A DNA stretch of 64,000 nucleotides from Candidatus Dojkabacteria bacterium (lineage in GTDB: Bacteria > Patescibacteriota > Dojkabacteria > SC72 > JAFGCJ01). Below the pieces are notes generated by a model. It ran no database searches, had not been told where the DNA came from, and saw only the letters and a list, made by a program, of their open reading frames with translations. This document shows, piece after piece, positions 1 to 64,000 of this stretch; position 1 is the first letter of the stretch; the number at the start of each line of letters is the position of its first letter. The stretch is from positions 10,909-74,908 of the forward strand of contig JAFGCJ010000001.1 of NCBI GenBank assembly GCA_016932785.1. The letters run 5' to 3'. Position numbers and translations under genes: made by a program.

Positions 1-176
1 TTTGATACAAGATTTGCTGTGTCTACGATCTTCTGGTCTCCAGTATAGAACGGATGACACTTTGAGCATAGCTCTGTAGTGATGTTGTCTGTAGTAGATC
101 CTGTAACGAAAGTGTTGCCACAGGAGCATGTGACCGTTACATTGTGATTGTACTTTGGATGTATCTTTGCTTTCAT
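1..176 (-). CDS. rpmE: 50S ribosomal protein L31 (C-terminus runs off the window start)
   Basis: Manual reverse-complement translation from the ATG at 176-174 gives [59 protein letters not shown]. This is the classic L31 pattern (IHPKY, C-x-C-G, CSxCHPFYTG). The ORF is not in the supplied track because it is truncated by the window edge. Confidence 0.9.
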
Positions 177-335
177 GCTGGATGGGATTATATCAGGGGT
201 TTGGGGGAGAATCAAATGTTCAAAATCGTGACCTTTCGAATATTTTAAACTTCAAATATGTTGTAGGAGTCTTTCTAGTAATATTTCGAAAAAGGTGTCT
301 TTTGGGTCGAAACCGATCGGACGAACACCGCATCC

Positions 336-363
336 TTGACATATACCCCGCGGGGTATATAAT
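336..363 (+). promoter_or_regulatory. Sigma70-like promoter upstream of the CsoR-family gene
   Basis: TTGACA at 336-341, a 16-nt spacer, then TATAAT at 358-363. The spacer and -10 element are occupied by a perfect palindrome. Confidence 0.6.
341..360. promoter_or_regulatory. Perfect 20-bp palindrome ATATACCCCG/CGGGGTATAT, a candidate CsoR-family operator
   Basis: Read directly: atataccccgcggggtatat equals its own reverse complement. AT-flanked C/G-tract inverted repeats are the known operator type for the CsoR/RcnR family. The site sits between the -35 and -10 elements, 89 nt upstream of the repressor ATG. Confidence 0.6.
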
Positions 364-448
364 CACGGGTAGATTTAAGTATATTTAATGGTCGATGATT
401 GACCATTACTTGTGTTTTCGACTATTTAAATTAAGTTTTTGTTGTTTT

Positions 449-676
449 ATGCCGAAAAAAGGGAAATCTTCTCTTGAAGATAGACTACATAGGATAGAGG
501 GGCAGATACGTGGTGTCGAGTCTATGGTAGAGGGAGAATCTGATCTTAGTAAAGTGATTGTTCAGCTTCAGGCTGTTATATCAGCCTTGGAAAGTGTAAA
601 ATTGGAAATTGTGAAGAGGAAGATCAAGACCAGTGTTGAGGATCAAGTTCTTGGAGCTTTGGAGCTTCTCAAGTAA
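449..676 (+). CDS. CsoR/RcnR/FrmR-family (DUF156) transcriptional repressor lacking the canonical Cys/His sensing residues
   Basis: The segment LEDRLHRIEGQIRGVESMVE...VIVQLQAVISALESV matches the family signature RLxRIEGQxRG...Q..A...AL. I moved the start to the ATG at 449 (MPKKGKSS), because the first 18 codons of the tracked ORF look like 5' leader. The protein contains no Cys, and its only His is in LHRIEGQ. Confidence 0.8.
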   Translation: MPKKGKSSLEDRLHRIEGQIRGVESMVEGESDLSKVIVQLQAVISALESVKLEIVKRKIKTSVEDQVLGALELLK

Positions 677-696
677 ATTTAGGATTGTGCTTTGTA

Positions 697-1413
697 ATGT
701 CTCCAAGTAAGAAGAATCGTAGTGATTCAGCGGAATCGCATAAAGCCTGCTCGGGCAAGAAAGAAAAGAAATCAAAAAAATCTAAGAAGTCTAATGTATT
801 TGCCAAAGTTTCATTAGCTGTATTTTCTATAATGGGTGTGGTAGTTCTTATAATGCCTTTTATGCCAAATATTATTTTTTGGCTTAGAGACCTTATGGGT
901 AATGTTGAATATGATCCCCAGGAAGTTAGGGCCAGGATTCAGGGTGAGGGTGGACGGGGGGATTCTGAAGATGGTTTTCAAAATACGAGAATTCTTATTC
1001 CGGAGATCGGACTTAATGCTCCTGTGGTTGAAGGTGAGGACGAGAGTGTAATGGACCAAGGTGCCTGGCACAGGCCGGGAACAGGGAATCCTATTGATGG
1101 GGGAAATACCGTTATTACAGGGCATAGATTTAGATATTTGCCTCCGAATAATTTGACATTTTACCATCTTGATAAGGTTGAGAAGGGTGATGAAGTTATT
1201 CTTTTTTGGGATGGAGTTGAGTTTGATTATATAGTTACTGAAACTTTTGTTGTGGATCCGGATAGGACTGATATCGAGGGGAATACTGTTGAACCCAAGC
1301 TTACGTTGTATACCTGTACGCCTCTTTGGACTGCGCAGAAAAGGCTTGTTGTAATAGCAGAGCCGGTCAATGATGAAGGAGATTTGGAGGAGATCGAAAT
1401 TGATGGTGTTTAG
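697..1413 (+). CDS. Sortase-family transpeptidase with an N-terminal membrane anchor
   Basis: N-terminal K-rich region plus a TM segment (VSLAVFSIMGVVVLIMPF). Catalytic pattern VITGHRFRY ... LTLYTCTP ... KRLVV gives the His/Cys/Arg triad. The ATG at 697 is preferred over the TTG at 685. The gene starts about 20 nt after the CsoR-like stop. Confidence 0.8.
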   Translation: MSPSKKNRSDSAESHKACSGKKEKKSKKSKKSNVFAKVSLAVFSIMGVVVLIMPFMPNIIFWLRDLMGNVEYDPQEVRARIQGEGGRGDSEDGFQNTRILIPEIGLNAPVVEGEDESVMDQGAWHRPGTGNPIDGGNTVITGHRFRYLPPNNLTFYHLDKVEKGDEVILFWDGVEFDYIVTETFVVDPDRTDIEGNTVEPKLTLYTCTPLWTAQKRLVVIAEPVNDEGDLEEIEIDGV

Positions 1414-1525
1414 TGTTGGATTATTCTAGTTGAAATTAGTAGTGAAAAACTGGCATAATCTATTTGCCACTTGAAAGAGTTTCCGAACCCGAGTTGTTCT
1501 GGATGATTAATAATTTTAGTATTAA

Positions 1526-2188
1526 ATGGTAATGGAATTGACATATTATGGTTTAAGCTGTTTCAGGATAAAATCAGGATCTGCTTGTTTAGTAACAGAT
1601 CCTTTCAATATAAGGGGTCTTGGGATCAGTATTCCTAATCTGGAGGCTGATATGGTTCTCTATACTGGAGATCCTGAAAAACTTGGAGACTGCAGTAGTA
1701 AGTTGAAGACTTCCGAGGCACGGGCTCAGTCGGGTCAGTCATATTTCGAGGTGGCTGAACCTGGAGAGTATGAGGTTGGTGGTATTTTCGTCAGGGTTTA
1801 CAGTGACTCTTCGGTCTCTGTTATAACGAGTGAGAACGTGAATGTTTGCTACTTGGGAATGATTTCTGGTCATGCCCCTTCGATTGATGAGATTGAGGAT
1901 GTTGGGAATATAGACTATCTCATTGTGCCAGTGGGTAACGGGGTGAGCTTTATTGACTGGAAGAATCTGGATAAGGTTATCAAAGATATTGATCCTGCTG
2001 TTGTAATTCCGTCTTGTTACAAACTGGATGGGTTGAAAGGAGACTTCTCGGATTTGAAGAAAGCTGAGGAATTTCTAAACGAATTTGGTTTTGGAGCTGT
2101 AGAGCCTGAGAAGAAACTGAGTCTTGTACCAGTCAGTCGCAATGAGGACTATCAGATGAAAGCGGTTGTACTTGAGAAGAGAGGCTAG
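1526..2188 (+). CDS. Metallo-beta-lactamase-fold hydrolase-like protein (UPF0173-like)
   Basis: The N-terminus MELTYYGLSCFRIKSG..CLVTDPF resembles the MBL-fold family that begins ITWLGHSxF....ilIDPF. The size is about 220 aa. The metal-binding His motif appears degenerate. Confidence 0.5.
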   Translation: MVMELTYYGLSCFRIKSGSACLVTDPFNIRGLGISIPNLEADMVLYTGDPEKLGDCSSKLKTSEARAQSGQSYFEVAEPGEYEVGGIFVRVYSDSSVSVITSENVNVCYLGMISGHAPSIDEIEDVGNIDYLIVPVGNGVSFIDWKNLDKVIKDIDPAVVIPSCYKLDGLKGDFSDLKKAEEFLNEFGFGAVEPEKKLSLVPVSRNEDYQMKAVVLEKRG

Positions 2189-2334
2189 CCGTTGTTCTGT
2201 TAATCACTGCCCAGTGAGTATCGATAGATGATTCGTGCCATCGCATGTCTCGGGTAAATTATGAGCAGTCGAATGCATTGAAGACTGAGATTTGCGATGA
2301 GACGATCTAAGCTGTAAAATCTCGACCAACTCTT

Positions 2335-3666
2335 ATGGCAAATGCAAACGTTCCACCTCAAAATGTCGATGCAGAGAAATCCGTTCTAGGTTCAATTCTC
2401 ATGGGAAAAGATGCCCTTATTAAAGTGGCAGAATTTCTTTTACCGGAGCATTTCTATGATCCAAAGCATCGAGATATTTATGATGCTACTATGGAGCTTT
2501 TTGACGAAGGCCTTCCTGTTGATATTGTGACTCTAGCTGATAAGCTAAAGAGCAAGAAGAAACTTAGAAGAATTGGAGGGAGATCATATCTGACTGAATT
2601 GGTTGAGAATGTTCCGACGGCGGCACATGCAGAAGATTATGGGCAAATTGTTAAAGCTCTGAGTACTCGTCGGAGTCTGATTTCTGCAGCTTCGAAAATA
2701 AATGGTGTAGCATTCGATGAAGAAAGAGATATTGCTGATATTCTGGATGAGTGTGAGCAGGAGTTGTTTTCAATTTCTCAGGCAAGCCTTCGTGAGAAAT
2801 TTATTCATATACGTGAGCTCCTCAAGGATGCCTATGAGCGTGCGGAAACTATTGATCAGAAAAAAGACAAATTGACCGGAGTTCCAAGTGGATTTAAGGT
2901 ACTTGATAATATTTTAGGTGGGTTCCAGCCTTCGGATATGGTAGTGCTTGCGGCACGCCCATCCGTTGGTAAAACTGCCCTTGCTTTGGATATAGCCCGC
3001 CATGCTTCGGTAGTCGAGAAGAAGAAGATTGCCTTCTTTTCACTCGAAATGTCTGATATGCAGCTTATGGATCGTATGCTTGGAATGCAGGCGAGGGTCC
3101 CTTTCTGGGATATGAAAATGGGGAAACTTAAGGATGAGGCATTTGAGAGAATAGCTGATGCTATGGGACAACTGGCTGAGGCTGAAATTTTTATCGATGA
3201 TAAGCCTGGGCAAAGTGTTATGGAGGTCCGGACCAAGGCCCGTAGATTGCAGCTGGAACAGGGCGTTGATTTGGTAGTCGTTGACTATATGCAGCTGATG
3301 CACTCTCGCAATCTTGAGAATCGTGTCCAGGAGGTATCTGAGATATCTATGGGCATGAAGAATCTGGCACGTGAATTAAAGGTGCCGGTGCTTGTTCTGT
3401 CACAGCTGTCGCGTGCAGTTGAACAGAGAGCTGACAGAATACCTCAGCTTAGTGATCTTCGTGAGAGCGGCAGTATTGAGCAGGATGCCGATGTTGTAGT
3501 CTTTTTGCACAGGGAGGAACAATATAATCCTGACACGGATCGGAAAGGGATTGCGGATTTGATTATATCTAAGCACAGAAACGGTCCAACGGGGAGGTAC
3601 GAACTTGCGTTTGTTAAGGAGTTGGGTAGCTTTAGGAATTTAGAGAAGAAGAGGAAAGAGGAGTAG
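2335..3666 (+). CDS. dnaB: Replicative DNA helicase DnaB
   Basis: PPQNVDAEKSVLGSIL (DnaB N-terminus), GFQPSDMVVLAARPSVGKTALAL (Walker A), VVVDYMQLM (Walker B) and SGSIEQDADVVVFLHRE. Confidence 0.95.
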   Translation: MANANVPPQNVDAEKSVLGSILMGKDALIKVAEFLLPEHFYDPKHRDIYDATMELFDEGLPVDIVTLADKLKSKKKLRRIGGRSYLTELVENVPTAAHAEDYGQIVKALSTRRSLISAASKINGVAFDEERDIADILDECEQELFSISQASLREKFIHIRELLKDAYERAETIDQKKDKLTGVPSGFKVLDNILGGFQPSDMVVLAARPSVGKTALALDIARHASVVEKKKIAFFSLEMSDMQLMDRMLGMQARVPFWDMKMGKLKDEAFERIADAMGQLAEAEIFIDDKPGQSVMEVRTKARRLQLEQGVDLVVVDYMQLMHSRNLENRVQEVSEISMGMKNLARELKVPVLVLSQLSRAVEQRADRIPQLSDLRESGSIEQDADVVVFLHREEQYNPDTDRKGIADLIISKHRNGPTGRYELAFVKELGSFRNLEKKRKEE

Positions 3667-3722
3667 TCTTTTCTGGGGATTTTGTAGCTTTCGGGTTTCA
3701 CTTATTCGGGCTGGTATAAGGC

Positions 3723-6059
3723 TTGATTTTGGGGTACAATAAAGCCCATATTGTTTTACTAAGATGTAATCAGATTAAAACCGTGTCAGCTTCAGTTGAT
3801 GGTTCAGATCTGCCCGGTGTCTCTCAGGATGGTCATGTATTATCTGATGTTCTAGGTCCTGTCGGACCTCATCCCGATTCACTTCCCGGCGAAATTTTTG
3901 TATCTATTGAACAGCGCAGAGATTCATCCCCGGAAGCAATCTTTGCTGCTAGGGTAGATCTTCTTAAGGCCCTGGAGCCTATGGGTGTATCCGGTTTTGG
4001 TACAGAAGAAGAAGGTAGAGATTTTCTGGTGGAGGTTTTTGATGGAACCCTTGAAATGCTCAGATGCTGGCAGGACAGATTAGACGAATCGGCAGTGCTT
4101 GAGTTTCATAGGTGTGCTATCTCTATTTTCCCTGAATCAGAACTACCTCTAAGGATAGCAGAGTGGATGAAGGGCTTTTCGAGGATACATGCTTTGATAG
4201 AAACAGCAGGTGCCCAGCAAAATCCTGCACTTATGGCTAGGGTGCACCGTGAAATTATATTTGAATATGCCGTGAGGGCTCAGAGGTGTCCAAATTTGTT
4301 GTGGCCTCTTGAGCCGTCGATATCTAGGAGGGATGAACAGTGTATGGGGTTCAATAGAGTATTAGAACACCTAGCCCGGACGGTAGTTGAAAGAATGCCG
4401 TACTATGCTACATTTATGGCGCTTCCGGCCATAGAGGAAATAAATGATGTTGATATGAGAAGTCGAACTATTGTTGCATTGGTTGAAAGGTTAAGAAGAA
4501 GAAACATTGGGAGTAGTGAGCCTGCGGAAAAGCTGGCTCTGTTTGAATTAAGAAATTTTTTACTTGCGAAACTTTTTTCTGGTGAGGATGGAACAGAGTC
4601 AGCAGATTCTCGTGCTGCAATTGCCTCATTTGCCGTTGCTGCTTTAGAGGATAGGGGTCATTCAATGCCGTCGGCATGGGTTTCCCGATACCAGAGGGAA
4701 TATAAAAGTCTTGCGGATAGTGGAAAAAGAGCTGATCGGATTAGGGCACTAGCCGATATTGGGTGGATATGGCCGGGCTCGGATACTGCCTTAGGATATG
4801 CGACTAGACTTTGGGAATCTGGGGTTTTTAGTGATAAATGGAAGAGAGTAGAGCTTGCTATGTCGGTAGTAGATGCCGGAATAAGCATCGGTCTCGTAAG
4901 AAACCCTGTTTATCTTATGGGTGATTTATTGAAAAAAGCCAGAAGGTGGGAATACAGAGGTGGGGTGGGTCCGCGCGCTGAAGCAGTTGACAGGGTGGCT
5001 GAAAGGTTTTCTCTGACTTGTGCGTTACTGGTGAGATCTCAGGCCGGTCTGATACAAGATAGGGATCTTTCCCAGAGAGTGCTGCGTGATGAAGATGATT
5101 CAATGGAGCTCTCTTATAAGGTGCTTCATCGTCTTTCAACCCGTATTAAAGGCTTTGCTCGGGAGGGTATTATGATGGATCAGGCAAGAATGAATCTGGC
5201 AACCTCTGCCGCATGGCTTGGAGATAGAAAAATATTTGAGGAGGCTCTTGAGAGTGTTACGGAGCCTGACGTGATACTTCCGTATATTCCCGGGATTATT
5301 GAGGCGTGGGCCTGTAGAGGTGAGTGGGAAACGGCAGTAAAGATTTATGAGATGTGGTTCGAGGATATTGAGCCGAGTGTAGTAGCGGAAATTAGCGATT
5401 ACAGCAGAATAGAACTGCAGGCAAGAAGCACGATGCTTTATGTTAGAAGTCTTTTTGGGGCTAGTTGTGCACGCGAGGAGGGAGATGTCCGTCCGGAAAA
5501 TACTGTGGTTAAAGAATTATGGTTGGATCCTGAGAAAGAAAGTGCCATGGCTGATATTGCGGGTCTGATAGAAGCCGAAATTGACTTTTGGCTGGCCAGG
5601 CTAGAAGGTACTTTGCCTGAAGGGGTACAGCCTCGGGGAGGATATTTTACCCCTAACAATACTAGTGTAGACAATAGCGCACTTAAAAAATACCTTGTGT
5701 ATAAAACAGCTCTGGATGTGGACGGCATTGAATTTGAAGGTCAAGCAGCAAGGGCTGTTATTATTTTCACGCAAAGGGCACGGTCCAAAGGTCCTATCTG
5801 GCAAAAGGATGCAAGTAGACGAGCTATAACCTGGGCCAGAGTGTCAATTTTCATTGAAAAACCTGAAGCAGAATCAGAGGAGGGTTCCAAGGATCCGGAT
5901 TTGGAGTTTAGGCTTTCTTCTTTGGCTAATATCTCTGATATTTATGAAGGCAGACAGAGAAATGGCAAACCCTTTCCCGAAGTTGCACTTAAGATGCGTA
6001 CGGCTCTAACGGATATCTTTGATTCTATTAGAGCTAGATCAAATATAGCTCTAAAATAA
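3723..6059 (+). CDS. Large hypothetical protein (about 760-778 aa), predicted helical; paralogous C-terminal segment shared with the next ORF
   Basis: Long uninterrupted ORF with visibly higher G+C than dnaB. The start is uncertain (TTG at 3723 or GTG at 3783). I recognise no domain. Confidence 0.6.
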   Translation: MILGYNKAHIVLLRCNQIKTVSASVDGSDLPGVSQDGHVLSDVLGPVGPHPDSLPGEIFVSIEQRRDSSPEAIFAARVDLLKALEPMGVSGFGTEEEGRDFLVEVFDGTLEMLRCWQDRLDESAVLEFHRCAISIFPESELPLRIAEWMKGFSRIHALIETAGAQQNPALMARVHREIIFEYAVRAQRCPNLLWPLEPSISRRDEQCMGFNRVLEHLARTVVERMPYYATFMALPAIEEINDVDMRSRTIVALVERLRRRNIGSSEPAEKLALFELRNFLLAKLFSGEDGTESADSRAAIASFAVAALEDRGHSMPSAWVSRYQREYKSLADSGKRADRIRALADIGWIWPGSDTALGYATRLWESGVFSDKWKRVELAMSVVDAGISIGLVRNPVYLMGDLLKKARRWEYRGGVGPRAEAVDRVAERFSLTCALLVRSQAGLIQDRDLSQRVLRDEDDSMELSYKVLHRLSTRIKGFAREGIMMDQARMNLATSAAWLGDRKIFEEALESVTEPDVILPYIPGIIEAWACRGEWETAVKIYEMWFEDIEPSVVAEISDYSRIELQARSTMLYVRSLFGASCAREEGDVRPENTVVKELWLDPEKESAMADIAGLIEAEIDFWLARLEGTLPEGVQPRGGYFTPNNTSVDNSALKKYLVYKTALDVDGIEFEGQAARAVIIFTQRARSKGPIWQKDASRRAITWARVSIFIEKPEAESEEGSKDPDLEFRLSSLANISDIYEGRQRNGKPFPEVALKMRTALTDIFDSIRARSNIALK

Positions 6060-6114
6060 AGAAAACTACAGGATAGATACCCTAGTTGGGAGTAATTTTT
6101 AGAAGAGAAAAACC

Positions 6115-7875
6115 ATGAGTGCAGGAATGACGGCTGGCGAAACAGGTGGCGGAGAGGCTACTGCCTCCTTGGCTCCTCTTAGTGATGAGATTGATGGATT
6201 AATGGCAGATGAGGGTAGGAATGGTACTGAAAATCGGCATGTTACTTTAGAATCACTTGCGGCTGACTTGGAAAGTCTTGACGACCTTGGACCCGAGGAA
6301 AGGATTCGGGCCAGAATTGCCTTGATTGATGCCATGAGTTTTGATGATTCCTTAACACAGGAAAGGGTAAGATGTCCTGGGGTTGACGTTCGAGGCCTAT
6401 TTGAAGGTGCTATTGATTGCCTTGATGGGATGGAGCCATTTCCTGGGAGATATCGATTTGGGAATGAGCTTCATGATCAGGCCTTGAGGTTGTATCGCGC
6501 TGGTGCTCTTAGAGATATTCCCGACCAGATATTAGAGCATCTTAGTGAGTTTCATAGGATAGAGCGGCTTGAGGAAACAGCACGAAGAATTGGTCGAGGT
6601 GGTGCACTGGTGAGAGCTATGGAGGAGCTGGCAAGTGTGGAGCAGAGGATGATTATGGGGGCTGCTGCTGCTATACATAGTGATGAGGAAATTCGACGTC
6701 AGATGGATGTGATTGAACAACTGTATTCTGGGTTGGCAGTTGCGGCTACTGATAGTCTTGATCTTAACTATGCTCCGTGGGCTATTCCTTTTCTAGCTAA
6801 AGTTAGAGATCCTAGAGTAGCTATACCTACAGCCATACAGGTGACTAAGAATTTGCTTAGGTATGAGGGATCACCGTTGGCATCGTGGGTAGCGGGACGT
6901 CTTTTATTTCAAGTGAGTCAATCTATTAATTGGGCAGGCGATGATAAAGCACGACCGAGAAGTATACAATATGATGATATTGCGTCTGTGGCCTCACTTT
7001 CCCAGCGTATAGACTATTCAGCTGTAGTCCCTTATCGTGAAATGATCGATAAGGCGGCACTAATATTGAAGGAACCTCGCGATGGAATGCCTAATGTTAC
7101 AGTAATTGCTAATGAAGTTAGATATGCTGTAGCTACAGGACAACTAGATTTGCTGGATGGAATATCGGAAAAAATAATTGGTACGAGAATGACTCATCGG
7201 GATAGGGTAGACCTTACTTCTTGGGCCTCATCTGAATTAATGAAGGCAGGCCATTTTCATGAAATAATTGCATTATGTCATGACCTTATCGGTAGAAACC
7301 CTAGGCGTCTTTTACGTTCTGAAAATCCAAAGATATGGACCTTGGATGTTGTTTGTGAGATTGCTTGTTCTTTTTCCAGAGATTGGACTAAGGCATGTCT
7401 TGGTCTTACACGTGATAGGGTGCACGCAGCGTTGGTTAGGGAGTATAGAGAAGGTGTTCCGAGAAGTTTTCTCGATGGAGTATTAAAGCAGGTTAGAGAT
7501 CTGGAAATACATGGATCTGCTGAAGATGCTGATGAACGGCGCTATACTATGATGCAGTGTAGGCATTTTCTTGCTAAGACGGCAGCATGGGTGGGCGAGG
7601 AGGATTTACTGCTTGGATTGGTTGAGTATAGTGGAAGTGATCCTTTGTTTTGGGAGTCTGTTCCAGAGATAATCTATGCTTGTGAGTGTAGAAGAGACCA
7701 TGGTTTGGCCATTAGGATTTATTCGATTGTCTTTGGTCGATTTTGGAGGGGCGATGCGGATAGTTCTGATGGGTTTAGGCTTTCTGAATTTCTTTCGCGG
7801 TGCGGTATAGCAAAGGCCCAAATGGAATGGGAGGAAGCTTTGGCAAGAGAGAGGGGACCGTACGGTATTCTCTAG
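6115..7875 (+). CDS. Large hypothetical protein (586 aa), a partial paralog of the 3723-6059 product
   Basis: LAKTAAWVGEEDLLLGLVEYSGSDPLFWESVPEIIYACECRRDHGLAIRIYSIVF aligns by eye with LATSAAWLGDRKIFEEALESVTEPDVILPYIPGIIEAWACRGEWETAVKIYEMWF of the upstream ORF. I recognise no domain. Confidence 0.6.
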   Translation: MSAGMTAGETGGGEATASLAPLSDEIDGLMADEGRNGTENRHVTLESLAADLESLDDLGPEERIRARIALIDAMSFDDSLTQERVRCPGVDVRGLFEGAIDCLDGMEPFPGRYRFGNELHDQALRLYRAGALRDIPDQILEHLSEFHRIERLEETARRIGRGGALVRAMEELASVEQRMIMGAAAAIHSDEEIRRQMDVIEQLYSGLAVAATDSLDLNYAPWAIPFLAKVRDPRVAIPTAIQVTKNLLRYEGSPLASWVAGRLLFQVSQSINWAGDDKARPRSIQYDDIASVASLSQRIDYSAVVPYREMIDKAALILKEPRDGMPNVTVIANEVRYAVATGQLDLLDGISEKIIGTRMTHRDRVDLTSWASSELMKAGHFHEIIALCHDLIGRNPRRLLRSENPKIWTLDVVCEIACSFSRDWTKACLGLTRDRVHAALVREYREGVPRSFLDGVLKQVRDLEIHGSAEDADERRYTMMQCRHFLAKTAAWVGEEDLLLGLVEYSGSDPLFWESVPEIIYACECRRDHGLAIRIYSIVFGRFWRGDADSSDGFRLSEFLSRCGIAKAQMEWEEALARERGPYGIL

Positions 7876-7966
7876 GTGTAGATGAGAGAGACGTATGTTT
7901 CTTCGCTGTTGACTTTATCACTTCAGATTTATAATATGAAAACAGACTAATCTGACGATATTATCC

Positions 7967-10900
7967 ATGTCTGGGGATTCACTTTATTCATCTGGAGTTT
8001 CAGCAGAAAAATATTCTGGTAATCTTGACCGTGGGGATAGTACTTCCAGTGTGTCTAGCGAAGAGTCTGAAGAAGGTTATGAGGCATTGGTTGCTGGTAA
8101 TGTTGATCAGCAACGGGTCGCTGCTATGACAAGACTTCATGAAGGTTTTGTTTCTCAATTGGAGGCTCTCGATGAGCTTCTGGTTGATCCTTTTGCTGAA
8201 ATTGTATCGAGGGGAATGTTTCGTGAACCCTTTGATGCAATGATGGCAAACTTTCGGGGACGTCAATTATCCTGTATCCAATTTCTTGCCCGTGAGGGGG
8301 TGACGTTAGAAAACTTGGCTCAGATAGTCCTGGGTGGTGTCTTGGTTCATGAGTCTAAAGCATATTCCCGTGAAGAAGATGTGTTGTCCATGATAGGAGA
8401 GAATTTTCTTACTCAAATGTCTGGATTGTATGGATCTAGTAAAGCGGAGATTCCTGGAGACCTGGAGACAGATGTATTTTTGATTGGTGGTGGTGCGGCA
8501 TTGGGGGTGATTCTGGATATTCCGGAGCCGACCGGCCGTGCAGACATGGAATCTATAGAATATCTTGTTAATACTTTTGGGATTAGGATCTTTAATGATG
8601 AAGGTGAGGAAATACCGATGGAGGAGGACGGTGAGATGACTCTAGAACAGGCTCAAACGGTATGGAGAACGCTTCAGTCATGGAGGAGTCTGACGGTAGA
8701 TCGTTCCATGCTTCCCACTGAGTTTAAGGAAACTTTTCCTGGAGATGTTGTTGTATTCTTTGGTTATCCCGATGAACAATCAGTAAGACATGAGTCAGAG
8801 GAGGTCTTTCATCACTACCTCAGGGATCAAATGGTTTCCTATCTCAAAGAACAGGAATCTACAGCTTTAGTTCCGGATGTGTCATATACTCCTAGGACGA
8901 TATCGGAAATAGTTGGGATGACAGATGAAGACTGTCTTCGTCTATATGGTAGAGGCAGAAGAGAAGTGATAGAGGGTATTAGAGATGCTGATCGTTCAGT
9001 TTTAGCTTGGAGTATTGCTGCTCCGGCGTTATCTGAAATTAGTTCAATTCTGAGTGAGGATGAGGAACTTGTTGAGTTGGAGGGAGTTAGATTTATTGAG
9101 CAGCTTGCCTCTAGAAGTATTGGTTCCTTGGGTATACTTCCTGGGTCTGAGAGAATGGCAGCAATCAATGGCTTATCGAAGGAGGATATAGCGAAAATTC
9201 TTGAGGCATATGTTGAGGCGTATACGTTAGTTCGGGCTGTTCGTGGCAAGGTCTGTGAATTATTGCAGGAGAAAAATCCTAGAGAAGTGGCCAATCTGCT
9301 TCATGCATATTTTGGAAACCCTGTTAATTTTTTGCTTCATGGGGAGCGGGAGGAACTAGGAAGAGCCGATGGAAGTGACAGTTATTCTCGTTTTGAGGCT
9401 CAGAGGAGAAGAAATCTTGACGCGCTGACTACTTCTTTGGCAGTTTTGAAAAGGGACCAAATTCCGGAAGAAGGTCCAGAGGTTGTTAGAGGAGTTCTCG
9501 GGCTGGAAGATTTCTCAGAAGGTGAGGATGAGGGTGCTAAACCTGAGCAATATTATGTGGATACGAGGTTTGAGAGTCGATTTATTCAAGATAAAGGGAC
9601 TATTCCTGCGTGTGGTGCGGTGGTTGAGTTTGATCTTATCCCTTCGCATGGAACGACTGTGGCTATTACAATAGGAGAGGCTGGTGCTGGCGGTGGGATG
9701 AGTTCCTCGAGGAAAGCGGCTCTTGCAGCAGAGGTGAGTGGTGCGCCAGCAGGATTCAGAAGGTACGTAATTTTAGGTAAGGGCGATAGGAGGACAGATA
9801 TCTATATGGATACCGACGGACAGGTTGTTAGGTACTATAGATCTAATGCAGGCGCTGCTGACCAGAGTCTTAGTGAGCTAGAATTTCAACAAGCGTGTTC
9901 GACACATCCCGAATCCAATATGTTCTTCCTAAAAGAGGCTACGGTTGCTCTTCCTGGTGGTGAGGCGTTTGCACAGTCGTTGATAGATCTGTCTGATCTT
10001 CCGTTTACCTTCGTTCCAAAAAGTGTCTTCGAGAGACTTGATGCCGAAGGAAGAACTGAGCTTCTAGATAAAAATATCTTTCAGTTGAGTATTGCCGTTC
10101 AGCGTTTATTGCAAAACCTTGATATCCATAATGCATCTTCGTTTCTAGATAATAGGTTTACCATTGGAAGGGTAGAGCTCTCACTTCAGGAGTATATTAG
10201 AAGGATTGTTGTTTCTGCTTATAGAGCTGACTATTCTAGAGCAACGCGGTATTTTGGAACAGCTTCCAATGGTCTTGCACAAAGGCTTCATATTAGGTCT
10301 GCTGATTTAGATCAATACAGTTCTGTTGTCTATGATGGTGCTTCTGAGGAGCCTTTTGCAGTTCTTCGCAATGCTAATCAAAGTTTAGTTGATGGGGTGG
10401 AGCAGTTTGTGCTTCAGGTACTTGAGCCTGAGTTGCAGGCCGCAATTAGGCGTGCAAGTAGAGAGGCTGCTGTGGGTAGAGTTGTTGCTGGTACCGGGAT
10501 GGCGGAAAGTGTTGTGCCGGTAGCTGCGTCTACGTTGAATCATGTAGGATTGGGAGATAAGGGTGGATCGAGACGAATACTGGTGACATTGTTTCCATGG
10601 ATAGAGAATATGGTTGGCGATCTAGCGGACTTTCGTGATCAGTTGAAGGCTTCTCCCTCGAGAGATCAGTTGCTGAAGATAGGATTAAGTCTTTGTAATG
10701 CGCTGGGAGGAGTTGCACATGAGGGACTGAACGTTGTCCATCGAGATGTGAAACCACAGAATGTCTTGATTGTAGGATCAAATATGGAAAAGGTTTTGCT
10801 TGGAGACTTTGGGATTTCTGTTCATAAGGGTTCGACTATGACAGTATCTGATCTGGACTCAAGTTCAAGTGCCGGCAGGACAGCACTGATGGGGACTCCT

Positions 10901-12628
10901 GGTTATGTTGCGCCTGAAGTGCTACCAAATGTTCTACAGCTTAAGGGAGAAACCAGTCTGGTGGTGACCGAAGCTGTTGATGCGTATGGATTGGGAGCAA
11001 CTTTATTTGCTGTTGCCGTTGGTTGTGTTGTTGATGAGGCTGGAGATCCTCCTATTCCGGGAGTTATAAATGTGATGACTTCTGATCATTCAGACCAGGT
11101 CGAGGAGGCTAGACGGGCGGCTATAAGATCAAACCTTGCGAGTACTCCCATGGATCCTCAAATGATAGAGATTGTCGTTCGACTCCTCGAGATTGATCCA
11201 GGTGAGAGACAGACAAATCTCCTCGCTGTTGCTGAGGAATTGAGAAGGATTTCAAATCCTTTTGAAGATTTAGGGTTGATGGATGGAGCCTCATTGAGCG
11301 ATTTAGATAGAGCACAGTCATTAGACGAAGTAATTCTGTTTTTGAGAATGTCTGTGCTTCCTAGCACTGAGAGGACAAAGGCTTTAAGTGAGATAGCCTC
11401 TGGACTCGATGAGGTATCGCGCTATGCTGCTGCTCGAAGAGTGGGCGTTGAACAGGGATTAGCTGAAATGGATAGAATTTTGGTCAGGGCTGTGACAAAT
11501 GGGAATAGAAGGACAGTGAGAAATGACCTTTCATCTGCAACTGGAGCCTATCTGGCATCAGTGTCGCTGGGAAGCCGTTTCGATCAGTTCTATGCATCAG
11601 CTGTAGCAATATTTACACGTGTTTCCGGACAACTTAGAAAGCTTCAATTAGAGGGAAGATTAACAGACCCACTTATTAATACTTTACAGAGCATCTTTGG
11701 CCGGTTTGCCAGGGAAGATAGACGAATTATTAATGTAGGTGAGTTTATGACTAAGAGAGGCTTGGAAGATAGAATGGGCTATCTTCATAGTTCACGGGAG
11801 GGCAGGTTTTTTGTCGATGACGAAAGTTTGGCAGGAATGTGTGTCAGTTTACAGTCTGAATTTAAAGCTAACAGACATCTTTTCCTCTCTGAGGTTGTTG
11901 TAAGGTTAACCTCTCTGCAAGGAGAAGTCGATTTTTCAAGCTGGAGAAATAATGTACTTTCTGGTGATCAATATGCTTCAAGTAATCTAACGCGTCATAG
12001 AGACCTTGGAAGAGTAATTAGCGACATAGTGGTTTCTCCTGCAAGAAGAGAAGAGCTGGAGAAAGATTTATCTAAAGTAGTGGAAGAACTCAGAAGTGCC
12101 GTGCCCGATGACGCGTACAGACTAACAGAGGTGCTGAGAAACCTCGTGGCTGTATATGTTTGGGTTAGCGGACATGGTATGCAAAGACAGCTTTCGTATG
12201 AAGCTAGAGACCTTAGAGATTATGCAGATAGGGAACATGAAAAAGGTTATGGGGCTATGTATTTATCGAAGGGTATTACAGAGGTATCGGATCCGTTTTA
12301 TAAAAGATTCAGCTGGCTTCGTACGCTACCTGAATTACGTAATCGGCTTTTGTCTGAATCTGGAGATCAAGGTGTAGAGGACATAGTTAGGAGGGCATTT
12401 AGTGACGCCGTTGGCGGAGTTAGTGGGGAAATTATTGATTATTGGAATGAATGGCGTAATGCTGTGGCCGAATATCTGTCGAAGAGCCTTTCGAGAAAAA
12501 GAATTAATGAAATTTTATACCAAAGGGATGAGCGTGCTCAGCTAAGAAGGATTGTTGGTAGTATTTCAAGAGAAATCGATGACTTTAACAAAGAGCATCG
12601 AAGAATATTGAGGGACCTTACTTCTTAG
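7967..12628 (+). CDS. 1553-aa protein with an embedded Hanks-type Ser/Thr protein kinase catalytic core and large uncharacterised flanking regions
   Basis: VVHRDVKPQNVLI (catalytic loop, His codon at 10739), LGDFGIS (DFG), GTPGYVAPE (APE) and DAYGLGATLF. About 860 aa N-terminal and about 450 aa C-terminal carry no recognisable domain. Confidence 0.8.
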   Translation: MSGDSLYSSGVSAEKYSGNLDRGDSTSSVSSEESEEGYEALVAGNVDQQRVAAMTRLHEGFVSQLEALDELLVDPFAEIVSRGMFREPFDAMMANFRGRQLSCIQFLAREGVTLENLAQIVLGGVLVHESKAYSREEDVLSMIGENFLTQMSGLYGSSKAEIPGDLETDVFLIGGGAALGVILDIPEPTGRADMESIEYLVNTFGIRIFNDEGEEIPMEEDGEMTLEQAQTVWRTLQSWRSLTVDRSMLPTEFKETFPGDVVVFFGYPDEQSVRHESEEVFHHYLRDQMVSYLKEQESTALVPDVSYTPRTISEIVGMTDEDCLRLYGRGRREVIEGIRDADRSVLAWSIAAPALSEISSILSEDEELVELEGVRFIEQLASRSIGSLGILPGSERMAAINGLSKEDIAKILEAYVEAYTLVRAVRGKVCELLQEKNPREVANLLHAYFGNPVNFLLHGEREELGRADGSDSYSRFEAQRRRNLDALTTSLAVLKRDQIPEEGPEVVRGVLGLEDFSEGEDEGAKPEQYYVDTRFESRFIQDKGTIPACGAVVEFDLIPSHGTTVAITIGEAGAGGGMSSSRKAALAAEVSGAPAGFRRYVILGKGDRRTDIYMDTDGQVVRYYRSNAGAADQSLSELEFQQACSTHPESNMFFLKEATVALPGGEAFAQSLIDLSDLPFTFVPKSVFERLDAEGRTELLDKNIFQLSIAVQRLLQNLDIHNASSFLDNRFTIGRVELSLQEYIRRIVVSAYRADYSRATRYFGTASNGLAQRLHIRSADLDQYSSVVYDGASEEPFAVLRNANQSLVDGVEQFVLQVLEPELQAAIRRASREAAVGRVVAGTGMAESVVPVAASTLNHVGLGDKGGSRRILVTLFPWIENMVGDLADFRDQLKASPSRDQLLKIGLSLCNALGGVAHEGLNVVHRDVKPQNVLIVGSNMEKVLLGDFGISVHKGSTMTVSDLDSSSSAGRTALMGTPGYVAPEVLPNVLQLKGETSLVVTEAVDAYGLGATLFAVAVGCVVDEAGDPPIPGVINVMTSDHSDQVEEARRAAIRSNLASTPMDPQMIEIVVRLLEIDPGERQTNLLAVAEELRRISNPFEDLGLMDGASLSDLDRAQSLDEVILFLRMSVLPSTERTKALSEIASGLDEVSRYAAARRVGVEQGLAEMDRILVRAVTNGNRRTVRNDLSSATGAYLASVSLGSRFDQFYASAVAIFTRVSGQLRKLQLEGRLTDPLINTLQSIFGRFAREDRRIINVGEFMTKRGLEDRMGYLHSSREGRFFVDDESLAGMCVSLQSEFKANRHLFLSEVVVRLTSLQGEVDFSSWRNNVLSGDQYASSNLTRHRDLGRVISDIVVSPARREELEKDLSKVVEELRSAVPDDAYRLTEVLRNLVAVYVWVSGHGMQRQLSYEARDLRDYADREHEKGYGAMYLSKGITEVSDPFYKRFSWLRTLPELRNRLLSESGDQGVEDIVRRAFSDAVGGVSGEIIDYWNEWRNAVAEYLSKSLSRKRINEILYQRDERAQLRRIVGSISREIDDFNKEHRRILRDLTS
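10540..11250 (+). other. Ser/Thr kinase-like domain inside the 1553-aa ORF (approximate boundaries)
   Basis: Runs from GLGDKGGSRRILV (a possible Gly-rich loop) to IDPGERQTNLLAVAEELRRI. The C-lobe motifs are intact. I found no VAIK-type beta3 lysine segment. Confidence 0.65.
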
Positions 12629-12818
12629 GGTGCTGTTTTGTAAGGGGTCTCTCATCGGGTGGTTGCTGTAGTTCATAATATAAAGAATATTAGTGGGAAT
12701 GATTTGGATAGCAACTTTATCAAATATTCCTTTTGCCCAAACCGTTAAAATCTGCTATATTTCAGCCTAGAACACATACTCGATACATGGGCGATTTTGT
12801 CTTCATCTCATGGCCGCG

Positions 12819-12835
12819 AACTATAAGTTAGCGGG
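12819..12835 (+). promoter_or_regulatory. Conserved 17-mer AACTATAAGTTAGCGGG, copy 1, with a -10-like TATAAG 10 nt upstream of the tRNA-Leu 5' end
   Basis: Exact 17-mer also present at 12953-12969 and 49342-49358. The spacing to the downstream gene start is identical for copies 1 and 2. Confidence 0.5.
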
Positions 12836-12837
12836 TG

Positions 12838-12921
12838 GGGCGAGTGGTGGAATAGGCAGACACGCGGGTCTCAAAAACCCGTCCTAGCAATAGGGTGAGG
12901 GTTCGATTCCCTCCTCGCCCA
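12838..12921 (+). tRNA. tRNA-Leu (anticodon CAA), type II with a long variable arm; CCA not encoded
   Basis: Manual fold. Acceptor stem GGGCGAG/CTCGCCC with discriminator A. Anticodon stem CGGGT/ACCCG with loop CT-CAA-AA. Long variable arm CCTAGCAATAGGGT. T arm GAGGG-TTCGATT-CCCTC. Confidence 0.85.
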
Positions 12922-12952
12922 TAATCCGTGAGAGTGAGGGTGTTCACATTTA

Positions 12953-12969
12953 AACTATAAGTTAGCGGG
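12953..12969 (+). promoter_or_regulatory. Conserved 17-mer AACTATAAGTTAGCGGG, copy 2, immediately upstream of efp
   Basis: TATAAG lies at 12956-12961 and the efp ATG at 12972, with only 10 nt between them and no SD sequence. This implies a leaderless or near-leaderless transcript. Confidence 0.5.
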
Positions 12970-12971
12970 AT

Positions 12972-13535
12972 ATGGCAGTGCTATCAAACACGGATCTTCG
13001 TCGTGGAGTAGTCTTTCAGGACGGGGGAGAGATTTTTGTTGTTCTCAATTATGCTTCCAGTGTTAGGGGTCGGGGAAGTTCCATTGTTAAGCTGAAAATT
13101 CGTAATCTTAAAACAGGCAATGTTCTGGAAAAATCTTACAGAGCTAATGAAAAAGTAGAGTCTGTGGATACACAAAGAACAAATGTTCAGTATCTTTACT
13201 CGGAAGGGGAAAGTGCTAACTTTATGAACTCTGAGACATTTGAGCAATTTTCTATTCCTATGGAGGAAGTCGGAGAATCAGTGAAGTATCTCAATGAGGG
13301 CGAGAAGGTGATCGTGTTACTTGTTGAGGGCAAACCCGTTTCTATAGAAATACCCAAGAAAGTAGAGATGGAGATTAAATATACCGAGCCTGCAGTTAAG
13401 GGTAATACCGCAACAAATGCTATGAAAAAGGCAAAACTGCAGAATGGCCTCGAAGTAGATGTGCCCCTATTTTCAAAAGTTGGAGATAGGATTAAAATTA
13501 ACACCGATACAGGAGAGTATGTCTCTCGGGCATAA
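12972..13535 (+). CDS. efp: Translation elongation factor P
   Basis: NTDLRRGVVFQDGGEIFVVL, the KLKIRNLKTG loop region, YTEPAVKGNTATNAMKKAKLQNGLEVDVPLF. Length 187 aa. Confidence 0.93.
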   Translation: MAVLSNTDLRRGVVFQDGGEIFVVLNYASSVRGRGSSIVKLKIRNLKTGNVLEKSYRANEKVESVDTQRTNVQYLYSEGESANFMNSETFEQFSIPMEEVGESVKYLNEGEKVIVLLVEGKPVSIEIPKKVEMEIKYTEPAVKGNTATNAMKKAKLQNGLEVDVPLFSKVGDRIKINTDTGEYVSRA

Positions 13536-13605
13536 TTCGAGTTGTCGGGTATAGTTTTGTTCTTTGAGCTATTAAAATTTAATTAAATTTGATAAGTATT
13601 AAGTT

Positions 13606-14379
13606 ATGGAATCGTTCTTTTTTGACATACTGTCCTTTCTGGAAGATTTAGATTTTATCTTCTTCGTTAAAATCCTTGGAATAATTTTCGGAGTATTCTG
13701 GTTGATTGTTGTAGGGTGGACGTGGACTGATGCGTCTGAAAGGTCGGGGTCGCTGTTTTTCAAGATAATTTCCTCGTTTCTTGTTCTAACTTTGAATATC
13801 TTTGGCCTTATAATTTATCTCATTATTCGACCCAAATACCCCAAAGATGAGGAGTATTGGATAGATCTTGAGAGAAGGTATTTGAAGTTTGAGGCCGATG
13901 GGCTTGAAGATTGTCCTTACTGCGGCTTCGAAATCATGCCAAACTATGTTCATTGTCCAAACTGTGGCTCAAAACTACGTGTAAAATGTAATTCCTGTGA
14001 ATCATATTTAGAATTGAATTGGGATGTGTGTCCATTTTGCGGGGAGAAGCAGAAGAATGTTGATTTATCACAAAAGATAGACGACTTTCAGAACCGTAAG
14101 AAGATTGTGAGAAAGAAAAGGAATCCTTTTAAAGGTATAGGAGGTAGAATCAGATCTTTGTTCTCATTTCGTAAGAGAGTTGGCAATAAAGCTCAGGTCA
14201 CTGCTGCCTCGAAATCCCAGAATAAGAAGACTTCTAAACCAGGTGATTCATCTTCTTCGAAGCAAGCAGATAAGTCTCAGAAGCAAGCAGACAAGTCTCA
14301 GAAACAAGAAGAGAGCAGTGCTAAGAAAGCAAAGGATACCCGAAAGAAGAGAAGGAAAAAGAAAAGGAGAAAGAAATAG
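13606..14379 (+). CDS. Membrane protein with a double zinc-ribbon and a Lys-rich C-terminal tail
   Basis: Two N-terminal TM segments. CPYCGFEIMPNYVHCPNCG...CNSCESYLELNWDVCPFCG gives four CxxC pairs. The tail reads KQADKSQKQADKSQKQ...KKRRKKKRRKK. Confidence 0.6.
   Translation: MESFFFDILSFLEDLDFIFFVKILGIIFGVFWLIVVGWTWTDASERSGSLFFKIISSFLVLTLNIFGLIIYLIIRPKYPKDEEYWIDLERRYLKFEADGLEDCPYCGFEIMPNYVHCPNCGSKLRVKCNSCESYLELNWDVCPFCGEKQKNVDLSQKIDDFQNRKKIVRKKRNPFKGIGGRIRSLFSFRKRVGNKAQVTAASKSQNKKTSKPGDSSSSKQADKSQKQADKSQKQEESSAKKAKDTRKKRRKKKRRKK
14260..14301 (+). repeat. 21-bp tandem duplication inside the Lys-rich tail coding region
   Basis: aagcaagcagataagtctcag followed by aagcaagcagacaagtctcag, with one mismatch. 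Confidence 0.8.
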
Positions 14380-14489
14380 ATACCAATTCTTAAGAAGTCT
14401 TTGGTTTATATATCAGTCGGTTTATATTATTGTTGGATGTTACTAGGGATTAGCCTTGTAGCTTCTTCTTCAACATTATAAAATTGGGC

Positions 14490-15701
14490 ATGCTAGAATC
14501 TTTTTTATCAGCATTCGACAAATCAATTCCGAGGTGGATAGTCTGGCTATATATTATTATTTCCGGTATCGTAGGATATTTTATCTATTGGCTTCAGATT
14601 AAGAGAAGGGCTCAGAAGAAACTTGAGCTATCAATTGTCTCGGACCAGGTTATTAAGGCGGAAACCGAGAGCATTAGTTCCAAATTCTTTGACTATGTAG
14701 GATTCAGCCTTATCTTTTCCGTCTTTTTATCTAGGTTTATGTATATCTGGTATAGAAGTTCAGAGTTTGCGGGAACCAGGTGGTTTTGGTTGCCATACGA
14801 GAAAATAGAAGGGCAGGTATATATAATGGAGAGTTTTCCATGGCTTTTCCTTCGGTTCTGGGATAGGGACTTTTTGATCGAGGGTATAGTATTTGGAATA
14901 TTATTCAGCGTGATCTTTGTATCGAAAGCATTGGGCTTCAAGTGGAAAGAAATCTTTGAACCTACTACGAATTTTCTTTGGTATGTTCTTTGCTGTTTCC
15001 TATTGTTTATCGCTGTGGTGACCGGAAGGCCGTTGCATATAGTATTTTTCATTTTTGTAATGATTTCTGGAGTAGCTAGGTACGTAGTTGATTTGCTGAA
15101 AAATATTGATTTTCCACTTTGGCTTAAATCTGTGGTTGATGTCTTTTGGAGAATAGTGACATATCTTAGTGCACCAATATTGATCCTGGTTTCGCAGAAT
15201 TTCGAAGCCTATCCAAACAAGGGGGTGTTAATCTTTCTTGACCTGGGAATTATTTTTATGAGTATTTGGCTTTTGGTGTCAATGGTTCTGTTCAAATATT
15301 ATGGTGACATTATTAGTAAGCTTGAGGAAAAACTCCAGAGCGGAGGTAAGGTTGGTGACCAGAATATTAAATCCAGGGTCGATGTACAAATTGTTGGACA
15401 TGACACCTACCGCGGGGATACAAGTAGATCCTCTGTAAAATCTTCCAAAAGACCAAAAGCTCCAGATATGAGCAAGATAAAATCCTCTCCTGTTTCAACG
15501 GTTGAGACTTCATATCGAAAGCTTGGGGCCAGTATCAAGAGGGTCTTTCCCAAGGCAGATCCTGGTTACAGGAAGTTTTCTCTTTCCTATCGTGATTTTA
15601 CAAAGAAGCCTTCAAGAGGGAAGAAGGTAAAAGGCTTCCTCTCTAAATTCCTGAAGAGCAAAGAAGTCGACACTAATGAAGAAACTTCATCTAGCGAATA
15701 A
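14490..15701 (+). CDS. Multi-pass integral membrane protein, function unknown, with a basic S/K-rich C-terminal tail
   Basis: Several hydrophobic segments across about 280 aa. The ATG at 14490 is preferred over the TTG at 14484. The gene overlaps lspA by 26 nt. Confidence 0.55.
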   Translation: MLESFLSAFDKSIPRWIVWLYIIISGIVGYFIYWLQIKRRAQKKLELSIVSDQVIKAETESISSKFFDYVGFSLIFSVFLSRFMYIWYRSSEFAGTRWFWLPYEKIEGQVYIMESFPWLFLRFWDRDFLIEGIVFGILFSVIFVSKALGFKWKEIFEPTTNFLWYVLCCFLLFIAVVTGRPLHIVFFIFVMISGVARYVVDLLKNIDFPLWLKSVVDVFWRIVTYLSAPILILVSQNFEAYPNKGVLIFLDLGIIFMSIWLLVSMVLFKYYGDIISKLEEKLQSGGKVGDQNIKSRVDVQIVGHDTYRGDTSRSSVKSSKRPKAPDMSKIKSSPVSTVETSYRKLGASIKRVFPKADPGYRKFSLSYRDFTKKPSRGKKVKGFLSKFLKSKEVDTNEETSSSE

Positions 15702-16119
15702 AGTCACGAATAAGAAGAGCGCAGTACTGATTGTAGTTATTTTGATACTGATTGATCAGATTACCAAAGTTGTCGCGAGAGGATATGACTTTGGTGCACT
15801 TAACACTGGAGTTTCTTTGGGCCTATTGAGCGACGTTGGAGTTGTGGTCTTACTCGTAATTCAGGTTTTCATAGTTGCGGCCCTCCTTCTTATTTTGATA
15901 GGAAGAGATTTGGACCGGTATTTGAGGTTGGGTTTGTGTATCATTATTTCTGGTGGACTAAGTAATATAATAACAAGGTTGATGTGGGGTGGGGTATGGG
16001 ACTGGATTGATTTAAAGCTTATACCTATTTTTAATCTTGCTGATATATATATTGATATTGGATTATTAATAATTTTGTACAGGTCTTTTGGTGGCAGATT
16101 CGGAGAAAAAAATAAATGA
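15676..16119 (+). CDS. lspA: Lipoprotein signal peptidase (signal peptidase II)
   Basis: LIDQITK, NTGVSLGLL, and FNLADIYIDIGLLIIL (the FNxAD catalytic Asp motif). Length 147 aa with 4 TM segments. Confidence 0.85.
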   Translation: MKKLHLANKVTNKKSAVLIVVILILIDQITKVVARGYDFGALNTGVSLGLLSDVGVVVLLVIQVFIVAALLLILIGRDLDRYLRLGLCIIISGGLSNIITRLMWGGVWDWIDLKLIPIFNLADIYIDIGLLIILYRSFGGRFGEKNK

Positions 16120-16126
16120 ATTGTTC

Positions 16127-17434
16127 ATGAAAGATGGTTACGAAGTTACCAGTTCAGCTCGTGGGTATAGAGTTGATAGGCTGCTTTGTCAGGTCTTTGA
16201 TGATTGGTCAAGAAAGGATGTATCGCTTCTGATAAAGAATTCCGGAGTCAAGGTGAATGGAGAAAGCGTCAGGAAAGGCTCTAAGCGTCTCAAAAACAGG
16301 GACATAGTCCTAATTGATCAGAAGGTGTTTGAGAAGGTCAAAAAAACAGTTGAGAAGGCTAGGGACGCAAAGGAGTTCACGTATTATGGTGATGAAAAAA
16401 CTATTGAGCCTGAAAATCTTCCTCTCGAGATTGTATATGAAGAAAATGAATTCATTGTGGTAAACAAGCCTGCAGGTATGGTAGTTCATCCTGCTTACAA
16501 AAATCCATCAGGCACGCTTGTGAACGCAGTTGCGGGATACTTTAAGAGAAATAAAATTCAGCTACCCAGACGAGTAGGGCTTGTTCATAGGATAGATAAA
16601 GATGTCAGTGGGCTTCTTATAATAGCCAAGGATGACCATTCCCTCTCAGCTCTGAGTTCTCAATTTAGCGGTGTGGGAATTACAGGCCCTGGTATTGATG
16701 TATCCATGAAAGCCAGGAAATTGTATTGGGCTGTGATAAAGCCGGAATCAAGTTCTCAACTCGAATCAATAGGGCTGTTGAAGAAAGGTGCAAAGATGGA
16801 CACAATTACAGTGGAAGGATATATCAGAAGATCTCGTGCGGACAGGCGAGTTAGTGAATTCAATATAGGAAGGCCATTTTTGGATGCTAGTATCAAAGGG
16901 TCACGCTCTAGAGCTAATGATGCTAATGGAGCGGCGAATAAGGGCCGATACTGTCTTAGTTTCATGAAACTGGTGTCGAAGCTACCCAAGGGAGAATGGC
17001 TTATTGAAGTTGAAATTATCACCGGAAGAACTCATCAGATTCGATCACAACTTTCTAGCTTGGGGATTCCTGTCGTTGGTGACAAAATGTATGGTGGTAA
17101 AGAAAACCGACACAATGATATTTCTATGCATGGCATTGCGCTGAGAAGCGTTGCTCTTGACATTATACCCCCCGGGGTATATAAAGAATGTATAAAGGAG
17201 AGGAAATTAGCCATGCTCCTTGCAGGAAAAGACAAGAAAAGCGTTGATGATGGTGCTATTAATGGAAAAGCGGAAAAAAAGATACATGAAAAGCCTTATT
17301 GTAATGGGAGAATTGTATCACAAAGAGCTACAAGGGGCTTAGAATGCGACAAATTTATTAAGAAATACAAAAGTATTGACCGAGAAGGTATAGAAATTGA
17401 TAGAATCTGTATTGCGAATTTTGTGATACCTTGA
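16127..17434 (+). CDS. RluA/RluD-family 23S rRNA pseudouridine synthase with an internal insertion and a ~90-aa C-terminal extension
   Basis: S4-like N-terminus (RVDRLL...SRKDVSLLIKNSGVKVNG), HRIDKDVSGLLIIAK (catalytic Asp) and GRTHQIRSQLSSLGIPVVGDKMYG. The ATG at 16127 is preferred. Confidence 0.8.
   Translation: MKDGYEVTSSARGYRVDRLLCQVFDDWSRKDVSLLIKNSGVKVNGESVRKGSKRLKNRDIVLIDQKVFEKVKKTVEKARDAKEFTYYGDEKTIEPENLPLEIVYEENEFIVVNKPAGMVVHPAYKNPSGTLVNAVAGYFKRNKIQLPRRVGLVHRIDKDVSGLLIIAKDDHSLSALSSQFSGVGITGPGIDVSMKARKLYWAVIKPESSSQLESIGLLKKGAKMDTITVEGYIRRSRADRRVSEFNIGRPFLDASIKGSRSRANDANGAANKGRYCLSFMKLVSKLPKGEWLIEVEIITGRTHQIRSQLSSLGIPVVGDKMYGGKENRHNDISMHGIALRSVALDIIPPGVYKECIKERKLAMLLAGKDKKSVDDGAINGKAEKKIHEKPYCNGRIVSQRATRGLECDKFIKKYKSIDREGIEIDRICIANFVIP
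17164..17181. promoter_or_regulatory. Second CsoR-operator-like palindrome TATACCCC-CC-GGGGTATA, inside the rluD-like ORF
   Basis: The arms TATACCCC/GGGGTATA and the 2-nt spacer match the 341-360 palindrome. The site is followed directly by TATAAA. Confidence 0.4.
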
Positions 17435-17834
17435 TAGAGTAGAGTATATGGAGGGTAGCTCTTTAGAAAGAACTATAATGATATTGACGAATAAAGGTAT
17501 TTAAAGCCTATAAATGACAAATCTTATGTTTGAACAAGAATTCCTTGGCTATTCGTAACAAAATACCTGATGTGGAGTTGAGATATTTCCAATCTGGTGA
17601 AGGTAATAAAAACGGCTTTGTGGCAATCTTTAAATAGTTCACAAAATTTGATCATAAATTTTACATATCATCGGATCCGAGTGTTCATTAGATGGTTTCA
17701 GATTTAATAACCAAGATGACTCACAATAGACTAGTGCCTTGTTAGTGAAGAATTTGTTTTATGTAAAAGTAACACAATTGTAACATGAGGTCTTTCGATT
17801 TACTATTTGACCTATATTTTTTCTATTATATTCT

Positions 17835-19049
17835 GTGCCCCTTCTAAAAAGATCAAAAAAACAAAAGAAGAGATTTCGGACCGAAAGGACTCTAAAAGCA
17901 CGACTTTTAGACAAACCAAAATACCTTTTGATTCTAAGGATATTGATTGTTGTTGTTCTTATAACATCTATTTCATCTGTTGTTTATTGGTTTTATCATC
18001 GGGTATCAGATCTGAATGATCTGGAATTTTCTCAGACTCTTGAGGATTCCTATGATTTTGATTATGAGCCTCTTGGGTACAATAAAAACGAAGTCTTCAC
18101 CTTATTGATTTTGGTTGATCTTGAGGATGATGGAAGAACAAAGGTTGATGATTTTGTTGTTATTCAAATAGATTCAAATTCACAAGAAGCTTTTGTTTTT
18201 TCTTTTCACCCGGATATTTATTTCTACCTTTATGAGTATAGCGGCTCTTATGAAAGTGTTGAAATATCAAGGGTTAGAGATCTTCCTGTTGTTGGGGATC
18301 TTCATGATCCTCCCAGACCGGTTTCGTATACGTATCATCAGCTGCAAGAGTTTTTGGCCATTAGGTTTAATGGATATATCCTAATTAAGGGCGATCTTTC
18401 AAAGGACTTCAACAGATTTGGGAATGCCGAGGCTTTAGGTGATACATTGAAGTCAGATATGTCCTATGAAGCCTGGGCAAAGGAAAATAATGAGTATTGG
18501 ATAAATTTTATAAATACTCTTTCAATCTTTGGGGCTTTGGCCAATAAGGATAAAATACCAGAACTTGAAAGTAATTTAGAAGTAACTGACCTGTATGGAT
18601 TTGTTAGAGGATTTAAGGATATTTCTCTAAGTGACGTAGAATCTGTTTATCTGAAGACTGAAGACCTTACTGAGGTAATAGATGAGAGGGGAGACCAGGT
18701 GACTTTTTTATCGGAGACCAAGCTTGACGAAGCGTTGGGTAATCATGTTCGAGATATCGAAATGGAGCGGGAACAGGCCAGAGTCGAAGTATTTAACGGG
18801 AGTGGGGTTGGGGGGCTTGGAGCTCGATACAAAAGGTGGCTTGAACATCTTGGAGCTGATGTCATAAGAGTTGGAAATGCTTCTGGGGACTGGGATAGAT
18901 CTGTTATATATGTTACCAAGAGTGGGGAGTTTGATTATACTATGGATCGGATTCAGAGTTTGTGGGAGAAGGATGTTGAGATAAGGGAGGGTCGCCCGGA
19001 TTTTGTTACTACAGGGGATATAATCGTGATTTTAGGTGCAGATTTTTAG
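17835..19049 (+). CDS. LytR/CpsA/Psr (LCP)-like envelope protein with a LytR_C C-terminal domain
   Basis: N-terminal basic region plus a TM segment. C-terminal ARVEVFNGSGVGGLGARYKRWLEHLGADVIRVGNASG...VIYV is typical of LytR_C. The central region is only weakly LCP-like. GTG start. Confidence 0.5.
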   Translation: MPLLKRSKKQKKRFRTERTLKARLLDKPKYLLILRILIVVVLITSISSVVYWFYHRVSDLNDLEFSQTLEDSYDFDYEPLGYNKNEVFTLLILVDLEDDGRTKVDDFVVIQIDSNSQEAFVFSFHPDIYFYLYEYSGSYESVEISRVRDLPVVGDLHDPPRPVSYTYHQLQEFLAIRFNGYILIKGDLSKDFNRFGNAEALGDTLKSDMSYEAWAKENNEYWINFINTLSIFGALANKDKIPELESNLEVTDLYGFVRGFKDISLSDVESVYLKTEDLTEVIDERGDQVTFLSETKLDEALGNHVRDIEMEREQARVEVFNGSGVGGLGARYKRWLEHLGADVIRVGNASGDWDRSVIYVTKSGEFDYTMDRIQSLWEKDVEIREGRPDFVTTGDIIVILGADF

Positions 19050-19180
19050 GGTCTGACCCCCGTTGGGTCTGTCCCCTTAAAAAAACTTGTTTTTGCATTC
19101 TTTTAATAGAAATTTCATTAAAAAACAGGCCGAAGACTGTATAAACAGGGGTCAGACCTGTTGGGGGTCAGACCCCCAAC
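19049..19180. repeat. Gene-less REP-like doublet: two inverted ~28-33-bp G/C-rich elements around a ~70-bp AT-rich spacer
   Basis: Left arm gggtctgacccccgttgggtctgtcccc (19049-19076). Right arm ggggtcagacctgttgggggtcagacccccaac (19147-19180). Both are near-identical to the elements flanking the RAYT gene at 60309-60330 and 60835-60873. Confidence 0.75.
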
Positions 19181-19239
19181 TATAGGATTCTCCGCTTCCA
19201 TTGGACATTTACAACACCTCAATATATACTGTTACCACT

Positions 19240-21831
19240 ATGGAAATAGTATTTGTTGGATTGTTTGTAATAGGGCTCGGAATACTTGTATACCTTATCT
19301 TTTTCCGAAAAAAAGAGGAAGAAATTGTATTTGAAGAGGTAAGGGATCCCGTTGTTATACATATTGCTGTCCCGAGACAAAACGATAAAACTCCTCTTGC
19401 GGCTGAGCAGATGTTTGCGTCTCTTCATGGTATTTTGAGAGATAATAAAAGATCTACTGATTTTCTAAGTTTTGAGATTGTTTCAGATAAGGGGCAGGGG
19501 GTTAATTTCTATGCTGTTGTTCCGGGGTATCTTGTGAAATTTGTTGAAGGGCAGATCTATGCTCAATATCCAAATGCCGAAATAGCTGTGGTCAACGATT
19601 ATATTGATGTTGCGGTTTCTGGTGCTGATCCGTCAACGTACAGTCCGTACATTTCTACAGGGGAAATAGAGTTAGCAAAAGACTTCATTTTTCCAATAAA
19701 GACCTTTCGTGATTTCGATGTAGATCCACTTTCTGCTATCACAAGTGCTCTTTCGGCGGTAGAGGATGGAGAACAAGTCATGATTCAGATTTTAATACGT
19801 CCTGTGGCCAATTACTGGCAGGATTGGGCTAAAGAGTATATTGAAGCCGTTCGTGAAGGGAAAGACCCTTCTGTAAAGTCTGGTGGGTTGTTGGGTTCAA
19901 TGGCTAAGGGGGTGTTTAGTGTTATAGTGGGTGCTCTGGATGTGTTTATGGGACCTTCCTCGGATGGATCCGGTAGGCCTGAGCAGAAGCCTGTAGTAAA
20001 ATTACTACCAGGGCAGGAGGAGGAGCTTACCCAAATTAGTGAAAAGATGACAAGGGTCGGTTTTGAAGTTGCGGTTAGAGTAATTATAAAGGCATTGGAT
20101 GCAGGTAGGTCCGAACAGTTGCTGAGAGATGTTATAGCATCGTTTAAGCAGTTTACCACGGCTAATCTGAACGGATTTACTCAGTCCAAAGTTAATAAGA
20201 CTGGGTCTCAAATGTATGATGAGTATCGTAGTAGATATTTGAGTGCTGACTGTACAGATATTCTTACAATCTCTGAGCTTGCATCCTTATATCATCTTCC
20301 TAATATTTCAGTTGAGACTCCCAATATTAGCTGGTCAAGAGCAAAGAAGTCTGAGCCTCCAATGAATCTTCCTGTTGAAGATGCGACAATTTTTGCTGAG
20401 ACTGACTTTAGGGAGAGGCGTCAACAGTTTGGTATAAAAAAGGGAGATAGAAGACTTCACTTCTATTTGTTGGGGAAAACAGGCAGCGGCAAGTCTACAG
20501 TTTTTAAGAATATGATAACCTCGGATATTCTAGCTGGGGAAGGTGTGGCGGTCATTGATCCACACGGAGAGCTGGTAGAAGATCTCCTTAATTTTATTCC
20601 CTCAAATAGAATAAATGATGTTGTGTATTTTGATCCTGCAGATGTTGATAATCCAATAGGTTTTAATCTCCTGGAGCTTGATGATCAGGATCAGAGGGAT
20701 ATGGTTGCGGATGGGGTGGTTGAGGTTTTCAAAAAACATTTTGAGTATTCCTGGGGGCCGAGACTTCAATATGTTCTCACAAACGCTATTTTGACTATTC
20801 TGGAGGCTCAAGGACAGACGTTATTGGCAGTTCAGCGTATGCTTATTGATAAAAATTTCAGGAAGTTTGTGTTGAAGCAGGTAAAAGATCCGCTTCTTTT
20901 GAAGTTCTGGAATGACGAATATGCCAAAATGGAGACAAATTCCCGGCTTATTACAGAGGCTGTTGCGCCTATTCAGAATAAGGTTGGGAGGTTTCTAGCC
21001 TCTGCGACAATTAGAAATATTGTTGGTCAGGTTAAGTCTACAATCAATCTTAGAGAGATTATGGATGAGGGGAAAATTTTTCTTGTAAACCTGTCGCAGG
21101 GTAGACTCGGAGAGGAGAGTAGTGCTTTGCTTGGTGGAATGATCGTGACGAGACTTCAGACCACTGCTATGGAGAGGGTTGATACGGCTATGGAGAAAAG
21201 GCGTGACTTTTTCATGTTTGTTGATGAGTTTCAAAACTATGCTACGGACTCTTTTGCAAAGATATTGTCTGAGGCGCGAAAGTATCGGCTATGTCTGCAT
21301 CTTACCCATCAGTATATTGACCAGTTGCCGGAGAATGTCCGTACTGCCATATTTGGAAATGTTGGAACACTGGCGAGCTTTGTTGTCGGTCCAACTGATG
21401 CGATGGTTCTTGCCAAGGAGTTTGCTCCCGTCTTTGATGAAGAGGATATGGTGTCACTCGAGCGATACGCAATGTATCTCAAGTTGTCAATTGATGGTAT
21501 GGTATCAATACCGTTTAGTGCAAGGTCTCTAGATGTGAGGTACGAGCCTGGAAGCAACAGAGAAACGGTACTTCAGGTTTCCCGGGAGAGATATGGACGA
21601 CCTAGAGATGTTGTTGAGGATAAGATTAATCGTTGGTCCGGACAGACATATAGTGAGAAGGGAAATAGATCTGTAATGAGTGATGGAGAAGACCGGGAAA
21701 AAGGACGAGATTCAGAAAGAAAAGGGACCCAAGGTGATAATCGTAGTAAATCTGGAGGTTCAAATAAACGTAGCAACAATAATAGATCTTCTAGTGGTGG
21801 AAAAACCAGATCCAAAGATCCGAATTCCTAG
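19240..21831 (+). CDS. Membrane-anchored TraD/VirD4/HerA-like (FtsK-HerA superfamily) P-loop ATPase
   Basis: N-terminal TM segment (EIVFVGLFVIGLGILVYLIFF), Walker A LLGKTGSGKST and Walker B FFMFVDEFQNY. The C-terminal tail is S/R/K-rich and low-complexity. The ATG at 19240 is preferred over the TTG at 19201. Confidence 0.65.
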   Translation: MEIVFVGLFVIGLGILVYLIFFRKKEEEIVFEEVRDPVVIHIAVPRQNDKTPLAAEQMFASLHGILRDNKRSTDFLSFEIVSDKGQGVNFYAVVPGYLVKFVEGQIYAQYPNAEIAVVNDYIDVAVSGADPSTYSPYISTGEIELAKDFIFPIKTFRDFDVDPLSAITSALSAVEDGEQVMIQILIRPVANYWQDWAKEYIEAVREGKDPSVKSGGLLGSMAKGVFSVIVGALDVFMGPSSDGSGRPEQKPVVKLLPGQEEELTQISEKMTRVGFEVAVRVIIKALDAGRSEQLLRDVIASFKQFTTANLNGFTQSKVNKTGSQMYDEYRSRYLSADCTDILTISELASLYHLPNISVETPNISWSRAKKSEPPMNLPVEDATIFAETDFRERRQQFGIKKGDRRLHFYLLGKTGSGKSTVFKNMITSDILAGEGVAVIDPHGELVEDLLNFIPSNRINDVVYFDPADVDNPIGFNLLELDDQDQRDMVADGVVEVFKKHFEYSWGPRLQYVLTNAILTILEAQGQTLLAVQRMLIDKNFRKFVLKQVKDPLLLKFWNDEYAKMETNSRLITEAVAPIQNKVGRFLASATIRNIVGQVKSTINLREIMDEGKIFLVNLSQGRLGEESSALLGGMIVTRLQTTAMERVDTAMEKRRDFFMFVDEFQNYATDSFAKILSEARKYRLCLHLTHQYIDQLPENVRTAIFGNVGTLASFVVGPTDAMVLAKEFAPVFDEEDMVSLERYAMYLKLSIDGMVSIPFSARSLDVRYEPGSNRETVLQVSRERYGRPRDVVEDKINRWSGQTYSEKGNRSVMSDGEDREKGRDSERKGTQGDNRSKSGGSNKRSNNNRSSSGGKTRSKDPNS

Positions 21832-21896
21832 TTTCAATAGTGTTTATGAAGTTAAAGAGTTATAATCATGTGTAACTAATTTGATAAGTGTAAGGT

Positions 21897-22691
21897 ATGT
21901 CGGGACATTCTAAATGGTCAACAATCAAACATAAGAAGGCCGCTCAGGACGCGAAGAAGGGTAAGATATTCACCAAACTTGGTCGTGCAATAACGATAGC
22001 TGCGAGGGAGGGCGGGGGAGATATTGAAACGAATTTTGCACTTAGACTTGCCGTGGACTCAGCTAAGCGTTCAAGTATGCCTCAGGATAACATTGAGAGA
22101 GCAATAAATCGTGGTACGGGAGAGGGTGATGAGGGTGTTAAAATGGAGCGTGCCGTTTATGGAGGGTATGGACCTGGAGGAATAGCTGTCGCCGTTGACG
22201 TTTTTACAGATAATAAGAACCGGACAGTCAGTGAATTGCGGAAGATATTCGAGAGCCACGGCGGTAGTCTTTCAGATGCCAGCTCGGTGCTTTGGCAGTT
22301 CAAGGAGAAGGGTAAGCTTATTGTGAAATGTGCAAAGCTTGAGAAGTCAGAAAAGTATGGCGAAGAAGATAAGGAGGTTCCGGTAGAGCGAAACGAGGTT
22401 ATGATGAAACTTATGGATGTTGACGGTATAGAGGATGTTTCAGAGTACGATGAAGAAGGAGGTGATAATTTTAAATTCTGCGAAGTCGTTACTGAACCGA
22501 AGAAACTCGCTAAGGTGAGAAATGATATTGATAAGTTAGGATATATTGTTGATAGTGCTGAAATGGCTAAGATACCAGATAACACTCAGTCCGTGGACGA
22601 TGCTGCCGCAGAGAAGCTGAGGGCACTTTTTGAGGATCTTGATGATCATGACGACGTTGAGAATATATGGTTTAATGCTGATGATATATAA
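21897..22691 (+). CDS. yebC: YebC/PmpR-family DNA-binding regulator
   Basis: MSGHSKWSTIKHKKAAQDAKKGKIFTKLGRAITIAAREGGGD... is the canonical YebC N-terminus. Confidence 0.9.
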   Translation: MSGHSKWSTIKHKKAAQDAKKGKIFTKLGRAITIAAREGGGDIETNFALRLAVDSAKRSSMPQDNIERAINRGTGEGDEGVKMERAVYGGYGPGGIAVAVDVFTDNKNRTVSELRKIFESHGGSLSDASSVLWQFKEKGKLIVKCAKLEKSEKYGEEDKEVPVERNEVMMKLMDVDGIEDVSEYDEEGGDNFKFCEVVTEPKKLAKVRNDIDKLGYIVDSAEMAKIPDNTQSVDDAAAEKLRALFEDLDDHDDVENIWFNADDI

Positions 22692-22713
22692 ATTCTTCTG
22701 TGATGATATTTAG

Positions 22714-23229
22714 ATGAGAGTGTTGGGGATTGATCCTGGGGTTGCTCTTACAGGCTGGGGTGTGATTGAAGAAAATTCTGGTTCTTCGACTGGACTAAAA
22801 ATGCTTGACTTTGGAGTTGTTAGAACCGATAAAAACGTTCCACATGCTGATCGCTTGGCGCTTATTTATAAAGAAATACAGAGCATTGTTAAAAAATATA
22901 GCCCAGAAATTGTAGCTGTCGAGCAATTATTTTTTTGTAAAAATTTAAAGACGGCTATTTCTGTGGGCGAGGCTAGGGGAGTTGTGCTTTTGGTTATTGC
23001 AAAGGCTCATATACCGATTAAAGAATTTACTCCTCTTCAAATTAAGGAAGCAGTTTGCGGATATGGGAAGGCGGAAAAGCAACAGGTCCAGAAGATGGTG
23101 GCATCGCTTCTTGATATGAAGGATATTCCTAGACCAGATGATGCCGCTGATGGCCTGGCTGTTGCAATATGTTGTGCGAACTCTGTTAAAATTGAACAGA
23201 AGATAAATTTGAATTCCGTAAACACGTGA
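22714..23229 (+). CDS. ruvC: Holliday junction resolvase RuvC
   Basis: MRVLGIDPG...GWGVI, VAVEQLFF, and PDDAADGLAVAICC. Confidence 0.9.
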   Translation: MRVLGIDPGVALTGWGVIEENSGSSTGLKMLDFGVVRTDKNVPHADRLALIYKEIQSIVKKYSPEIVAVEQLFFCKNLKTAISVGEARGVVLLVIAKAHIPIKEFTPLQIKEAVCGYGKAEKQQVQKMVASLLDMKDIPRPDDAADGLAVAICCANSVKIEQKINLNSVNT

Positions 23230-23834
23230 TTTCGTATCTAAAAGGTAAGATCGTTGAAATTGGTGAGTCATACCTAGTTGTCTCGGATGCTTCTGGAGTA
23301 GGGTATAAGGTTTATGTGCCTGTTGAATCTGAGCCTTGGGTCAGTCTTGAATCAGAACAGGAGGTAGAGGTATATACCAGTCAGTATTTTCGTGAGAATG
23401 AACAGGGTTTATTTGGCTTCACATCTCCTGAGGAGCGAAATTTTTTTGAATTGCTAATAACCGTTTCTGGAGTCGGTCCGAAACTTGCGTCGACCTTGCT
23501 TGCAAATCTTGAGCATAAGGCCCTTGCTCAGATGATAGTCGAGGAGGACGTTCCAGGTATATCAAAGGTCCCTGGTATCGGCAAAAAGATGGCTGAAAGG
23601 CTTATCGTTGATCTTAGAGATAAAGTTTTTGGCTTTGAGAAAGGGTCTTCTGGTAAAAAACCGGTGGGCAGCTCAGAAGAAGTGGCTTTTCTTTCCCAGG
23701 CATTGGTAAGACTGGGCTTTGATAAACGTGAAATTGATGTAATGATTGATGAAGCTCAAGAGCTTTTTGTTGATGGTAAATCTGTGGAGGATGTGCTAAA
23801 AGATCTTCTTAGTCAAAGTAATCCCACCAGGTAG
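23226..23834 (+). CDS. ruvA: Holliday junction branch-migration complex subunit RuvA
   Basis: ISYLKGKI... and LITVSGVGPKLA...VPGIGKKMAERLIVDLRDK (the HhH motifs). GTG start overlapping the ruvC stop by 4 nt. Confidence 0.88.
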   Translation: MISYLKGKIVEIGESYLVVSDASGVGYKVYVPVESEPWVSLESEQEVEVYTSQYFRENEQGLFGFTSPEERNFFELLITVSGVGPKLASTLLANLEHKALAQMIVEEDVPGISKVPGIGKKMAERLIVDLRDKVFGFEKGSSGKKPVGSSEEVAFLSQALVRLGFDKREIDVMIDEAQELFVDGKSVEDVLKDLLSQSNPTR

Positions 23835-23901
23835 ATAAAGCGGGTTTTCCCTTCGGTGTATTCGGCTGTTTACTGTCTCAGGTGTGGTACAATATCCACT
23901 G

Positions 23902-24978
23902 ATGAATGCAAAGAAAGACGAATCCGTCGATGAAAATAGACTGCTTTCCGGTACTCCTCAAGATGAAGAGGAAAAAGAAGAGGTTACTCTTAGGCCTCAG
24001 GTCTTTGGAGACATAATTGGACGGAAGGATGAATGTGAGGCTATAAGGATTTTGATTGATGCGGCCAAGCAGCGGAAAGAGGCAGTAGATCATATACTTT
24101 TCCATGGTCCTCCAGGACTTGGGAAAACAACATTTGCCCATGTGGTTGCAAACGAAATGAGCTCTCAGATTAGAGTAACCTCTGGTCCGGCTATCGAGCG
24201 TCAGGGAGATCTTGCTGCCATTTTGACAAATCTTCAGCCAAATGATGTTTTATTTATTGATGAAATCCATAGATTGAAGCGAGGTATAGAGGAAATTCTT
24301 TATCCGGCCATGGAGGATTTCATGCTTGATTTTATTGTAGGGAAGGGGCCCTCTGCGCGGTCTGTAAGACTGAAACTTGCACATTTTACCTTAATCGGTG
24401 CTACCACGAAGATTGGATCTATTAGTTCCCCTCTTAGGGATCGATTTGGATTTGTTCAGAGATTGGATTACTTTGATGACTCTGATATTTCCGACTTGAT
24501 AATCAGGGCTGCGGGAATCTTGAGTCTTTCTATAGATAAGAGTGGCGCAGCCGAGATTGCCAGAAGATCTAGGGGAACGGCACGTGTTGCTCAAAGGATG
24601 CTCAAAAGAGTTAGAGATTACAGTCAGGTTGTTGGATCAAATGGAACTATTGATAAGAATATGGCCAGTAATGCTTTAGATAAGTTGGGAGTTGATGAGA
24701 TCGGACTCGATGATCTAGACCGAAAGATTCTTCGTGCGATCATTGAGAAATACTCCGGGGGACCTGTTGGTCTTTCTACTATAGCAGCAGCGGTTTCTGA
24801 AGAGCTTGAGACGATAGCTGATGTTTATGAACCATTTTTGATGCAAAAGGGACTTATAAAGAGAACTTCACGCGGCAGGGTGGCTACAGAGCTAGCGTAC
24901 ACTCATTTAGGACTTGAAGAGGAATGGAAAGGATCTGAAGAGCAGGATAAGAGTAAGGGACAACAAAGTTTAATCTAA
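23902..24978 (+). CDS. ruvB: Holliday junction branch-migration ATPase RuvB
   Basis: LRPQVFGDIIGRKD, HILFHGPPGLGKTTFA, VLFIDEIHRL, and TLIGATTK...PLRDRFG. The ATG at 23902 is preferred over the GTG at 23884. Confidence 0.93.
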   Translation: MNAKKDESVDENRLLSGTPQDEEEKEEVTLRPQVFGDIIGRKDECEAIRILIDAAKQRKEAVDHILFHGPPGLGKTTFAHVVANEMSSQIRVTSGPAIERQGDLAAILTNLQPNDVLFIDEIHRLKRGIEEILYPAMEDFMLDFIVGKGPSARSVRLKLAHFTLIGATTKIGSISSPLRDRFGFVQRLDYFDDSDISDLIIRAAGILSLSIDKSGAAEIARRSRGTARVAQRMLKRVRDYSQVVGSNGTIDKNMASNALDKLGVDEIGLDDLDRKILRAIIEKYSGGPVGLSTIAAAVSEELETIADVYEPFLMQKGLIKRTSRGRVATELAYTHLGLEEEWKGSEEQDKSKGQQSLI

Positions 24979-24990
24979 TTTCTATTGTCG

Positions 24991-26016
24991 ATGTTTGGAA
25001 TATCGTTAGGAAAAAAGAAGAAAGAGAAAATTGTTCCTCAGGTAAAAAGAGGCAATGGAGGTAATAATATAATTGAGAAGACGGTTCATGATACTGGGAA
25101 AAAGAAGGCGCCAGGTAAGCAGGAGTCAGTTTTTACAGATTTTTCGTCTGTAATTACCGGATCATTATCTGGAGGAAATGTCCCTTCACAGGTACGGGAT
25201 CCTGGTAAGCGTCAGAGAGTAATTGCTATCGCCGCTATAATTTCAGTATTGTTGTTTGTAATAAGGGTTTGGGGTTCGAGTGATTGGGTTTTCTGGGGAG
25301 CTGTTTATGTTGCAGTTGGTGCCGCATTATTAACTTATGTTGGATTGATCTGGGCCTTTAGGTTTCAGCTTAATAGAAGAGGGTACACGGTAGTTCTACC
25401 TCAGCCGGCGATGTATGCATTTAGCGCTGTTTTGTTTGTTGAGATATTTTTCTTTCAAGAATTTGAGCGTATTTATGAGTCTCTTATCTTTGGGCTGTTA
25501 TTGTTAGCGCTGTTTGTCTCACTTGTGACCTCTTTTTTGACGGCAAATGTTCTCAATGTTGCTACAATAAAAAAGATACCTCTTATTCGTGTAGCTCACA
25601 CGTCATCTTATATAATTTCTCTTTTAATAACGTACTTTATTTCTTTTTCCGCGATAACCAGCGGATTAGATGTATGGTTTCTTATTCCCATCCTTGCAGT
25701 TACCTATCTTGTTGTTTGTGGGCTTCATCTGGCCCATTTTCCACTTATAAGGAGCTATTTGATTTGGTATTCTGTTGGCATAGCTTTGTCCGCAGTCATG
25801 TTGGTTTCAGCCTTTCTTTTTTGGCCGTTGAGTGCCCTGATGGTAGCTCTAATACCGACGGTTGTTATCTATGTAGGACTTGGAATAATAATGCATAAAC
25901 TTGATAAAACTCTTAACTCCAGGTTGGGCTGGGAGTTTGGAATTCTTATAGGTGTCGTGCTTGTACTTTTTGCAATAAGGGCAAAGTGGGGAATAGGGGG
26001 ATACTTCTGGTCTTAA
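24991..26016 (+). CDS. Multi-pass membrane protein, function unknown
   Basis: About 80-aa polar N-terminus followed by about 7-8 hydrophobic segments. I recognise no motif. Confidence 0.5.
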   Translation: MFGISLGKKKKEKIVPQVKRGNGGNNIIEKTVHDTGKKKAPGKQESVFTDFSSVITGSLSGGNVPSQVRDPGKRQRVIAIAAIISVLLFVIRVWGSSDWVFWGAVYVAVGAALLTYVGLIWAFRFQLNRRGYTVVLPQPAMYAFSAVLFVEIFFFQEFERIYESLIFGLLLLALFVSLVTSFLTANVLNVATIKKIPLIRVAHTSSYIISLLITYFISFSAITSGLDVWFLIPILAVTYLVVCGLHLAHFPLIRSYLIWYSVGIALSAVMLVSAFLFWPLSALMVALIPTVVIYVGLGIIMHKLDKTLNSRLGWEFGILIGVVLVLFAIRAKWGIGGYFWS

Positions 26017-27054
26017 AGATTCTTTTTCTAATGGCTCGAAAGGTGGAAAGTAGTCTCTAGATGGCTTGAGATTACTTCAGGATTTAGATCTGTGTAAATA
26101 TCTTTTTATAGTAGTATTTCTGTGAGTTTAGGCTTATCGAATACCAAAGACTTTATTATTTTACGGACATTTTCCAATATGTGTTGTAAAGAAATCCTAT
26201 GATAGAGACCCAGAGTGGGGGAGTATGGAGCTCGGACATGGCCATGTCCCATAGTATTATAATATCCCATAGTACAGTAAGCGGTGGAAAACTATAGGGT
26301 GTATTATTTAATTAATTATTTGATGACAATTCATTAAATAATTTGAAAAACGATGAGGTATGCCGTCAAAACTAAGACAAAGTAGGAGTCTTCAATCCTA
26401 GAATGCCTGATTTTTCCCCTTTCAAGGTTATGCATACCTTGGTACCTGGCAAAACAGTGTTGTGAAACAGTGTATAAGCGTAACATTCAGAGGTGGTTTG
26501 TGGATAAGATGCGGTAACACGTAAGAAGACCTTGTGAGTATGTTTTTTCGAGTGAACTATAGCGGTTGAGCAAAATAGATGTATTTTAGTAGTAGGTTGA
26601 TCTATGCTTATGATCTGCTTACTCCTATTTAAAGCCATAATTCTTATTTATTGCCCTTTTGGTATAAATATGCTAAATTTTCGATATATAACAACCGAGT
26701 ATAATCACCCTTATACTCAGTTTGGTGTGGAGGTGATGCGGGGTAGTACCTTGTTTGGCATGTTTTAATTTTTGTTATTTTGAAGGTGTTTGCTAAGTGT
26801 TTGTCGTCTCAAAAAGTTAATTCAGATGATTTAACCCCTACTTATTTCATGATTTATTTATTTTTATATGCTAGAATGCATATGTTGACAATTTGTGGCT
26901 TTGTAACAAGGTTTTGTTATGATTTTGGGGGTAAGGTGCCCTACTTTATCAAGGAAAATTGGGCAAATGGTCTCGAAAAGGCTTTTATTACAACGTATTT
27001 TGATAGTTATTATTGACTGGATCGGTGGTTTTTATCTTTAGAGATGTTTAGGAA

Positions 27055-28428
27055 ATGCTTTTAAACTACTATAAATTAACAGATCAGGATGAGTACATAC
27101 TGGAGTTGCAGAATAACAACTACAGTAATAGGACGATATACAACTATGACCGCGATTTAAGCATTTTCGCAAGGTTTCTTGATCATCAGGAGGTGGATTT
27201 TGATAAGGTTGATAAGAAGACGATTACTTATTATAAGGGATATCTGAAATCCGGAGAGCATCTGTCTGTGCATCCAAAAGATAAGGAGTTGCTGGATGAG
27301 GCACTTGAGAGGGTGTCGAAATTGGTTTCGGAAGAAGAAATCGACTCCGAGGAGAGGCATAATGCGGAAAACGCTGATATAATAGCAAAAAACAGCCAAA
27401 ATCGCTCTAGAGGGTCTAGAACACGCGAAAACTATTTTCAGGAGATACAACATATCCAGAAGACCTTAAAAATGTTGAAAAATAGGCCAGATCGTGCTCC
27501 GGGGCTTCCAGGGGGTATGCGAAGGACAGCTTTGTCCAGTTCGGGTTCGTCCGGGGGTGGACTCAGCAGTCGAAGTATCAATCGGATGTTGTCATCCGTT
27601 CGTTCATACCTGAAATGGCGGGTGGATTTCGATATGGATGTTCCAATTCCGCCCGAGGCAATAAAATTGATAAAAACAGAACGAAAAAAACCGCAAGTCG
27701 CTGAATTAAAAGATTTAGTTGCATTAATTGAATGTCCATCGAAATTTGAAAAAGATCCGCGGGTAGCTGCAAGAAACCGCGCTATGCTGGAGTTATTGTT
27801 CAGTACAGGCATGAGAATTTCTGAACTTGTGGGTTTGAATATGGATCAGATCAATGAGCAAGGTAAGATTTTCATTATGGGAAAAGGGAAAAAAGAGCGT
27901 TTTGTGTATCTGACGCCGAGGGCTACGCATTATTTGGTGGAGTACCTGAGAGTAAGGGATTTGGCTTTAGATGAGGTAAAAACTGATGATTCTGTTAGAG
28001 ACATAGATTTGACTGAGGGTGGTGATAAAGGCCGTATTGACGGTGATTCTAAAGGTAGTAAAGGAGTAGGGGCCCCTACTCCGCCCGATCTGAAGGGATT
28101 TTCTAGGGTTGCCGCTGTGCGAAAATCCGGTGAAGCGTTGTTTATCCCCTACCGCGGGGGCCGTGAAGGCAGTGTCGGATCAAGAATTTCTACGAATTAT
28201 TTACAGGAAAAAATCGCTGAATACCGGCAAAGACTTGGGATTGTTGTACCTACTTCAGCGCACAGTCTGAGACATGGTTTTGCTACGTACCTGGCAGAAA
28301 ATGGTGCTAGTCCGGCCGCAATTCAGGTTTTGCTTGGTCACGAGAGTTTACAGACGACGACTAGATATGTGCATGCATCTGATAGGTTTGCACAGGAGAC
28401 TCATGAGAAAAAGCATCCGTTGAGGTGA
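27055..28428 (+). CDS. Tyrosine recombinase/integrase (XerC/XerD-like) with low-complexity insertions
   Basis: N-terminal SAM-like core-binding motif (NYSNRTIYNYDRDLSIFARFL), GMRISELVGL (Arg), HSLRHGFATYL (H-x-x-R) and LLGHESLQTTTRYVH (His, Tyr nucleophile). At 457 aa it is longer than typical Xer proteins. Confidence 0.85.
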   Translation: MLLNYYKLTDQDEYILELQNNNYSNRTIYNYDRDLSIFARFLDHQEVDFDKVDKKTITYYKGYLKSGEHLSVHPKDKELLDEALERVSKLVSEEEIDSEERHNAENADIIAKNSQNRSRGSRTRENYFQEIQHIQKTLKMLKNRPDRAPGLPGGMRRTALSSSGSSGGGLSSRSINRMLSSVRSYLKWRVDFDMDVPIPPEAIKLIKTERKKPQVAELKDLVALIECPSKFEKDPRVAARNRAMLELLFSTGMRISELVGLNMDQINEQGKIFIMGKGKKERFVYLTPRATHYLVEYLRVRDLALDEVKTDDSVRDIDLTEGGDKGRIDGDSKGSKGVGAPTPPDLKGFSRVAAVRKSGEALFIPYRGGREGSVGSRISTNYLQEKIAEYRQRLGIVVPTSAHSLRHGFATYLAENGASPAAIQVLLGHESLQTTTRYVHASDRFAQETHEKKHPLR

Positions 28429-28437
28429 AGGGAGGAA

Positions 28438-30552
28438 CTATCTGTGTATTTTTGATTGTTCCCATCTAGCAAGTTGCTGAATTGCAATTGCTGTTCTAGG
28501 TTTTGGATATATGAAGCACGTTCCGTCTCCTCTGCTTAGATTCCATATTATTCCTATCCTATCGAGATATTCCTGAAGTGTACTCAGGTTACCCTCCACT
28601 TCTTCTGCACCTGGTGGTGCTACTGAAAGCTTCCCTTCTCTTGATGCATCGGCCAAACATCTTCCGAGTCTTGATAAGGCCGACCGTACGTTCTCTGGAA
28701 TACCAACTCTCTGAGTATTATGCTGATCTTCCGTTAAGTGCCTGGATAGTGATCGTATAAGATCTATCTTTTCCGCTGTTTGTTTTCTCTGTGTTTCCAA
28801 ACAATGTGTTACAACTGTGTGAGCTAGTCTGTTAAGCATATATTCCTGAGGTAAGGAAGCCATTAGTTGTACTGTTCTAGCAAAAGCTGGCGGGAGAAAT
28901 GATCTGTTACCCCAGAGTGGGTTAACAAAAACAGCGATGTCTCTTGAGTCTCTGAACTGCTGAAGGCCTGAAAGTCTCTCCTGATCGTTTGTAACCACGG
29001 TCCATCCTCCTGGCCCTTTACCGACTTCTGCTCTTATTGTTGGGTCGAATAATGAGTGGAGCTTTCTTTGTTGAGTATCTGGGTCATCGTAGGGTCTGCA
29101 GATATACATGATTTCGTCTGCTGCGAGAGTTGAAAGGCCTAAGATTGCAGGGTCAAATCCACCTGAATATCTTTGTCTGTTAACACCAACTCTGTATGGG
29201 TAGAAACCCCCGCAATCGAAAATATTAAGTATTGTGGCACTTGATGCACTTTTTAGCCAGTGAAGAAGATTAAAGTTATTTGTTGGGAGACCTGCCGTGG
29301 TTTTGCCAAGCCAGGTTTGACATGAAGGTGGAGGTTCAAGTAATGGCATGTCGGTTAATCGTACGGTTCTAGTTCTCCAATATTTCTGGGGGTCTCTGAG
29401 AAATGCTTTTGCTCTTTCAACATCAGTAAATATTCTTGCGTCAATCTGGTCAGCTGAGAAGAGGTCAGCATGGACTCTTCTGGAATATAGGTCTAGTCCA
29501 GCCAATTCGCATGCTTGGGTTACTGTTCTCTGTAGCATAAGTGACATTGGTGTTTTGCCACAGCTGCTTAGCGATGCCAAAATGCTGTTGAATTCTTTGT
29601 TTTCGGATTTTTTTCTTTCTTCTGGTTTTTCAACAAGGTCTTGGATGGTCTGGGATAGCTGGATAATAGTATTAAATAACTCATCGGCATTGTCACCATA
29701 TCGTTCCAGCCAGGAGTTTGTGGTGTCGAGAATCCGGTTTAATGGTTTGTTACATAACGTCCCTGCTAATGCCGATAGCTCAATAACAATATGCTGAGCT
29801 ACTTGCAAGGTTGTCCAGTATTCTGCTGGTAGAGCTTGTTCGCGGATCCTTAGACAAGACACCATTTCAAATTCCTCAGTATGCGCTGGGTCATTCTCTG
29901 GACTGAATATTGTGCCCTCTTCTATTTCTAGAGCGTCACATATGGTAGCAAATTTTTGGGCAAGCGTTGTTCTGGAGTCTGTTACCGACCAGGCAAATGC
30001 CAGTCCTCGCCCAGGAACCCCAGTGTGTGCTCTTAAGATCCATTTTCCTCCGAAATGTAGTACCTCTGGCGCTCCAGCAACTGAATGCCAAGGACTGAAA
30101 GCAGAAGCTTCTCTGAAGCGGTATTTCGTTATTTCCTCGGTGTTTCTCTTTTCAGGAGCTTGTGAAAATTCTTCAAGTAGAGAATTCCTGGCGGCTTCTT
30201 TTTCATCGGCTTCACCAAAATATAGTGCTAGAACCTGTTGGATTGTCTCTTCTGAAACCTCAAAGAACTGTAGTAGCTCAATTAAAAACGGATATACTGA
30301 ATCGGTATCTCGGCCAAGTTGGGGTCCTAAACTTCCCTTGAGTATACCTTCTACAAGAGAGGTTCTTCCCCTTGCAAGAAGGCTTCCAGCCTCCTCTCTC
30401 TCGAGGGGAGATGTACCCGGAGGTTTCATTTGTTGTGTAGGGTCACCTCTCAATTCATCTGGTACTGTACCGTCGTTTTTTGCTTGAGGTGAAGACGGAG
30501 ACCTTTGTGGCTTTTCAGTGGTTGCTTCTATAGGAGGAGCTACACTTACCAT
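28438..30552 (-). CDS. 704-aa hypothetical protein with no recognisable domain
   Basis: Long ORF with elevated G+C that generates long antisense ORFs. It starts 37 nt downstream of the wHTH-NTPase gene on the same strand. Its stop lies 9 nt from the integrase stop, in convergent orientation. Confidence 0.6.
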   Translation of the reverse strand: MVSVAPPIEATTEKPQRSPSSPQAKNDGTVPDELRGDPTQQMKPPGTSPLEREEAGSLLARGRTSLVEGILKGSLGPQLGRDTDSVYPFLIELLQFFEVSEETIQQVLALYFGEADEKEAARNSLLEEFSQAPEKRNTEEITKYRFREASAFSPWHSVAGAPEVLHFGGKWILRAHTGVPGRGLAFAWSVTDSRTTLAQKFATICDALEIEEGTIFSPENDPAHTEEFEMVSCLRIREQALPAEYWTTLQVAQHIVIELSALAGTLCNKPLNRILDTTNSWLERYGDNADELFNTIIQLSQTIQDLVEKPEERKKSENKEFNSILASLSSCGKTPMSLMLQRTVTQACELAGLDLYSRRVHADLFSADQIDARIFTDVERAKAFLRDPQKYWRTRTVRLTDMPLLEPPPSCQTWLGKTTAGLPTNNFNLLHWLKSASSATILNIFDCGGFYPYRVGVNRQRYSGGFDPAILGLSTLAADEIMYICRPYDDPDTQQRKLHSLFDPTIRAEVGKGPGGWTVVTNDQERLSGLQQFRDSRDIAVFVNPLWGNRSFLPPAFARTVQLMASLPQEYMLNRLAHTVVTHCLETQRKQTAEKIDLIRSLSRHLTEDQHNTQRVGIPENVRSALSRLGRCLADASREGKLSVAPPGAEEVEGNLSTLQEYLDRIGIIWNLSRGDGTCFIYPKPRTAIAIQQLARWEQSKIHR

Positions 30553-30588
30553 TAATTTGAGTGAGTTACATTTATTTCTGGCAGAGTT

Positions 30589-31872
30589 TTAAGAAATGTG
30601 AAGTTTAAAACCTTTTCCTTTTATGGTTACGAGGTGTTTATGGGGTTTGGCGGAATCTTTGATTTTCTTTCTTATTCTTGAAATTGTTTTGTCTATTGCC
30701 CAATCTGAGTAATTTTCAAGATAGGCATTTCCCCATATAAGCTTTGCAATTTCGTCACGGGTTGTTACATTTTGATCATTTTTCTTCATGTAATCTATGA
30801 TTTTTAGCTCGGTTTCAGACAAAATTTGAGAATGTCTCTTGCCATTTATGTAAATTTCTCCAGAAGCGGCATCAATACGGAGCTTTTGATCATTGACTGC
30901 TGTATCTTCACCTTTATCAGCGGGTTTCTCTGGTGTTTTGGACTTTTTCTCTTTGCTGTATATATTAAGTAAATAGTATTCTATTAGTTTACTTCGGATT
31001 TCACCCTTTGGAGTTAATATGCCTGACTTTGAAATGTAGTTGGAAATCTTTGATTTGTCAGGGGCCTTTTTTCTAGCGATTTCAGCTAGGGTTTCAATCT
31101 CATCTTGAGTAAAAGATTGGACGATGTATTGAACCCTTTGTCTAAGTACTGTGCCTTCTAGTAGACTTTTGGGTGAAAAGTCTATTTCTCCTTCTGAGCT
31201 CAGATACCGAAGAGATGAGGTTATAAGGCCGAAGATTCCTCCGCTTAATTCCAGAAGTTTTTTGAGGTTTTCTTCCTTGGCAAGTTCGTCTGAATAAGAA
31301 AGTGCCAGGTCTTTTATGATGTCGGTGTCCCCCTCCTCTGATGGTTGGGAAACATACTCGATGTGACATGCGAAATCGATGAAGTTAGGAAATTCCTTGT
31401 AATGTGGGTCTTCGTGCAGAGGTCTATCCGAAACGAAAATGAAGCAAAGTTTTCCTAGAAATCTGTCTCTAAGTGCTCTAAATGTAGAGAGAAAAGATTC
31501 ATCAAGGAATGTCAGATCTCTTAACGTATCAACAATAATGCATACTTTCTGGTTGTTTTCTGTTATTTTATGAATTAGTTGTCTGACTTTAAGAAAAGGC
31601 TTTGCGGGAAGGCTGTCCTTATCGATATCTTTTACGTGAAGCATTAATTCGCTTGAAAGGAGTTCGTAGAAGCTTTCAGAAGATTGATCGGTGAGGCTTT
31701 GGGAATCAAGATATATTATCAAAATATCCTTTTTTGCGCTAAAACTTCTCAGTGAAGTTGATGTACCTGCAAGAGGTAATCCCCATACATTTATGCTGTC
31801 CCCTCTCGAGATATGGTCTTCAAAGGAGTTTTTCAGATTGACTATGTTTCTCTCTATTCGTTTGTCTTCCAT
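30589..31872 (-). CDS. Degenerate P-loop NTPase-like protein with a C-terminal OmpR/PhoB-type winged-helix DNA-binding domain
   Basis: C-terminal TTRDEIAKLIWGN....DWAIDKTISRIRKKI....LVTIKGKGFKL is Trans_reg_C-like. N-terminal VWGLPLAGTSTSL is Walker-A-like with Lys replaced by Thr. VCIIVDTL is Walker-B-like. Confidence 0.6.
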   Translation of the reverse strand: MEDKRIERNIVNLKNSFEDHISRGDSINVWGLPLAGTSTSLRSFSAKKDILIIYLDSQSLTDQSSESFYELLSSELMLHVKDIDKDSLPAKPFLKVRQLIHKITENNQKVCIIVDTLRDLTFLDESFLSTFRALRDRFLGKLCFIFVSDRPLHEDPHYKEFPNFIDFACHIEYVSQPSEEGDTDIIKDLALSYSDELAKEENLKKLLELSGGIFGLITSSLRYLSSEGEIDFSPKSLLEGTVLRQRVQYIVQSFTQDEIETLAEIARKKAPDKSKISNYISKSGILTPKGEIRSKLIEYYLLNIYSKEKKSKTPEKPADKGEDTAVNDQKLRIDAASGEIYINGKRHSQILSETELKIIDYMKKNDQNVTTRDEIAKLIWGNAYLENYSDWAIDKTISRIRKKIKDSAKPHKHLVTIKGKGFKLHIS

Positions 31873-32025
31873 AGCTGTAGTAAATTTTCTTTACTTGTAG
31901 CAAATATTATACTGTTTTATCAGGTCGTGGTCAAGTTGATGTCAGTTTCAAGTCAAGGGGGTGGATATGTTAAGATAATGTTGTTAGAAAAGGAAATTCT
32001 TAGAGGCAACAATACTGAGCAGTTC

Positions 32026-32619
32026 TTAGTATAAATTCTGTTCTTTTATATACTCGTCGACCTTGGGTACAGGATGTTTGCCACCCTGTGACAGTATGGC
32101 CCTGATAAAGACGGAGGAGTCTCGTGAAATCTCGGGAATTATTTTGTAGTTGCCGGTTAGGTACATGGGATAGTTACCGGATGTTGAATTTCTCTGTACT
32201 ATGATATGTGAAATATGGCCAATATCTGTGTTATAACCATAATCGAATGAGTCAGAGCCGCAAACGATGAAGGTACTTATTTTTGAACTTTCCAGATCTT
32301 CTGATATCTTTGCAAACTCAATACTTTGGACTCCTAAGTCATAATTTTCGGGGCACAAAAGTATTTTCTCAGAAAGCGGAGAGTCCTCCGATAAGAGAGA
32401 AAGAAGATTTCTTCTGTGTTCGAGCGGAGCTAATCTGTTCTTTTTTCTTGGATTAAATGAATGTGGGCAGAAAACAAAGTAATCTGTATATTCTGCCAGA
32501 ATTTTCTCAGCAATTCGCAGATGTCCCATATGAGGCGGGTTGAAAGATCCTGCAAAGAATGCCACCTTTGACGGGGCAAGTTCTTTTATACTTTCCATGC
32601 TTGGAAGTGTTTTATTCAT
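32026..32619 (-). CDS. Nucleotidyltransferase of the NadD/cytidylyltransferase family (probable nicotinate/nicotinamide-nucleotide adenylyltransferase)
   Basis: FFAGSFNPPHMGHLRIAEKIL carries the (H/T)xGH motif. Length 197 aa. Confidence 0.6.
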   Translation of the reverse strand: MNKTLPSMESIKELAPSKVAFFAGSFNPPHMGHLRIAEKILAEYTDYFVFCPHSFNPRKKNRLAPLEHRRNLLSLLSEDSPLSEKILLCPENYDLGVQSIEFAKISEDLESSKISTFIVCGSDSFDYGYNTDIGHISHIIVQRNSTSGNYPMYLTGNYKIIPEISRDSSVFIRAILSQGGKHPVPKVDEYIKEQNLY

Positions 32620-32687
32620 TGGATTCCTGCGGTTTAAGGGTTTTTTGTGCTACTTTGGTCCCTCTTAAAATTGGGGCCAATGCAATT

Positions 32688-33146
32688 TTAATATATTTCG
32701 ATTATCTTATATTCTGTCTTTCCTGAGGGTGTTGGAACCTCTACTTTTTCTCCTTCTTTTTTACCAACTATAACTTTCCCTATCGGTGAGTCTGTTGAAA
32801 TCTTGCCTTCCCTCGGGTTGGCTTCGACTGATTCTACTATCTGCAGGACTCTGCATAGTGTGTGGTTTGATAGCTTCACTACGCAACCGGTAGTTACTCT
32901 GTTATGCTTGTGTTGAGTTATTTTTTTAGTGTTTTCAAGAATTTCAGAGATTTCATTAATTCTTGATTTAAGAAACATACGCTCTCGAACAAGCTCGTGA
33001 TATTCTGTGTTCTCGAGTGTACTTTCCCCTTCGGCATTTTCTTCAAGTTGGTTTGTAAGCCGATTTACCTTAACCTGAAGCTGGTCTTTTTTTAGCTTTA
33101 GTTGTTTGATTCCATCTTGTGTTAACTCATGTTTTGGCTGGCACAT
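32688..33146 (-). CDS. greA: Transcription elongation factor GreA
   Basis: N-terminal coiled coil with EGESTLENTEYHELVRE (compare GDLSENAEYHAAKE). C-terminal ISTDSPIGKVIVGKKEGEKVEVPTPSGKTEYKIIEI. Confidence 0.85.
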   Translation of the reverse strand: MCQPKHELTQDGIKQLKLKKDQLQVKVNRLTNQLEENAEGESTLENTEYHELVRERMFLKSRINEISEILENTKKITQHKHNRVTTGCVVKLSNHTLCRVLQIVESVEANPREGKISTDSPIGKVIVGKKEGEKVEVPTPSGKTEYKIIEIY

Positions 33147-33334
33147 TTCTCTTTCTAGTTGAATTTACTATTGAGGATGATAGTATGCCTGGAGTCTTTC
33201 AGCTTGATGTGATCTGGATTCAATTCTGACGGGGGAAATTGTGTGAAAGTGCCGTTACGATGGGGTTTCGGTGGTGACTCCAGTATTTTGATCGTTGTCT
33301 GACAGATGGGAGGATTGAGGATTTAGGATAGTAA

Positions 33335-35617
33335 CTAAGTTTGCCGTACCAGTTGTAAAGAGAACGATTGATGTTCATCGGAGTGGTTGGTTCCTGGCCC
33401 TACTACATATGTTACTTCTCCAAGAGTAACGGTTGATCCTTTCTCTAGTGCGGCAATTTCGCCCAGCTCAAGCTTGACACCATTTACCATTGTTCCATTT
33501 GTACTACCGTTGTCTTCAATGAAAATTCCAATATCTGTTCCATAAACTTTTGCGTGGAGTCTAGAAATACTATTAGTCGTGTCATCTGTTGCCCATGCAA
33601 CGTCAAGATACTTTCCTTGCTCGGTGAGATCGCCAGAAACCGTTGGATCTTCTCTACCAATATATACTTCTTTCCCGAATGGAAGCGGTCCCACCGTAAA
33701 TATTCTGGGTTCTAGATCATCAGCCTGAGCTTCAAGTGCTTGTCCTGTTACATCAGAAACAATTTGCAGAAGTTCTTCTTCGGAAATTGATTCAGCTGGG
33801 TAATGGTAGCCGTCTGGTTCTACCAGTGAGACGGAGCAATTATCTGATCCGTCGATAGTGTTAGCCAAAGAAATAAGCGAATCGGCTGCTGCAGTGCCTG
33901 ATTGCTGGCTTAATATAGTACCAATCATTTGCTCTCTCTGCTTTATGTCATCAGGGCTATTCAAATCTCCGTAAAGTCCGTCAGAACATAGCAGTAATCT
34001 TTGACCCGGTTCGAGTCTGACAATTGATGAGGATGGTTTAACTTTTGGGTTTCCCACTGCCTGGGTGAGGGCATGTCTATGTTTTTCCGAAGTGTGGTCT
34101 TCTGAGAGTTGTGTTAGTGTACCGTCAGTGTTAACTAGGTATACCCGGGTATCGCCGACATTTGCGACTATTGCTGTCTCACCTATAAGAAGGGCCCCAG
34201 AGAATGTAGAACCGGAGTCTTCTAGACGACACCATCCTGATATATCTGTACTTGTGTTGGTGATTGTTGTAACGAAGAGATCACGTATTAAAGATGCCTC
34301 TTCATCAGATAGTTGTTCTGTTGTCTTTCCAGTACAAATTCTGGAGACCTTCATCGCGAGCTCATTGCCGAGCTTTGCAAGAGTGTTAGTTACCTCTCTA
34401 GTAACAGCGTTAACAACCATTCTTGATGCGACGTCGCCTTTCTCGTGTCCTCCCATTCCGTCGGCATCGATTACAAGTGTTGGACCTTCAAGAGGTGTGT
34501 CAAGGACAAAAGACATTTCTGCTTCGGGATCTTCTACTAGCTCGACTACAACGGGAAGCATTGTTGCGTTGTTATTGTCTTCTTGTGATGGTCTTACTTC
34601 TCCGATGTGAAGGCCTTCTGTACACGTGTATCTTCCTGGTCTTTGCTGTCGGATCTCAGCACCAGATAGAGGCCCTTTTTCTGAGCTGATGCGAGTGATT
34701 AGTAGATTTCTGTGGACATCAATAGCTATTTGCCGATTAGGCCCTTCAATAAGTGATACTCGTGAAAGACCGCTGTTTTCTCTGGAAAATGGTCTGGTTT
34801 GTGTACTTCTCTCTCCTGAGAATGAAATGATAGGAAGAATTCCTCGAATGTCTGGATCGTATCTGAGGAGATATTGATGGCCATATTCTGTTAGAACATG
34901 GTAATCCACTTCCTCATCTTCTGAACCAAGAGGCAACTCTAGTGATTGTCCCGGCCTAATAAGGACCGGCTCCCCATTCTCTAATTTCTCTTGTACCGTC
35001 TTTTCTCTGGCCTGGTTTGGCCGTTCTATAACATGAATATATACCATCGTGTTCCCAACCTTAACAAGATCCCATTCTGGATGTTCAGATCTTTTTCCTA
35101 GTTCTAAACAGCACTGTGCTGGAGTTACCTGTCCGTGTGGGAATCCGGGGTGTGGTTTGTCTGTTACCGCTGATGTCCCGGTGGAGAACATTAGTACTCG
35201 TTCACTTTTTTTATCACTGTGAAGATAAATTTGCTGACCATTAAGGTGCATATCGGGCTCTGTCTGTGAGACCTGTTCTTGGGTAGTATGATTTCCCTGC
35301 TGTTCTGCAGGAGGCCATTCTGCTTCCTTACCGCCTAACTGTAGGTCAAAGCTATTGCTCTCTAGGGTACCTGCATTAATTTCTAGAACAAGAGCGCGTT
35401 GTCCTGTTGGTAGCTCAACTGATGATAACTGGGCGGCCCAGGGGGCTTCTGGCGCTGTTCCCTGTCCAGCTTCGGCACAATTGTAGGTCTGGATTACATT
35501 TTTAGGTAGTAAATCGAGGAGTTCTGTTGAAATTTCTCTGGCCCTAGTAGTTTCGGCTGTTTTTGGGGCTTCTTGCGGGGTTCTCTCTGCTGTTTTAGCG
35601 TCTTGTTCAGAAGACAT
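33335..35617 (-). CDS. 760-aa fusion protein: unknown ~380-aa N-terminal region, then a PP2C-type Ser/Thr phosphatase, then a C-terminal FHA domain
   Basis: PP2C motifs: DADGMGGHEKGDVAS, GSTFSGALL, VANVGDTRVYLV, LLLCSDGLYG, DGSDNCSVSLV. FHA motifs: VYIGRED, SISRLHAKV, GSTNGTMVNGVKL. Confidence 0.85.
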   Translation of the reverse strand: MSSEQDAKTAERTPQEAPKTAETTRAREISTELLDLLPKNVIQTYNCAEAGQGTAPEAPWAAQLSSVELPTGQRALVLEINAGTLESNSFDLQLGGKEAEWPPAEQQGNHTTQEQVSQTEPDMHLNGQQIYLHSDKKSERVLMFSTGTSAVTDKPHPGFPHGQVTPAQCCLELGKRSEHPEWDLVKVGNTMVYIHVIERPNQAREKTVQEKLENGEPVLIRPGQSLELPLGSEDEEVDYHVLTEYGHQYLLRYDPDIRGILPIISFSGERSTQTRPFSRENSGLSRVSLIEGPNRQIAIDVHRNLLITRISSEKGPLSGAEIRQQRPGRYTCTEGLHIGEVRPSQEDNNNATMLPVVVELVEDPEAEMSFVLDTPLEGPTLVIDADGMGGHEKGDVASRMVVNAVTREVTNTLAKLGNELAMKVSRICTGKTTEQLSDEEASLIRDLFVTTITNTSTDISGWCRLEDSGSTFSGALLIGETAIVANVGDTRVYLVNTDGTLTQLSEDHTSEKHRHALTQAVGNPKVKPSSSIVRLEPGQRLLLCSDGLYGDLNSPDDIKQREQMIGTILSQQSGTAAADSLISLANTIDGSDNCSVSLVEPDGYHYPAESISEEELLQIVSDVTGQALEAQADDLEPRIFTVGPLPFGKEVYIGREDPTVSGDLTEQGKYLDVAWATDDTTNSISRLHAKVYGTDIGIFIEDNGSTNGTMVNGVKLELGEIAALEKGSTVTLGEVTYVVGPGTNHSDEHQSFSLQLVRQT
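33400..33670 (-). other. FHA (phosphothreonine-binding) domain (approximate boundaries)
   Basis: The G-R ... S-R-x-H ... N-G-T signature is fully present. Confidence 0.75.
33820..34495 (-). other. PP2C phosphatase domain (approximate boundaries)
   Basis: The DADGMGGH codons lie at about 34450-34475 and the DNCSV codons at about 33825-33845. Confidence 0.75.
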
Positions 35618-35648
35618 ATTTCAGTATAGTAGTTTTTATATATTTCTA

Positions 35649-38600
35649 CTATACAGCTTGTGTGGCTTCAGGCGCAACATCAAAGGGTGATGCTTCTTCT
35701 GGAGGTGCTTCGGGTTCAGAAGGTTCTGCTGGGGGTTCTTCTGGAGCTGCCTGAGCTTCAGATCGATTCTCATCTGCGTCTAAGGGCGAACCATTGAATG
35801 TTGTACGGAATTCCGTATCTACTTCTCTATAAACGCGGATTCCTATTTTTCTGAATTCCGGGTGCTTTTCATGTACGAACTCCAGTCGTAGCTCTGTGAT
35901 TGCATTCAATGTGTCTGCATCATTATAATCGAGCCTCTTGCTAAGTGGTATATATTCACGGTAGAAAGCTGTGTATGCTGCTTCGGCCTCCTCTTCAGTC
36001 TCAGCATTCTCTATTGCCTTTAATAGTGCCTCACCCTCGGGGAAGAGGTCCTCGGGGATCTCCTGTTTCTCTTCGGCTTCAGCTTTGGGCTGCTTTTCTT
36101 CTCGGTATTCTGGTATTTCCCTTTTTGTTACTTCACTCACTACCGGCCTGGTGGGGCGTTCTCCGGATATAACCTTCATGTAGAGGACCTGATACCTTAC
36201 TCTTTCATCTCCTACATTTGGTCCAAGATCATTTACCCAATCGGATGGTTCACCTTCCGCTGCTCCGGTGTCGACTAAGTGCTGTGCAAATCTCACTGCG
36301 TCCTCCCTTGTTTGGAATCCTCCTCCCGCAAGGTTTTCTCCATTATAGTTACCTCTTGCTATATTACCGTTATAACTCTCAATAGTTTCTCTGATATCGC
36401 CCTTGGTGAAACGCTCTCTCCATTCTTTATTTTCTGTAACGACAATCCTTGGCAGGTTTGGGTTTGGAAGCTCTCGCTCTGCAGTTTCTGTTCCAGGTTC
36501 TTCCGCGGTGGCGACTTCTTCTACGACAAGTCTATATCTTCTCTGTCGCGTTTTCTCTCTTGTTGCTGGGTCGGGTACCTCTCTCTTATCTGGTTCTCCC
36601 ATATCTTCAACTCTTGTTTGGGCTCCTTCCTCTATAACTCCCTTTTCTCTTAGATAAGTCTCGAATGCCTGTGCGGCTTCAGCACTTCTAAAGCCGACTA
36701 TTTCGCCTTCGCTGGTTCTTCTGTCCCTTCCTATTGTATATCCCCTGTCAGGCCATCTTGTCTGCTTTTCATTAAATTCTCTAAGGCTTGCTCGTATTTG
36801 GGCTTCTAGCGGGTGTTCTGGGCGTTGTGCCGTAGGGGCTTCACGTTGTGCGGTCTCTCTTGCCGCGGCAGTTGTTGTTGGTTGTGGTGTTGTTGTCGCG
36901 GTCGGTACAGGTGCCGCTGGTCTTGCAGGTGGTCTTGTTGCAGGTTCTGTTCCAGCGGGTTCTCTTGTTCCCGTGGTGGGTCGCACCGGTGCAGTTGTCA
37001 GAGGTTGGCGTCCGACTCGTCTCATAGTTTCTCCGACAGGTACTGTTCCAGCTCCTGTTGTTCTAGCTCTGGCTGCCCTTGCAGCTTGCTCTCGTAACTG
37101 GGCTGTAGCTCTTCCTGCCTGCTCTCTTCCTTCATCTATTTGTGTCTGTAAGTTTGCAATTCGATCTCTGAGATCTTGTGTCATTTCTGCTGTTGCACCA
37201 GGTCTTCTGGTTCTAGTACCCCCAGCTTGAGGGCGAGGTGCTGCCGGTTCCGCGGGGGGGGCTGGTTCAGCAGGTTCCTCCGGTTCTACCGTTGCCTCGC
37301 CTCTTCGAAACATTACCCGATATCTTCTGTCGTTATGCTCTCGGCGAGCTGCTCGATCGAGTCCTTCTGCTGGATTTCCAGAGTCCTGTACTAGCGTTTC
37401 TGGATTATCTAATTCTACGATACCGGCCTCGACTAATCTTTGTGCAAATCTTGCAGCTTGTCTTCTTGTTCTGAATCCGAATCCAGTTTGTTCATCGTCG
37501 CCTTCACCTTCTGTAAATCGAGTTGCTCTTTGGCCGGCATGAGTGGCTACTCTAGCCATTGTAGCGTTCCCAACGGCACCCAATGGTATTACCGGTACCA
37601 CAGGGGCTCCCGGTTCAGCAGTTTCCTCTACTACGGCTCTACCTGCTAAGGCTCTTCCAGCGTTTCGTACTCTTGTTCCTGCCTCTCGGGCTGCTTCTCT
37701 CGCTCGTTGTCCAATACCAGGCCTGGCCTCTCCTTCTCTTTCTTCTGCCTGACCTCTAACTTGCTGGTCAAAATCTCCCCTTGCGGCCCTTGCAACTGCT
37801 CGTGCTCTTGTTCCTACTCTGCCTTGCGTTCTGCCGTCTCCATCTTTAGTGTCGTCAGGGGCGTAAACAGCCTGTCCTGCAACTGCGGCCGTTGCGGCGA
37901 ATGCACCTTTAACAATGTTATTTCCTGTTCTCATTAAGGCAGCGTAAAAGTTACCTGAACCCTGGGAACTTGCAAGAAGGAATGATCTTTGTGCCGCTAT
38001 AAGGGCAGCCTCTCTCTGAGCTTCTGCCATTGCCTGTGCTAGAGCATCAAGCTCGGTGGAACAGTTATATCCCTCCTGTGCAAGGCCAAACATTGTGTTG
38101 TTAAATGCTTCGACTGTCATTGTTCCCGCGGTTTTGGTTACCTCTCCTGCGACTTCTAGATCAAATGCGGGATTTGCAATTGCATCTTCAACAGACATTT
38201 GTCCTGTAAGGATTGCGTTGAAAGCTCTTGCGCCATCTCCATCGGCCTGGTTGAGCGATTCCAGCGTTACGCCAGCGTCATGTAGTTTCTCAAATGTATC
38301 CTCAATTGCCATACCACCCCCGAATTGTCCGGGTTCTCCGGTGCCTACGTTTAATCCATGAATTTTTCCGCCGTAACCCCAGTCTAGTTCTTTCATAAGA
38401 TCCGGGTTATCCCAGTTATCGAGGTGGAGTTCATCGTAGGAGCTGAAGCCTGTTGAAGGAACCTTCACAACCTCACCTGTTCGTTCGGTTACGGTCTTTA
38501 TGACATCGTCACCGAGAAGAGCCTGGACTTTTGCCAGCTCTTCACCTCGTAATACTCCGTCTCCATCGTCAATGGTTTCGAATATTCTATTTATTACCCT

Positions 38601-41600
38601 TTGGTCTACGCCATTGTCTTTTAATATGTCGACTTGTATCTGGTGATAGTCCTGCTGGACAGCCTCAATGTCTTGGAGTGCGTCCTCGAACTTTGGAACA
38701 CCAGCAAAAGTTTCGCCTCTAATTCTTCCAAGAAAGTCGCCTGTGGAGATAAGGTTTTGAACGACCTTGGAGACTGCACCAAAGATACCGCCTACAACGG
38801 CGCCTTTGAACATCTTGTTCAGCATCTCTGCTCTTCTTGCTTGAGCAACTGCCTCGGTAATTTCTGCATTAGCCGCTTGAGTAATTTCTGCAGTATCAAT
38901 GTTATTTGCCGAGATTATCTCAGGGATTACCTGGATCAAATGATTTATTGCTTCCATATTCTGGACAGCATTTCCTTCTGCGTTCGTAAAGCCGTTTTCG
39001 AGTTCGATGGCATTAAGTGCTCTGAATTCTGTTGTCCGTCTTAATACAATTAATTGTCTGTATGCAGTAAGCAGCTGTTGGTCGGTTAGGCCCTCAATAT
39101 TCTGGAGTGTCAGGTTTGGATTCTGGGCGAGATCGATATCTCGGACGGCATGGTAAACTGTTGCAAGATCTCCCATTCGCTGAGGTATCTGGAAAATATC
39201 GATGAGTCTGTTTCTAAGTCTATTTTTGAATGACAGAATGCCTCCAAGAAACTTTGAAACAACACAGTTTTCAGCCCATGTAACATGTTCACCCGGGTGG
39301 AACAAATGATGTACTTTTGAGTTGATAACTCCACCCAGCAGACCACCGGCTACTCCGGCTAAGGTTGCAACTAGTAATGCTCCGCCTCCTGTAGCAAGAA
39401 CTGTTCCGGCGGCCAAAGCCGCGATAGCTCCAGTAACAATTGTCTTGACTCCCCATGCTCCTGCAATGTTTGTTACAAATTCCACAACTCCTCTGGCAAA
39501 TTTCTTCCAGCCCTTGACTGGCTCTTTTTCTTCAACTTGTATTTGTTCACGTAGTCTTTGTGCGTTTTCTCTTGCTAGGGCTGCAGCTTCTTCTGCTTCA
39601 GCTTCGGGATTTTCGGCTGGTTCTCCTGGCTCTGGGACGGGAGCGCCTTCAACTAGGGCATCTATTTCGGCAAGTTCGGCCTCTCTTCGTACTAGTTCTG
39701 CTTGTGCCTGCTCTAGCCGTTCTATAACCCGCCCTAGCTCTTCGTATGCGGGAATGAGCTCTGCGGGTATGCCCCCGAGGTCTATTCTTGGGGGTTGTTG
39801 AGCTGCTGTGGTCGTGTCTTCTGCTCTGGGTTGTGTAGCAGTTCCGGGTTGAGTTCCGGCTCCGGTTCCCGCAGCCTGATGAGATCCTTCAGCCTCTCTT
39901 TGTGCAATAACTTCTGCCCAGTACTCATCAGTAACCTCTCCTATATCAACTCCCGCGGTTTCTAGCATATCTAGATTTTGGTCGGTAACTGCTATTATCC
40001 CTTCTACTAAAGCAATAACTTCCTCTTGATCTCTGATTGCTTCTTGAAGTTCGGTGTTTTCTGGATCATCCTGTAGTTTATCCTGAAGCTGCATGAGTTT
40101 AAGTTGTTCATCAACCAATTGGTTTGAAGCCTCTAAATTGGCTTTGACTGTCTCCTTGGCACTGTCTACTAATCCCTGTGCGACTTCAGGGACTGAGGCA
40201 GCTTCCTGCATTAGAATTTCTCTTTCATCTTCTGAAATGACGGCTTCGATAGCATCATTTAAAGCTCTTGCAATCTCATTAATTATTTCAGCCTCTTCAT
40301 CCGCAGTCTCCTCTTCAGCACGATGGCCTGCTTCAATAAAATGTCTTGCTGCAACCCTAAATGCGTCAAGATCTCCGTCTAATGATGTCGTAATGACAAC
40401 ATTGGTTTGAAGTACGACTTCCTTAAGAGCCTCTGATTTTGCAATCAGTTCTTGTGCTTCTGGGGAGAGGTCTTCAACTTGTACTGTGTGTTCGCGATCA
40501 GATGGAGGAGTACCGGTCTTGACCTCTTGTACCGGTTCTTCCTTAACTATGTCGCGCACTTGCTCCATGATCTGCCGTTGCTCATCTGTTAACGAGTCTT
40601 CGACGGCATTGTTGATCAGTGAATTGACTCTTCCAAATGCTTGTATATCTTCTTCGGTTTCTGCAGGTCTTAATTCCCGCATTTGGCGGAAATATGCAAA
40701 AGCCTGTTCCCTGAAACTTTCTAAATTCTCTTGATTAGTAAAAATGAGGCCATTTGCTATTCGAATGAGATTGTCTAGATCTTCTCTTCTTGCTAAGAAC
40801 TCTCTGTCTTCTGGTGAAAGATCACTGATGTCTATTCCTTCTTTGGGGGTAGTACCGGTTTCTGGTCCTGGTTTAGATTCATTATAAACCTCACTATATG
40901 CCCGTGTCATGATCTCTCTTTGCTCTCCTGTTTGAGTATCAGTAAGTGCTTGATCGATACTAGTAGTTGCAGTGAGTATGTCTCTGGGGCTTTGTCCTTG
41001 GGCCGGTACAGCCGACCTTAATGCCCGTAATTGCCGGAAATATTCATGTGCTGTTGTCTCAAAAGCTGATCTTTCCTCTGTCTCCGGTCCTAATTCTATT
41101 AGCAAATTAGCTATTCTTAGTAGTTCTTGAAGGTCTTCTCTTTCGCTGATGATTGTCCTTATGTTTTCAGGAAAATTATCGGGATCAATGGCTTCGGCTT
41201 CGTCCTCGTCCTCAGCTTCTGGGACAGGTAATCCACCGGCTTGTTCGATAAGGTCTTCCATTCGATAACGTGTGATGTACGATGGAATTTCCAAAAACTG
41301 TGGATATTCCTGGAAACATGCATATACTCTTTTAGATATAGCCCTAGCAAGAAGATCTTGTGGCCGGTCTTGGTTGGTTGCTCCTGTAACGATATTTGCG
41401 GGCTCGACTCCAGCTCTAATCTCCTCTATATAAATAGACTCAAGTGCTCTTTGGAATTCTTCTGCTGTTTCTGCCCGTTCAAGTTCTTCAACGAGAGGTT
41501 CAAATGTTTCGGTATACTGATCGGGTATGGGACGCGGTTCAGGTTCAGCGGGTTGTTCCGGTTCTTTGGCTTGTACTTCAGTCTGAGGCCCTTTCTCTTG

Positions 41601-42443
41601 CTGCTTCCGAAGAATAGCCGCTCGACCTTCTGGACTGTTGGTGCGAACAAATATCTCCTGATATATTTCAGGCAATGTAGCCACATATCTTTGCAATATA
41701 ACCCCTAGAGCTTCATTTAGTTGTGCCAGTAATTCTAGGTTAGGGCGTGTTCCAAGTATTCTTGTTTGCTCGAGGAATAAAGCCTCGAGTGCTTGTCTAA
41801 AGCCATCTGGAGTTCCAGTTTCTCTTATGGCCCGAATCAATGGTTCTATTTGGTCTTGAAATTCTTCAGGTATCTCTGGTGGTGGTGTGTAGGTTTCTGG
41901 TTCTAGAGTGCCCTGTACTTCGAAATCTGGTGGGGCTTCCCTAGATTGAGATTCTTCGGGAGGGGTTGGAGGAAGAGAGTCTTCATCCGGTGCTGCTCCT
42001 TGGATACCACCAACCGCGGGAGCTGGAAGCTCAGGCTGTCCTGTAGGTTCTACCGGTGTGCCAGCTTTTGTTGCAGCAACCTCCTGTGGTGCGGGCTGTG
42101 GAGCGGGAGGTTCTGCATCATTAGGAGGACTTGTTGGAGTTGGGTCGTACAAAGGACCTACTCCAGGTTTGGGACTACTATCTTCAGTATTGCCAGCGCC
42201 TTTCTCTCCGGGTCCTATTTCTGTATCAACTTTTGAATCTCCTTCTCCACCTTGTCCCCATTTTTCACCGACCTTTTCGAGTGTTGGTGCCTCGTTTCGA
42301 TAATATGCCTGTGCAGCATTTGCAATCTGTTCTTCTTGGCTACCTACGGGGTCAGGTGCATCTCCAGTACCTTGTCCGGTTCCTTCTGAAGTATCTAAAT
42401 CACCTTCTCCTGGTCCTCCTCTTGTTTCTGCTGACATTTTCAA
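35649..42443 (-). CDS. 2264-aa acidic, Pro/Glu/Ala/Arg-rich giant protein with two internal repeat families and a central Gly/Ala-rich hydrophobic hairpin
   Basis: Single uninterrupted ORF, very G+C-rich in places (hand count 41/60 at 37201-37260). There is no N-terminal signal peptide. The hydrophobic segment is NIAGAWGVKTIVTGAIAALAAGTVLATGGGALLVATLAGVAGGLLGGVI. The numerous antisense ORFs are judged spurious. Confidence 0.75.
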   Translation of the reverse strand: MKMSAETRGGPGEGDLDTSEGTGQGTGDAPDPVGSQEEQIANAAQAYYRNEAPTLEKVGEKWGQGGEGDSKVDTEIGPGEKGAGNTEDSSPKPGVGPLYDPTPTSPPNDAEPPAPQPAPQEVAATKAGTPVEPTGQPELPAPAVGGIQGAAPDEDSLPPTPPEESQSREAPPDFEVQGTLEPETYTPPPEIPEEFQDQIEPLIRAIRETGTPDGFRQALEALFLEQTRILGTRPNLELLAQLNEALGVILQRYVATLPEIYQEIFVRTNSPEGRAAILRKQQEKGPQTEVQAKEPEQPAEPEPRPIPDQYTETFEPLVEELERAETAEEFQRALESIYIEEIRAGVEPANIVTGATNQDRPQDLLARAISKRVYACFQEYPQFLEIPSYITRYRMEDLIEQAGGLPVPEAEDEDEAEAIDPDNFPENIRTIISEREDLQELLRIANLLIELGPETEERSAFETTAHEYFRQLRALRSAVPAQGQSPRDILTATTSIDQALTDTQTGEQREIMTRAYSEVYNESKPGPETGTTPKEGIDISDLSPEDREFLARREDLDNLIRIANGLIFTNQENLESFREQAFAYFRQMRELRPAETEEDIQAFGRVNSLINNAVEDSLTDEQRQIMEQVRDIVKEEPVQEVKTGTPPSDREHTVQVEDLSPEAQELIAKSEALKEVVLQTNVVITTSLDGDLDAFRVAARHFIEAGHRAEEETADEEAEIINEIARALNDAIEAVISEDEREILMQEAASVPEVAQGLVDSAKETVKANLEASNQLVDEQLKLMQLQDKLQDDPENTELQEAIRDQEEVIALVEGIIAVTDQNLDMLETAGVDIGEVTDEYWAEVIAQREAEGSHQAAGTGAGTQPGTATQPRAEDTTTAAQQPPRIDLGGIPAELIPAYEELGRVIERLEQAQAELVRREAELAEIDALVEGAPVPEPGEPAENPEAEAEEAAALARENAQRLREQIQVEEKEPVKGWKKFARGVVEFVTNIAGAWGVKTIVTGAIAALAAGTVLATGGGALLVATLAGVAGGLLGGVINSKVHHLFHPGEHVTWAENCVVSKFLGGILSFKNRLRNRLIDIFQIPQRMGDLATVYHAVRDIDLAQNPNLTLQNIEGLTDQQLLTAYRQLIVLRRTTEFRALNAIELENGFTNAEGNAVQNMEAINHLIQVIPEIISANNIDTAEITQAANAEITEAVAQARRAEMLNKMFKGAVVGGIFGAVSKVVQNLISTGDFLGRIRGETFAGVPKFEDALQDIEAVQQDYHQIQVDILKDNGVDQRVINRIFETIDDGDGVLRGEELAKVQALLGDDVIKTVTERTGEVVKVPSTGFSSYDELHLDNWDNPDLMKELDWGYGGKIHGLNVGTGEPGQFGGGMAIEDTFEKLHDAGVTLESLNQADGDGARAFNAILTGQMSVEDAIANPAFDLEVAGEVTKTAGTMTVEAFNNTMFGLAQEGYNCSTELDALAQAMAEAQREAALIAAQRSFLLASSQGSGNFYAALMRTGNNIVKGAFAATAAVAGQAVYAPDDTKDGDGRTQGRVGTRARAVARAARGDFDQQVRGQAEEREGEARPGIGQRAREAAREAGTRVRNAGRALAGRAVVEETAEPGAPVVPVIPLGAVGNATMARVATHAGQRATRFTEGEGDDEQTGFGFRTRRQAARFAQRLVEAGIVELDNPETLVQDSGNPAEGLDRAARREHNDRRYRVMFRRGEATVEPEEPAEPAPPAEPAAPRPQAGGTRTRRPGATAEMTQDLRDRIANLQTQIDEGREQAGRATAQLREQAARAARARTTGAGTVPVGETMRRVGRQPLTTAPVRPTTGTREPAGTEPATRPPARPAAPVPTATTTPQPTTTAAARETAQREAPTAQRPEHPLEAQIRASLREFNEKQTRWPDRGYTIGRDRRTSEGEIVGFRSAEAAQAFETYLREKGVIEEGAQTRVEDMGEPDKREVPDPATREKTRQRRYRLVVEEVATAEEPGTETAERELPNPNLPRIVVTENKEWRERFTKGDIRETIESYNGNIARGNYNGENLAGGGFQTREDAVRFAQHLVDTGAAEGEPSDWVNDLGPNVGDERVRYQVLYMKVISGERPTRPVVSEVTKREIPEYREEKQPKAEAEEKQEIPEDLFPEGEALLKAIENAETEEEAEAAYTAFYREYIPLSKRLDYNDADTLNAITELRLEFVHEKHPEFRKIGIRVYREVDTEFRTTFNGSPLDADENRSEAQAAPEEPPAEPSEPEAPPEEASPFDVAPEATQAV
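36170..37500 (-). repeat. Three dispersed ~70-90-aa repeats in the C-terminal half of the giant protein
   Basis: Unit 1: GFGFRTRRQAARFAQRLVEAGIV...RRYRVMFRR. Unit 2: IVGFRSAEAAQAFETYLREKGVI...RRYRLVVEE. Unit 3: GGGFQTREDAVRFAQHLVDTGAA...VRYQVLYMK. Confidence 0.7.
39320..39475 (-). other. Predicted transmembrane helical hairpin of the giant protein (around aa 990-1040)
   Basis: About 50 consecutive G/A/V/L/I/T residues with a GGG turn in the middle. Confidence 0.55.
40200..41165 (-). repeat. Three tandem ~105-aa protein repeats in the N-terminal half of the giant protein
   Basis: Unit 1: REDLQELLRIANLLIELG...AHEYFRQLRALR...TDTQTGEQREIMTRA. Unit 2: REDLDNLIRIANGLIFTN...AFAYFRQMRELR...SLTDEQRQIMEQV. 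Unit 3: SEALKEVVLQTNVVITTS...AARHFIEAGHRA...VISEDEREILMQE. Confidence 0.7.
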
Positions 42444-42456
42444 ATTTTGTTAAATT

Positions 42457-42945
42457 TTAGGTTGTTACGTATTCACCTACAAGATTCCATTTTTCTTCGT
42501 CTATGTTTTGTAGGGTTTTGGTGCAATTTGAAATCCTGCTCTGATAGTCTTTCATCTGGTCGACGTTCCTGGCCTCCTTCATCAGTCTCATGTATTTCAG
42601 CCTTTTTGCTTCGTACTGTTCTTTTACCACGCGAGCCTTTACCTCGCGGTTTGCGTCAACAAATAAATCTTCGGCATTTGGCAGGGCCTCCCCTATTTCC
42701 TCAAGGAGTGCTTCAACGTTTTTGGTATTCGTAGGCGGATATTTTTCCATTAAATCTTCGAGCTGTTTTGGTTTGAGGCTTCTACCGACTTTCTCCTGCA
42801 GATAATATTCAAGTACCAACTTTTCGAGAAGTTCCATGTACTCGTCTTTTTCTTTCTGGTCGACTGCCGACATTCCGAGAAGTTTAAACAGGTCATACGC
42901 GAGAATTGATGAATCATCACTTTTGGAGAACTTGTAAAGCTGCAT
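42457..42945 (-). CDS. 162-aa hypothetical helical protein, first gene of the giant-protein operon
   Basis: Its stop lies 13 nt upstream of the giant ORF start on the same strand. Charged, helix-prone sequence with no recognisable domain. Confidence 0.55.
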   Translation of the reverse strand: MQLYKFSKSDDSSILAYDLFKLLGMSAVDQKEKDEYMELLEKLVLEYYLQEKVGRSLKPKQLEDLMEKYPPTNTKNVEALLEEIGEALPNAEDLFVDANREVKARVVKEQYEAKRLKYMRLMKEARNVDQMKDYQSRISNCTKTLQNIDEEKWNLVGEYVTT

Positions 42946-43083
42946 TTTTATATCAGTCGATAAATTATCACAGCACCCGCAATTATATCGCTATAGGCCT
43001 TTGTTTGCAATGCTGTTACATTATAAAGTAAACCTTTTTGTTACATTTATGTCAAGAAGTTATCCACATTATTAAAAAAACTT

Positions 43084-43112
43084 GGTGTCAGGCATAGCCT
43101 ATGCCTGACACC
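43084..43112. promoter_or_regulatory. 29-bp perfect palindrome (14-bp arms, 1-nt centre) in a divergent intergenic region
   Basis: ggtgtcaggcatag-c-ctatgcctgacacc, read directly. It lies between the divergent starts at 42945 (-) and 43153 (+). Confidence 0.45.
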
Positions 43113-43152
43113 GGAGGTGATTTTTCGCGTCAAATAGTGTTATTATAAAATA

Positions 43153-43842
43153 ATGAAGAATATTCTTAATGAAAAACCGACTGATCCCCTGCATGCGAGA
43201 TACCTACATGCTTCCAGGTTTATTAAGAAATCTGACGTCAAAAATAAGAATATTCTGGACATCGGATGCGGGTTTGGCTGGTTTGAGGCTGAAGCCGATA
43301 GACGTGGAGCTTCAAAGATTTCGTCAATAGAGGTGACGGAGAAAGATCTTGAAACGGCGAGGAAATATCTTACTGATCACAAATTTCGGTTGCAAGCTGG
43401 TAGTGCGCTCGATCTTCCCTATTCGAATGAAGAATTTGATACTGTTGTTGCGTGGGAGGTTTTGGAGCACTTGCCGAGGGGAACTGAACAAAAAATGTTT
43501 ACTGAGGTTAACCGCGTACTTAAAGGAAAAAGTGTTTTTTACCTCTCGACTCCGAGATTGAGTCTTTTTAGCAATATTCTCGACCCGGCCTGGTGGCTGA
43601 TTGGCCATAGGCACTATTCTGTCGATTTCATTAAATCAATGGCAGAAATGACAGGCTTTAAGGTTGATGAACTCAGAATTATCGGTGGCTGGGGTACTAT
43701 TCTCTGGTCACTGGATATGTATTTTTCCAAGTGGGTGCTTAGAAGAAGGCCTATTTTCAGCAAGAAAGTTTACGAGTGGACAGATAGCGAATTTGAAAAA
43801 GATGGTTTTATGACAATTTATGCTAGACTAATTAAGAAGTAA
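43153..43842 (+). CDS. Class I SAM-dependent methyltransferase
   Basis: ILDIGCGFGWF (motif I) and FDTVVAWEVLEHL (motif II/III region). Confidence 0.8.
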   Translation: MKNILNEKPTDPLHARYLHASRFIKKSDVKNKNILDIGCGFGWFEAEADRRGASKISSIEVTEKDLETARKYLTDHKFRLQAGSALDLPYSNEEFDTVVAWEVLEHLPRGTEQKMFTEVNRVLKGKSVFYLSTPRLSLFSNILDPAWWLIGHRHYSVDFIKSMAEMTGFKVDELRIIGGWGTILWSLDMYFSKWVLRRRPIFSKKVYEWTDSEFEKDGFMTIYARLIKK

Positions 43843-43863
43843 TTAAGTAATCATTAAATCACG

Positions 43864-46800
43864 GTGAGTAAAAAGCCCGCTTTCATAACATTTCTAAAGA
43901 ATAACTGGCAAAAGATTTTTCTTTTGCTAATTCTGCTTGCCGCCATTGGATTGAATATAAATTGGGGTAAATTTTGTATTTCCAATGACAATTATTCTCC
44001 TGAACTGGAGCCTTCAGTTACCATTGGCAGGAGCCTGATTTCGCCGGCATGGAGGGGTTATAGGGCTCTTGGCGTTCCGTCGGACAGCGAGCAGTCCGAT
44101 TTATTCAGGTCAGGCATGTACTATGCCTGGCATATACTCCTTCCAAAGTGGGCCTTGGGTCAGCTATATGCGTTTTTCTGTCTTGCCCTCGGGGCACTCT
44201 TTTTCGGCAAATTGGCTGAAAAAATAACTAAAGACTATGGAGACGAGAAAATCGCCAAGCATGTTTATCTACTGGCTGGGGTGGTTTATCTGACTACGCT
44301 GTGGACGGCGTGGGTTTATAGCTATGACATAATGGTTTATATTACCCAATTTGGGTTTCTTCCATTTCTGCTTCTTGCGTGTTACAACTTCATTAAAAAA
44401 TCGGATGTCGTTAATGCGCTTGTTCTTATGCTGGCAGGTTTTCTTATTAGCGCTTCGAGCCTTATTGCGACTGTTTTCATCGTTCAGTTAGGAGTTGTCT
44501 GTATATTCGCGCTTTTCTGGTCGTTTGTGTCAACTCGCAAGATTTATCTTTTTGTCACTAAGGCTTTTCTTACTATCATTGTATTCGTTTCTACACAGCT
44601 TTTCTGGCTTGTTCCGTTTTTCCATTATGTGAGTTCAACCCAGTCCGATGTTGTCGAGTCGTATACAAATCGCTCTATAACAGCATCAACAATTGAGCTT
44701 GAGAAGGCCTCTATGGACGGGTGGGACTCGGCGCGACTTTATACCAGACTTCTTGAGGTTCCTGATTCGAACTATGGGGATGAGAAGATGTTTGCTCCCT
44801 CAGATGATTATAGGGAAATAGAGTTTCTTAATGTAATTAGTTATTTGCCCTTATTTTTTTCAGTTGTGGGGTTAATATTTGTCTTATTTAAGAAGAAATT
44901 TGGCCTGTTGTTCTTTTGGGTATTGGCAATTGCGGCTTGGTTCTTGATTAAGAATCTGAATCCGCCATTTGGTGAGTTTTATGCATGGCTTCAGGATAAT
45001 TTTGCAATATTCAGGCAGATTTTCCGGTGGCCTACATCGAAGTTTGGAGGTATTTATCTAATCGGTTTTGCCTTCACAGCAAGTATCGGAGCTGCATATT
45101 TATTTGAATTTATGTCATCGTTTTTCAAGAAAGGAGCAAATTTAATCTTCAGCGTACTTGTGGCGATAACAATTGGGCTTCAACTGGTTTTCGGGGCATT
45201 TGTGTTTGACGGAAATCTGGTACCAGATAGGGCTTGGGCAGATATTCCTGAATCCTACTATGAACTTCGTGATTATCTTGTTGCAAATAATCCGGACAAA
45301 AGACTCTACATAATGCCTCCGTCTAACACTGGTTACTTCAGGGAATATGACTGGAACTTTATTGGGTCAGGGTTTTTGCATTATATAGTTCCAAATCCAA
45401 TAGCTGATTTGGCCATGGCTCTTGGTTCTGATGAAAGTGAAAAAGCCATGGATGAGCTGACTCTGGATTATTTTGCCGATCCTGTGGACTTTCGCACGAG
45501 GCTTGAGAACTATGATGTCGGTTACGTATTAGTAGATCGAAGTTTGATAAAAGGCCGATATGGCTATGAAATCGATTGGGATCTTGTAGAACCGGCTTTG
45601 GGCTCAATGACGAAGGTCTGGGCTTCTGGTGATTTAGAGCTCTACGAAGTGCCTCAGAGCTCCAAAGAAAGGATGTACACGGAGCTGCATCCCGGTCACG
45701 ATATGTATCTTAGCGACAAGGACTATTATGTTAAAGCAGAGCCTGAATATGGGGCGATCTATCCTGCCTTGGTTGATCTTAGCGGATTGGAGCCGGAGGG
45801 CGGTTTGCTAAGGGGATCCTTTATGTATGAAGGCAAAGATGCAGTGATGTCGGATAATCTTGATAGAATGGATATTTCTCAGCTTCCGACCAGGGTTTAT
45901 GTTGATGAGTCGAGAGTTGTGGTTGAGCCTTCTCTTCCCAGTATTGGTGGTGTGAGTTCTATAGTGCCCTATATGGAGTATCCTTTAAGCAACAAGTACG
46001 AAAATCTTGTCGTTGGAGATCAGGTAATTGCCATTTCTAGTATTATCGGAGATGAAATTTCTGTTGATACTTCGTATGGAGATATTAGTGCTGTTTACGG
46101 TCTGAAGGATGCCGATTTTACAGGGAAAGATTATCGGAGAAATCTTAAGGATGCAGATCCTGTCGACTGTTCTGGTGAAGATCTGAAAGATATTGCTGAG
46201 GTTGAGTTCGAGGATTATGAACTGACACTCACTGCCCATGACGGAATCGGGTGTGTGGCAGCACAGCTTCCTAAAAAAACTGGCACATCTGTTGCGAAAG
46301 TTCAGATAGGTTGGAGTGCAGATGAGGGTACTCTTGTAGGATTTTGTTTGTGGTCGGAGAAGCGTGAGACATGCCTAAATAACGACAAGTTTCTCTACTC
46401 CAATGAAGGAGAGAACTATGTTGAAATGATTCTTCCGTCTGTTGTTGATCCTAACGAGGCGATGTCTGTAATTCTTTATGTTTTTGCAAAAGACAGTAAT
46501 ACGCATAGTGCGGTATTTGACCGGGTTGAGGTACTACAAAATGAAAAACTTGATGCATTACTGTTGTTGGATAAAAGTAATGCTTTTGGATCGGTGAGTC
46601 TCTATGTTGAGAATGGGCAAAATATTGATGTTGAGATACCGGTTGTCCGTGGGAGGTCGTCATACAGACTAGGATCAGTGGATGGTTTTATCTGGGAACC
46701 CGTCTATGAGTCTGGTGATGAGGAATTGAATTTAACTGGATGCGAATACTGGTCTGATCCGCTTGGTATGCACCAGAAAACGTATGAGTGCAGTTTAACC

Positions 46801-47544
46801 CAATGGTCATCTATCTACCGTAATCCTATAAATCAAAACATGATGTGGTATTGGTATGGTGAAAACGATGTAGCGGTCCCTGCTTATTTAAATCTCTCGT
46901 ATGATAATGATGAGAGAAAATGGGTTGAAGAAGTGTTTGCTGACGGTGAGCTGGTGGGCGACAGATTGTTTTTCAAGACGAATCGCAAAGCCAAAAATCT
47001 TAGTTCAACAATGGAAACCACGGGTTTTGATACTCTGACTGAGAATATTCTCAAGGATATGGTGGTGCAGTCTGTACCGGATGGATGGGTTGATTATGTA
47101 TTTTCTGTAGACGGCACTAGCGAATATGGCGAGTGTGAGGCTGAGTCAATATCTGATTCCCCCTACTCTGCTGTGTACGCAGCTAAGGATGTCGATCCAG
47201 CCAAAGTTTTAAGTATTCCTCAGGCAACATCTGAGGGCTGGACGGCTTATGCTGTTGAGAATGCTGACGTAATGAGGTGGCTTCCGGAGCAGATAAGAAG
47301 CTTTGTTTTTGTTGTTATTGGCAGCAAACTTCCGGACTCTTCGGATGTTACTCTTAGGGGTTGGAAACAGGGCTGGATTGTCCCCTCCTCTGAGATAGAG
47401 AATGGGAATAAGGATGTTGTTGTGATTTATAAACCGAATCTTTATGCCTACGCAGGAGGTCTGACTTCTCTAGTGGTTCTGGTTGGACTGTGTGTTGCTA
47501 TTTATATTTATAAAAAGAAAACTGTTGGAAAATCAGCAAAGTAA
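43864..47544 (+). CDS. 1226-aa polytopic membrane protein, GT-C-like glycosyltransferase candidate (AftD/DUF3367-like architecture), with a large extracytoplasmic C-terminal region and a C-terminal TM anchor
   Basis: More than 10 N-terminal TM segments, then an ~800-aa soluble region, then a final TM segment (LTSLVVLVGLCVAIYIY). It sits next to a methyltransferase and a GT2. The family assignment rests on architecture only. GTG start. Confidence 0.45.
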   Translation: MSKKPAFITFLKNNWQKIFLLLILLAAIGLNINWGKFCISNDNYSPELEPSVTIGRSLISPAWRGYRALGVPSDSEQSDLFRSGMYYAWHILLPKWALGQLYAFFCLALGALFFGKLAEKITKDYGDEKIAKHVYLLAGVVYLTTLWTAWVYSYDIMVYITQFGFLPFLLLACYNFIKKSDVVNALVLMLAGFLISASSLIATVFIVQLGVVCIFALFWSFVSTRKIYLFVTKAFLTIIVFVSTQLFWLVPFFHYVSSTQSDVVESYTNRSITASTIELEKASMDGWDSARLYTRLLEVPDSNYGDEKMFAPSDDYREIEFLNVISYLPLFFSVVGLIFVLFKKKFGLLFFWVLAIAAWFLIKNLNPPFGEFYAWLQDNFAIFRQIFRWPTSKFGGIYLIGFAFTASIGAAYLFEFMSSFFKKGANLIFSVLVAITIGLQLVFGAFVFDGNLVPDRAWADIPESYYELRDYLVANNPDKRLYIMPPSNTGYFREYDWNFIGSGFLHYIVPNPIADLAMALGSDESEKAMDELTLDYFADPVDFRTRLENYDVGYVLVDRSLIKGRYGYEIDWDLVEPALGSMTKVWASGDLELYEVPQSSKERMYTELHPGHDMYLSDKDYYVKAEPEYGAIYPALVDLSGLEPEGGLLRGSFMYEGKDAVMSDNLDRMDISQLPTRVYVDESRVVVEPSLPSIGGVSSIVPYMEYPLSNKYENLVVGDQVIAISSIIGDEISVDTSYGDISAVYGLKDADFTGKDYRRNLKDADPVDCSGEDLKDIAEVEFEDYELTLTAHDGIGCVAAQLPKKTGTSVAKVQIGWSADEGTLVGFCLWSEKRETCLNNDKFLYSNEGENYVEMILPSVVDPNEAMSVILYVFAKDSNTHSAVFDRVEVLQNEKLDALLLLDKSNAFGSVSLYVENGQNIDVEIPVVRGRSSYRLGSVDGFIWEPVYESGDEELNLTGCEYWSDPLGMHQKTYECSLTQWSSIYRNPINQNMMWYWYGENDVAVPAYLNLSYDNDERKWVEEVFADGELVGDRLFFKTNRKAKNLSSTMETTGFDTLTENILKDMVVQSVPDGWVDYVFSVDGTSEYGECEAESISDSPYSAVYAAKDVDPAKVLSIPQATSEGWTAYAVENADVMRWLPEQIRSFVFVVIGSKLPDSSDVTLRGWKQGWIVPSSEIENGNKDVVVIYKPNLYAYAGGLTSLVVLVGLCVAIYIYKKKTVGKSAK

Positions 47545-48382
47545 ACAAGACCATAGTAGCCCTTTGGTGTCTGTTATTATGCCTGTGCATAATGGAGAGA
47601 AATACCTTAAGGAAGCGATCGAGAGTGTGCTATGTCAGACATACGCCAAGCTTGAGCTTATTGTAGTCGATGACGGCAGTGACGATGATACTCCTGCGGT
47701 TCTGGCTGAATTTGCAGAACGAGATGACCGAATTAAGGTAAAAATTGTTGAGAGACAAGGCCAGCTTGGAAAAGTTCTGAACATTGGAATTCGGATGAGC
47801 TCTGGTAAATATATTGCCCGTATGGATCATGACGATGTTATGTTACCAGGGAGACTTGAGAGACAGGTGAAATTTATGGAGGAGAATCCTGATGTAGTTG
47901 CGGTTGGAGGACAGGTCGAGCTGATTGATTCCGACGGTGTTGCTACCGGAATCCGAAATTATGCTCTTGACGATGGAATGTTGAAGAAGAATATGTTTCT
48001 GTACAGCCCTTTCGCCCACCCTGCTGTTATACTTCGGAAAGATGTTCTGGAATCGGTTGGCCTATACCCTGAAGATGTAAAACGTGTTGAAGATATTAAA
48101 TTATGGTTCATTATTGGGAAGAAAGGGAAATTTGCGAACGTTCCTGAGGTTGTACTGAGATACAGGGTTGTTGAGGGGTCATGGTCGTTGGAGAATATTG
48201 TTGATCAGTTCAGACGCGTAGATGAGGTTCGGAAATGGGCTGTTAGTGAATTGAGTTATGAAGTTGGATTTTGGGTGAGGTTTTGGTGGTGGCTTCAGAG
48301 GGCTGGGATTAGGGTAATTGGTTTGTTACCGGCTAAGGTAGGTATGACTTTGTTTGAGGTATTTAGGAGATTTGTGAGGTAG
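47525..48382 (+). CDS. Family 2 glycosyltransferase
   Basis: VSVIMPVHNGEKYLKEAIESVLCQTY..LELIVVDDGSDDDT, ARMDHDD. The start is uncertain (the TTG at 47525 is proposed). The tracked ORF overlaps the upstream gene. Confidence 0.8.
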   Translation: MENQQSKQDHSSPLVSVIMPVHNGEKYLKEAIESVLCQTYAKLELIVVDDGSDDDTPAVLAEFAERDDRIKVKIVERQGQLGKVLNIGIRMSSGKYIARMDHDDVMLPGRLERQVKFMEENPDVVAVGGQVELIDSDGVATGIRNYALDDGMLKKNMFLYSPFAHPAVILRKDVLESVGLYPEDVKRVEDIKLWFIIGKKGKFANVPEVVLRYRVVEGSWSLENIVDQFRRVDEVRKWAVSELSYEVGFWVRFWWWLQRAGIRVIGLLPAKVGMTLFEVFRRFVR

Positions 48383-48433
48383 AATTTCGTCCTTAAGGAC
48401 TCGTCAGTAGAGCAAATTAAGCTCTAGATTCTC

Positions 48434-49312
48434 TAGGCATAGGACTGTGTTAGGTTGTATTTTCCGGGTCCACCGGCGGTGGGCCTAGAGAATCTTGAAA
48501 CTGGTGGTTGGAGGGTGTTACTCGGTCGGGCAGATGCCGTCTTTGTACTCGTTGGGCACCCAGATGGTGCAGTCTGATTCTGTGACGGCACCGAACCCGA
48601 TTACTGCGAATCCCGAGGATGCTTGGGTATGGCGGGCGACCCTAGTGTACGTTTTGCCGTATGGTAGGCGCTCGCCGTTGTATCCCCCGTCATTCCAGAA
48701 CACATCGTATCCGTTGAGGGGAGTTATGAGGCAAACGATCTCTTCGTCGGGGTCCTGCAGCAGTTCCTTGATAACCAGAGGATGCTCCCAGCGGGAACCT
48801 ATAAAGATGTACATGGGTTCAGAAACTGATCCCATGTTCCAGGGTTCCCCGTTGTGGAAGATCTGGAGTGAGAACTGTGCATCTCCGTCCCCCGTCTCGC
48901 GTTCGTCCTCTTGCCCGGCGCAACTTTCGCACTGAGGGATACCATCCCCCAGGGTACAGTTGCACGCAGGGCTCCCACTGTCTCCGCCCTGGCACCGGCC
49001 GCCGCAGCGGTCGGGATTTCCTGTTCCGTCACAGCATACGGCCGGGACGTAGCCCAGCACGGCTGCAATCTCGTCAAAGTTCGTGACGACGAGAAGAATC
49101 AGGAGAAGTGCGGCAAGAATTGCCAATACCCATGTATACCATTTCATTTTGCTTCCTCCTTGCCCATTTAGGGCATGTTTTTGTTTTATCCGTTTTTCGC
49201 CTCCGAACCACCACACAAACATCAATTACTTGATATCTCTGTGGTGGCCGGAGAAACCGGATTAAAGGAGGAAAACCACTTGTTTCTCTAACACTTTTTA
49301 GTCCTATGCCTA
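48434..49312. mobile_element. ~880-bp G+C-rich cassette bounded by imperfect inverted repeats
   Basis: Left repeat taggcataggactgtgttag (48434-48453). The reverse complement of 49288-49312 reads taggcataggact-aaaaa-gtgttag, giving 13+7 matching bases with a 5-A insertion. Hand counts give 44/60 G+C at 48961-49020 and 16/60 at 49381-49440. Confidence 0.4.
48518..49147 (-). CDS. Cys-rich secreted or membrane-anchored protein of unknown function (210 aa)
   Basis: ATG at 49147 preceded by AAGGAGGA with a 7-nt spacing. N-terminal hydrophobic segment WVLAILAALLLILLVVTNF. Cys-rich stretch CCDGTGNPDRCGGRCQGGDSGSPACNCTLGDGIPQCESCAG. Several overlapping ORFs exist in other frames because of the high G+C. 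Confidence 0.6.
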   Translation of the reverse strand: MKWYTWVLAILAALLLILLVVTNFDEIAAVLGYVPAVCCDGTGNPDRCGGRCQGGDSGSPACNCTLGDGIPQCESCAGQEDERETGDGDAQFSLQIFHNGEPWNMGSVSEPMYIFIGSRWEHPLVIKELLQDPDEEIVCLITPLNGYDVFWNDGGYNGERLPYGKTYTRVARHTQASSGFAVIGFGAVTESDCTIWVPNEYKDGICPTE

Positions 49313-49341
49313 TTTACTGCAACTAAAACGGTAACACCGAT

Positions 49342-49358
49342 AACTATAAGTTAGCGGG
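49342..49358 (+). promoter_or_regulatory. Conserved 17-mer AACTATAAGTTAGCGGG, copy 3 (orphan, with no downstream + strand ORF)
   Basis: Exact match to the copies at 12819 and 12953. A variant, ACTATAGGATAGCGGG, lies at about 49471-49486. Confidence 0.45.
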
Positions 49359-49505
49359 ATCAACCAAAGTTACAGTCTTTTAAAGATCCGAGTTCTAAGA
49401 ATTAATCTAAAGAACTCACAAAAATTCGATAATGAACTTTTGTGAACTCTCTACTTATATTATACTATAGGATAGCGGGTAAATCAAGAACCTAAAAGAG
49501 CGATT

Positions 49506-50282
49506 CTACTTAATTGACGGCAAAAGTTTAACCTTCGAAATAGCCTTGTAAAGGTATTTCACTCTCCTACCCCATGCCTTGGAATATATAATTAGGATAT
49601 CTCGTAGAATGAGCATCATCTGCTTTATATTAGTAATAGTGCTGCCACTTTTAATTTGTGCGAAGAATGGAACGACGGCCACCCTATAGCCTAGTACTTT
49701 CAAAGAATAAAGAATTTCTATATCTGTTGCGAATCTATCGATCTTAAGCATAGGAAGCATTTCTTCAACAACTTCTTTTCGAAAAAGTTTCAAGCCGCAC
49801 AACACATCGTTGACTCCAGCTGGAAGGTCGAGTACTGTCTTGGTAATCAAGACAAGCCCGAGTGTGAAGATTTTTCTGTAGAGAGGAACGTTTACTTTTG
49901 ATTTAGGATGCAGCTTGGATGGGATGACGGCCTTGGTGTCGTTGTCCCCCATTTTCTCCAATGCGACGTCCAGTGATTTCAATTTGATGTCGGTGTCAGC
50001 ATCTGTGAATCCTATGATTTCTCCTTTAGCTCTCTTCATGCCATATCTGATTGCGTATCCCTTACCTCTGTTAGTCTTGTAGTCGTAAATTCGTATTTTA
50101 TTCAGTCCCTGACTGTCAACGAGATCTTTAACGACTTCAAGAGTATTATCCACATGGCCATCGACAACTACTAGCAATTCGAAATCAGGCTCTCTCTTTT
50201 CTAGAAAATTATAGATTCGAGTGAGCTGAGTACCAATGACCTTTTCTTTTTTGTATGCTGGAATGATTAACGAAAGTTTCAT
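49506..50282 (-). CDS. Family 2 glycosyltransferase (dolichyl/polyprenyl-phosphate glycosyltransferase-like)
   Basis: KLSLIIPAYKKEKVIG, LLVVVDGHVDNT, GFTDADTD. Confidence 0.8.
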   Translation of the reverse strand: MKLSLIIPAYKKEKVIGTQLTRIYNFLEKREPDFELLVVVDGHVDNTLEVVKDLVDSQGLNKIRIYDYKTNRGKGYAIRYGMKRAKGEIIGFTDADTDIKLKSLDVALEKMGDNDTKAVIPSKLHPKSKVNVPLYRKIFTLGLVLITKTVLDLPAGVNDVLCGLKLFRKEVVEEMLPMLKIDRFATDIEILYSLKVLGYRVAVVPFFAQIKSGSTITNIKQMMLILRDILIIYSKAWGRRVKYLYKAISKVKLLPSIK

Positions 50283-50303
50283 CTAGAGCAGTACAAAACT
50301 GAT

Positions 50304-50558
50304 TTATTGGGCGAGTTTTGATCTGATAGCCTTGACTGTTGCAAGGATTGCAGTACCGACTGCAAATGCGATACCGGAGAAGACGTAAAAGGAACTGGTT
50401 ATAAGACCAGTTTCCTCAGGTTCGTGTCCATTGTATGGGTTATCCGATCCTCCTGCAGCTAAAGCTTCGAAGGCATACTTGACTCCGAGAATAGCCATAC
50501 AGGTTATGACTGATACTGCAAAGCCTATTGTTTTGTAGAGTAGTCTTTTTATCTTCAT
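50304..50558 (-). CDS. 84-aa protein with an N-terminal signal/anchor and a C-terminal sorting-signal-like tripartite tail
   Basis: The sequence is MKIKRLLYKTIGFAVSVITCMAILGV...AFEALAAGGSDNPYNGHEPEETG, then the hydrophobic stretch LITSSFYVFSGIAFAVGTAILATV, then KAIRSK. The gene lies directly downstream of a sortase gene. Confidence 0.5.
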   Translation of the reverse strand: MKIKRLLYKTIGFAVSVITCMAILGVKYAFEALAAGGSDNPYNGHEPEETGLITSSFYVFSGIAFAVGTAILATVKAIRSKLAQ

Positions 50559-50673
50559 AAAAATATAGACAGTAAGATAAATGTTGATAAGTGATTATAA
50601 CAAAAATTGAGCCTGAAAGTCAAACACTATAGGACCTTATGGTTGGCATAAAAAGAGTGAGTTTATAGGGTTA

Positions 50674-51351
50674 TCAGTTTACCCGTTTTGCATATCTGAA
50701 AACTCGTACGGGAGAGTTAAAAAGTTTGCATGTATAGAGGATTAAATCGGCATTATAATCCTTAATCTGCGTGTTTTCTTCAGCCTTGTAGATCTCGTAT
50801 TTGTACTTTCTCTGTTTCCAGATTATCTCTACTTTGTCACCTACCTTGGTTTTAGGAAGGTAATAAAACGAGTCTTTCTTCCTAAAATCCCAGCTCCAGG
50901 TAATATATCCGAACCTATGTGCAGCCAGAATTATTGGGACTTTGTCCTCTGGAGTACCGTAATCGTTTACACGCCAGATACCTTTTTCGAGAGTCTTCTC
51001 AGCGTTTGTTCCTTCATGGATTTCTCCGTTTACGCCGATATTTGGAATTATCAGTGTGTTTTTCTTTGTTAGTGACTTATCCAGTTCTGGTAGTTTGACC
51101 TTGTCCTCGTTTGCGTAGTTCTCCTCGTATTTTTTTATAATATCTTCAAAAGAGATCTCCGGGTCTGCTCTAGGCTGTACTGGACCCACAAGAGAATCGA
51201 TCTCCTGGTCAGTTGCGCCTTTGTTAACAAGGTACCACAAGTAAGGTAGCGAAGGTGTAAGCAGAAATACAAGAGACAGAGCAATCAGAGCGAATCCGAT
51301 TAGAGTATAAATGTTTAGAATTTTGTTCAGCAGCTTTGATTTTTTAGTCAT
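50674..51351 (-). CDS. Sortase-family transpeptidase with an N-terminal membrane anchor
   Basis: TM segment IYTLIGFALIALSLVFLL. Catalytic pattern ILAAHRFGY ... LILYTCK ... VRVFRY. Confidence 0.8.
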   Translation of the reverse strand: MTKKSKLLNKILNIYTLIGFALIALSLVFLLTPSLPYLWYLVNKGATDQEIDSLVGPVQPRADPEISFEDIIKKYEENYANEDKVKLPELDKSLTKKNTLIIPNIGVNGEIHEGTNAEKTLEKGIWRVNDYGTPEDKVPIILAAHRFGYITWSWDFRKKDSFYYLPKTKVGDKVEIIWKQRKYKYEIYKAEENTQIKDYNADLILYTCKLFNSPVRVFRYAKRVN

Positions 51352-51385
51352 TGAGGTTGATTAAGTATTTCCAATAAATGATAAC

Positions 51386-52357
51386 CTAATTCTTTGTTCT
51401 AAGCCACAGCTCTAGAATCATTCCGCTGGCGTGCCACTCTGAAGCGTTATCTTTCCCGATGTACCGGTAGTGCCAGGGCTCGTAGCTGAATCCTGTCTCT
51501 TGTTCCCATCCTGATGGGAAAGATAAAACAAATCCGTATTTCCAAGAATGTTGTGCAAGCCACTGCCCGGCTGAAGTGTTTCCAAACTGTTGTCCGAGCT
51601 GATCACTTATTTCGTTTGATGTGAAATCTACAGCTGTTCCCAGTTGATGCTGGCTGTGTCCCGGACGGGCTGAGATAGTGTCCGCTGCTGCGGTATCTCC
51701 TCCGTTGTATGCTACCCAGTAATCGTATGTTGCCTGCTGTGTTGAATAGCTTCGATAAGCTGAAAGTGCTGCTACATCTATTCCTGCTGACTTCATGGTA
51801 TCGGCCATGTTTTTTAGGTCTGAGATCATGATATTTCTGACATATAAGCCGGATTTAGTTGTTCTTATTCCAGAATTACTTATTGGGACAAGGTCTGAAG
51901 GAGCATAACTGGATGGAAGCTTGTATTGTTTATTTACAAGTACCAAAAGGTCATTCCCACTTCTTGTACAAGAAAGTATTGTTGAGGGGTATCCGCCGGT
52001 TGAAGTAGTGTTGCCAGTCGAGCTTCCGGAAGATGATTCGTCTGTCTGTCTTTTGTCGTCAATTTCTTTGAGGATGTTTTCCAGAGTCTCTGATTTGAAG
52101 ACCTTTTCGGCAATGTCAGAAGGTGAAGTTGTATCTGAGTTGTTGTCAGTATCTGGAAATATTGCTGATGTGTCGATCTTGCTATAATTGTAACCAAGCT
52201 TGTTGTAATCACTTAAAACGATTAATACTCCTGTTGCGATAATCAGGAGATATATGATTGCAGATGCAAGAAAAACGACCAATATAGATCTAATCTTTAC
52301 CTTTGTCGTCTTTCTTGGTAGTTGATTTGTCTTTTGCTTCTTTGTCATCTTCGCCAT
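51386..52357 (-). CDS. M15B (VanY-like) D-alanyl-D-alanine carboxypeptidase
   Basis: [34 protein letters not shown], and an N-terminal TM anchor. The start overlaps the gyrA 3' end by 68 nt. Confidence 0.8.
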
Positions 52358-55163
52358 AAACTAGGGCCATTGCTCCAACAGAATCTCCGGTATTGAGTTT
52401 CATTACTCGCACTCCTGATGTCTGTCTGCCAAGCTTGGCTATCTGCCCGATTTCAGAGCGTATGACCTGGCCGTGTTTTGATATGAGAACCAGTTCTCTA
52501 TCTGGCGTATCGAGGATTCTTGCGACAACAAGTTCTCCTGTCTTTTCGTTGACTCTGAAGGTGAAAACACCTTGTCCTGATCTGCCCTGAAGCGGGTAGT
52601 TCTTAAGCTCAGTTCTTTTGCCGTAACCTTTTTCAGAGATTGTAAGAAGCATGTGTTCATCGGCTCTTACAATATCCATGGCAATAACTTCGTCATTCTC
52701 ACTTCTAAACTTTATTCCCCTAACACCCATGGTATTTCTTCCGGTCGGGCGTACGTCCTCTTCCTTAAACTTTATGCTTCTTCCATTCTTTGTTACGAGG
52801 ATAATGATGTCGTCACCCTTCGAAGGTTTGACCCATTTCAGCTCATCTCCGCTCTCGAGTTTAATTGCTATGAGACCGCTTGTTCTTATTTTGTCAAATT
52901 CAGATATATCAGTCTTCTTTACGGTGCCGTTTTTTGTCGCCATGAAGAGGTACTGATACTTGTTAGCAGGCAATAGTTCGTTCTGCTCGGCCTGTCCCTC
53001 CTGGGTCTGATCTTCGTCGACAATACCCTCTTTGCTACGTGTCAGGATAGCTGTAATTCTTTCATCCTGCTCAAGCTGTATAAGATTTACTGCAGGAATT
53101 CCTTTTGCGGTACGACTAAATTCGGGTATTTCAAATACTCTTGTCTGGAATGCTCTACCCTTATTCGTGAAGAATACTATGTGATCATGGGTATTGCACA
53201 TAATGGCGTGCTCAATGAAATCACCTTCTTTTGTAGTTGCACCAATAATGCCTTTACCTCCGCGTTTTTGTACTTTATAGTTTGAAGGTGCCATCCTTTT
53301 GATATAGCCACCGTGACTTAGTGTAACAAGTGTTTCTTCGGCCGCAACAAGGTCCTCTTCCTCTATTTCGTCGACTTTTCCTTTATATATCTTGGTTCTT
53401 CTTTCATCGGCGTACTTTTCTTTAAGTTCTTTGAGTTCATTCTGTACGACCTTGATGATCTTGGATGGTGCTCCGAGTAGGGCTTCGTAGTCGTCTATGG
53501 ACTTGAGTACATTTTTATATTCCTCTTCTATCTTCTGTCGTTCAAGAGCAGCGAGCCTGCGAAGCTGCATGTCAAGAATGGCTTGGGCCTGCACTTCTGT
53601 CAGTTCAAATTTTTTGATCAAATTGTCTTTTGCCTCTTCCTGAGTTTTGGAATTTCTAATGGTTTTTATGACCTCGTCAAGGTTGTCCAGTGCGATCTTT
53701 AGACCCTCCAAAATATGTGCCCTGTATTTGGCATTTGCCAGTTCAAACTCATTTCTTCTGATTATTACTTCGATTCGATGAGTGATAAAGTGTTCGAGTA
53801 TTTGTTTGAGATTAAGTGTTTGCGGTTGCCCGTCCACAAGCGCGATCATGTTCGCGTTGTAGGACTTTTGCATTTCTGTATATTTGTAGAGCTTGTTAAG
53901 AACGGTTTTGGGTTGTGAAGCCTTCTTAAGGTCGATAACAACCCTGATCCCTTCCCTGTTTGACTCGTCGCGTATATCTGAAATACCTTCAATTCTCTTG
54001 TTTTTTACAAGATCTGCGATCTTGGTAATCATGTGGGCCTTGTTTACCTGGTATGGTATTTCTGTGATTATTATTTGGAATTTTCCGCTTTTTGTTTCGG
54101 AAATTGAGGCCTTTGCTCTACATAAAATTCTTCCCCTACCATTGGCGTAGGCATTCATAATCTCACTTTGATCGTAAACAAGTCCTCCGGTTGGAAAGTC
54201 CGGTCCTGGAATTATTTCTATTAATTCCTCTACTGTTATATCTGTTTCGAATTGCGGATACAGGGTGACCGGTCCCTCTTTTTCTGGAATGTCCTCCTCC
54301 TGATTCTGCTGATTGAGGCTTAGTTTTTCCCTTAATTCGTCGAGTTTTTTCTCTAGTTTTTCGTTCTCCGGGTTTGAATATGAATCTAGATAGTGCTCTG
54401 GGGTTTCGGTAAGTGTTTTCGGAATCTTCTCTGTTTTCTCTCTGTCCTGACGCAGGGTATTGTAGATAGCAGTTCCTTCCCACTGGTTGCCCTTATTTAT
54501 CATTTCATCAATTGCGTCTATGATCTCTCCAAGATTATGAGGAGGTATCTTGGTCGCCATTCCTACAGCGATACCGTCTGCTCCGTTGCAGATGAGATTT
54601 GGGATTGCTGACGGAAGTACAGTAGGCTCAAGTCTTGTTCCATCATAATTTGGCGCATATATTACGGTTCCTTTATTAATATCATTAAGCATTTCATGAG
54701 TAATCTTTGTCATTCTTGCCTCTGTGTAACGCATAGCCGCAGGCGGATCACCGTCGATTGAACCAAAGTTTCCCTGGCCATCTACAAGCGTGTATCTCAT
54801 ATTGAAATCTTGAGCCATTTTCACCATTGTTGGGTAGACTATAGATTCACCATGCGGATGGTAGTTACCGGTAGTGTCTCCAGCTACCTTGGCTGATTTT
54901 CTGTATCCCGCCGAAGGCGTGAGACCTAGGTCATTCATTACGACCAGAATCCTTCTTTGTGAAGGCTTAAGGCCATCTCTGACATCTGGGAGTGCACGTG
55001 CAACAATAACGCTCATAGAATAATCTATGTAGCTATCTTTCATCTCTTCAACGATTGACCGTTCTACAATTTTACCCCCTTGAATTGCTGCCTCGTTAGT
55101 CTCTCTACCTGCTGTTCGAGCCTTTTGTGTCGGCTTTTCTGTTTTCTTTTCTTTCTTAGCCAT
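52290..55163 (-). CDS. gyrA: DNA gyrase subunit A
   Basis: [54 protein letters not shown]-terminal beta-pinwheel repeats and an acidic/basic tail. Confidence 0.95.
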
Positions 55164-55299
55164 AAGTGAATTTGGGTTTCTTTAATTCTTATAGTAGCAA
55201 AAGCCCCTGCGACGAGGGGACAAAATATAATAGCGCAAATTCGGTCGGATGTCTAAGGGGTCTAATGACTCGTCTGCTCAAATAGAGTTAACGTTATTT

Positions 55300-56073
55300 C
55301 TAGTTGATTCTCGTTATAGTAACCGAACTCAGAGCTCTCGTGTTCGTTTTCGAAATAGCTCCGTCAATTCTGAAAATAGGAACGGTTGATTCTCTTGGGG
55401 TAAGGTATTTTTGTCTGAATCCAGTCGGATCTTGTTTAAGATCTCTCGACATCTGCCGTATCTGTTCTTCTCCAGCGGGGAATACGTATGCGATTGAATT
55501 TTTGAGATCGAATTCCGTTTCTCCCGAACTTGATCCCGGACCAAGAGATGAAAAGGACTCAAGTTCCCATGTTACTCGGCCCTCTTCACCGGGTTCCACT
55601 CCCTCATCGATCTTTGCAATGGCTAAGGCCCAGGTTCTTTTATGTCTTTTCTCTGTGTCGTTGAGCGCGGTAGCAACTCGAAGTGTGGCCGTTTTATTAT
55701 GAGATAATCTGAGGTCAAGATTTTCCTTTGGTACATAATCTTCAAATTTTCCCGCGTCTTTTTCGGAGTCAGGCTCTATTGATTTTCGTGTGAGCATTAA
55801 GTCGGCTGAGCTTGCTGCTTTGTACTCACGGCCGCCGATTATCACTCTTCTTCCAGAAATATTCTTGTCTCCCTGGAGGCTTACGACCGCTTGGTTCCAT
55901 ATTGTTTCTCCATCAGTCTCATTTGGGGGCATGATTTCCAGAGCACCATTTTTATCGAGTAAGGCTTTGTGGTATTGATGATTTTCTTGTACGGGTTGCC
56001 CTAAAGGTACGGTGTCTGAAGTGTCGTCGGGCATTCCTTGCGGTACGTCATTTGCGGGGATCTCAGCTGCCAT
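55300..56073 (-). CDS. 257-aa hypothetical protein
   Basis: Intact ORF between gyrA and the GH3 gene. No signal peptide and no recognisable motif. Confidence 0.5.
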   Translation of the reverse strand: MAAEIPANDVPQGMPDDTSDTVPLGQPVQENHQYHKALLDKNGALEIMPPNETDGETIWNQAVVSLQGDKNISGRRVIIGGREYKAASSADLMLTRKSIEPDSEKDAGKFEDYVPKENLDLRLSHNKTATLRVATALNDTEKRHKRTWALAIAKIDEGVEPGEEGRVTWELESFSSLGPGSSSGETEFDLKNSIAYVFPAGEEQIRQMSRDLKQDPTGFRQKYLTPRESTVPIFRIDGAISKTNTRALSSVTITRIN

Positions 56074-56143
56074 TGTCGTTGATAATAATTTTATATAAAA
56101 CCATACTAATTAATAAATAGCCCGGGTGTCAAATAGGGTCTTG

Positions 56144-57277
56144 CTATGGGATTGTGTCGTGTTCTTCTGTTGCGTATTTTTTTTCCAGGATTTTGAGTAC
56201 TGTATTATTGAGATATTCTTCTTCTATGTCTGTGTATAGAGACTCTAGGATGCCCTCAGTCGTTCCTGTCGTCGAGGTGCAAAGAATCATGTGGTTTCCA
56301 GCCTTTAGGGCTGTTGTTGAACTTTGGAAAACATCTCGTCCTGTTCCCAGCATTGTTATATTGTCGGTAATAATTAAACCCTCAAATTTAAGTTCTTTCT
56401 TTAGTGTCTCGTCTATCCAGAATTTTGATTTGCTTCCTATCTCATCGTCGATGTATGGATAAAGAGTATGTCCAGTCATCATTCCATCTGCATTGTTTTC
56501 TATGGCCGTTTGAAATGGTTTCTCCTCAGCATCTCTCCAGGTTTCAAGGTCGATAGGTATAGATGGAGTTATGAAATGGCTGTCCCCTGAGGTTCTTCCG
56601 TGGCCGGGAAAATGCTTTACTATCGTGAGTACGTTAGTTTTATTGTATTCATCTACGGTCCATCCGACATGCTTTGATACTAAATCTGGATTGTTGCCGA
56701 AAGCTCTGAGGGCCAGGAAGGAGCTTGTTGAGAATGCGATATCAGCAACTGGGGCAAAGTTCATATTTATTCCAAGATCTTCTAGTGTTGAGGCAATTTC
56801 ATGTGCGGTTTTTCTTGTTTGTTCCTCAGAATCGATTTGGCCTAGTTGGGGTTGGGAGTATTGCGCTGGTGCAAAACTAAGTCTCTCAACTACCCCACCT
56901 TCTTCATCGATAGCTATGAAAAGTGGAGGCAGACCTGAGTCTTTTGCCCAGTTTTGAAGATCTGCGGTTAGCTTCTTGGTCTGTTGTGAAGATTGAATAT
57001 TGGTTGTGTATAGAATAATTCCTCCTGGTTTTATTTCGTTTAGGAATTCTTTCGTCGGTTCGGTTAAAGTTGTTCCGGAGATATTAATTATCATTGTTTG
57101 TCCGGCTTTTTCCTTGTGGTTGAGGGATTCCAGATAATTGTGGGCGAAAACATATTTCTTTTCGACAATATTCGGAGAGACATCTTGGGCTTTTAAAACT
57201 ACCTCCCTGCTGTATGGGAGAAAAAAATTGGCGACAATTGGAAGAATTGACAGGATAGGGAGAATAAATTTCTTCAT
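56144..57277 (-). CDS. Glycoside hydrolase family 3 (beta-N-acetylhexosaminidase NagZ-like) with a signal/anchor
   Basis: FIAIDEEGGVVERL and KHFPGHGRTSGDSH. Confidence 0.8.
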   Translation of the reverse strand: MKKFILPILSILPIVANFFLPYSREVVLKAQDVSPNIVEKKYVFAHNYLESLNHKEKAGQTMIINISGTTLTEPTKEFLNEIKPGGIILYTTNIQSSQQTKKLTADLQNWAKDSGLPPLFIAIDEEGGVVERLSFAPAQYSQPQLGQIDSEEQTRKTAHEIASTLEDLGINMNFAPVADIAFSTSSFLALRAFGNNPDLVSKHVGWTVDEYNKTNVLTIVKHFPGHGRTSGDSHFITPSIPIDLETWRDAEEKPFQTAIENNADGMMTGHTLYPYIDDEIGSKSKFWIDETLKKELKFEGLIITDNITMLGTGRDVFQSSTTALKAGNHMILCTSTTGTTEGILESLYTDIEEEYLNNTVLKILEKKYATEEHDTIP

Positions 57278-57332
57278 GATCTCATTCTAGCACAGAAAGT
57301 GCCTTATTAAGAAAAAATAAGACTGAGACAAT

Positions 57333-59300
<1,968 letters not shown>

Positions 59301-59494
59301 TTATTTCCCCGGTTGATGATATAAACGTTCTGATGATGTCAGCATGGATCGAGAAATATCACTATTCAACTCGAGCCAGTTGATGTCATATACTAGTTGA
59401 TTGGTATATCGGGAATCTCTACCTATTCGTTTAAACTACAAGAGTTAAACACGATAAAAGGTCTGGATTCTGTTACACCAATTTACTCCCTTTT

Positions 59495-59533
59495 AAAACA
59501 AAAAACAAGGGATATTTAAACCAATAATCCCTT
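59495..59533 (-). terminator. Rho-independent terminator candidate downstream of holB
   Basis: The minus strand reads AAGGGAT-(13-nt loop)-ATCCCTT followed by GTTTTTTGTTTT. It lies 9 nt after the holB stop. Confidence 0.5.
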
Positions 59534-59541
59534 TTTCCAGG

Positions 59542-60282
59542 TTACATTATACTTTCTTCCAATTGCAAGATCAAATTCTCAAGAGCCAGTCGTTTGTTGG
59601 CGTTTTTGGATATGAAAAATAAAGTTTTACTGATTTTTTTGGTAATGGATAAGAGATGTTTTATTTCTGTTATATCTTTCTCTTCTGTGGCCTCTATCAA
59701 TTGGATTCTGAAATACCTTTGCAGCTCATGGAGAAAGTCTTGCACTACTCCTGGCGAGTCTTTTTCTTTCTTAACAAGTTCCTCAATCTCAAGAAATTTA
59801 TCCACGATGTCTCTTTCGAGAAATTGGCCGATAGCTGGTGATTGAGGTAATTCCTTGATGCAGTCTTCTAATTCCTGCGTGGGGACTTCTTGATCGAGAT
59901 TCTCTCGCACATATACTTTTCTAGCTCTCGATACAATTGTTGGTAAGAGAAACTGTTCGTGCGTTGTTGTTAATATGAATATAGTCTGTTCTCCAGGTTC
60001 TTCGAGCGATTTAAGAAGTGCATTCTGGGCTTCTGTTGTAAGCCGGTCTGATCTAAAGATAAGTCCTATTTGGTATTTTGCTTCATAGGGTTGATATTGT
60101 AGTTCTTTGATTAGCGTTTTTACATCATCTATTCCGATGCTTGTTCCTACAGCGCCATCGATGATGTGGAGGTCTGGGGGGAGTTTTTTTATGTCGATTG
60201 GTTTTTCTAGATAGTCCTGGGCGATGCTTAGGGCGGTGTTTCTTTGGATAGAAATTTTAGGGTGGATTATTAGGGTTGTCAT
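59542..60282 (-). CDS. holB: DNA polymerase III delta-prime subunit-like clamp-loader protein
   Basis: EAQNALLKSLEEPGEQTIFILTTTHEQFLLPTIVSRARKVYV, including the SRC-like motif region. Confidence 0.75.
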   Translation of the reverse strand: MTTLIIHPKISIQRNTALSIAQDYLEKPIDIKKLPPDLHIIDGAVGTSIGIDDVKTLIKELQYQPYEAKYQIGLIFRSDRLTTEAQNALLKSLEEPGEQTIFILTTTHEQFLLPTIVSRARKVYVRENLDQEVPTQELEDCIKELPQSPAIGQFLERDIVDKFLEIEELVKKEKDSPGVVQDFLHELQRYFRIQLIEATEEKDITEIKHLLSITKKISKTLFFISKNANKRLALENLILQLEESIM

Positions 60283-60285
60283 TGG

Positions 60286-60792
60286 CTAGTATATTTTACC
60301 ATGAGTTTGGGGTCTGACCCCCGTTAGGTCGTTATCCTCGATCAAGTGTAGATACGAATCCTTAACAAACAGCCATTTGTAGTAAAATGGGTTTGAAACA
60401 TATTGGGCTTTGACGGGATTGTCTATCACGTAATGAATTATATTGTGTAGACCACTTATCCCTTTAATAAGGCGTGTGTTATATCTTCCCTGAAACGTAT
60501 GTCCGACTAATCTGTATCTTGTGTTGTAATACTGACTGTAGGAAGTTTTTACTCGTTGCATGAATTTTGATATTTGGGGGCCGATTCCCTGTTTTAATAC
60601 TAGATGGTAATGGTTGTCCATTAAGCAATAAGAAACCACTTCTACTGATGTCATTCTTTCAATTTCTCTGAGCTTTTGAATAAAGAATTTGTTGTCGGTT
60701 GGAAAGTTAAATATCCGGTTTTTTCTGTTACCACGGTCATATACATGATAATAAGCATTCTGAATAAAGGGTGGTCGTACATTTCTTGGCAT
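60286..60792 (-). mobile_element. REP-associated tyrosine transposase (RAYT; IS200/IS605 Y1_Tnp family)
   Basis: YHVYDRGNRKNRIF, LMDNHYHLVLK (HUH motif), GHTFQGRYNTRLI (catalytic Tyr region), YVIDNPVKA. Confidence 0.8.
60309..60330. repeat. REP-like element, left arm of a 22-bp perfect inverted repeat flanking the RAYT gene
   Basis: The reverse complement of ggggtctgacccccgttaggtc is gacctaacgggggtcagacccc, which is found at 60842-60863. This arm lies within the last codons of the RAYT ORF. Confidence 0.8.
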
Positions 60793-60834
60793 AAACAGAT
60801 ATTAACTTGAAAAAATGAAGATGGTATTAAAATT

Positions 60835-60873
60835 GGGGACAGACCTAACGGGGGTCAGACCCCCAACTACAGG
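60835..60873. repeat. REP-like element, right arm, upstream of the RAYT gene
   Basis: ggggacagacctaacgggggtcagacccccaactacagg, which parallels 19147-19186 (ggggtcagacctgttgggggtcagacccccaactatagg). Confidence 0.8.
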
Positions 60874-60878
60874 CTACG

Positions 60879-60907
60879 TTGACTTGACAAAACCAGTGTT
60901 AGATAAT
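60879..60907 (+). promoter_or_regulatory. Sigma70-like promoter candidate for pilB
   Basis: TTGACT (60879-60884), a 17-nt spacer, then GATAAT (60902-60907). It lies 45 nt upstream of the ATG at 60953. Confidence 0.45.
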
Positions 60908-60952
60908 GTTTTTAGCCGGTAACGGAAAATTATTTGACTGCCTTTCTGCCCG

Positions 60953-62758
60953 ATGAGCTTCAAGCTCTTGGACATACTCGTCAAAGATGGCGTTATTGAC
61001 GAAGCAAAGTCCGATGAAGTAAAAGTAATAAATACCAAGACTAAAAAGCCAATTGAGCAAATCCTTCTTGAGCTCAATTACGCGAGTGAGGTCCAGATAG
61101 CCAAAGCTAAGGGTGAGGAATTCAATATTCCCTTTGTCGATCTGAATACCGAGGAGATACAAAACGAGGCGGTGAACCTCGTCAATCCTGATCTACTTAA
61201 AGCCCATAGGGCTTTTCCATATCAAGATTCTCCAGCAGGATTGAAGGTCGCTATGGTAGACCCTTTTGATATTCCTGCGATTCAAGCTTTGCAGAGGTCA
61301 ATTTCTGATGGAAAAAAGCTTCGGGTTTATATTGCCGCCCCATCTCAAGTAAAAGAGTTTATAGATAAGCGGGTTGGACAGGCGATTACCTCTGAGGTCA
61401 GCGAGGCGCTTGAGGATGTTGAACAGCCTGTTACAGAGATTACCGATGAGGATGTTGATATATCTCAAGCGGCTGTTGCGCTTCAGAATGCTCCTGTTGC
61501 AAGGATTGTGAATTCTATTCTCCAGTATGGTGCCAAAATTAACAGCTCAGATATTCATATTGAACCGATGGAGAAACTTGTTCGTGTAAGGTATAGGGTA
61601 AACGGTGTTATGTCAGAAAAGCTTAAGTTGCCCAAGTCTGTTCATTCAGCCATTGTTGCAAGAATAAAAATTCTTTCCAAAATGAAAATCGATGAAAAGC
61701 GTGTCCCTCAGGATGGTCGATTTCCAATTAAGATTGGAGAAAGGCGGATAGATCTTCGTGTCTCCTCTCTCCCGACTGTTTTTGGTGAAAAGATCGTTAT
61801 GAGGCTTCTTGAGAGAACTCGTGGAGTTCAACCAATTGAAGATTCTGGGCTTAGGGGAAATGCATACAAGACATATATTGATGAAATAAAGGCTACTACC
61901 GGTATCATTTTAATTACTGGTCCCACTGGTTGTGGTAAATCAACTACTCTTGCGGGTACTATTTCGAAGATAAATAAGCCAGAAGTGAACATAATTACTG
62001 TTGAGGATCCTGTTGAAATCAGGATTCCGGGTGTTAACCAGGTTCAGATAAATCCTGATGCAGGGCTTACTTTTGCTTCGGGGCTGCGCTCTATTCTTCG
62101 TCAGGACCCTGATATTATTATGGTCGGTGAGATTCGTGATGAGGAGACTGCAAGACTTGCTGTTCAGGCTGCACTTACAGGACATCTGGTCTTGTCTACT
62201 TTGCATACGAATAGCGCTTCGTCTGCTTTGCCCCGATTGCTTGACATGCAAATTGAGCCGTATCTTTTGGCCGCGGTTATGAATATGACAGTTGCGCAGC
62301 GTCTTCCGCGAAGAATCTGTAATCATTGCAAAGAGCCATACGTTGCAAGTCAGGAGGTTATTGACGACATTAATAAAAAATTGAGCACAATTCATGATTT
62401 CAATGCCGTGAATTATCTTCTGAGTAAATGTCAGAATCAGGATGGGACCCCCAAGGAGGGACTGTCCGATGTAAAATGTCCTGTTGAGAAAGGTGGTGGG
62501 CAGTATGATATATATTTGTACAGAGGCAAGGGATGTGATGAGTGCGGACATACAGGGTTTTCAGGAAGAATAGGTATCTTTGAGGTGCTGAAAATATCTG
62601 AAAAGATTGGAAGAATGATTATGGAAAGGCGATCGTCTGATGAAATCGAGCATGTAGCCGTCAAGGACGGAATGATAACAATGGTTCAGGATGGGTTTCT
62701 GAAGGCGCTTGAGGGTATTACGACTATCGAAGAAGTTCTGCGGGTCAGCAGAGAATAA
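60953..62758 (+). CDS. pilB: Type IV pilus / type II secretion assembly ATPase (GspE/PilB family)
   Basis: N-terminal GSPII_E_N-like domain (LVKDGVIDEAK...), GPTGCGKSTT (Walker A), IMVGEIRDEETA, a tetracysteine CxxC...CxxC motif and GRIGIFEVL. Confidence 0.9.
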   Translation: MSFKLLDILVKDGVIDEAKSDEVKVINTKTKKPIEQILLELNYASEVQIAKAKGEEFNIPFVDLNTEEIQNEAVNLVNPDLLKAHRAFPYQDSPAGLKVAMVDPFDIPAIQALQRSISDGKKLRVYIAAPSQVKEFIDKRVGQAITSEVSEALEDVEQPVTEITDEDVDISQAAVALQNAPVARIVNSILQYGAKINSSDIHIEPMEKLVRVRYRVNGVMSEKLKLPKSVHSAIVARIKILSKMKIDEKRVPQDGRFPIKIGERRIDLRVSSLPTVFGEKIVMRLLERTRGVQPIEDSGLRGNAYKTYIDEIKATTGIILITGPTGCGKSTTLAGTISKINKPEVNIITVEDPVEIRIPGVNQVQINPDAGLTFASGLRSILRQDPDIIMVGEIRDEETARLAVQAALTGHLVLSTLHTNSASSALPRLLDMQIEPYLLAAVMNMTVAQRLPRRICNHCKEPYVASQEVIDDINKKLSTIHDFNAVNYLLSKCQNQDGTPKEGLSDVKCPVEKGGGQYDIYLYRGKGCDECGHTGFSGRIGIFEVLKISEKIGRMIMERRSSDEIEHVAVKDGMITMVQDGFLKALEGITTIEEVLRVSRE

Positions 62759-62775
62759 ATTCTATATAATGAAAT

Positions 62776-64000
62776 ATGGCTAATAGGAATAATCAGTCAG
62801 GTTCACCGACTAATGGAGCTGGTAGTTCAATGTCGGACAATAGCAAAGGGGCGATGAGTGGAGGTGTTTCATCTGCTGATCCAGCATCGGTTGGTTTGCC
62901 TCCTGTTGGACCTACTGATTCTGTTAATCCGGCAGTGCAGGTTCCCAAGCCAAATGCAGGAATGCCTGTAGGTCAGTCTACTTCCGGAGCTTCTTCCGTT
63001 GTGGGTCAACAGACTCCTTCAGATCAGCCAGTGTCCTCTGATCAAGCTGGGATGTCTGATCAGACTTCCCAGAAGGGACAACAGGACGATGTTGCTGAAA
63101 AGGATTTGGAAAAGGCTTTAGAGGATCTTAAGGCTTTAGAATCGGGAGAACAGCCGTCGGAAAGTGATAAATCTTCGGAAGCGAGTGTCACTACAAAGGT
63201 AAGTAATGAATCTGGGTCGGGCACTTCAGATGGTCAGACCGAATCGACTGATTCTCTTGATCTTTCATATCCTGATGCGATCAATAATGCTGCTAGTTTT
63301 GCTGAATCCACTGAATCTTCTTTAAAACAGGATGACACAGATTTGTCGGAAGGTACTTCTCAATCAGAACCACAGCTGAAGTCAGCTTCTGAGGATTATC
63401 AATCTAAAGGAACAGGTTCTTCCATTCAAGTACCTGCGGAACCCACTAAATCTTCGGAACCCATGAAAACTGAAGGAGGTGTTAAGTCTGGTTCCCAGGT
63501 TCAACCAGTATCTGGAGCATCTGGAAAGAGCCTGGCCGATCTTGCAAAAAAATTGTCGAACTGGAAAGATGATTTTATGTCAGGTGATTCAAAGAAGGGA
63601 CAAGATGATAAAAGAGCTCAATCAAGACCACAATCAGTAGATTCTCCAGTTGTAGGAACGAAAAATGCAGAGGCTGATCTACCAGGAACCCAATCCCCTA
63701 CTCCAGCAGTGACTCCTGCTCCTGCGGTTGGAAGTACTTCTCAACCACCGGTAGGTAAAGCTGAAACCGGTTCCAAAGAGCCAACGGCCGTAATGCCTAA
63801 AGGTAAAGAGATGGGAGGTTCTCAACAATCTGTGAATACATTGCCTAAACAGATAGCTAGCGAGGCTCAAAAGCCGGTTGTTCAGGAGGAGATTCCTAAA
63901 AGCTCCAGTACTGGAAAGATGGCAATGACCATGGATCAACTGCTACAAACCATTGTTGATAAAGATTCCTCAGATCTTCATATTACCGTTGGCTATCCCC
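62776..64000 (+). CDS. PilT-like retraction ATPase with a ~385-codon S/T/Q/P/G-rich N-terminal extension (3' end beyond the window)
   Basis: I translated 62776 onward by hand and found no stop codon before the window end. The last codons, MTMDQLLQTIVDKDSSDLHITVGYP, match the canonical PilT/PilU N-terminus. The ORF is absent from the track because it is open at the window end. Confidence 0.7.
   Translation, partial: MANRNNQSGSPTNGAGSSMSDNSKGAMSGGVSSADPASVGLPPVGPTDSVNPAVQVPKPNAGMPVGQSTSGASSVVGQQTPSDQPVSSDQAGMSDQTSQKGQQDDVAEKDLEKALEDLKALESGEQPSESDKSSEASVTTKVSNESGSGTSDGQTESTDSLDLSYPDAINNAASFAESTESSLKQDDTDLSEGTSQSEPQLKSASEDYQSKGTGSSIQVPAEPTKSSEPMKTEGGVKSGSQVQPVSGASGKSLADLAKKLSNWKDDFMSGDSKKGQDDKRAQSRPQSVDSPVVGTKNAEADLPGTQSPTPAVTPAPAVGSTSQPPVGKAETGSKEPTAVMPKGKEMGGSQQSVNTLPKQIASEAQKPVVQEEIPKSSSTGKMAMTMDQLLQTIVDKDSSDLHITVGYP

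Follow-up and report, generated by a model that had tools for sequence, protein, structure and literature searches.

Hundreds of hammerhead ribozymes are known from bacteria (PMC3088659), and their purpose is largely open. Those that flank genes in bacteria and phages have been proposed to process longer transcripts into gene-length mRNAs (PMC3088659). In the Bacillus subtilis gene hbs, a 14-bp helix that joins the 5' UTR to the 3' UTR, together with a strong Shine-Dalgarno (SD) site, controls mRNA decay (Braun et al. 2017, PMC5737220), the helix modulating both RNase Y cleavage and mRNA stability (PMC5737220). In Staphylococcus aureus, the 3' UTR of icaR masks the SD site and promotes decay by RNase III, which leads to repression (PMC3868564). 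No relevant work on hammerheads came up in literature searches covering Dojkabacteria, Patescibacteria and the Candidate Phyla Radiation.

The window analysed here is the whole stretch of 64,000 nt from Candidatus Dojkabacteria bacterium (assembly GCA_016932785.1, contig JAFGCJ010000001.1, positions 10,909-74,908 of the forward strand). It contains a G+C-rich ORF with a strong SD site, bracketed by inverted repeats in a glycosyltransferase cluster, which the initial annotation took for a recently acquired foreign cassette. The reading preferred here, given a probability of roughly 60%, is that Dojkabacteria share a conserved expression unit, of which this region is one copy and which would yield a closed-loop mRNA with a hammerhead-made 3' end (Table 1). 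Along the minus strand, the proposed unit would run from a promoter-like box through a leader, a 5' arm, a 5' UTR with the SD site, the ORF and a 3' UTR to a 3' arm and the hammerhead.

Table 1. Features of the proposed expression unit (window positions)
Feature	Position	Strand	Description
Promoter-like box	49459..49471	minus	CCTATAGTATAAT; presumed transcript start region
Leader	49313..49458	minus	~146 nt; 20-bp hairpin 49408-49453, conserved block GAACUCGGAUCUUUAAAAGA 49377-49396, hairpin 49316-49376
5' arm of putative closing helix	49300..49312	minus	UAGGCAUAGGACU; perfect complement of 48434-48446, covarying homologue in relatives
Structured 5' UTR	49148..49299	minus	GUGUUAG 49288-49294, anti-SD UUCCUCCUU 49265-49273, long hairpin 49208-49247, SD AAGGAGGAA 49153-49161
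Slot ORF	48518..49147	minus	209 aa; N-terminal membrane helix, Cys-rich linker, acidic stretch, beta-rich C-terminal domain of ~120 aa
3' UTR	48447..48517	minus	CUAACAC 48447-48453, G+C-rich mini-hairpin, alternative pairing segment 48483-48498
3' arm of putative closing helix	48434..48446	minus	AGUCCUAUGCCUA; complementarity and covariation
Type III hammerhead ribozyme	48379..48434	minus	Directly after the 3' arm; Rfam RF00008

Genomic context of the slot

In about 26 genomes of Dojkabacteria, the slot has the same pair of glycosyltransferase genes on its two sides. At two of the related loci, L002 and L004, the gene order is AftD-like GT-C, GT2, slot, GT2, an 84-aa membrane protein, sortase, VanY and GyrA, and the portion made up of GT2, slot, convergent GT2 and AftD-like gene is repeated in about 26 loci in all. 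A search of the contig collection with the 1226-aa neighbour alone returned no match; the source genome is absent from that collection. The slot ORF of each locus is on the same strand, measures about 150-320 aa, encodes a membrane helix or a lipobox and is preceded by a strong SD site; its orientation is identical in all of the roughly 26 genomes. Raised G+C at third codon positions (GC3), the strong SD site and a homologous, covarying repeat recur at the same syntenic position throughout this set. No empty site was found among the related loci, each of which is occupied at the same slot.

In comparisons of genomes with flanking enzymes that are 84-96% identical, the slot ORFs are only 30-62% identical or belong to unrelated families. 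Nucleotide identity falls from 90-100% outside the arms to 30-60% between them. The idea of a cassette is upheld to this extent, as a repeat-bounded segment that is replaceable among close relatives, at times by an unrelated ORF. The initial annotation had named absence of the repeats from other copies, together with vertical conservation of the gene, as evidence against a cassette, and here the outcome is split: the repeats are kept in other copies, and the slot is vertically conserved while its ORF content is not. Judged from these comparisons, the slot is a conserved frame and the segment between its arms is exchanged between close relatives. Two loci depart from the usual arrangement. L037 carries two units in tandem, with a hammerhead after each, and cassette b of L002 has the arms and lacks the ribozyme, so that arms can presumably work without it.

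The window sequence from 37864 to 53544 is reproduced without a difference in an independent assembly, that of SRR13394437 in Logan, which makes an assembler-specific join at the cassette unlikely. The hand counts of G+C in the initial annotation (44/60 at 48961-49020 and 16/60 at 49381-49440) are exact, and formal window statistics agree that it is an outlier: the G+C of the slot ORF is 0.568, against 0.427 for the whole window, and no other 630-nt stretch in the 64 kb is as rich (z = 3.8). GC1, GC2 and GC3 are 0.59, 0.46 and 0.66, and at 0.657 GC3 stands far above the 0.381 +/- 0.037 of the 39 other ORFs in the window (z ~7.6). When the protein is recoded with the window's own codon usage, G+C falls to 0.464, which puts the synonymous share of the excess at about 11 points out of 14.

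This excess comes mostly from C-ending and CGN codons, not from G-ending codons for Lys, Glu and Gln. In the window ORF, C3 is 0.43 against 0.23 in same-strand genes, and G3 is 0.23 against 0.19. Across loci, slot ORFs exceed same-strand genes by 0.16 in NNC codons (21 of 25 loci, p = 3e-6) and by 0.50 in CGN codons for Arg (24 of 25), and NNG in Lys, Glu and Gln codons is flat (a change of -0.01; raised in 8 of 25). A G+C-rich donor should raise NNC and NNG alike, and the high-G+C donor that had been suggested therefore does not fit. L002a, a slot gene of L002, has a GC3 of 0.79 with NNC and NNG both raised and may come from elsewhere.

The hammerhead ribozyme and the arms

The Rfam hammerhead model RF00008 is matched in the window over its full length (1-54) with 42.5 bits (E = 1.3e-7 for the region searched) and in L011, where loop 2 is large, with 26.3 bits (E = 0.0054). 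At the gathering cut-off of 48.5 bits none of 11 loci is reported, and the ribozyme surfaced only under an E-value threshold; the shortfall in score is due to the loops and short stems, not to the core. The catalytic core, CUGACGA...GAAA, is present in the window and invariant across 19 aligned loci. The cleavage triplet is of the NUH type, AUC in the window and UUC or CUC in relatives, with an A15.1-U16.1 pair and no G at position 17; U16.1 and C17 are invariant in the same 19 loci. Stems I and II are closed by loops and stem III is open; two-sided changes occur in 5/6 pairs of stem I, 2/4 of stem II and 4/5 of stem III, with 98-100% of cells paired. Each Dojkabacteria locus carries a single copy of the motif, and the window has no other; a structural scan found it in none of 47 unrelated loci and nowhere else in the ~0.9 Mb scanned. 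With its catalytic core intact, the hammerhead is predicted to cleave itself after the C at 48427 (between 48427 and 48426), 8 nt beyond the 3' arm. It shares its last bases with the stop codon of the glycosyltransferase gene that converges on it from the plus strand (47483-48382).

The inverted repeat that had been described around the odd segment is confirmed, with a perfect part of 13 nt followed by one of 7 nt. TAGGCATAGGACT at 48434-48446 matches the complement of 49300-49312 perfectly, and the inner repeat pairs GTGTTAG (48447-48453) with CTAACAC (49288-49294), leaving a 5-nt bulge on the right side. As RNA, this would be a helix that joins the 5' UTR to the 3' UTR, of the hbs type, with 13 bp and 7 bp. 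The TA at both outer ends belongs to the repeat itself. The search for further copies that the initial annotation had called for, run within the 64-kb window, returned just the two arms. Of 25 cassette ORFs, 22 are flanked by a perfect inverted repeat that is 12 nt or longer; among 162 control ORFs in related loci, the number is 10.

The arm sequences can be aligned across genomes and yet differ between them. Covariation is seen in 12 of 14 pairs of the long-range helix (19 loci), which includes G-U wobbles in L013, L006 and the second unit of L037. When the closing helix and the three hammerhead stems are taken together in a gapless construct of arm and ribozyme, 95% of cells pair, a percentage that is partly built in since the arms were located by a perfect-repeat search whose match also set the register used on the 3' side when pairs were counted; neither the variation from genome to genome nor the comparison with control ORFs is affected by this. 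Two-sided changes are found in 23 of the 29 pairs, and none of 500 shuffles matches the observed pairing values. Further complementarities between the 5' and 3' sides are nested inside the arms and vary from cassette to cassette. The arms thus look like an RNA helix that would close the mRNA, not like transposon ends, since a hammerhead abuts one of them. A reading of GUGAUGA in the arm as a kink-turn or C-box was dropped, the motif not being conserved in the window.

Promoter-like box, leader and translation signals

The promoter-like 13-mer, or a near copy, lies 150-170 nt upstream of the 5' arm in related loci, and a consensus scan at the box gives TTGATT-17-TATAAT. A promoter immediately before the 5' arm was considered and dropped because none is conserved there. 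Among 15 loci, the leader aligns with conserved blocks, two hairpins and some covariation (fold z = -8.3), and the second of the window's hairpins stops 3 nt short of the 5' arm. Rfam returned no family for the leader at E <= 1 and, in L011, none at E <= 5. The layout of the leader can be read as hammerhead-like with a degenerate core. A pairing of GAAGAUC in the leader with the 5' strand of the ribozyme was dropped for lack of covariation.

The SD site is real; the spacing first given for it was 7 nt, and AAGGAGGAA lies 5-6 nt before the ATG. It is unusual for this DNA, as had been claimed, being the only 5-mer SD match among 40 ORFs of the window. In the predicted fold it pairs with the anti-SD about 100 nt upstream, and in relatives it also lies within a small covarying hairpin. 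A -10 box stands 4-10 nt ahead of the start in 7 of 40 ORFs, compared with 2.9% at random positions, and some of the neighbouring genes that have no SD site look leaderless. On the other side of the ORF, the alternative pairing segment of the 3' UTR is predicted to be able to pair instead with the junction of arm and ribozyme.

The slot protein

The slot protein begins with a hydrophobic helix and is predicted to be membrane-anchored or secreted. The description of an anchored or secreted Cys-rich protein holds, with the length corrected from 210 to 209 aa and the count to 8 Cys in residues 38-76 and 11 in all. Pfam gave no match for it, nor for nine of ten other slot proteins, the tenth having a sub-threshold match to DUF1068. 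Its family has only two members among 5.8 billion proteins, and what a two-sequence profile added was the homologue in L002 alone. A word-indexed search and a full HMMER scan of 1.84 billion representatives matched the window protein to itself alone; viral contigs held no relative, and an exact look-up of its 202-aa NCBI form returned no record. The positional homologue in a distant relative is 26% identical over 124 aa (pairwise E = 5e-7). AlphaFold2 models are poor, with pLDDT of 47 from the single sequence and 51 from two sequences. The slot proteins are probably fast-changing surface or secreted proteins, a pattern expected under diversifying selection.

Proposed model

In the closed-loop model, the arms would pair across about 850 nt, together with the inner 5'/3' helices, and so close the mRNA. 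Folding the whole 890-nt unit gives a minimum-free-energy structure in which the arms form the closing helix (z = -6.3). The hammerhead would then cut beyond the 3' arm and remove downstream read-through or terminator RNA, and this would leave a 2',3'-cyclic-phosphate end beside the helix. By prediction, the ribozyme favours its active fold only after the 5' arm has captured the 3' arm, so that cutting would be coupled to closure. Taken by itself, the 3' region of the window has a best fold of -40.8 kcal/mol in which the ribozyme is blocked, and a competent fold costs 12.6 kcal/mol more; adding the 5' arm segment shrinks this gap to 0.2 kcal/mol. In 23 loci, the penalty averages 4.8 kcal/mol for the 3' region by itself and 0.2 once the 5' segment is present, with a drop in 21; significance for a clear blocking segment is reached in just 10 of 24 loci. 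The coupling may be partly trivial in these fold models, in that an unpaired 3' arm pairs with something nearby anyway.

The outcome of these steps would be a stable and well-translated mRNA. Its long 5' UTR would be the reason that it needs an SD site, unlike its SD-less neighbours. The richness in C-ending and CGN codons would reflect selection on one transcript, either for high expression or for avoidance of U. The ORF folds better than its synonymous shuffles (z = -2.2 to -4.3), as does one control gene out of two. Flanking homology would come from the conserved leader, arms and ribozyme, and the ORF between them would be swapped or diverge fast; the route of exchange between genomes is only inferred. 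The layout, its conservation at a single syntenic slot, the covariation of arms and ribozyme stems, the intact core and the replacement of the segment between the arms can be read from the aligned loci themselves, and the function proposed for the unit rests on sequence and comparison.

Alternative explanations

A foreign high-G+C cassette, recently inserted in the glycosyltransferase cluster with the repeats as IS-, MITE- or integron-like ends, would account for the strongly outlying GC3, an SD site unique in the window, a repeat that brackets exactly the odd segment, an orphan protein with one distant relative and the exchange of the inter-arm segment among relatives, and the codon usage of L002a would suit it as well. 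The claim of a recent insertion is not supported, however, given the recurrence of slot, arms, SD site, raised GC3 and ribozyme in every related genome, and the position of the ribozyme directly against an arm. Neither a transposase nor an integron integrase accompanies the two arm copies; the nearest recombinase gene is 20 kb off and is itself syntenic. No target duplication is visible and the flanks differ (gattctc and tttactg). The arms change in step across genomes, G-U pairs included, and in the window ORF it is C3 more than G3 that is raised. An IS element or MITE would be expected to leave empty sites or extra copies, and neither was found; the only ORF encodes a secreted protein without a Pfam match. 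Integron cassettes, with a single attC palindrome at the 3' end, a promoterless ORF and intI/attI in the vicinity, are matched no better: here the ORF has a repeat on either side, the unit has its own promoter-like box, and the neighbourhood contains no integron integrase. The sequence GTTAGGT was considered as attC-like and dropped because of its weak consensus match. On balance a recent foreign insertion is unlikely.

Two further readings are less probable still. If the repeats were DNA-level sites for a recombinase, the segment could be inverted (phase variation relative to the outside promoter) or swapped as a cassette from one DNA molecule to another. Perfect 13-nt inverted repeats around a gene with its promoter outside are what such a system would show, as are repeats that coincide with the borders of the variable segment and a tyrosine recombinase gene conserved in the neighbourhood. 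Yet that gene (27055-28428) is the nearest of its kind and 20 kb away, with no recombinase beside the slot; the single ORF orientation among all genomes is not that of an inverton, the varying nested complementarities are as expected of RNA folding, and the arms contain G-U positions and, on one side, abut a ribozyme whose predicted fold they alter. Recombinase sites are thus highly improbable. The same low standing is given to a unit that makes a circular RNA, or that descends from a viroid-like or Obelisk-like replicon, its ends being ligated by the hammerhead or RtcB into a translatable circle. A unit of ~0.75-0.93 kb (887 nt in the window) with a ~200-aa ORF and an SD site, a type III hammerhead end and pairing that brings the ends together shares size, ORF, ribozyme and paired ends with Obelisks as described (10.1101/2024.01.20.576352). 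The tandem of L037 would give its second unit ribozyme-made ends on both sides, and the leader recalls a hammerhead with a degenerate core. Against this, the unit is encoded in DNA at a fixed chromosomal slot and is seen in two DNA assemblies. Single units have no active upstream ribozyme by the Rfam searches of the leader or by structural scan, so that no 5'-OH end is predicted for them; the fold is not rod-like (7-20% of pairs near the rod diagonal), and the protein has a membrane helix and, in a low-confidence model, a beta-rich domain. A narrower version is also very unlikely, namely a covalently closed, translatable mRNA circle formed through arm-held ends at least in tandems like that of L037, with single units descending from an array or from a chromosome-captured viroid-like replicon and the leader as a decayed upstream hammerhead.

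Implications

Under the closed-loop reading, the fixed, lineage-wide setting suggests a concrete job for a hammerhead, the making of the 3' end of one mRNA that is tied to its 5' UTR by a helix. It may also serve as a caution for the detection of horizontal gene transfer, in that odd G+C, an odd translation signal and flanking inverted repeats can all come from selection on one transcript. The slot further marks what appears to be a surface or secreted protein that changes fast, in an uncultured group of the Candidate Phyla Radiation. Some relatives in this radiation live attached to hosts. If Dojkabacteria cells do so too, the slot protein would be a candidate for contact with the host or with phages.

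Comparison with known systems

The Dojkabacteria units resemble the cases of Perreault et al. 2011 (PMC3088659) in placing a canonical hammerhead core beside a protein gene. Those hammerheads are mostly of type I or II, occur in prophages, are often grouped and flank variable genes. The Dojkabacteria ribozyme, in contrast, is a single type III hammerhead in a fixed, lineage-wide chromosomal slot, and it abuts a covarying long-range 5'/3' helix, on which its folding is predicted to depend. With hbs the unit shares a predicted long-range helix between the UTRs and a strong SD site, whereas hbs has no ribozyme and its 3' end does not come from self-cleavage. As in icaR, the 3' UTR is predicted to pair with the 5' UTR of the same mRNA, but here the SD site is about 140 nt downstream of the arms, and a strong SD site is conserved alongside them.

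Obelisks (10.1101/2024.01.20.576352) and retrozymes (PMC7229834) likewise combine an RNA of about 1 kb with a hammerhead and paired ends, and Obelisks also have an ORF of about 200 aa. The Dojkabacteria unit differs from both in being DNA-encoded, syntenic and not rod-like and, the L037 tandem apart, in having a single ribozyme for each unit. Finally, conserved borders around a replaceable ORF, with unrelated families in the same frame among close relatives, recall integron cassettes and those variable surface-antigen loci that homologous recombination exchanges. Unlike integron cassettes, the slot has neither attC nor an integron integrase, and its borders are predicted to be transcribed RNA elements.

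A conserved slot between two glycosyltransferase genes

The 1226-aa AftD-like neighbour of the cassette has many homologues in Dojkabacteria (best 39% identity), and on their contigs the slot between the two GT2 glycosyltransferase genes holds opposite-strand ORFs of ~200 aa without a Pfam match. The shared gene order is AftD-like GT-C, GT2, slot, GT2, 84-aa membrane protein, sortase, VanY and GyrA. When species-representative genomes were scanned with the downstream GT2, 33 further Dojkabacteria loci emerged, and both flanking GT2 genes are found in ~26 loci altogether (L-numbers below denote related loci). In nearly all of these, the slot ORF lies on the strand of the downstream GT2, encodes a membrane helix or lipobox, has a strong Shine-Dalgarno (SD) site and exceeds its own genome in G+C. 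Larger slots (L005, L008-L010, L013-L015, L023 and L026) hold additional conserved opposite-strand genes, encoding for example a ~325-aa protein (N-terminus MEGKELN.EISSTTLGN) and a ~203-aa protein (N-terminus MTKNCYVFIDASNMFYG); in several, a lipoprotein-like gene of ~340 aa lies between the ribozyme described below and the convergent GT2.

The window protein, proposed earlier to be an anchored or secreted product of 210 residues, has 209 and begins with a hydrophobic helix; its Cys-rich region is present, with 8 Cys in residues 38-76 instead of ~10 in 45 aa. The NCBI record MBN2100308.1 (hypothetical protein, 202 aa) starts at a TTG at codon 8 (window 49124-49147, minus strand), but the ATG at 49147 agrees better with the Logan gene call and with where the SD site lies. 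Sequence searches with this protein return only itself, and Pfam has no family for it. The L002 gene beside the downstream GT2 is homologous (26% identity over 124 aa, pairwise E = 5e-7); no third member came up when both proteins were combined in a profile. An independent Logan assembly of SRR13394437 is identical across 15,681 nt around the site, junctions included, which makes an assembler-specific join unlikely.

Coordinates of features in the window and in related loci
Feature	Locus	Position	Strand	Remark
Cassette ORF	window	48518-49147	minus	209 aa
5' arm	window	49300-49312	minus	complement of 48434-48446
3' arm	window	48434-48446	minus
Hammerhead_3 match	window	48379-48434	minus
Predicted cut	window	after 48427	minus	8 nt beyond 3' arm
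Leader	window	49313-49458	minus	~146 nt
Leader	L011	6798-6972
Two tandem units	L037	9548-10130		hammerhead after first
Run of N	L021	7091-7190		in place of the unit's ORF part
Larger slot	L009	7508-8491
Larger slot	L008	7176-7787
AACTATAAGTTAGCGGG	window	12819-12837	plus	immediately 5' of tRNA-Leu (12838)
AACTATAAGTTAGCGGG	window	12953-12971	plus	immediately 5' of EF-P gene ATG (12972)
AACTATAAGTTAGCGGG	window	49342-49360	plus	within the unit's leader hairpin, directed away from ORF
AACTATAAGTTAGCGGG, degenerate	window	near 49467
GGGGGTCAGACCCCC-based intergenic repeats	window	19045-19186; 60304-60330; 60830-60873
Tyrosine recombinase (PF00589)	window	27055-28428	plus
Tyrosine recombinase counterpart	L002	26-1327
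Tyrosine recombinase counterpart	L003	537-1820
Tyrosine recombinase counterpart	L004	3773-5059
2264-aa ORF	window	35649-42443	minus

Inverted-repeat arms and a hammerhead ribozyme

The inverted repeats around the ORF, taken in the initial annotation for the ends of an acquired cassette, are perfect over 13 nt, with 7 more matching nt beyond a 5-nt bulge, and they recur in other copies: 22 of 25 cassette ORFs lie within a perfect inverted repeat of 12 nt or more, against just 10 of the 162 control ORFs from these loci. The arms lie 100-200 nt upstream of the start and 50-135 nt downstream of the stop. Their sequences are alignable across genomes yet different, the 5' arm reading TAGGCATAGGACT in the window, AAGCACAGGATGGA in L002, AGCACAAGATGAA in L004, TAGCGTGTGATGA in L011, ATAGTGTGTGATG in L008, AGTGTGTGACGAA in L006 and TAGCGTGTGGTGA in L034.

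Immediately beyond the 3' arm, every locus has, in order, stem III, C, a stem I hairpin, CUGAUGA, a stem II hairpin, GAAA and stem III, the layout of a hammerhead ribozyme. In the window the Rfam Hammerhead_3 model matches end to end (E = 1.3e-7); at 42.5 bits this stays short of the 48.5-bit gathering score, so that a default Rfam scan missed it, and the L011 ribozyme reaches only 26.3 bits because of its long loop 2. Scanning for the structural pattern gives exactly one motif in each Dojkabacteria locus (two in the L037 tandem), a single one in the 64-kb window and no hit among 47 unrelated loci. Across 19 aligned loci, core, U16.1 and C17 are invariant. The ribozyme's last bases overlap the convergent GT2 stop codon, and an intrinsic terminator lies 3' of it in L021 and L037. 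Of the two L002 cassettes, the one closest to the convergent GT2 has the ribozyme and the other has arms alone. The second L037 unit consists of arms with a U-G pair, an SD site, a 17-codon ORF and a second hammerhead, followed by the terminator. No literature report of hammerheads in Dojkabacteria was found.

A gapless alignment of the 19 loci that spans the long-range helix and all three hammerhead stems has both-side changes in 23 of 29 pairs (12 of 14 covary in the long-range helix alone) and 95.1% pairing cells, a percentage partly built in, since perfect repeats were the search criterion for the arms and the match fixed the 3' register. This bias spares the differences between genomes and the control-ORF comparison. 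None of 500 shuffles reached the observed values, and sliding the partner by 1-3 columns leaves only 26-44% pairing. G-U pairs occur where U-A and C-G switch (L013 and the second L037 unit) and at one helix end (L006).

The window also has intergenic repeats based on GGGGGTCAGACCCCC, in both direct and inverted orientation and separated by 41 kb, which could represent hairpins of a terminator type or a small family of repeats.

Predicted folding and gene starts

The stretch of RNA that runs from arm to cut site (890 nt) is predicted to close the arms and the 7-bp extension (z = -6.3), as are five other units. The predicted fold is not rod-like, only 7-20% of pairs lying near the rod diagonal. 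Taken alone, the window 3' region folds best at -40.8 kcal/mol, with 48483-48498 paired to the arm/ribozyme junction and the ribozyme-competent fold 12.6 kcal/mol higher; addition of the 5' arm segment lets the arms pair and leaves the ribozyme fold at most 0.2 kcal/mol from the optimum. With the 5' segment present, the mean penalty over 23 loci drops from 4.8 to 0.2 kcal/mol (in 21 of them individually), which may in part be a trivial effect of the unpaired arm, and only in 10 of 24 loci does a distinct blocking segment reach significance.

The 5' UTR also has a strong predicted fold (z = -8.3), in which the SD site pairs with UUCCUCCUU ~100 nt upstream. A leader between a promoter-like box and the 5' arm, present in the window, L011 and 13 other loci, contains conserved single-stranded blocks (CUGCUCUUUAA, AUAAGnAUUCAUAGA and GAAGAUCUUUAAAAAUUUCUAA) and two hairpins, and matches no Rfam family. 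Its layout in relatives resembles a type III hammerhead with the core GUAUGAG in place of CUGAUGAG, and it could derive from an upstream ribozyme that has decayed.

The SD site, AAGGAGGAA, is indeed exceptional, being the sole 5-mer match upstream of a start among 40 ORFs. With uncurated starts, 7 of these 40 have a -10 box 4-10 nt upstream, versus 2.9% of random positions, and TATAAT stands a few bases 5' of many ATGs in related loci, so that some genes look leaderless. An SD site is expected for the window ORF given its long 5' UTR. AACTATAAGTTAGCGGG, present in three copies where 0.1 would be expected, has the look of a -10 box with a start-site motif, used by leaderless transcripts and tRNAs.

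Base composition and replacement of the segment between the arms

Both hand counts of G+C in the initial annotation are exact, and the ORF is the most G+C-rich 630-nt stretch of the 64 kb (0.568 vs 0.427 for the window; z = 3.8). Its GC3 is 0.657, against 0.381 +/- 0.037 in 39 other ORFs. If it were coded according to the codon usage of the window, the protein would reach only 0.464 G+C and 0.373 GC3; most of the excess is thus synonymous. Of 25 cassette ORFs, 24 lie above their locus mean in GC3 and 23 above the background ORF with the highest value. Next in G+C richness within the window (up to 0.55) come stretches of the 2264-aa ORF, whose GC3 is only 0.33 and GC1 0.65; unlike in the cassette ORF, its G+C stems from amino-acid composition.

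Codon use in the window is strongly strand-dependent, with G3 above C3 in plus-strand genes (NNC 0.10-0.38) and C3 equal to or above G3 in minus-strand genes (NNC 0.43-0.58), and comparisons here therefore need same-strand genes. GC skew stays positive from 1 to 28 kb and is near zero beyond.

Codon shift of cassette ORFs relative to same-strand genes (25 loci, Wilcoxon p)
Measure	Mean shift	Loci with rise	p
C3	+0.114	24/25	1.2e-7
G3	+0.049	23/25	8.3e-7
NNC in two-fold codons	+0.156	21/25	3e-6
NNG in Lys/Glu/Gln codons	-0.009	8/25	0.26 (not significant)
CGN share of Arg codons	+0.50	24/25	3e-7

The window ORF itself has Asp GAC 11:3, Cys TGC 9:2, Tyr TAC 7:1 and Arg CGC 5/7. Import from a high-G+C donor, initially raised as a possibility, does not fit a pattern in which NNC and CGN rise while NNG in Lys, Glu and Gln codons stays flat, nor does biased gene conversion. 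The pattern fits selection on the cassette transcript, translational or against U. One of the L002 cassettes, L002a (NNC 0.81, NNG 0.87), may be a true import.

What holds of the cassette idea is the replacement of the segment between the arms. Slot proteins comprise at least two unrelated families (12 and 8 loci), the pair formed by the window and L002b, and singletons, and they differ even between close relatives.

Identity of flanking and slot proteins in pairs of loci
Pair	Downstream GT2	Convergent GT2	Slot protein
L006 / L009	94%	97%	62%
L008 / L010	96%	91%	different families
L023 / L037	84%	86%	30%

Nucleotide identity is 90-100% in the leader and 5' arm and in the 3' arm and ribozyme, and 30-60% between them; the second L037 unit keeps this frame around its 17-codon ORF. 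We infer that cassettes are exchanged by homologous recombination in the conserved frame. There is no recombinase gene near the slot, the closest being 20 kb off. The tyrosine recombinase gene, syntenic upstream of the AftD-like gene in distant Dojkabacteria, may encode a Xer-type housekeeping enzyme. In L021 the run of N, which leaves leader, arms and ribozyme untouched, could reflect a gap in the scaffold or masking of the variable segment.

Comparison with known systems

The structural description of the unit is well supported; a functional account would draw on folding predictions and on analogy. In Bacillus subtilis, a 14-bp helix joining the 5' UTR of hbs mRNA to its 3' UTR, together with a strong SD site, controls decay (PMC5737220). 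For hammerheads flanking bacterial genes, transcript trimming has been proposed (PMC3088659).
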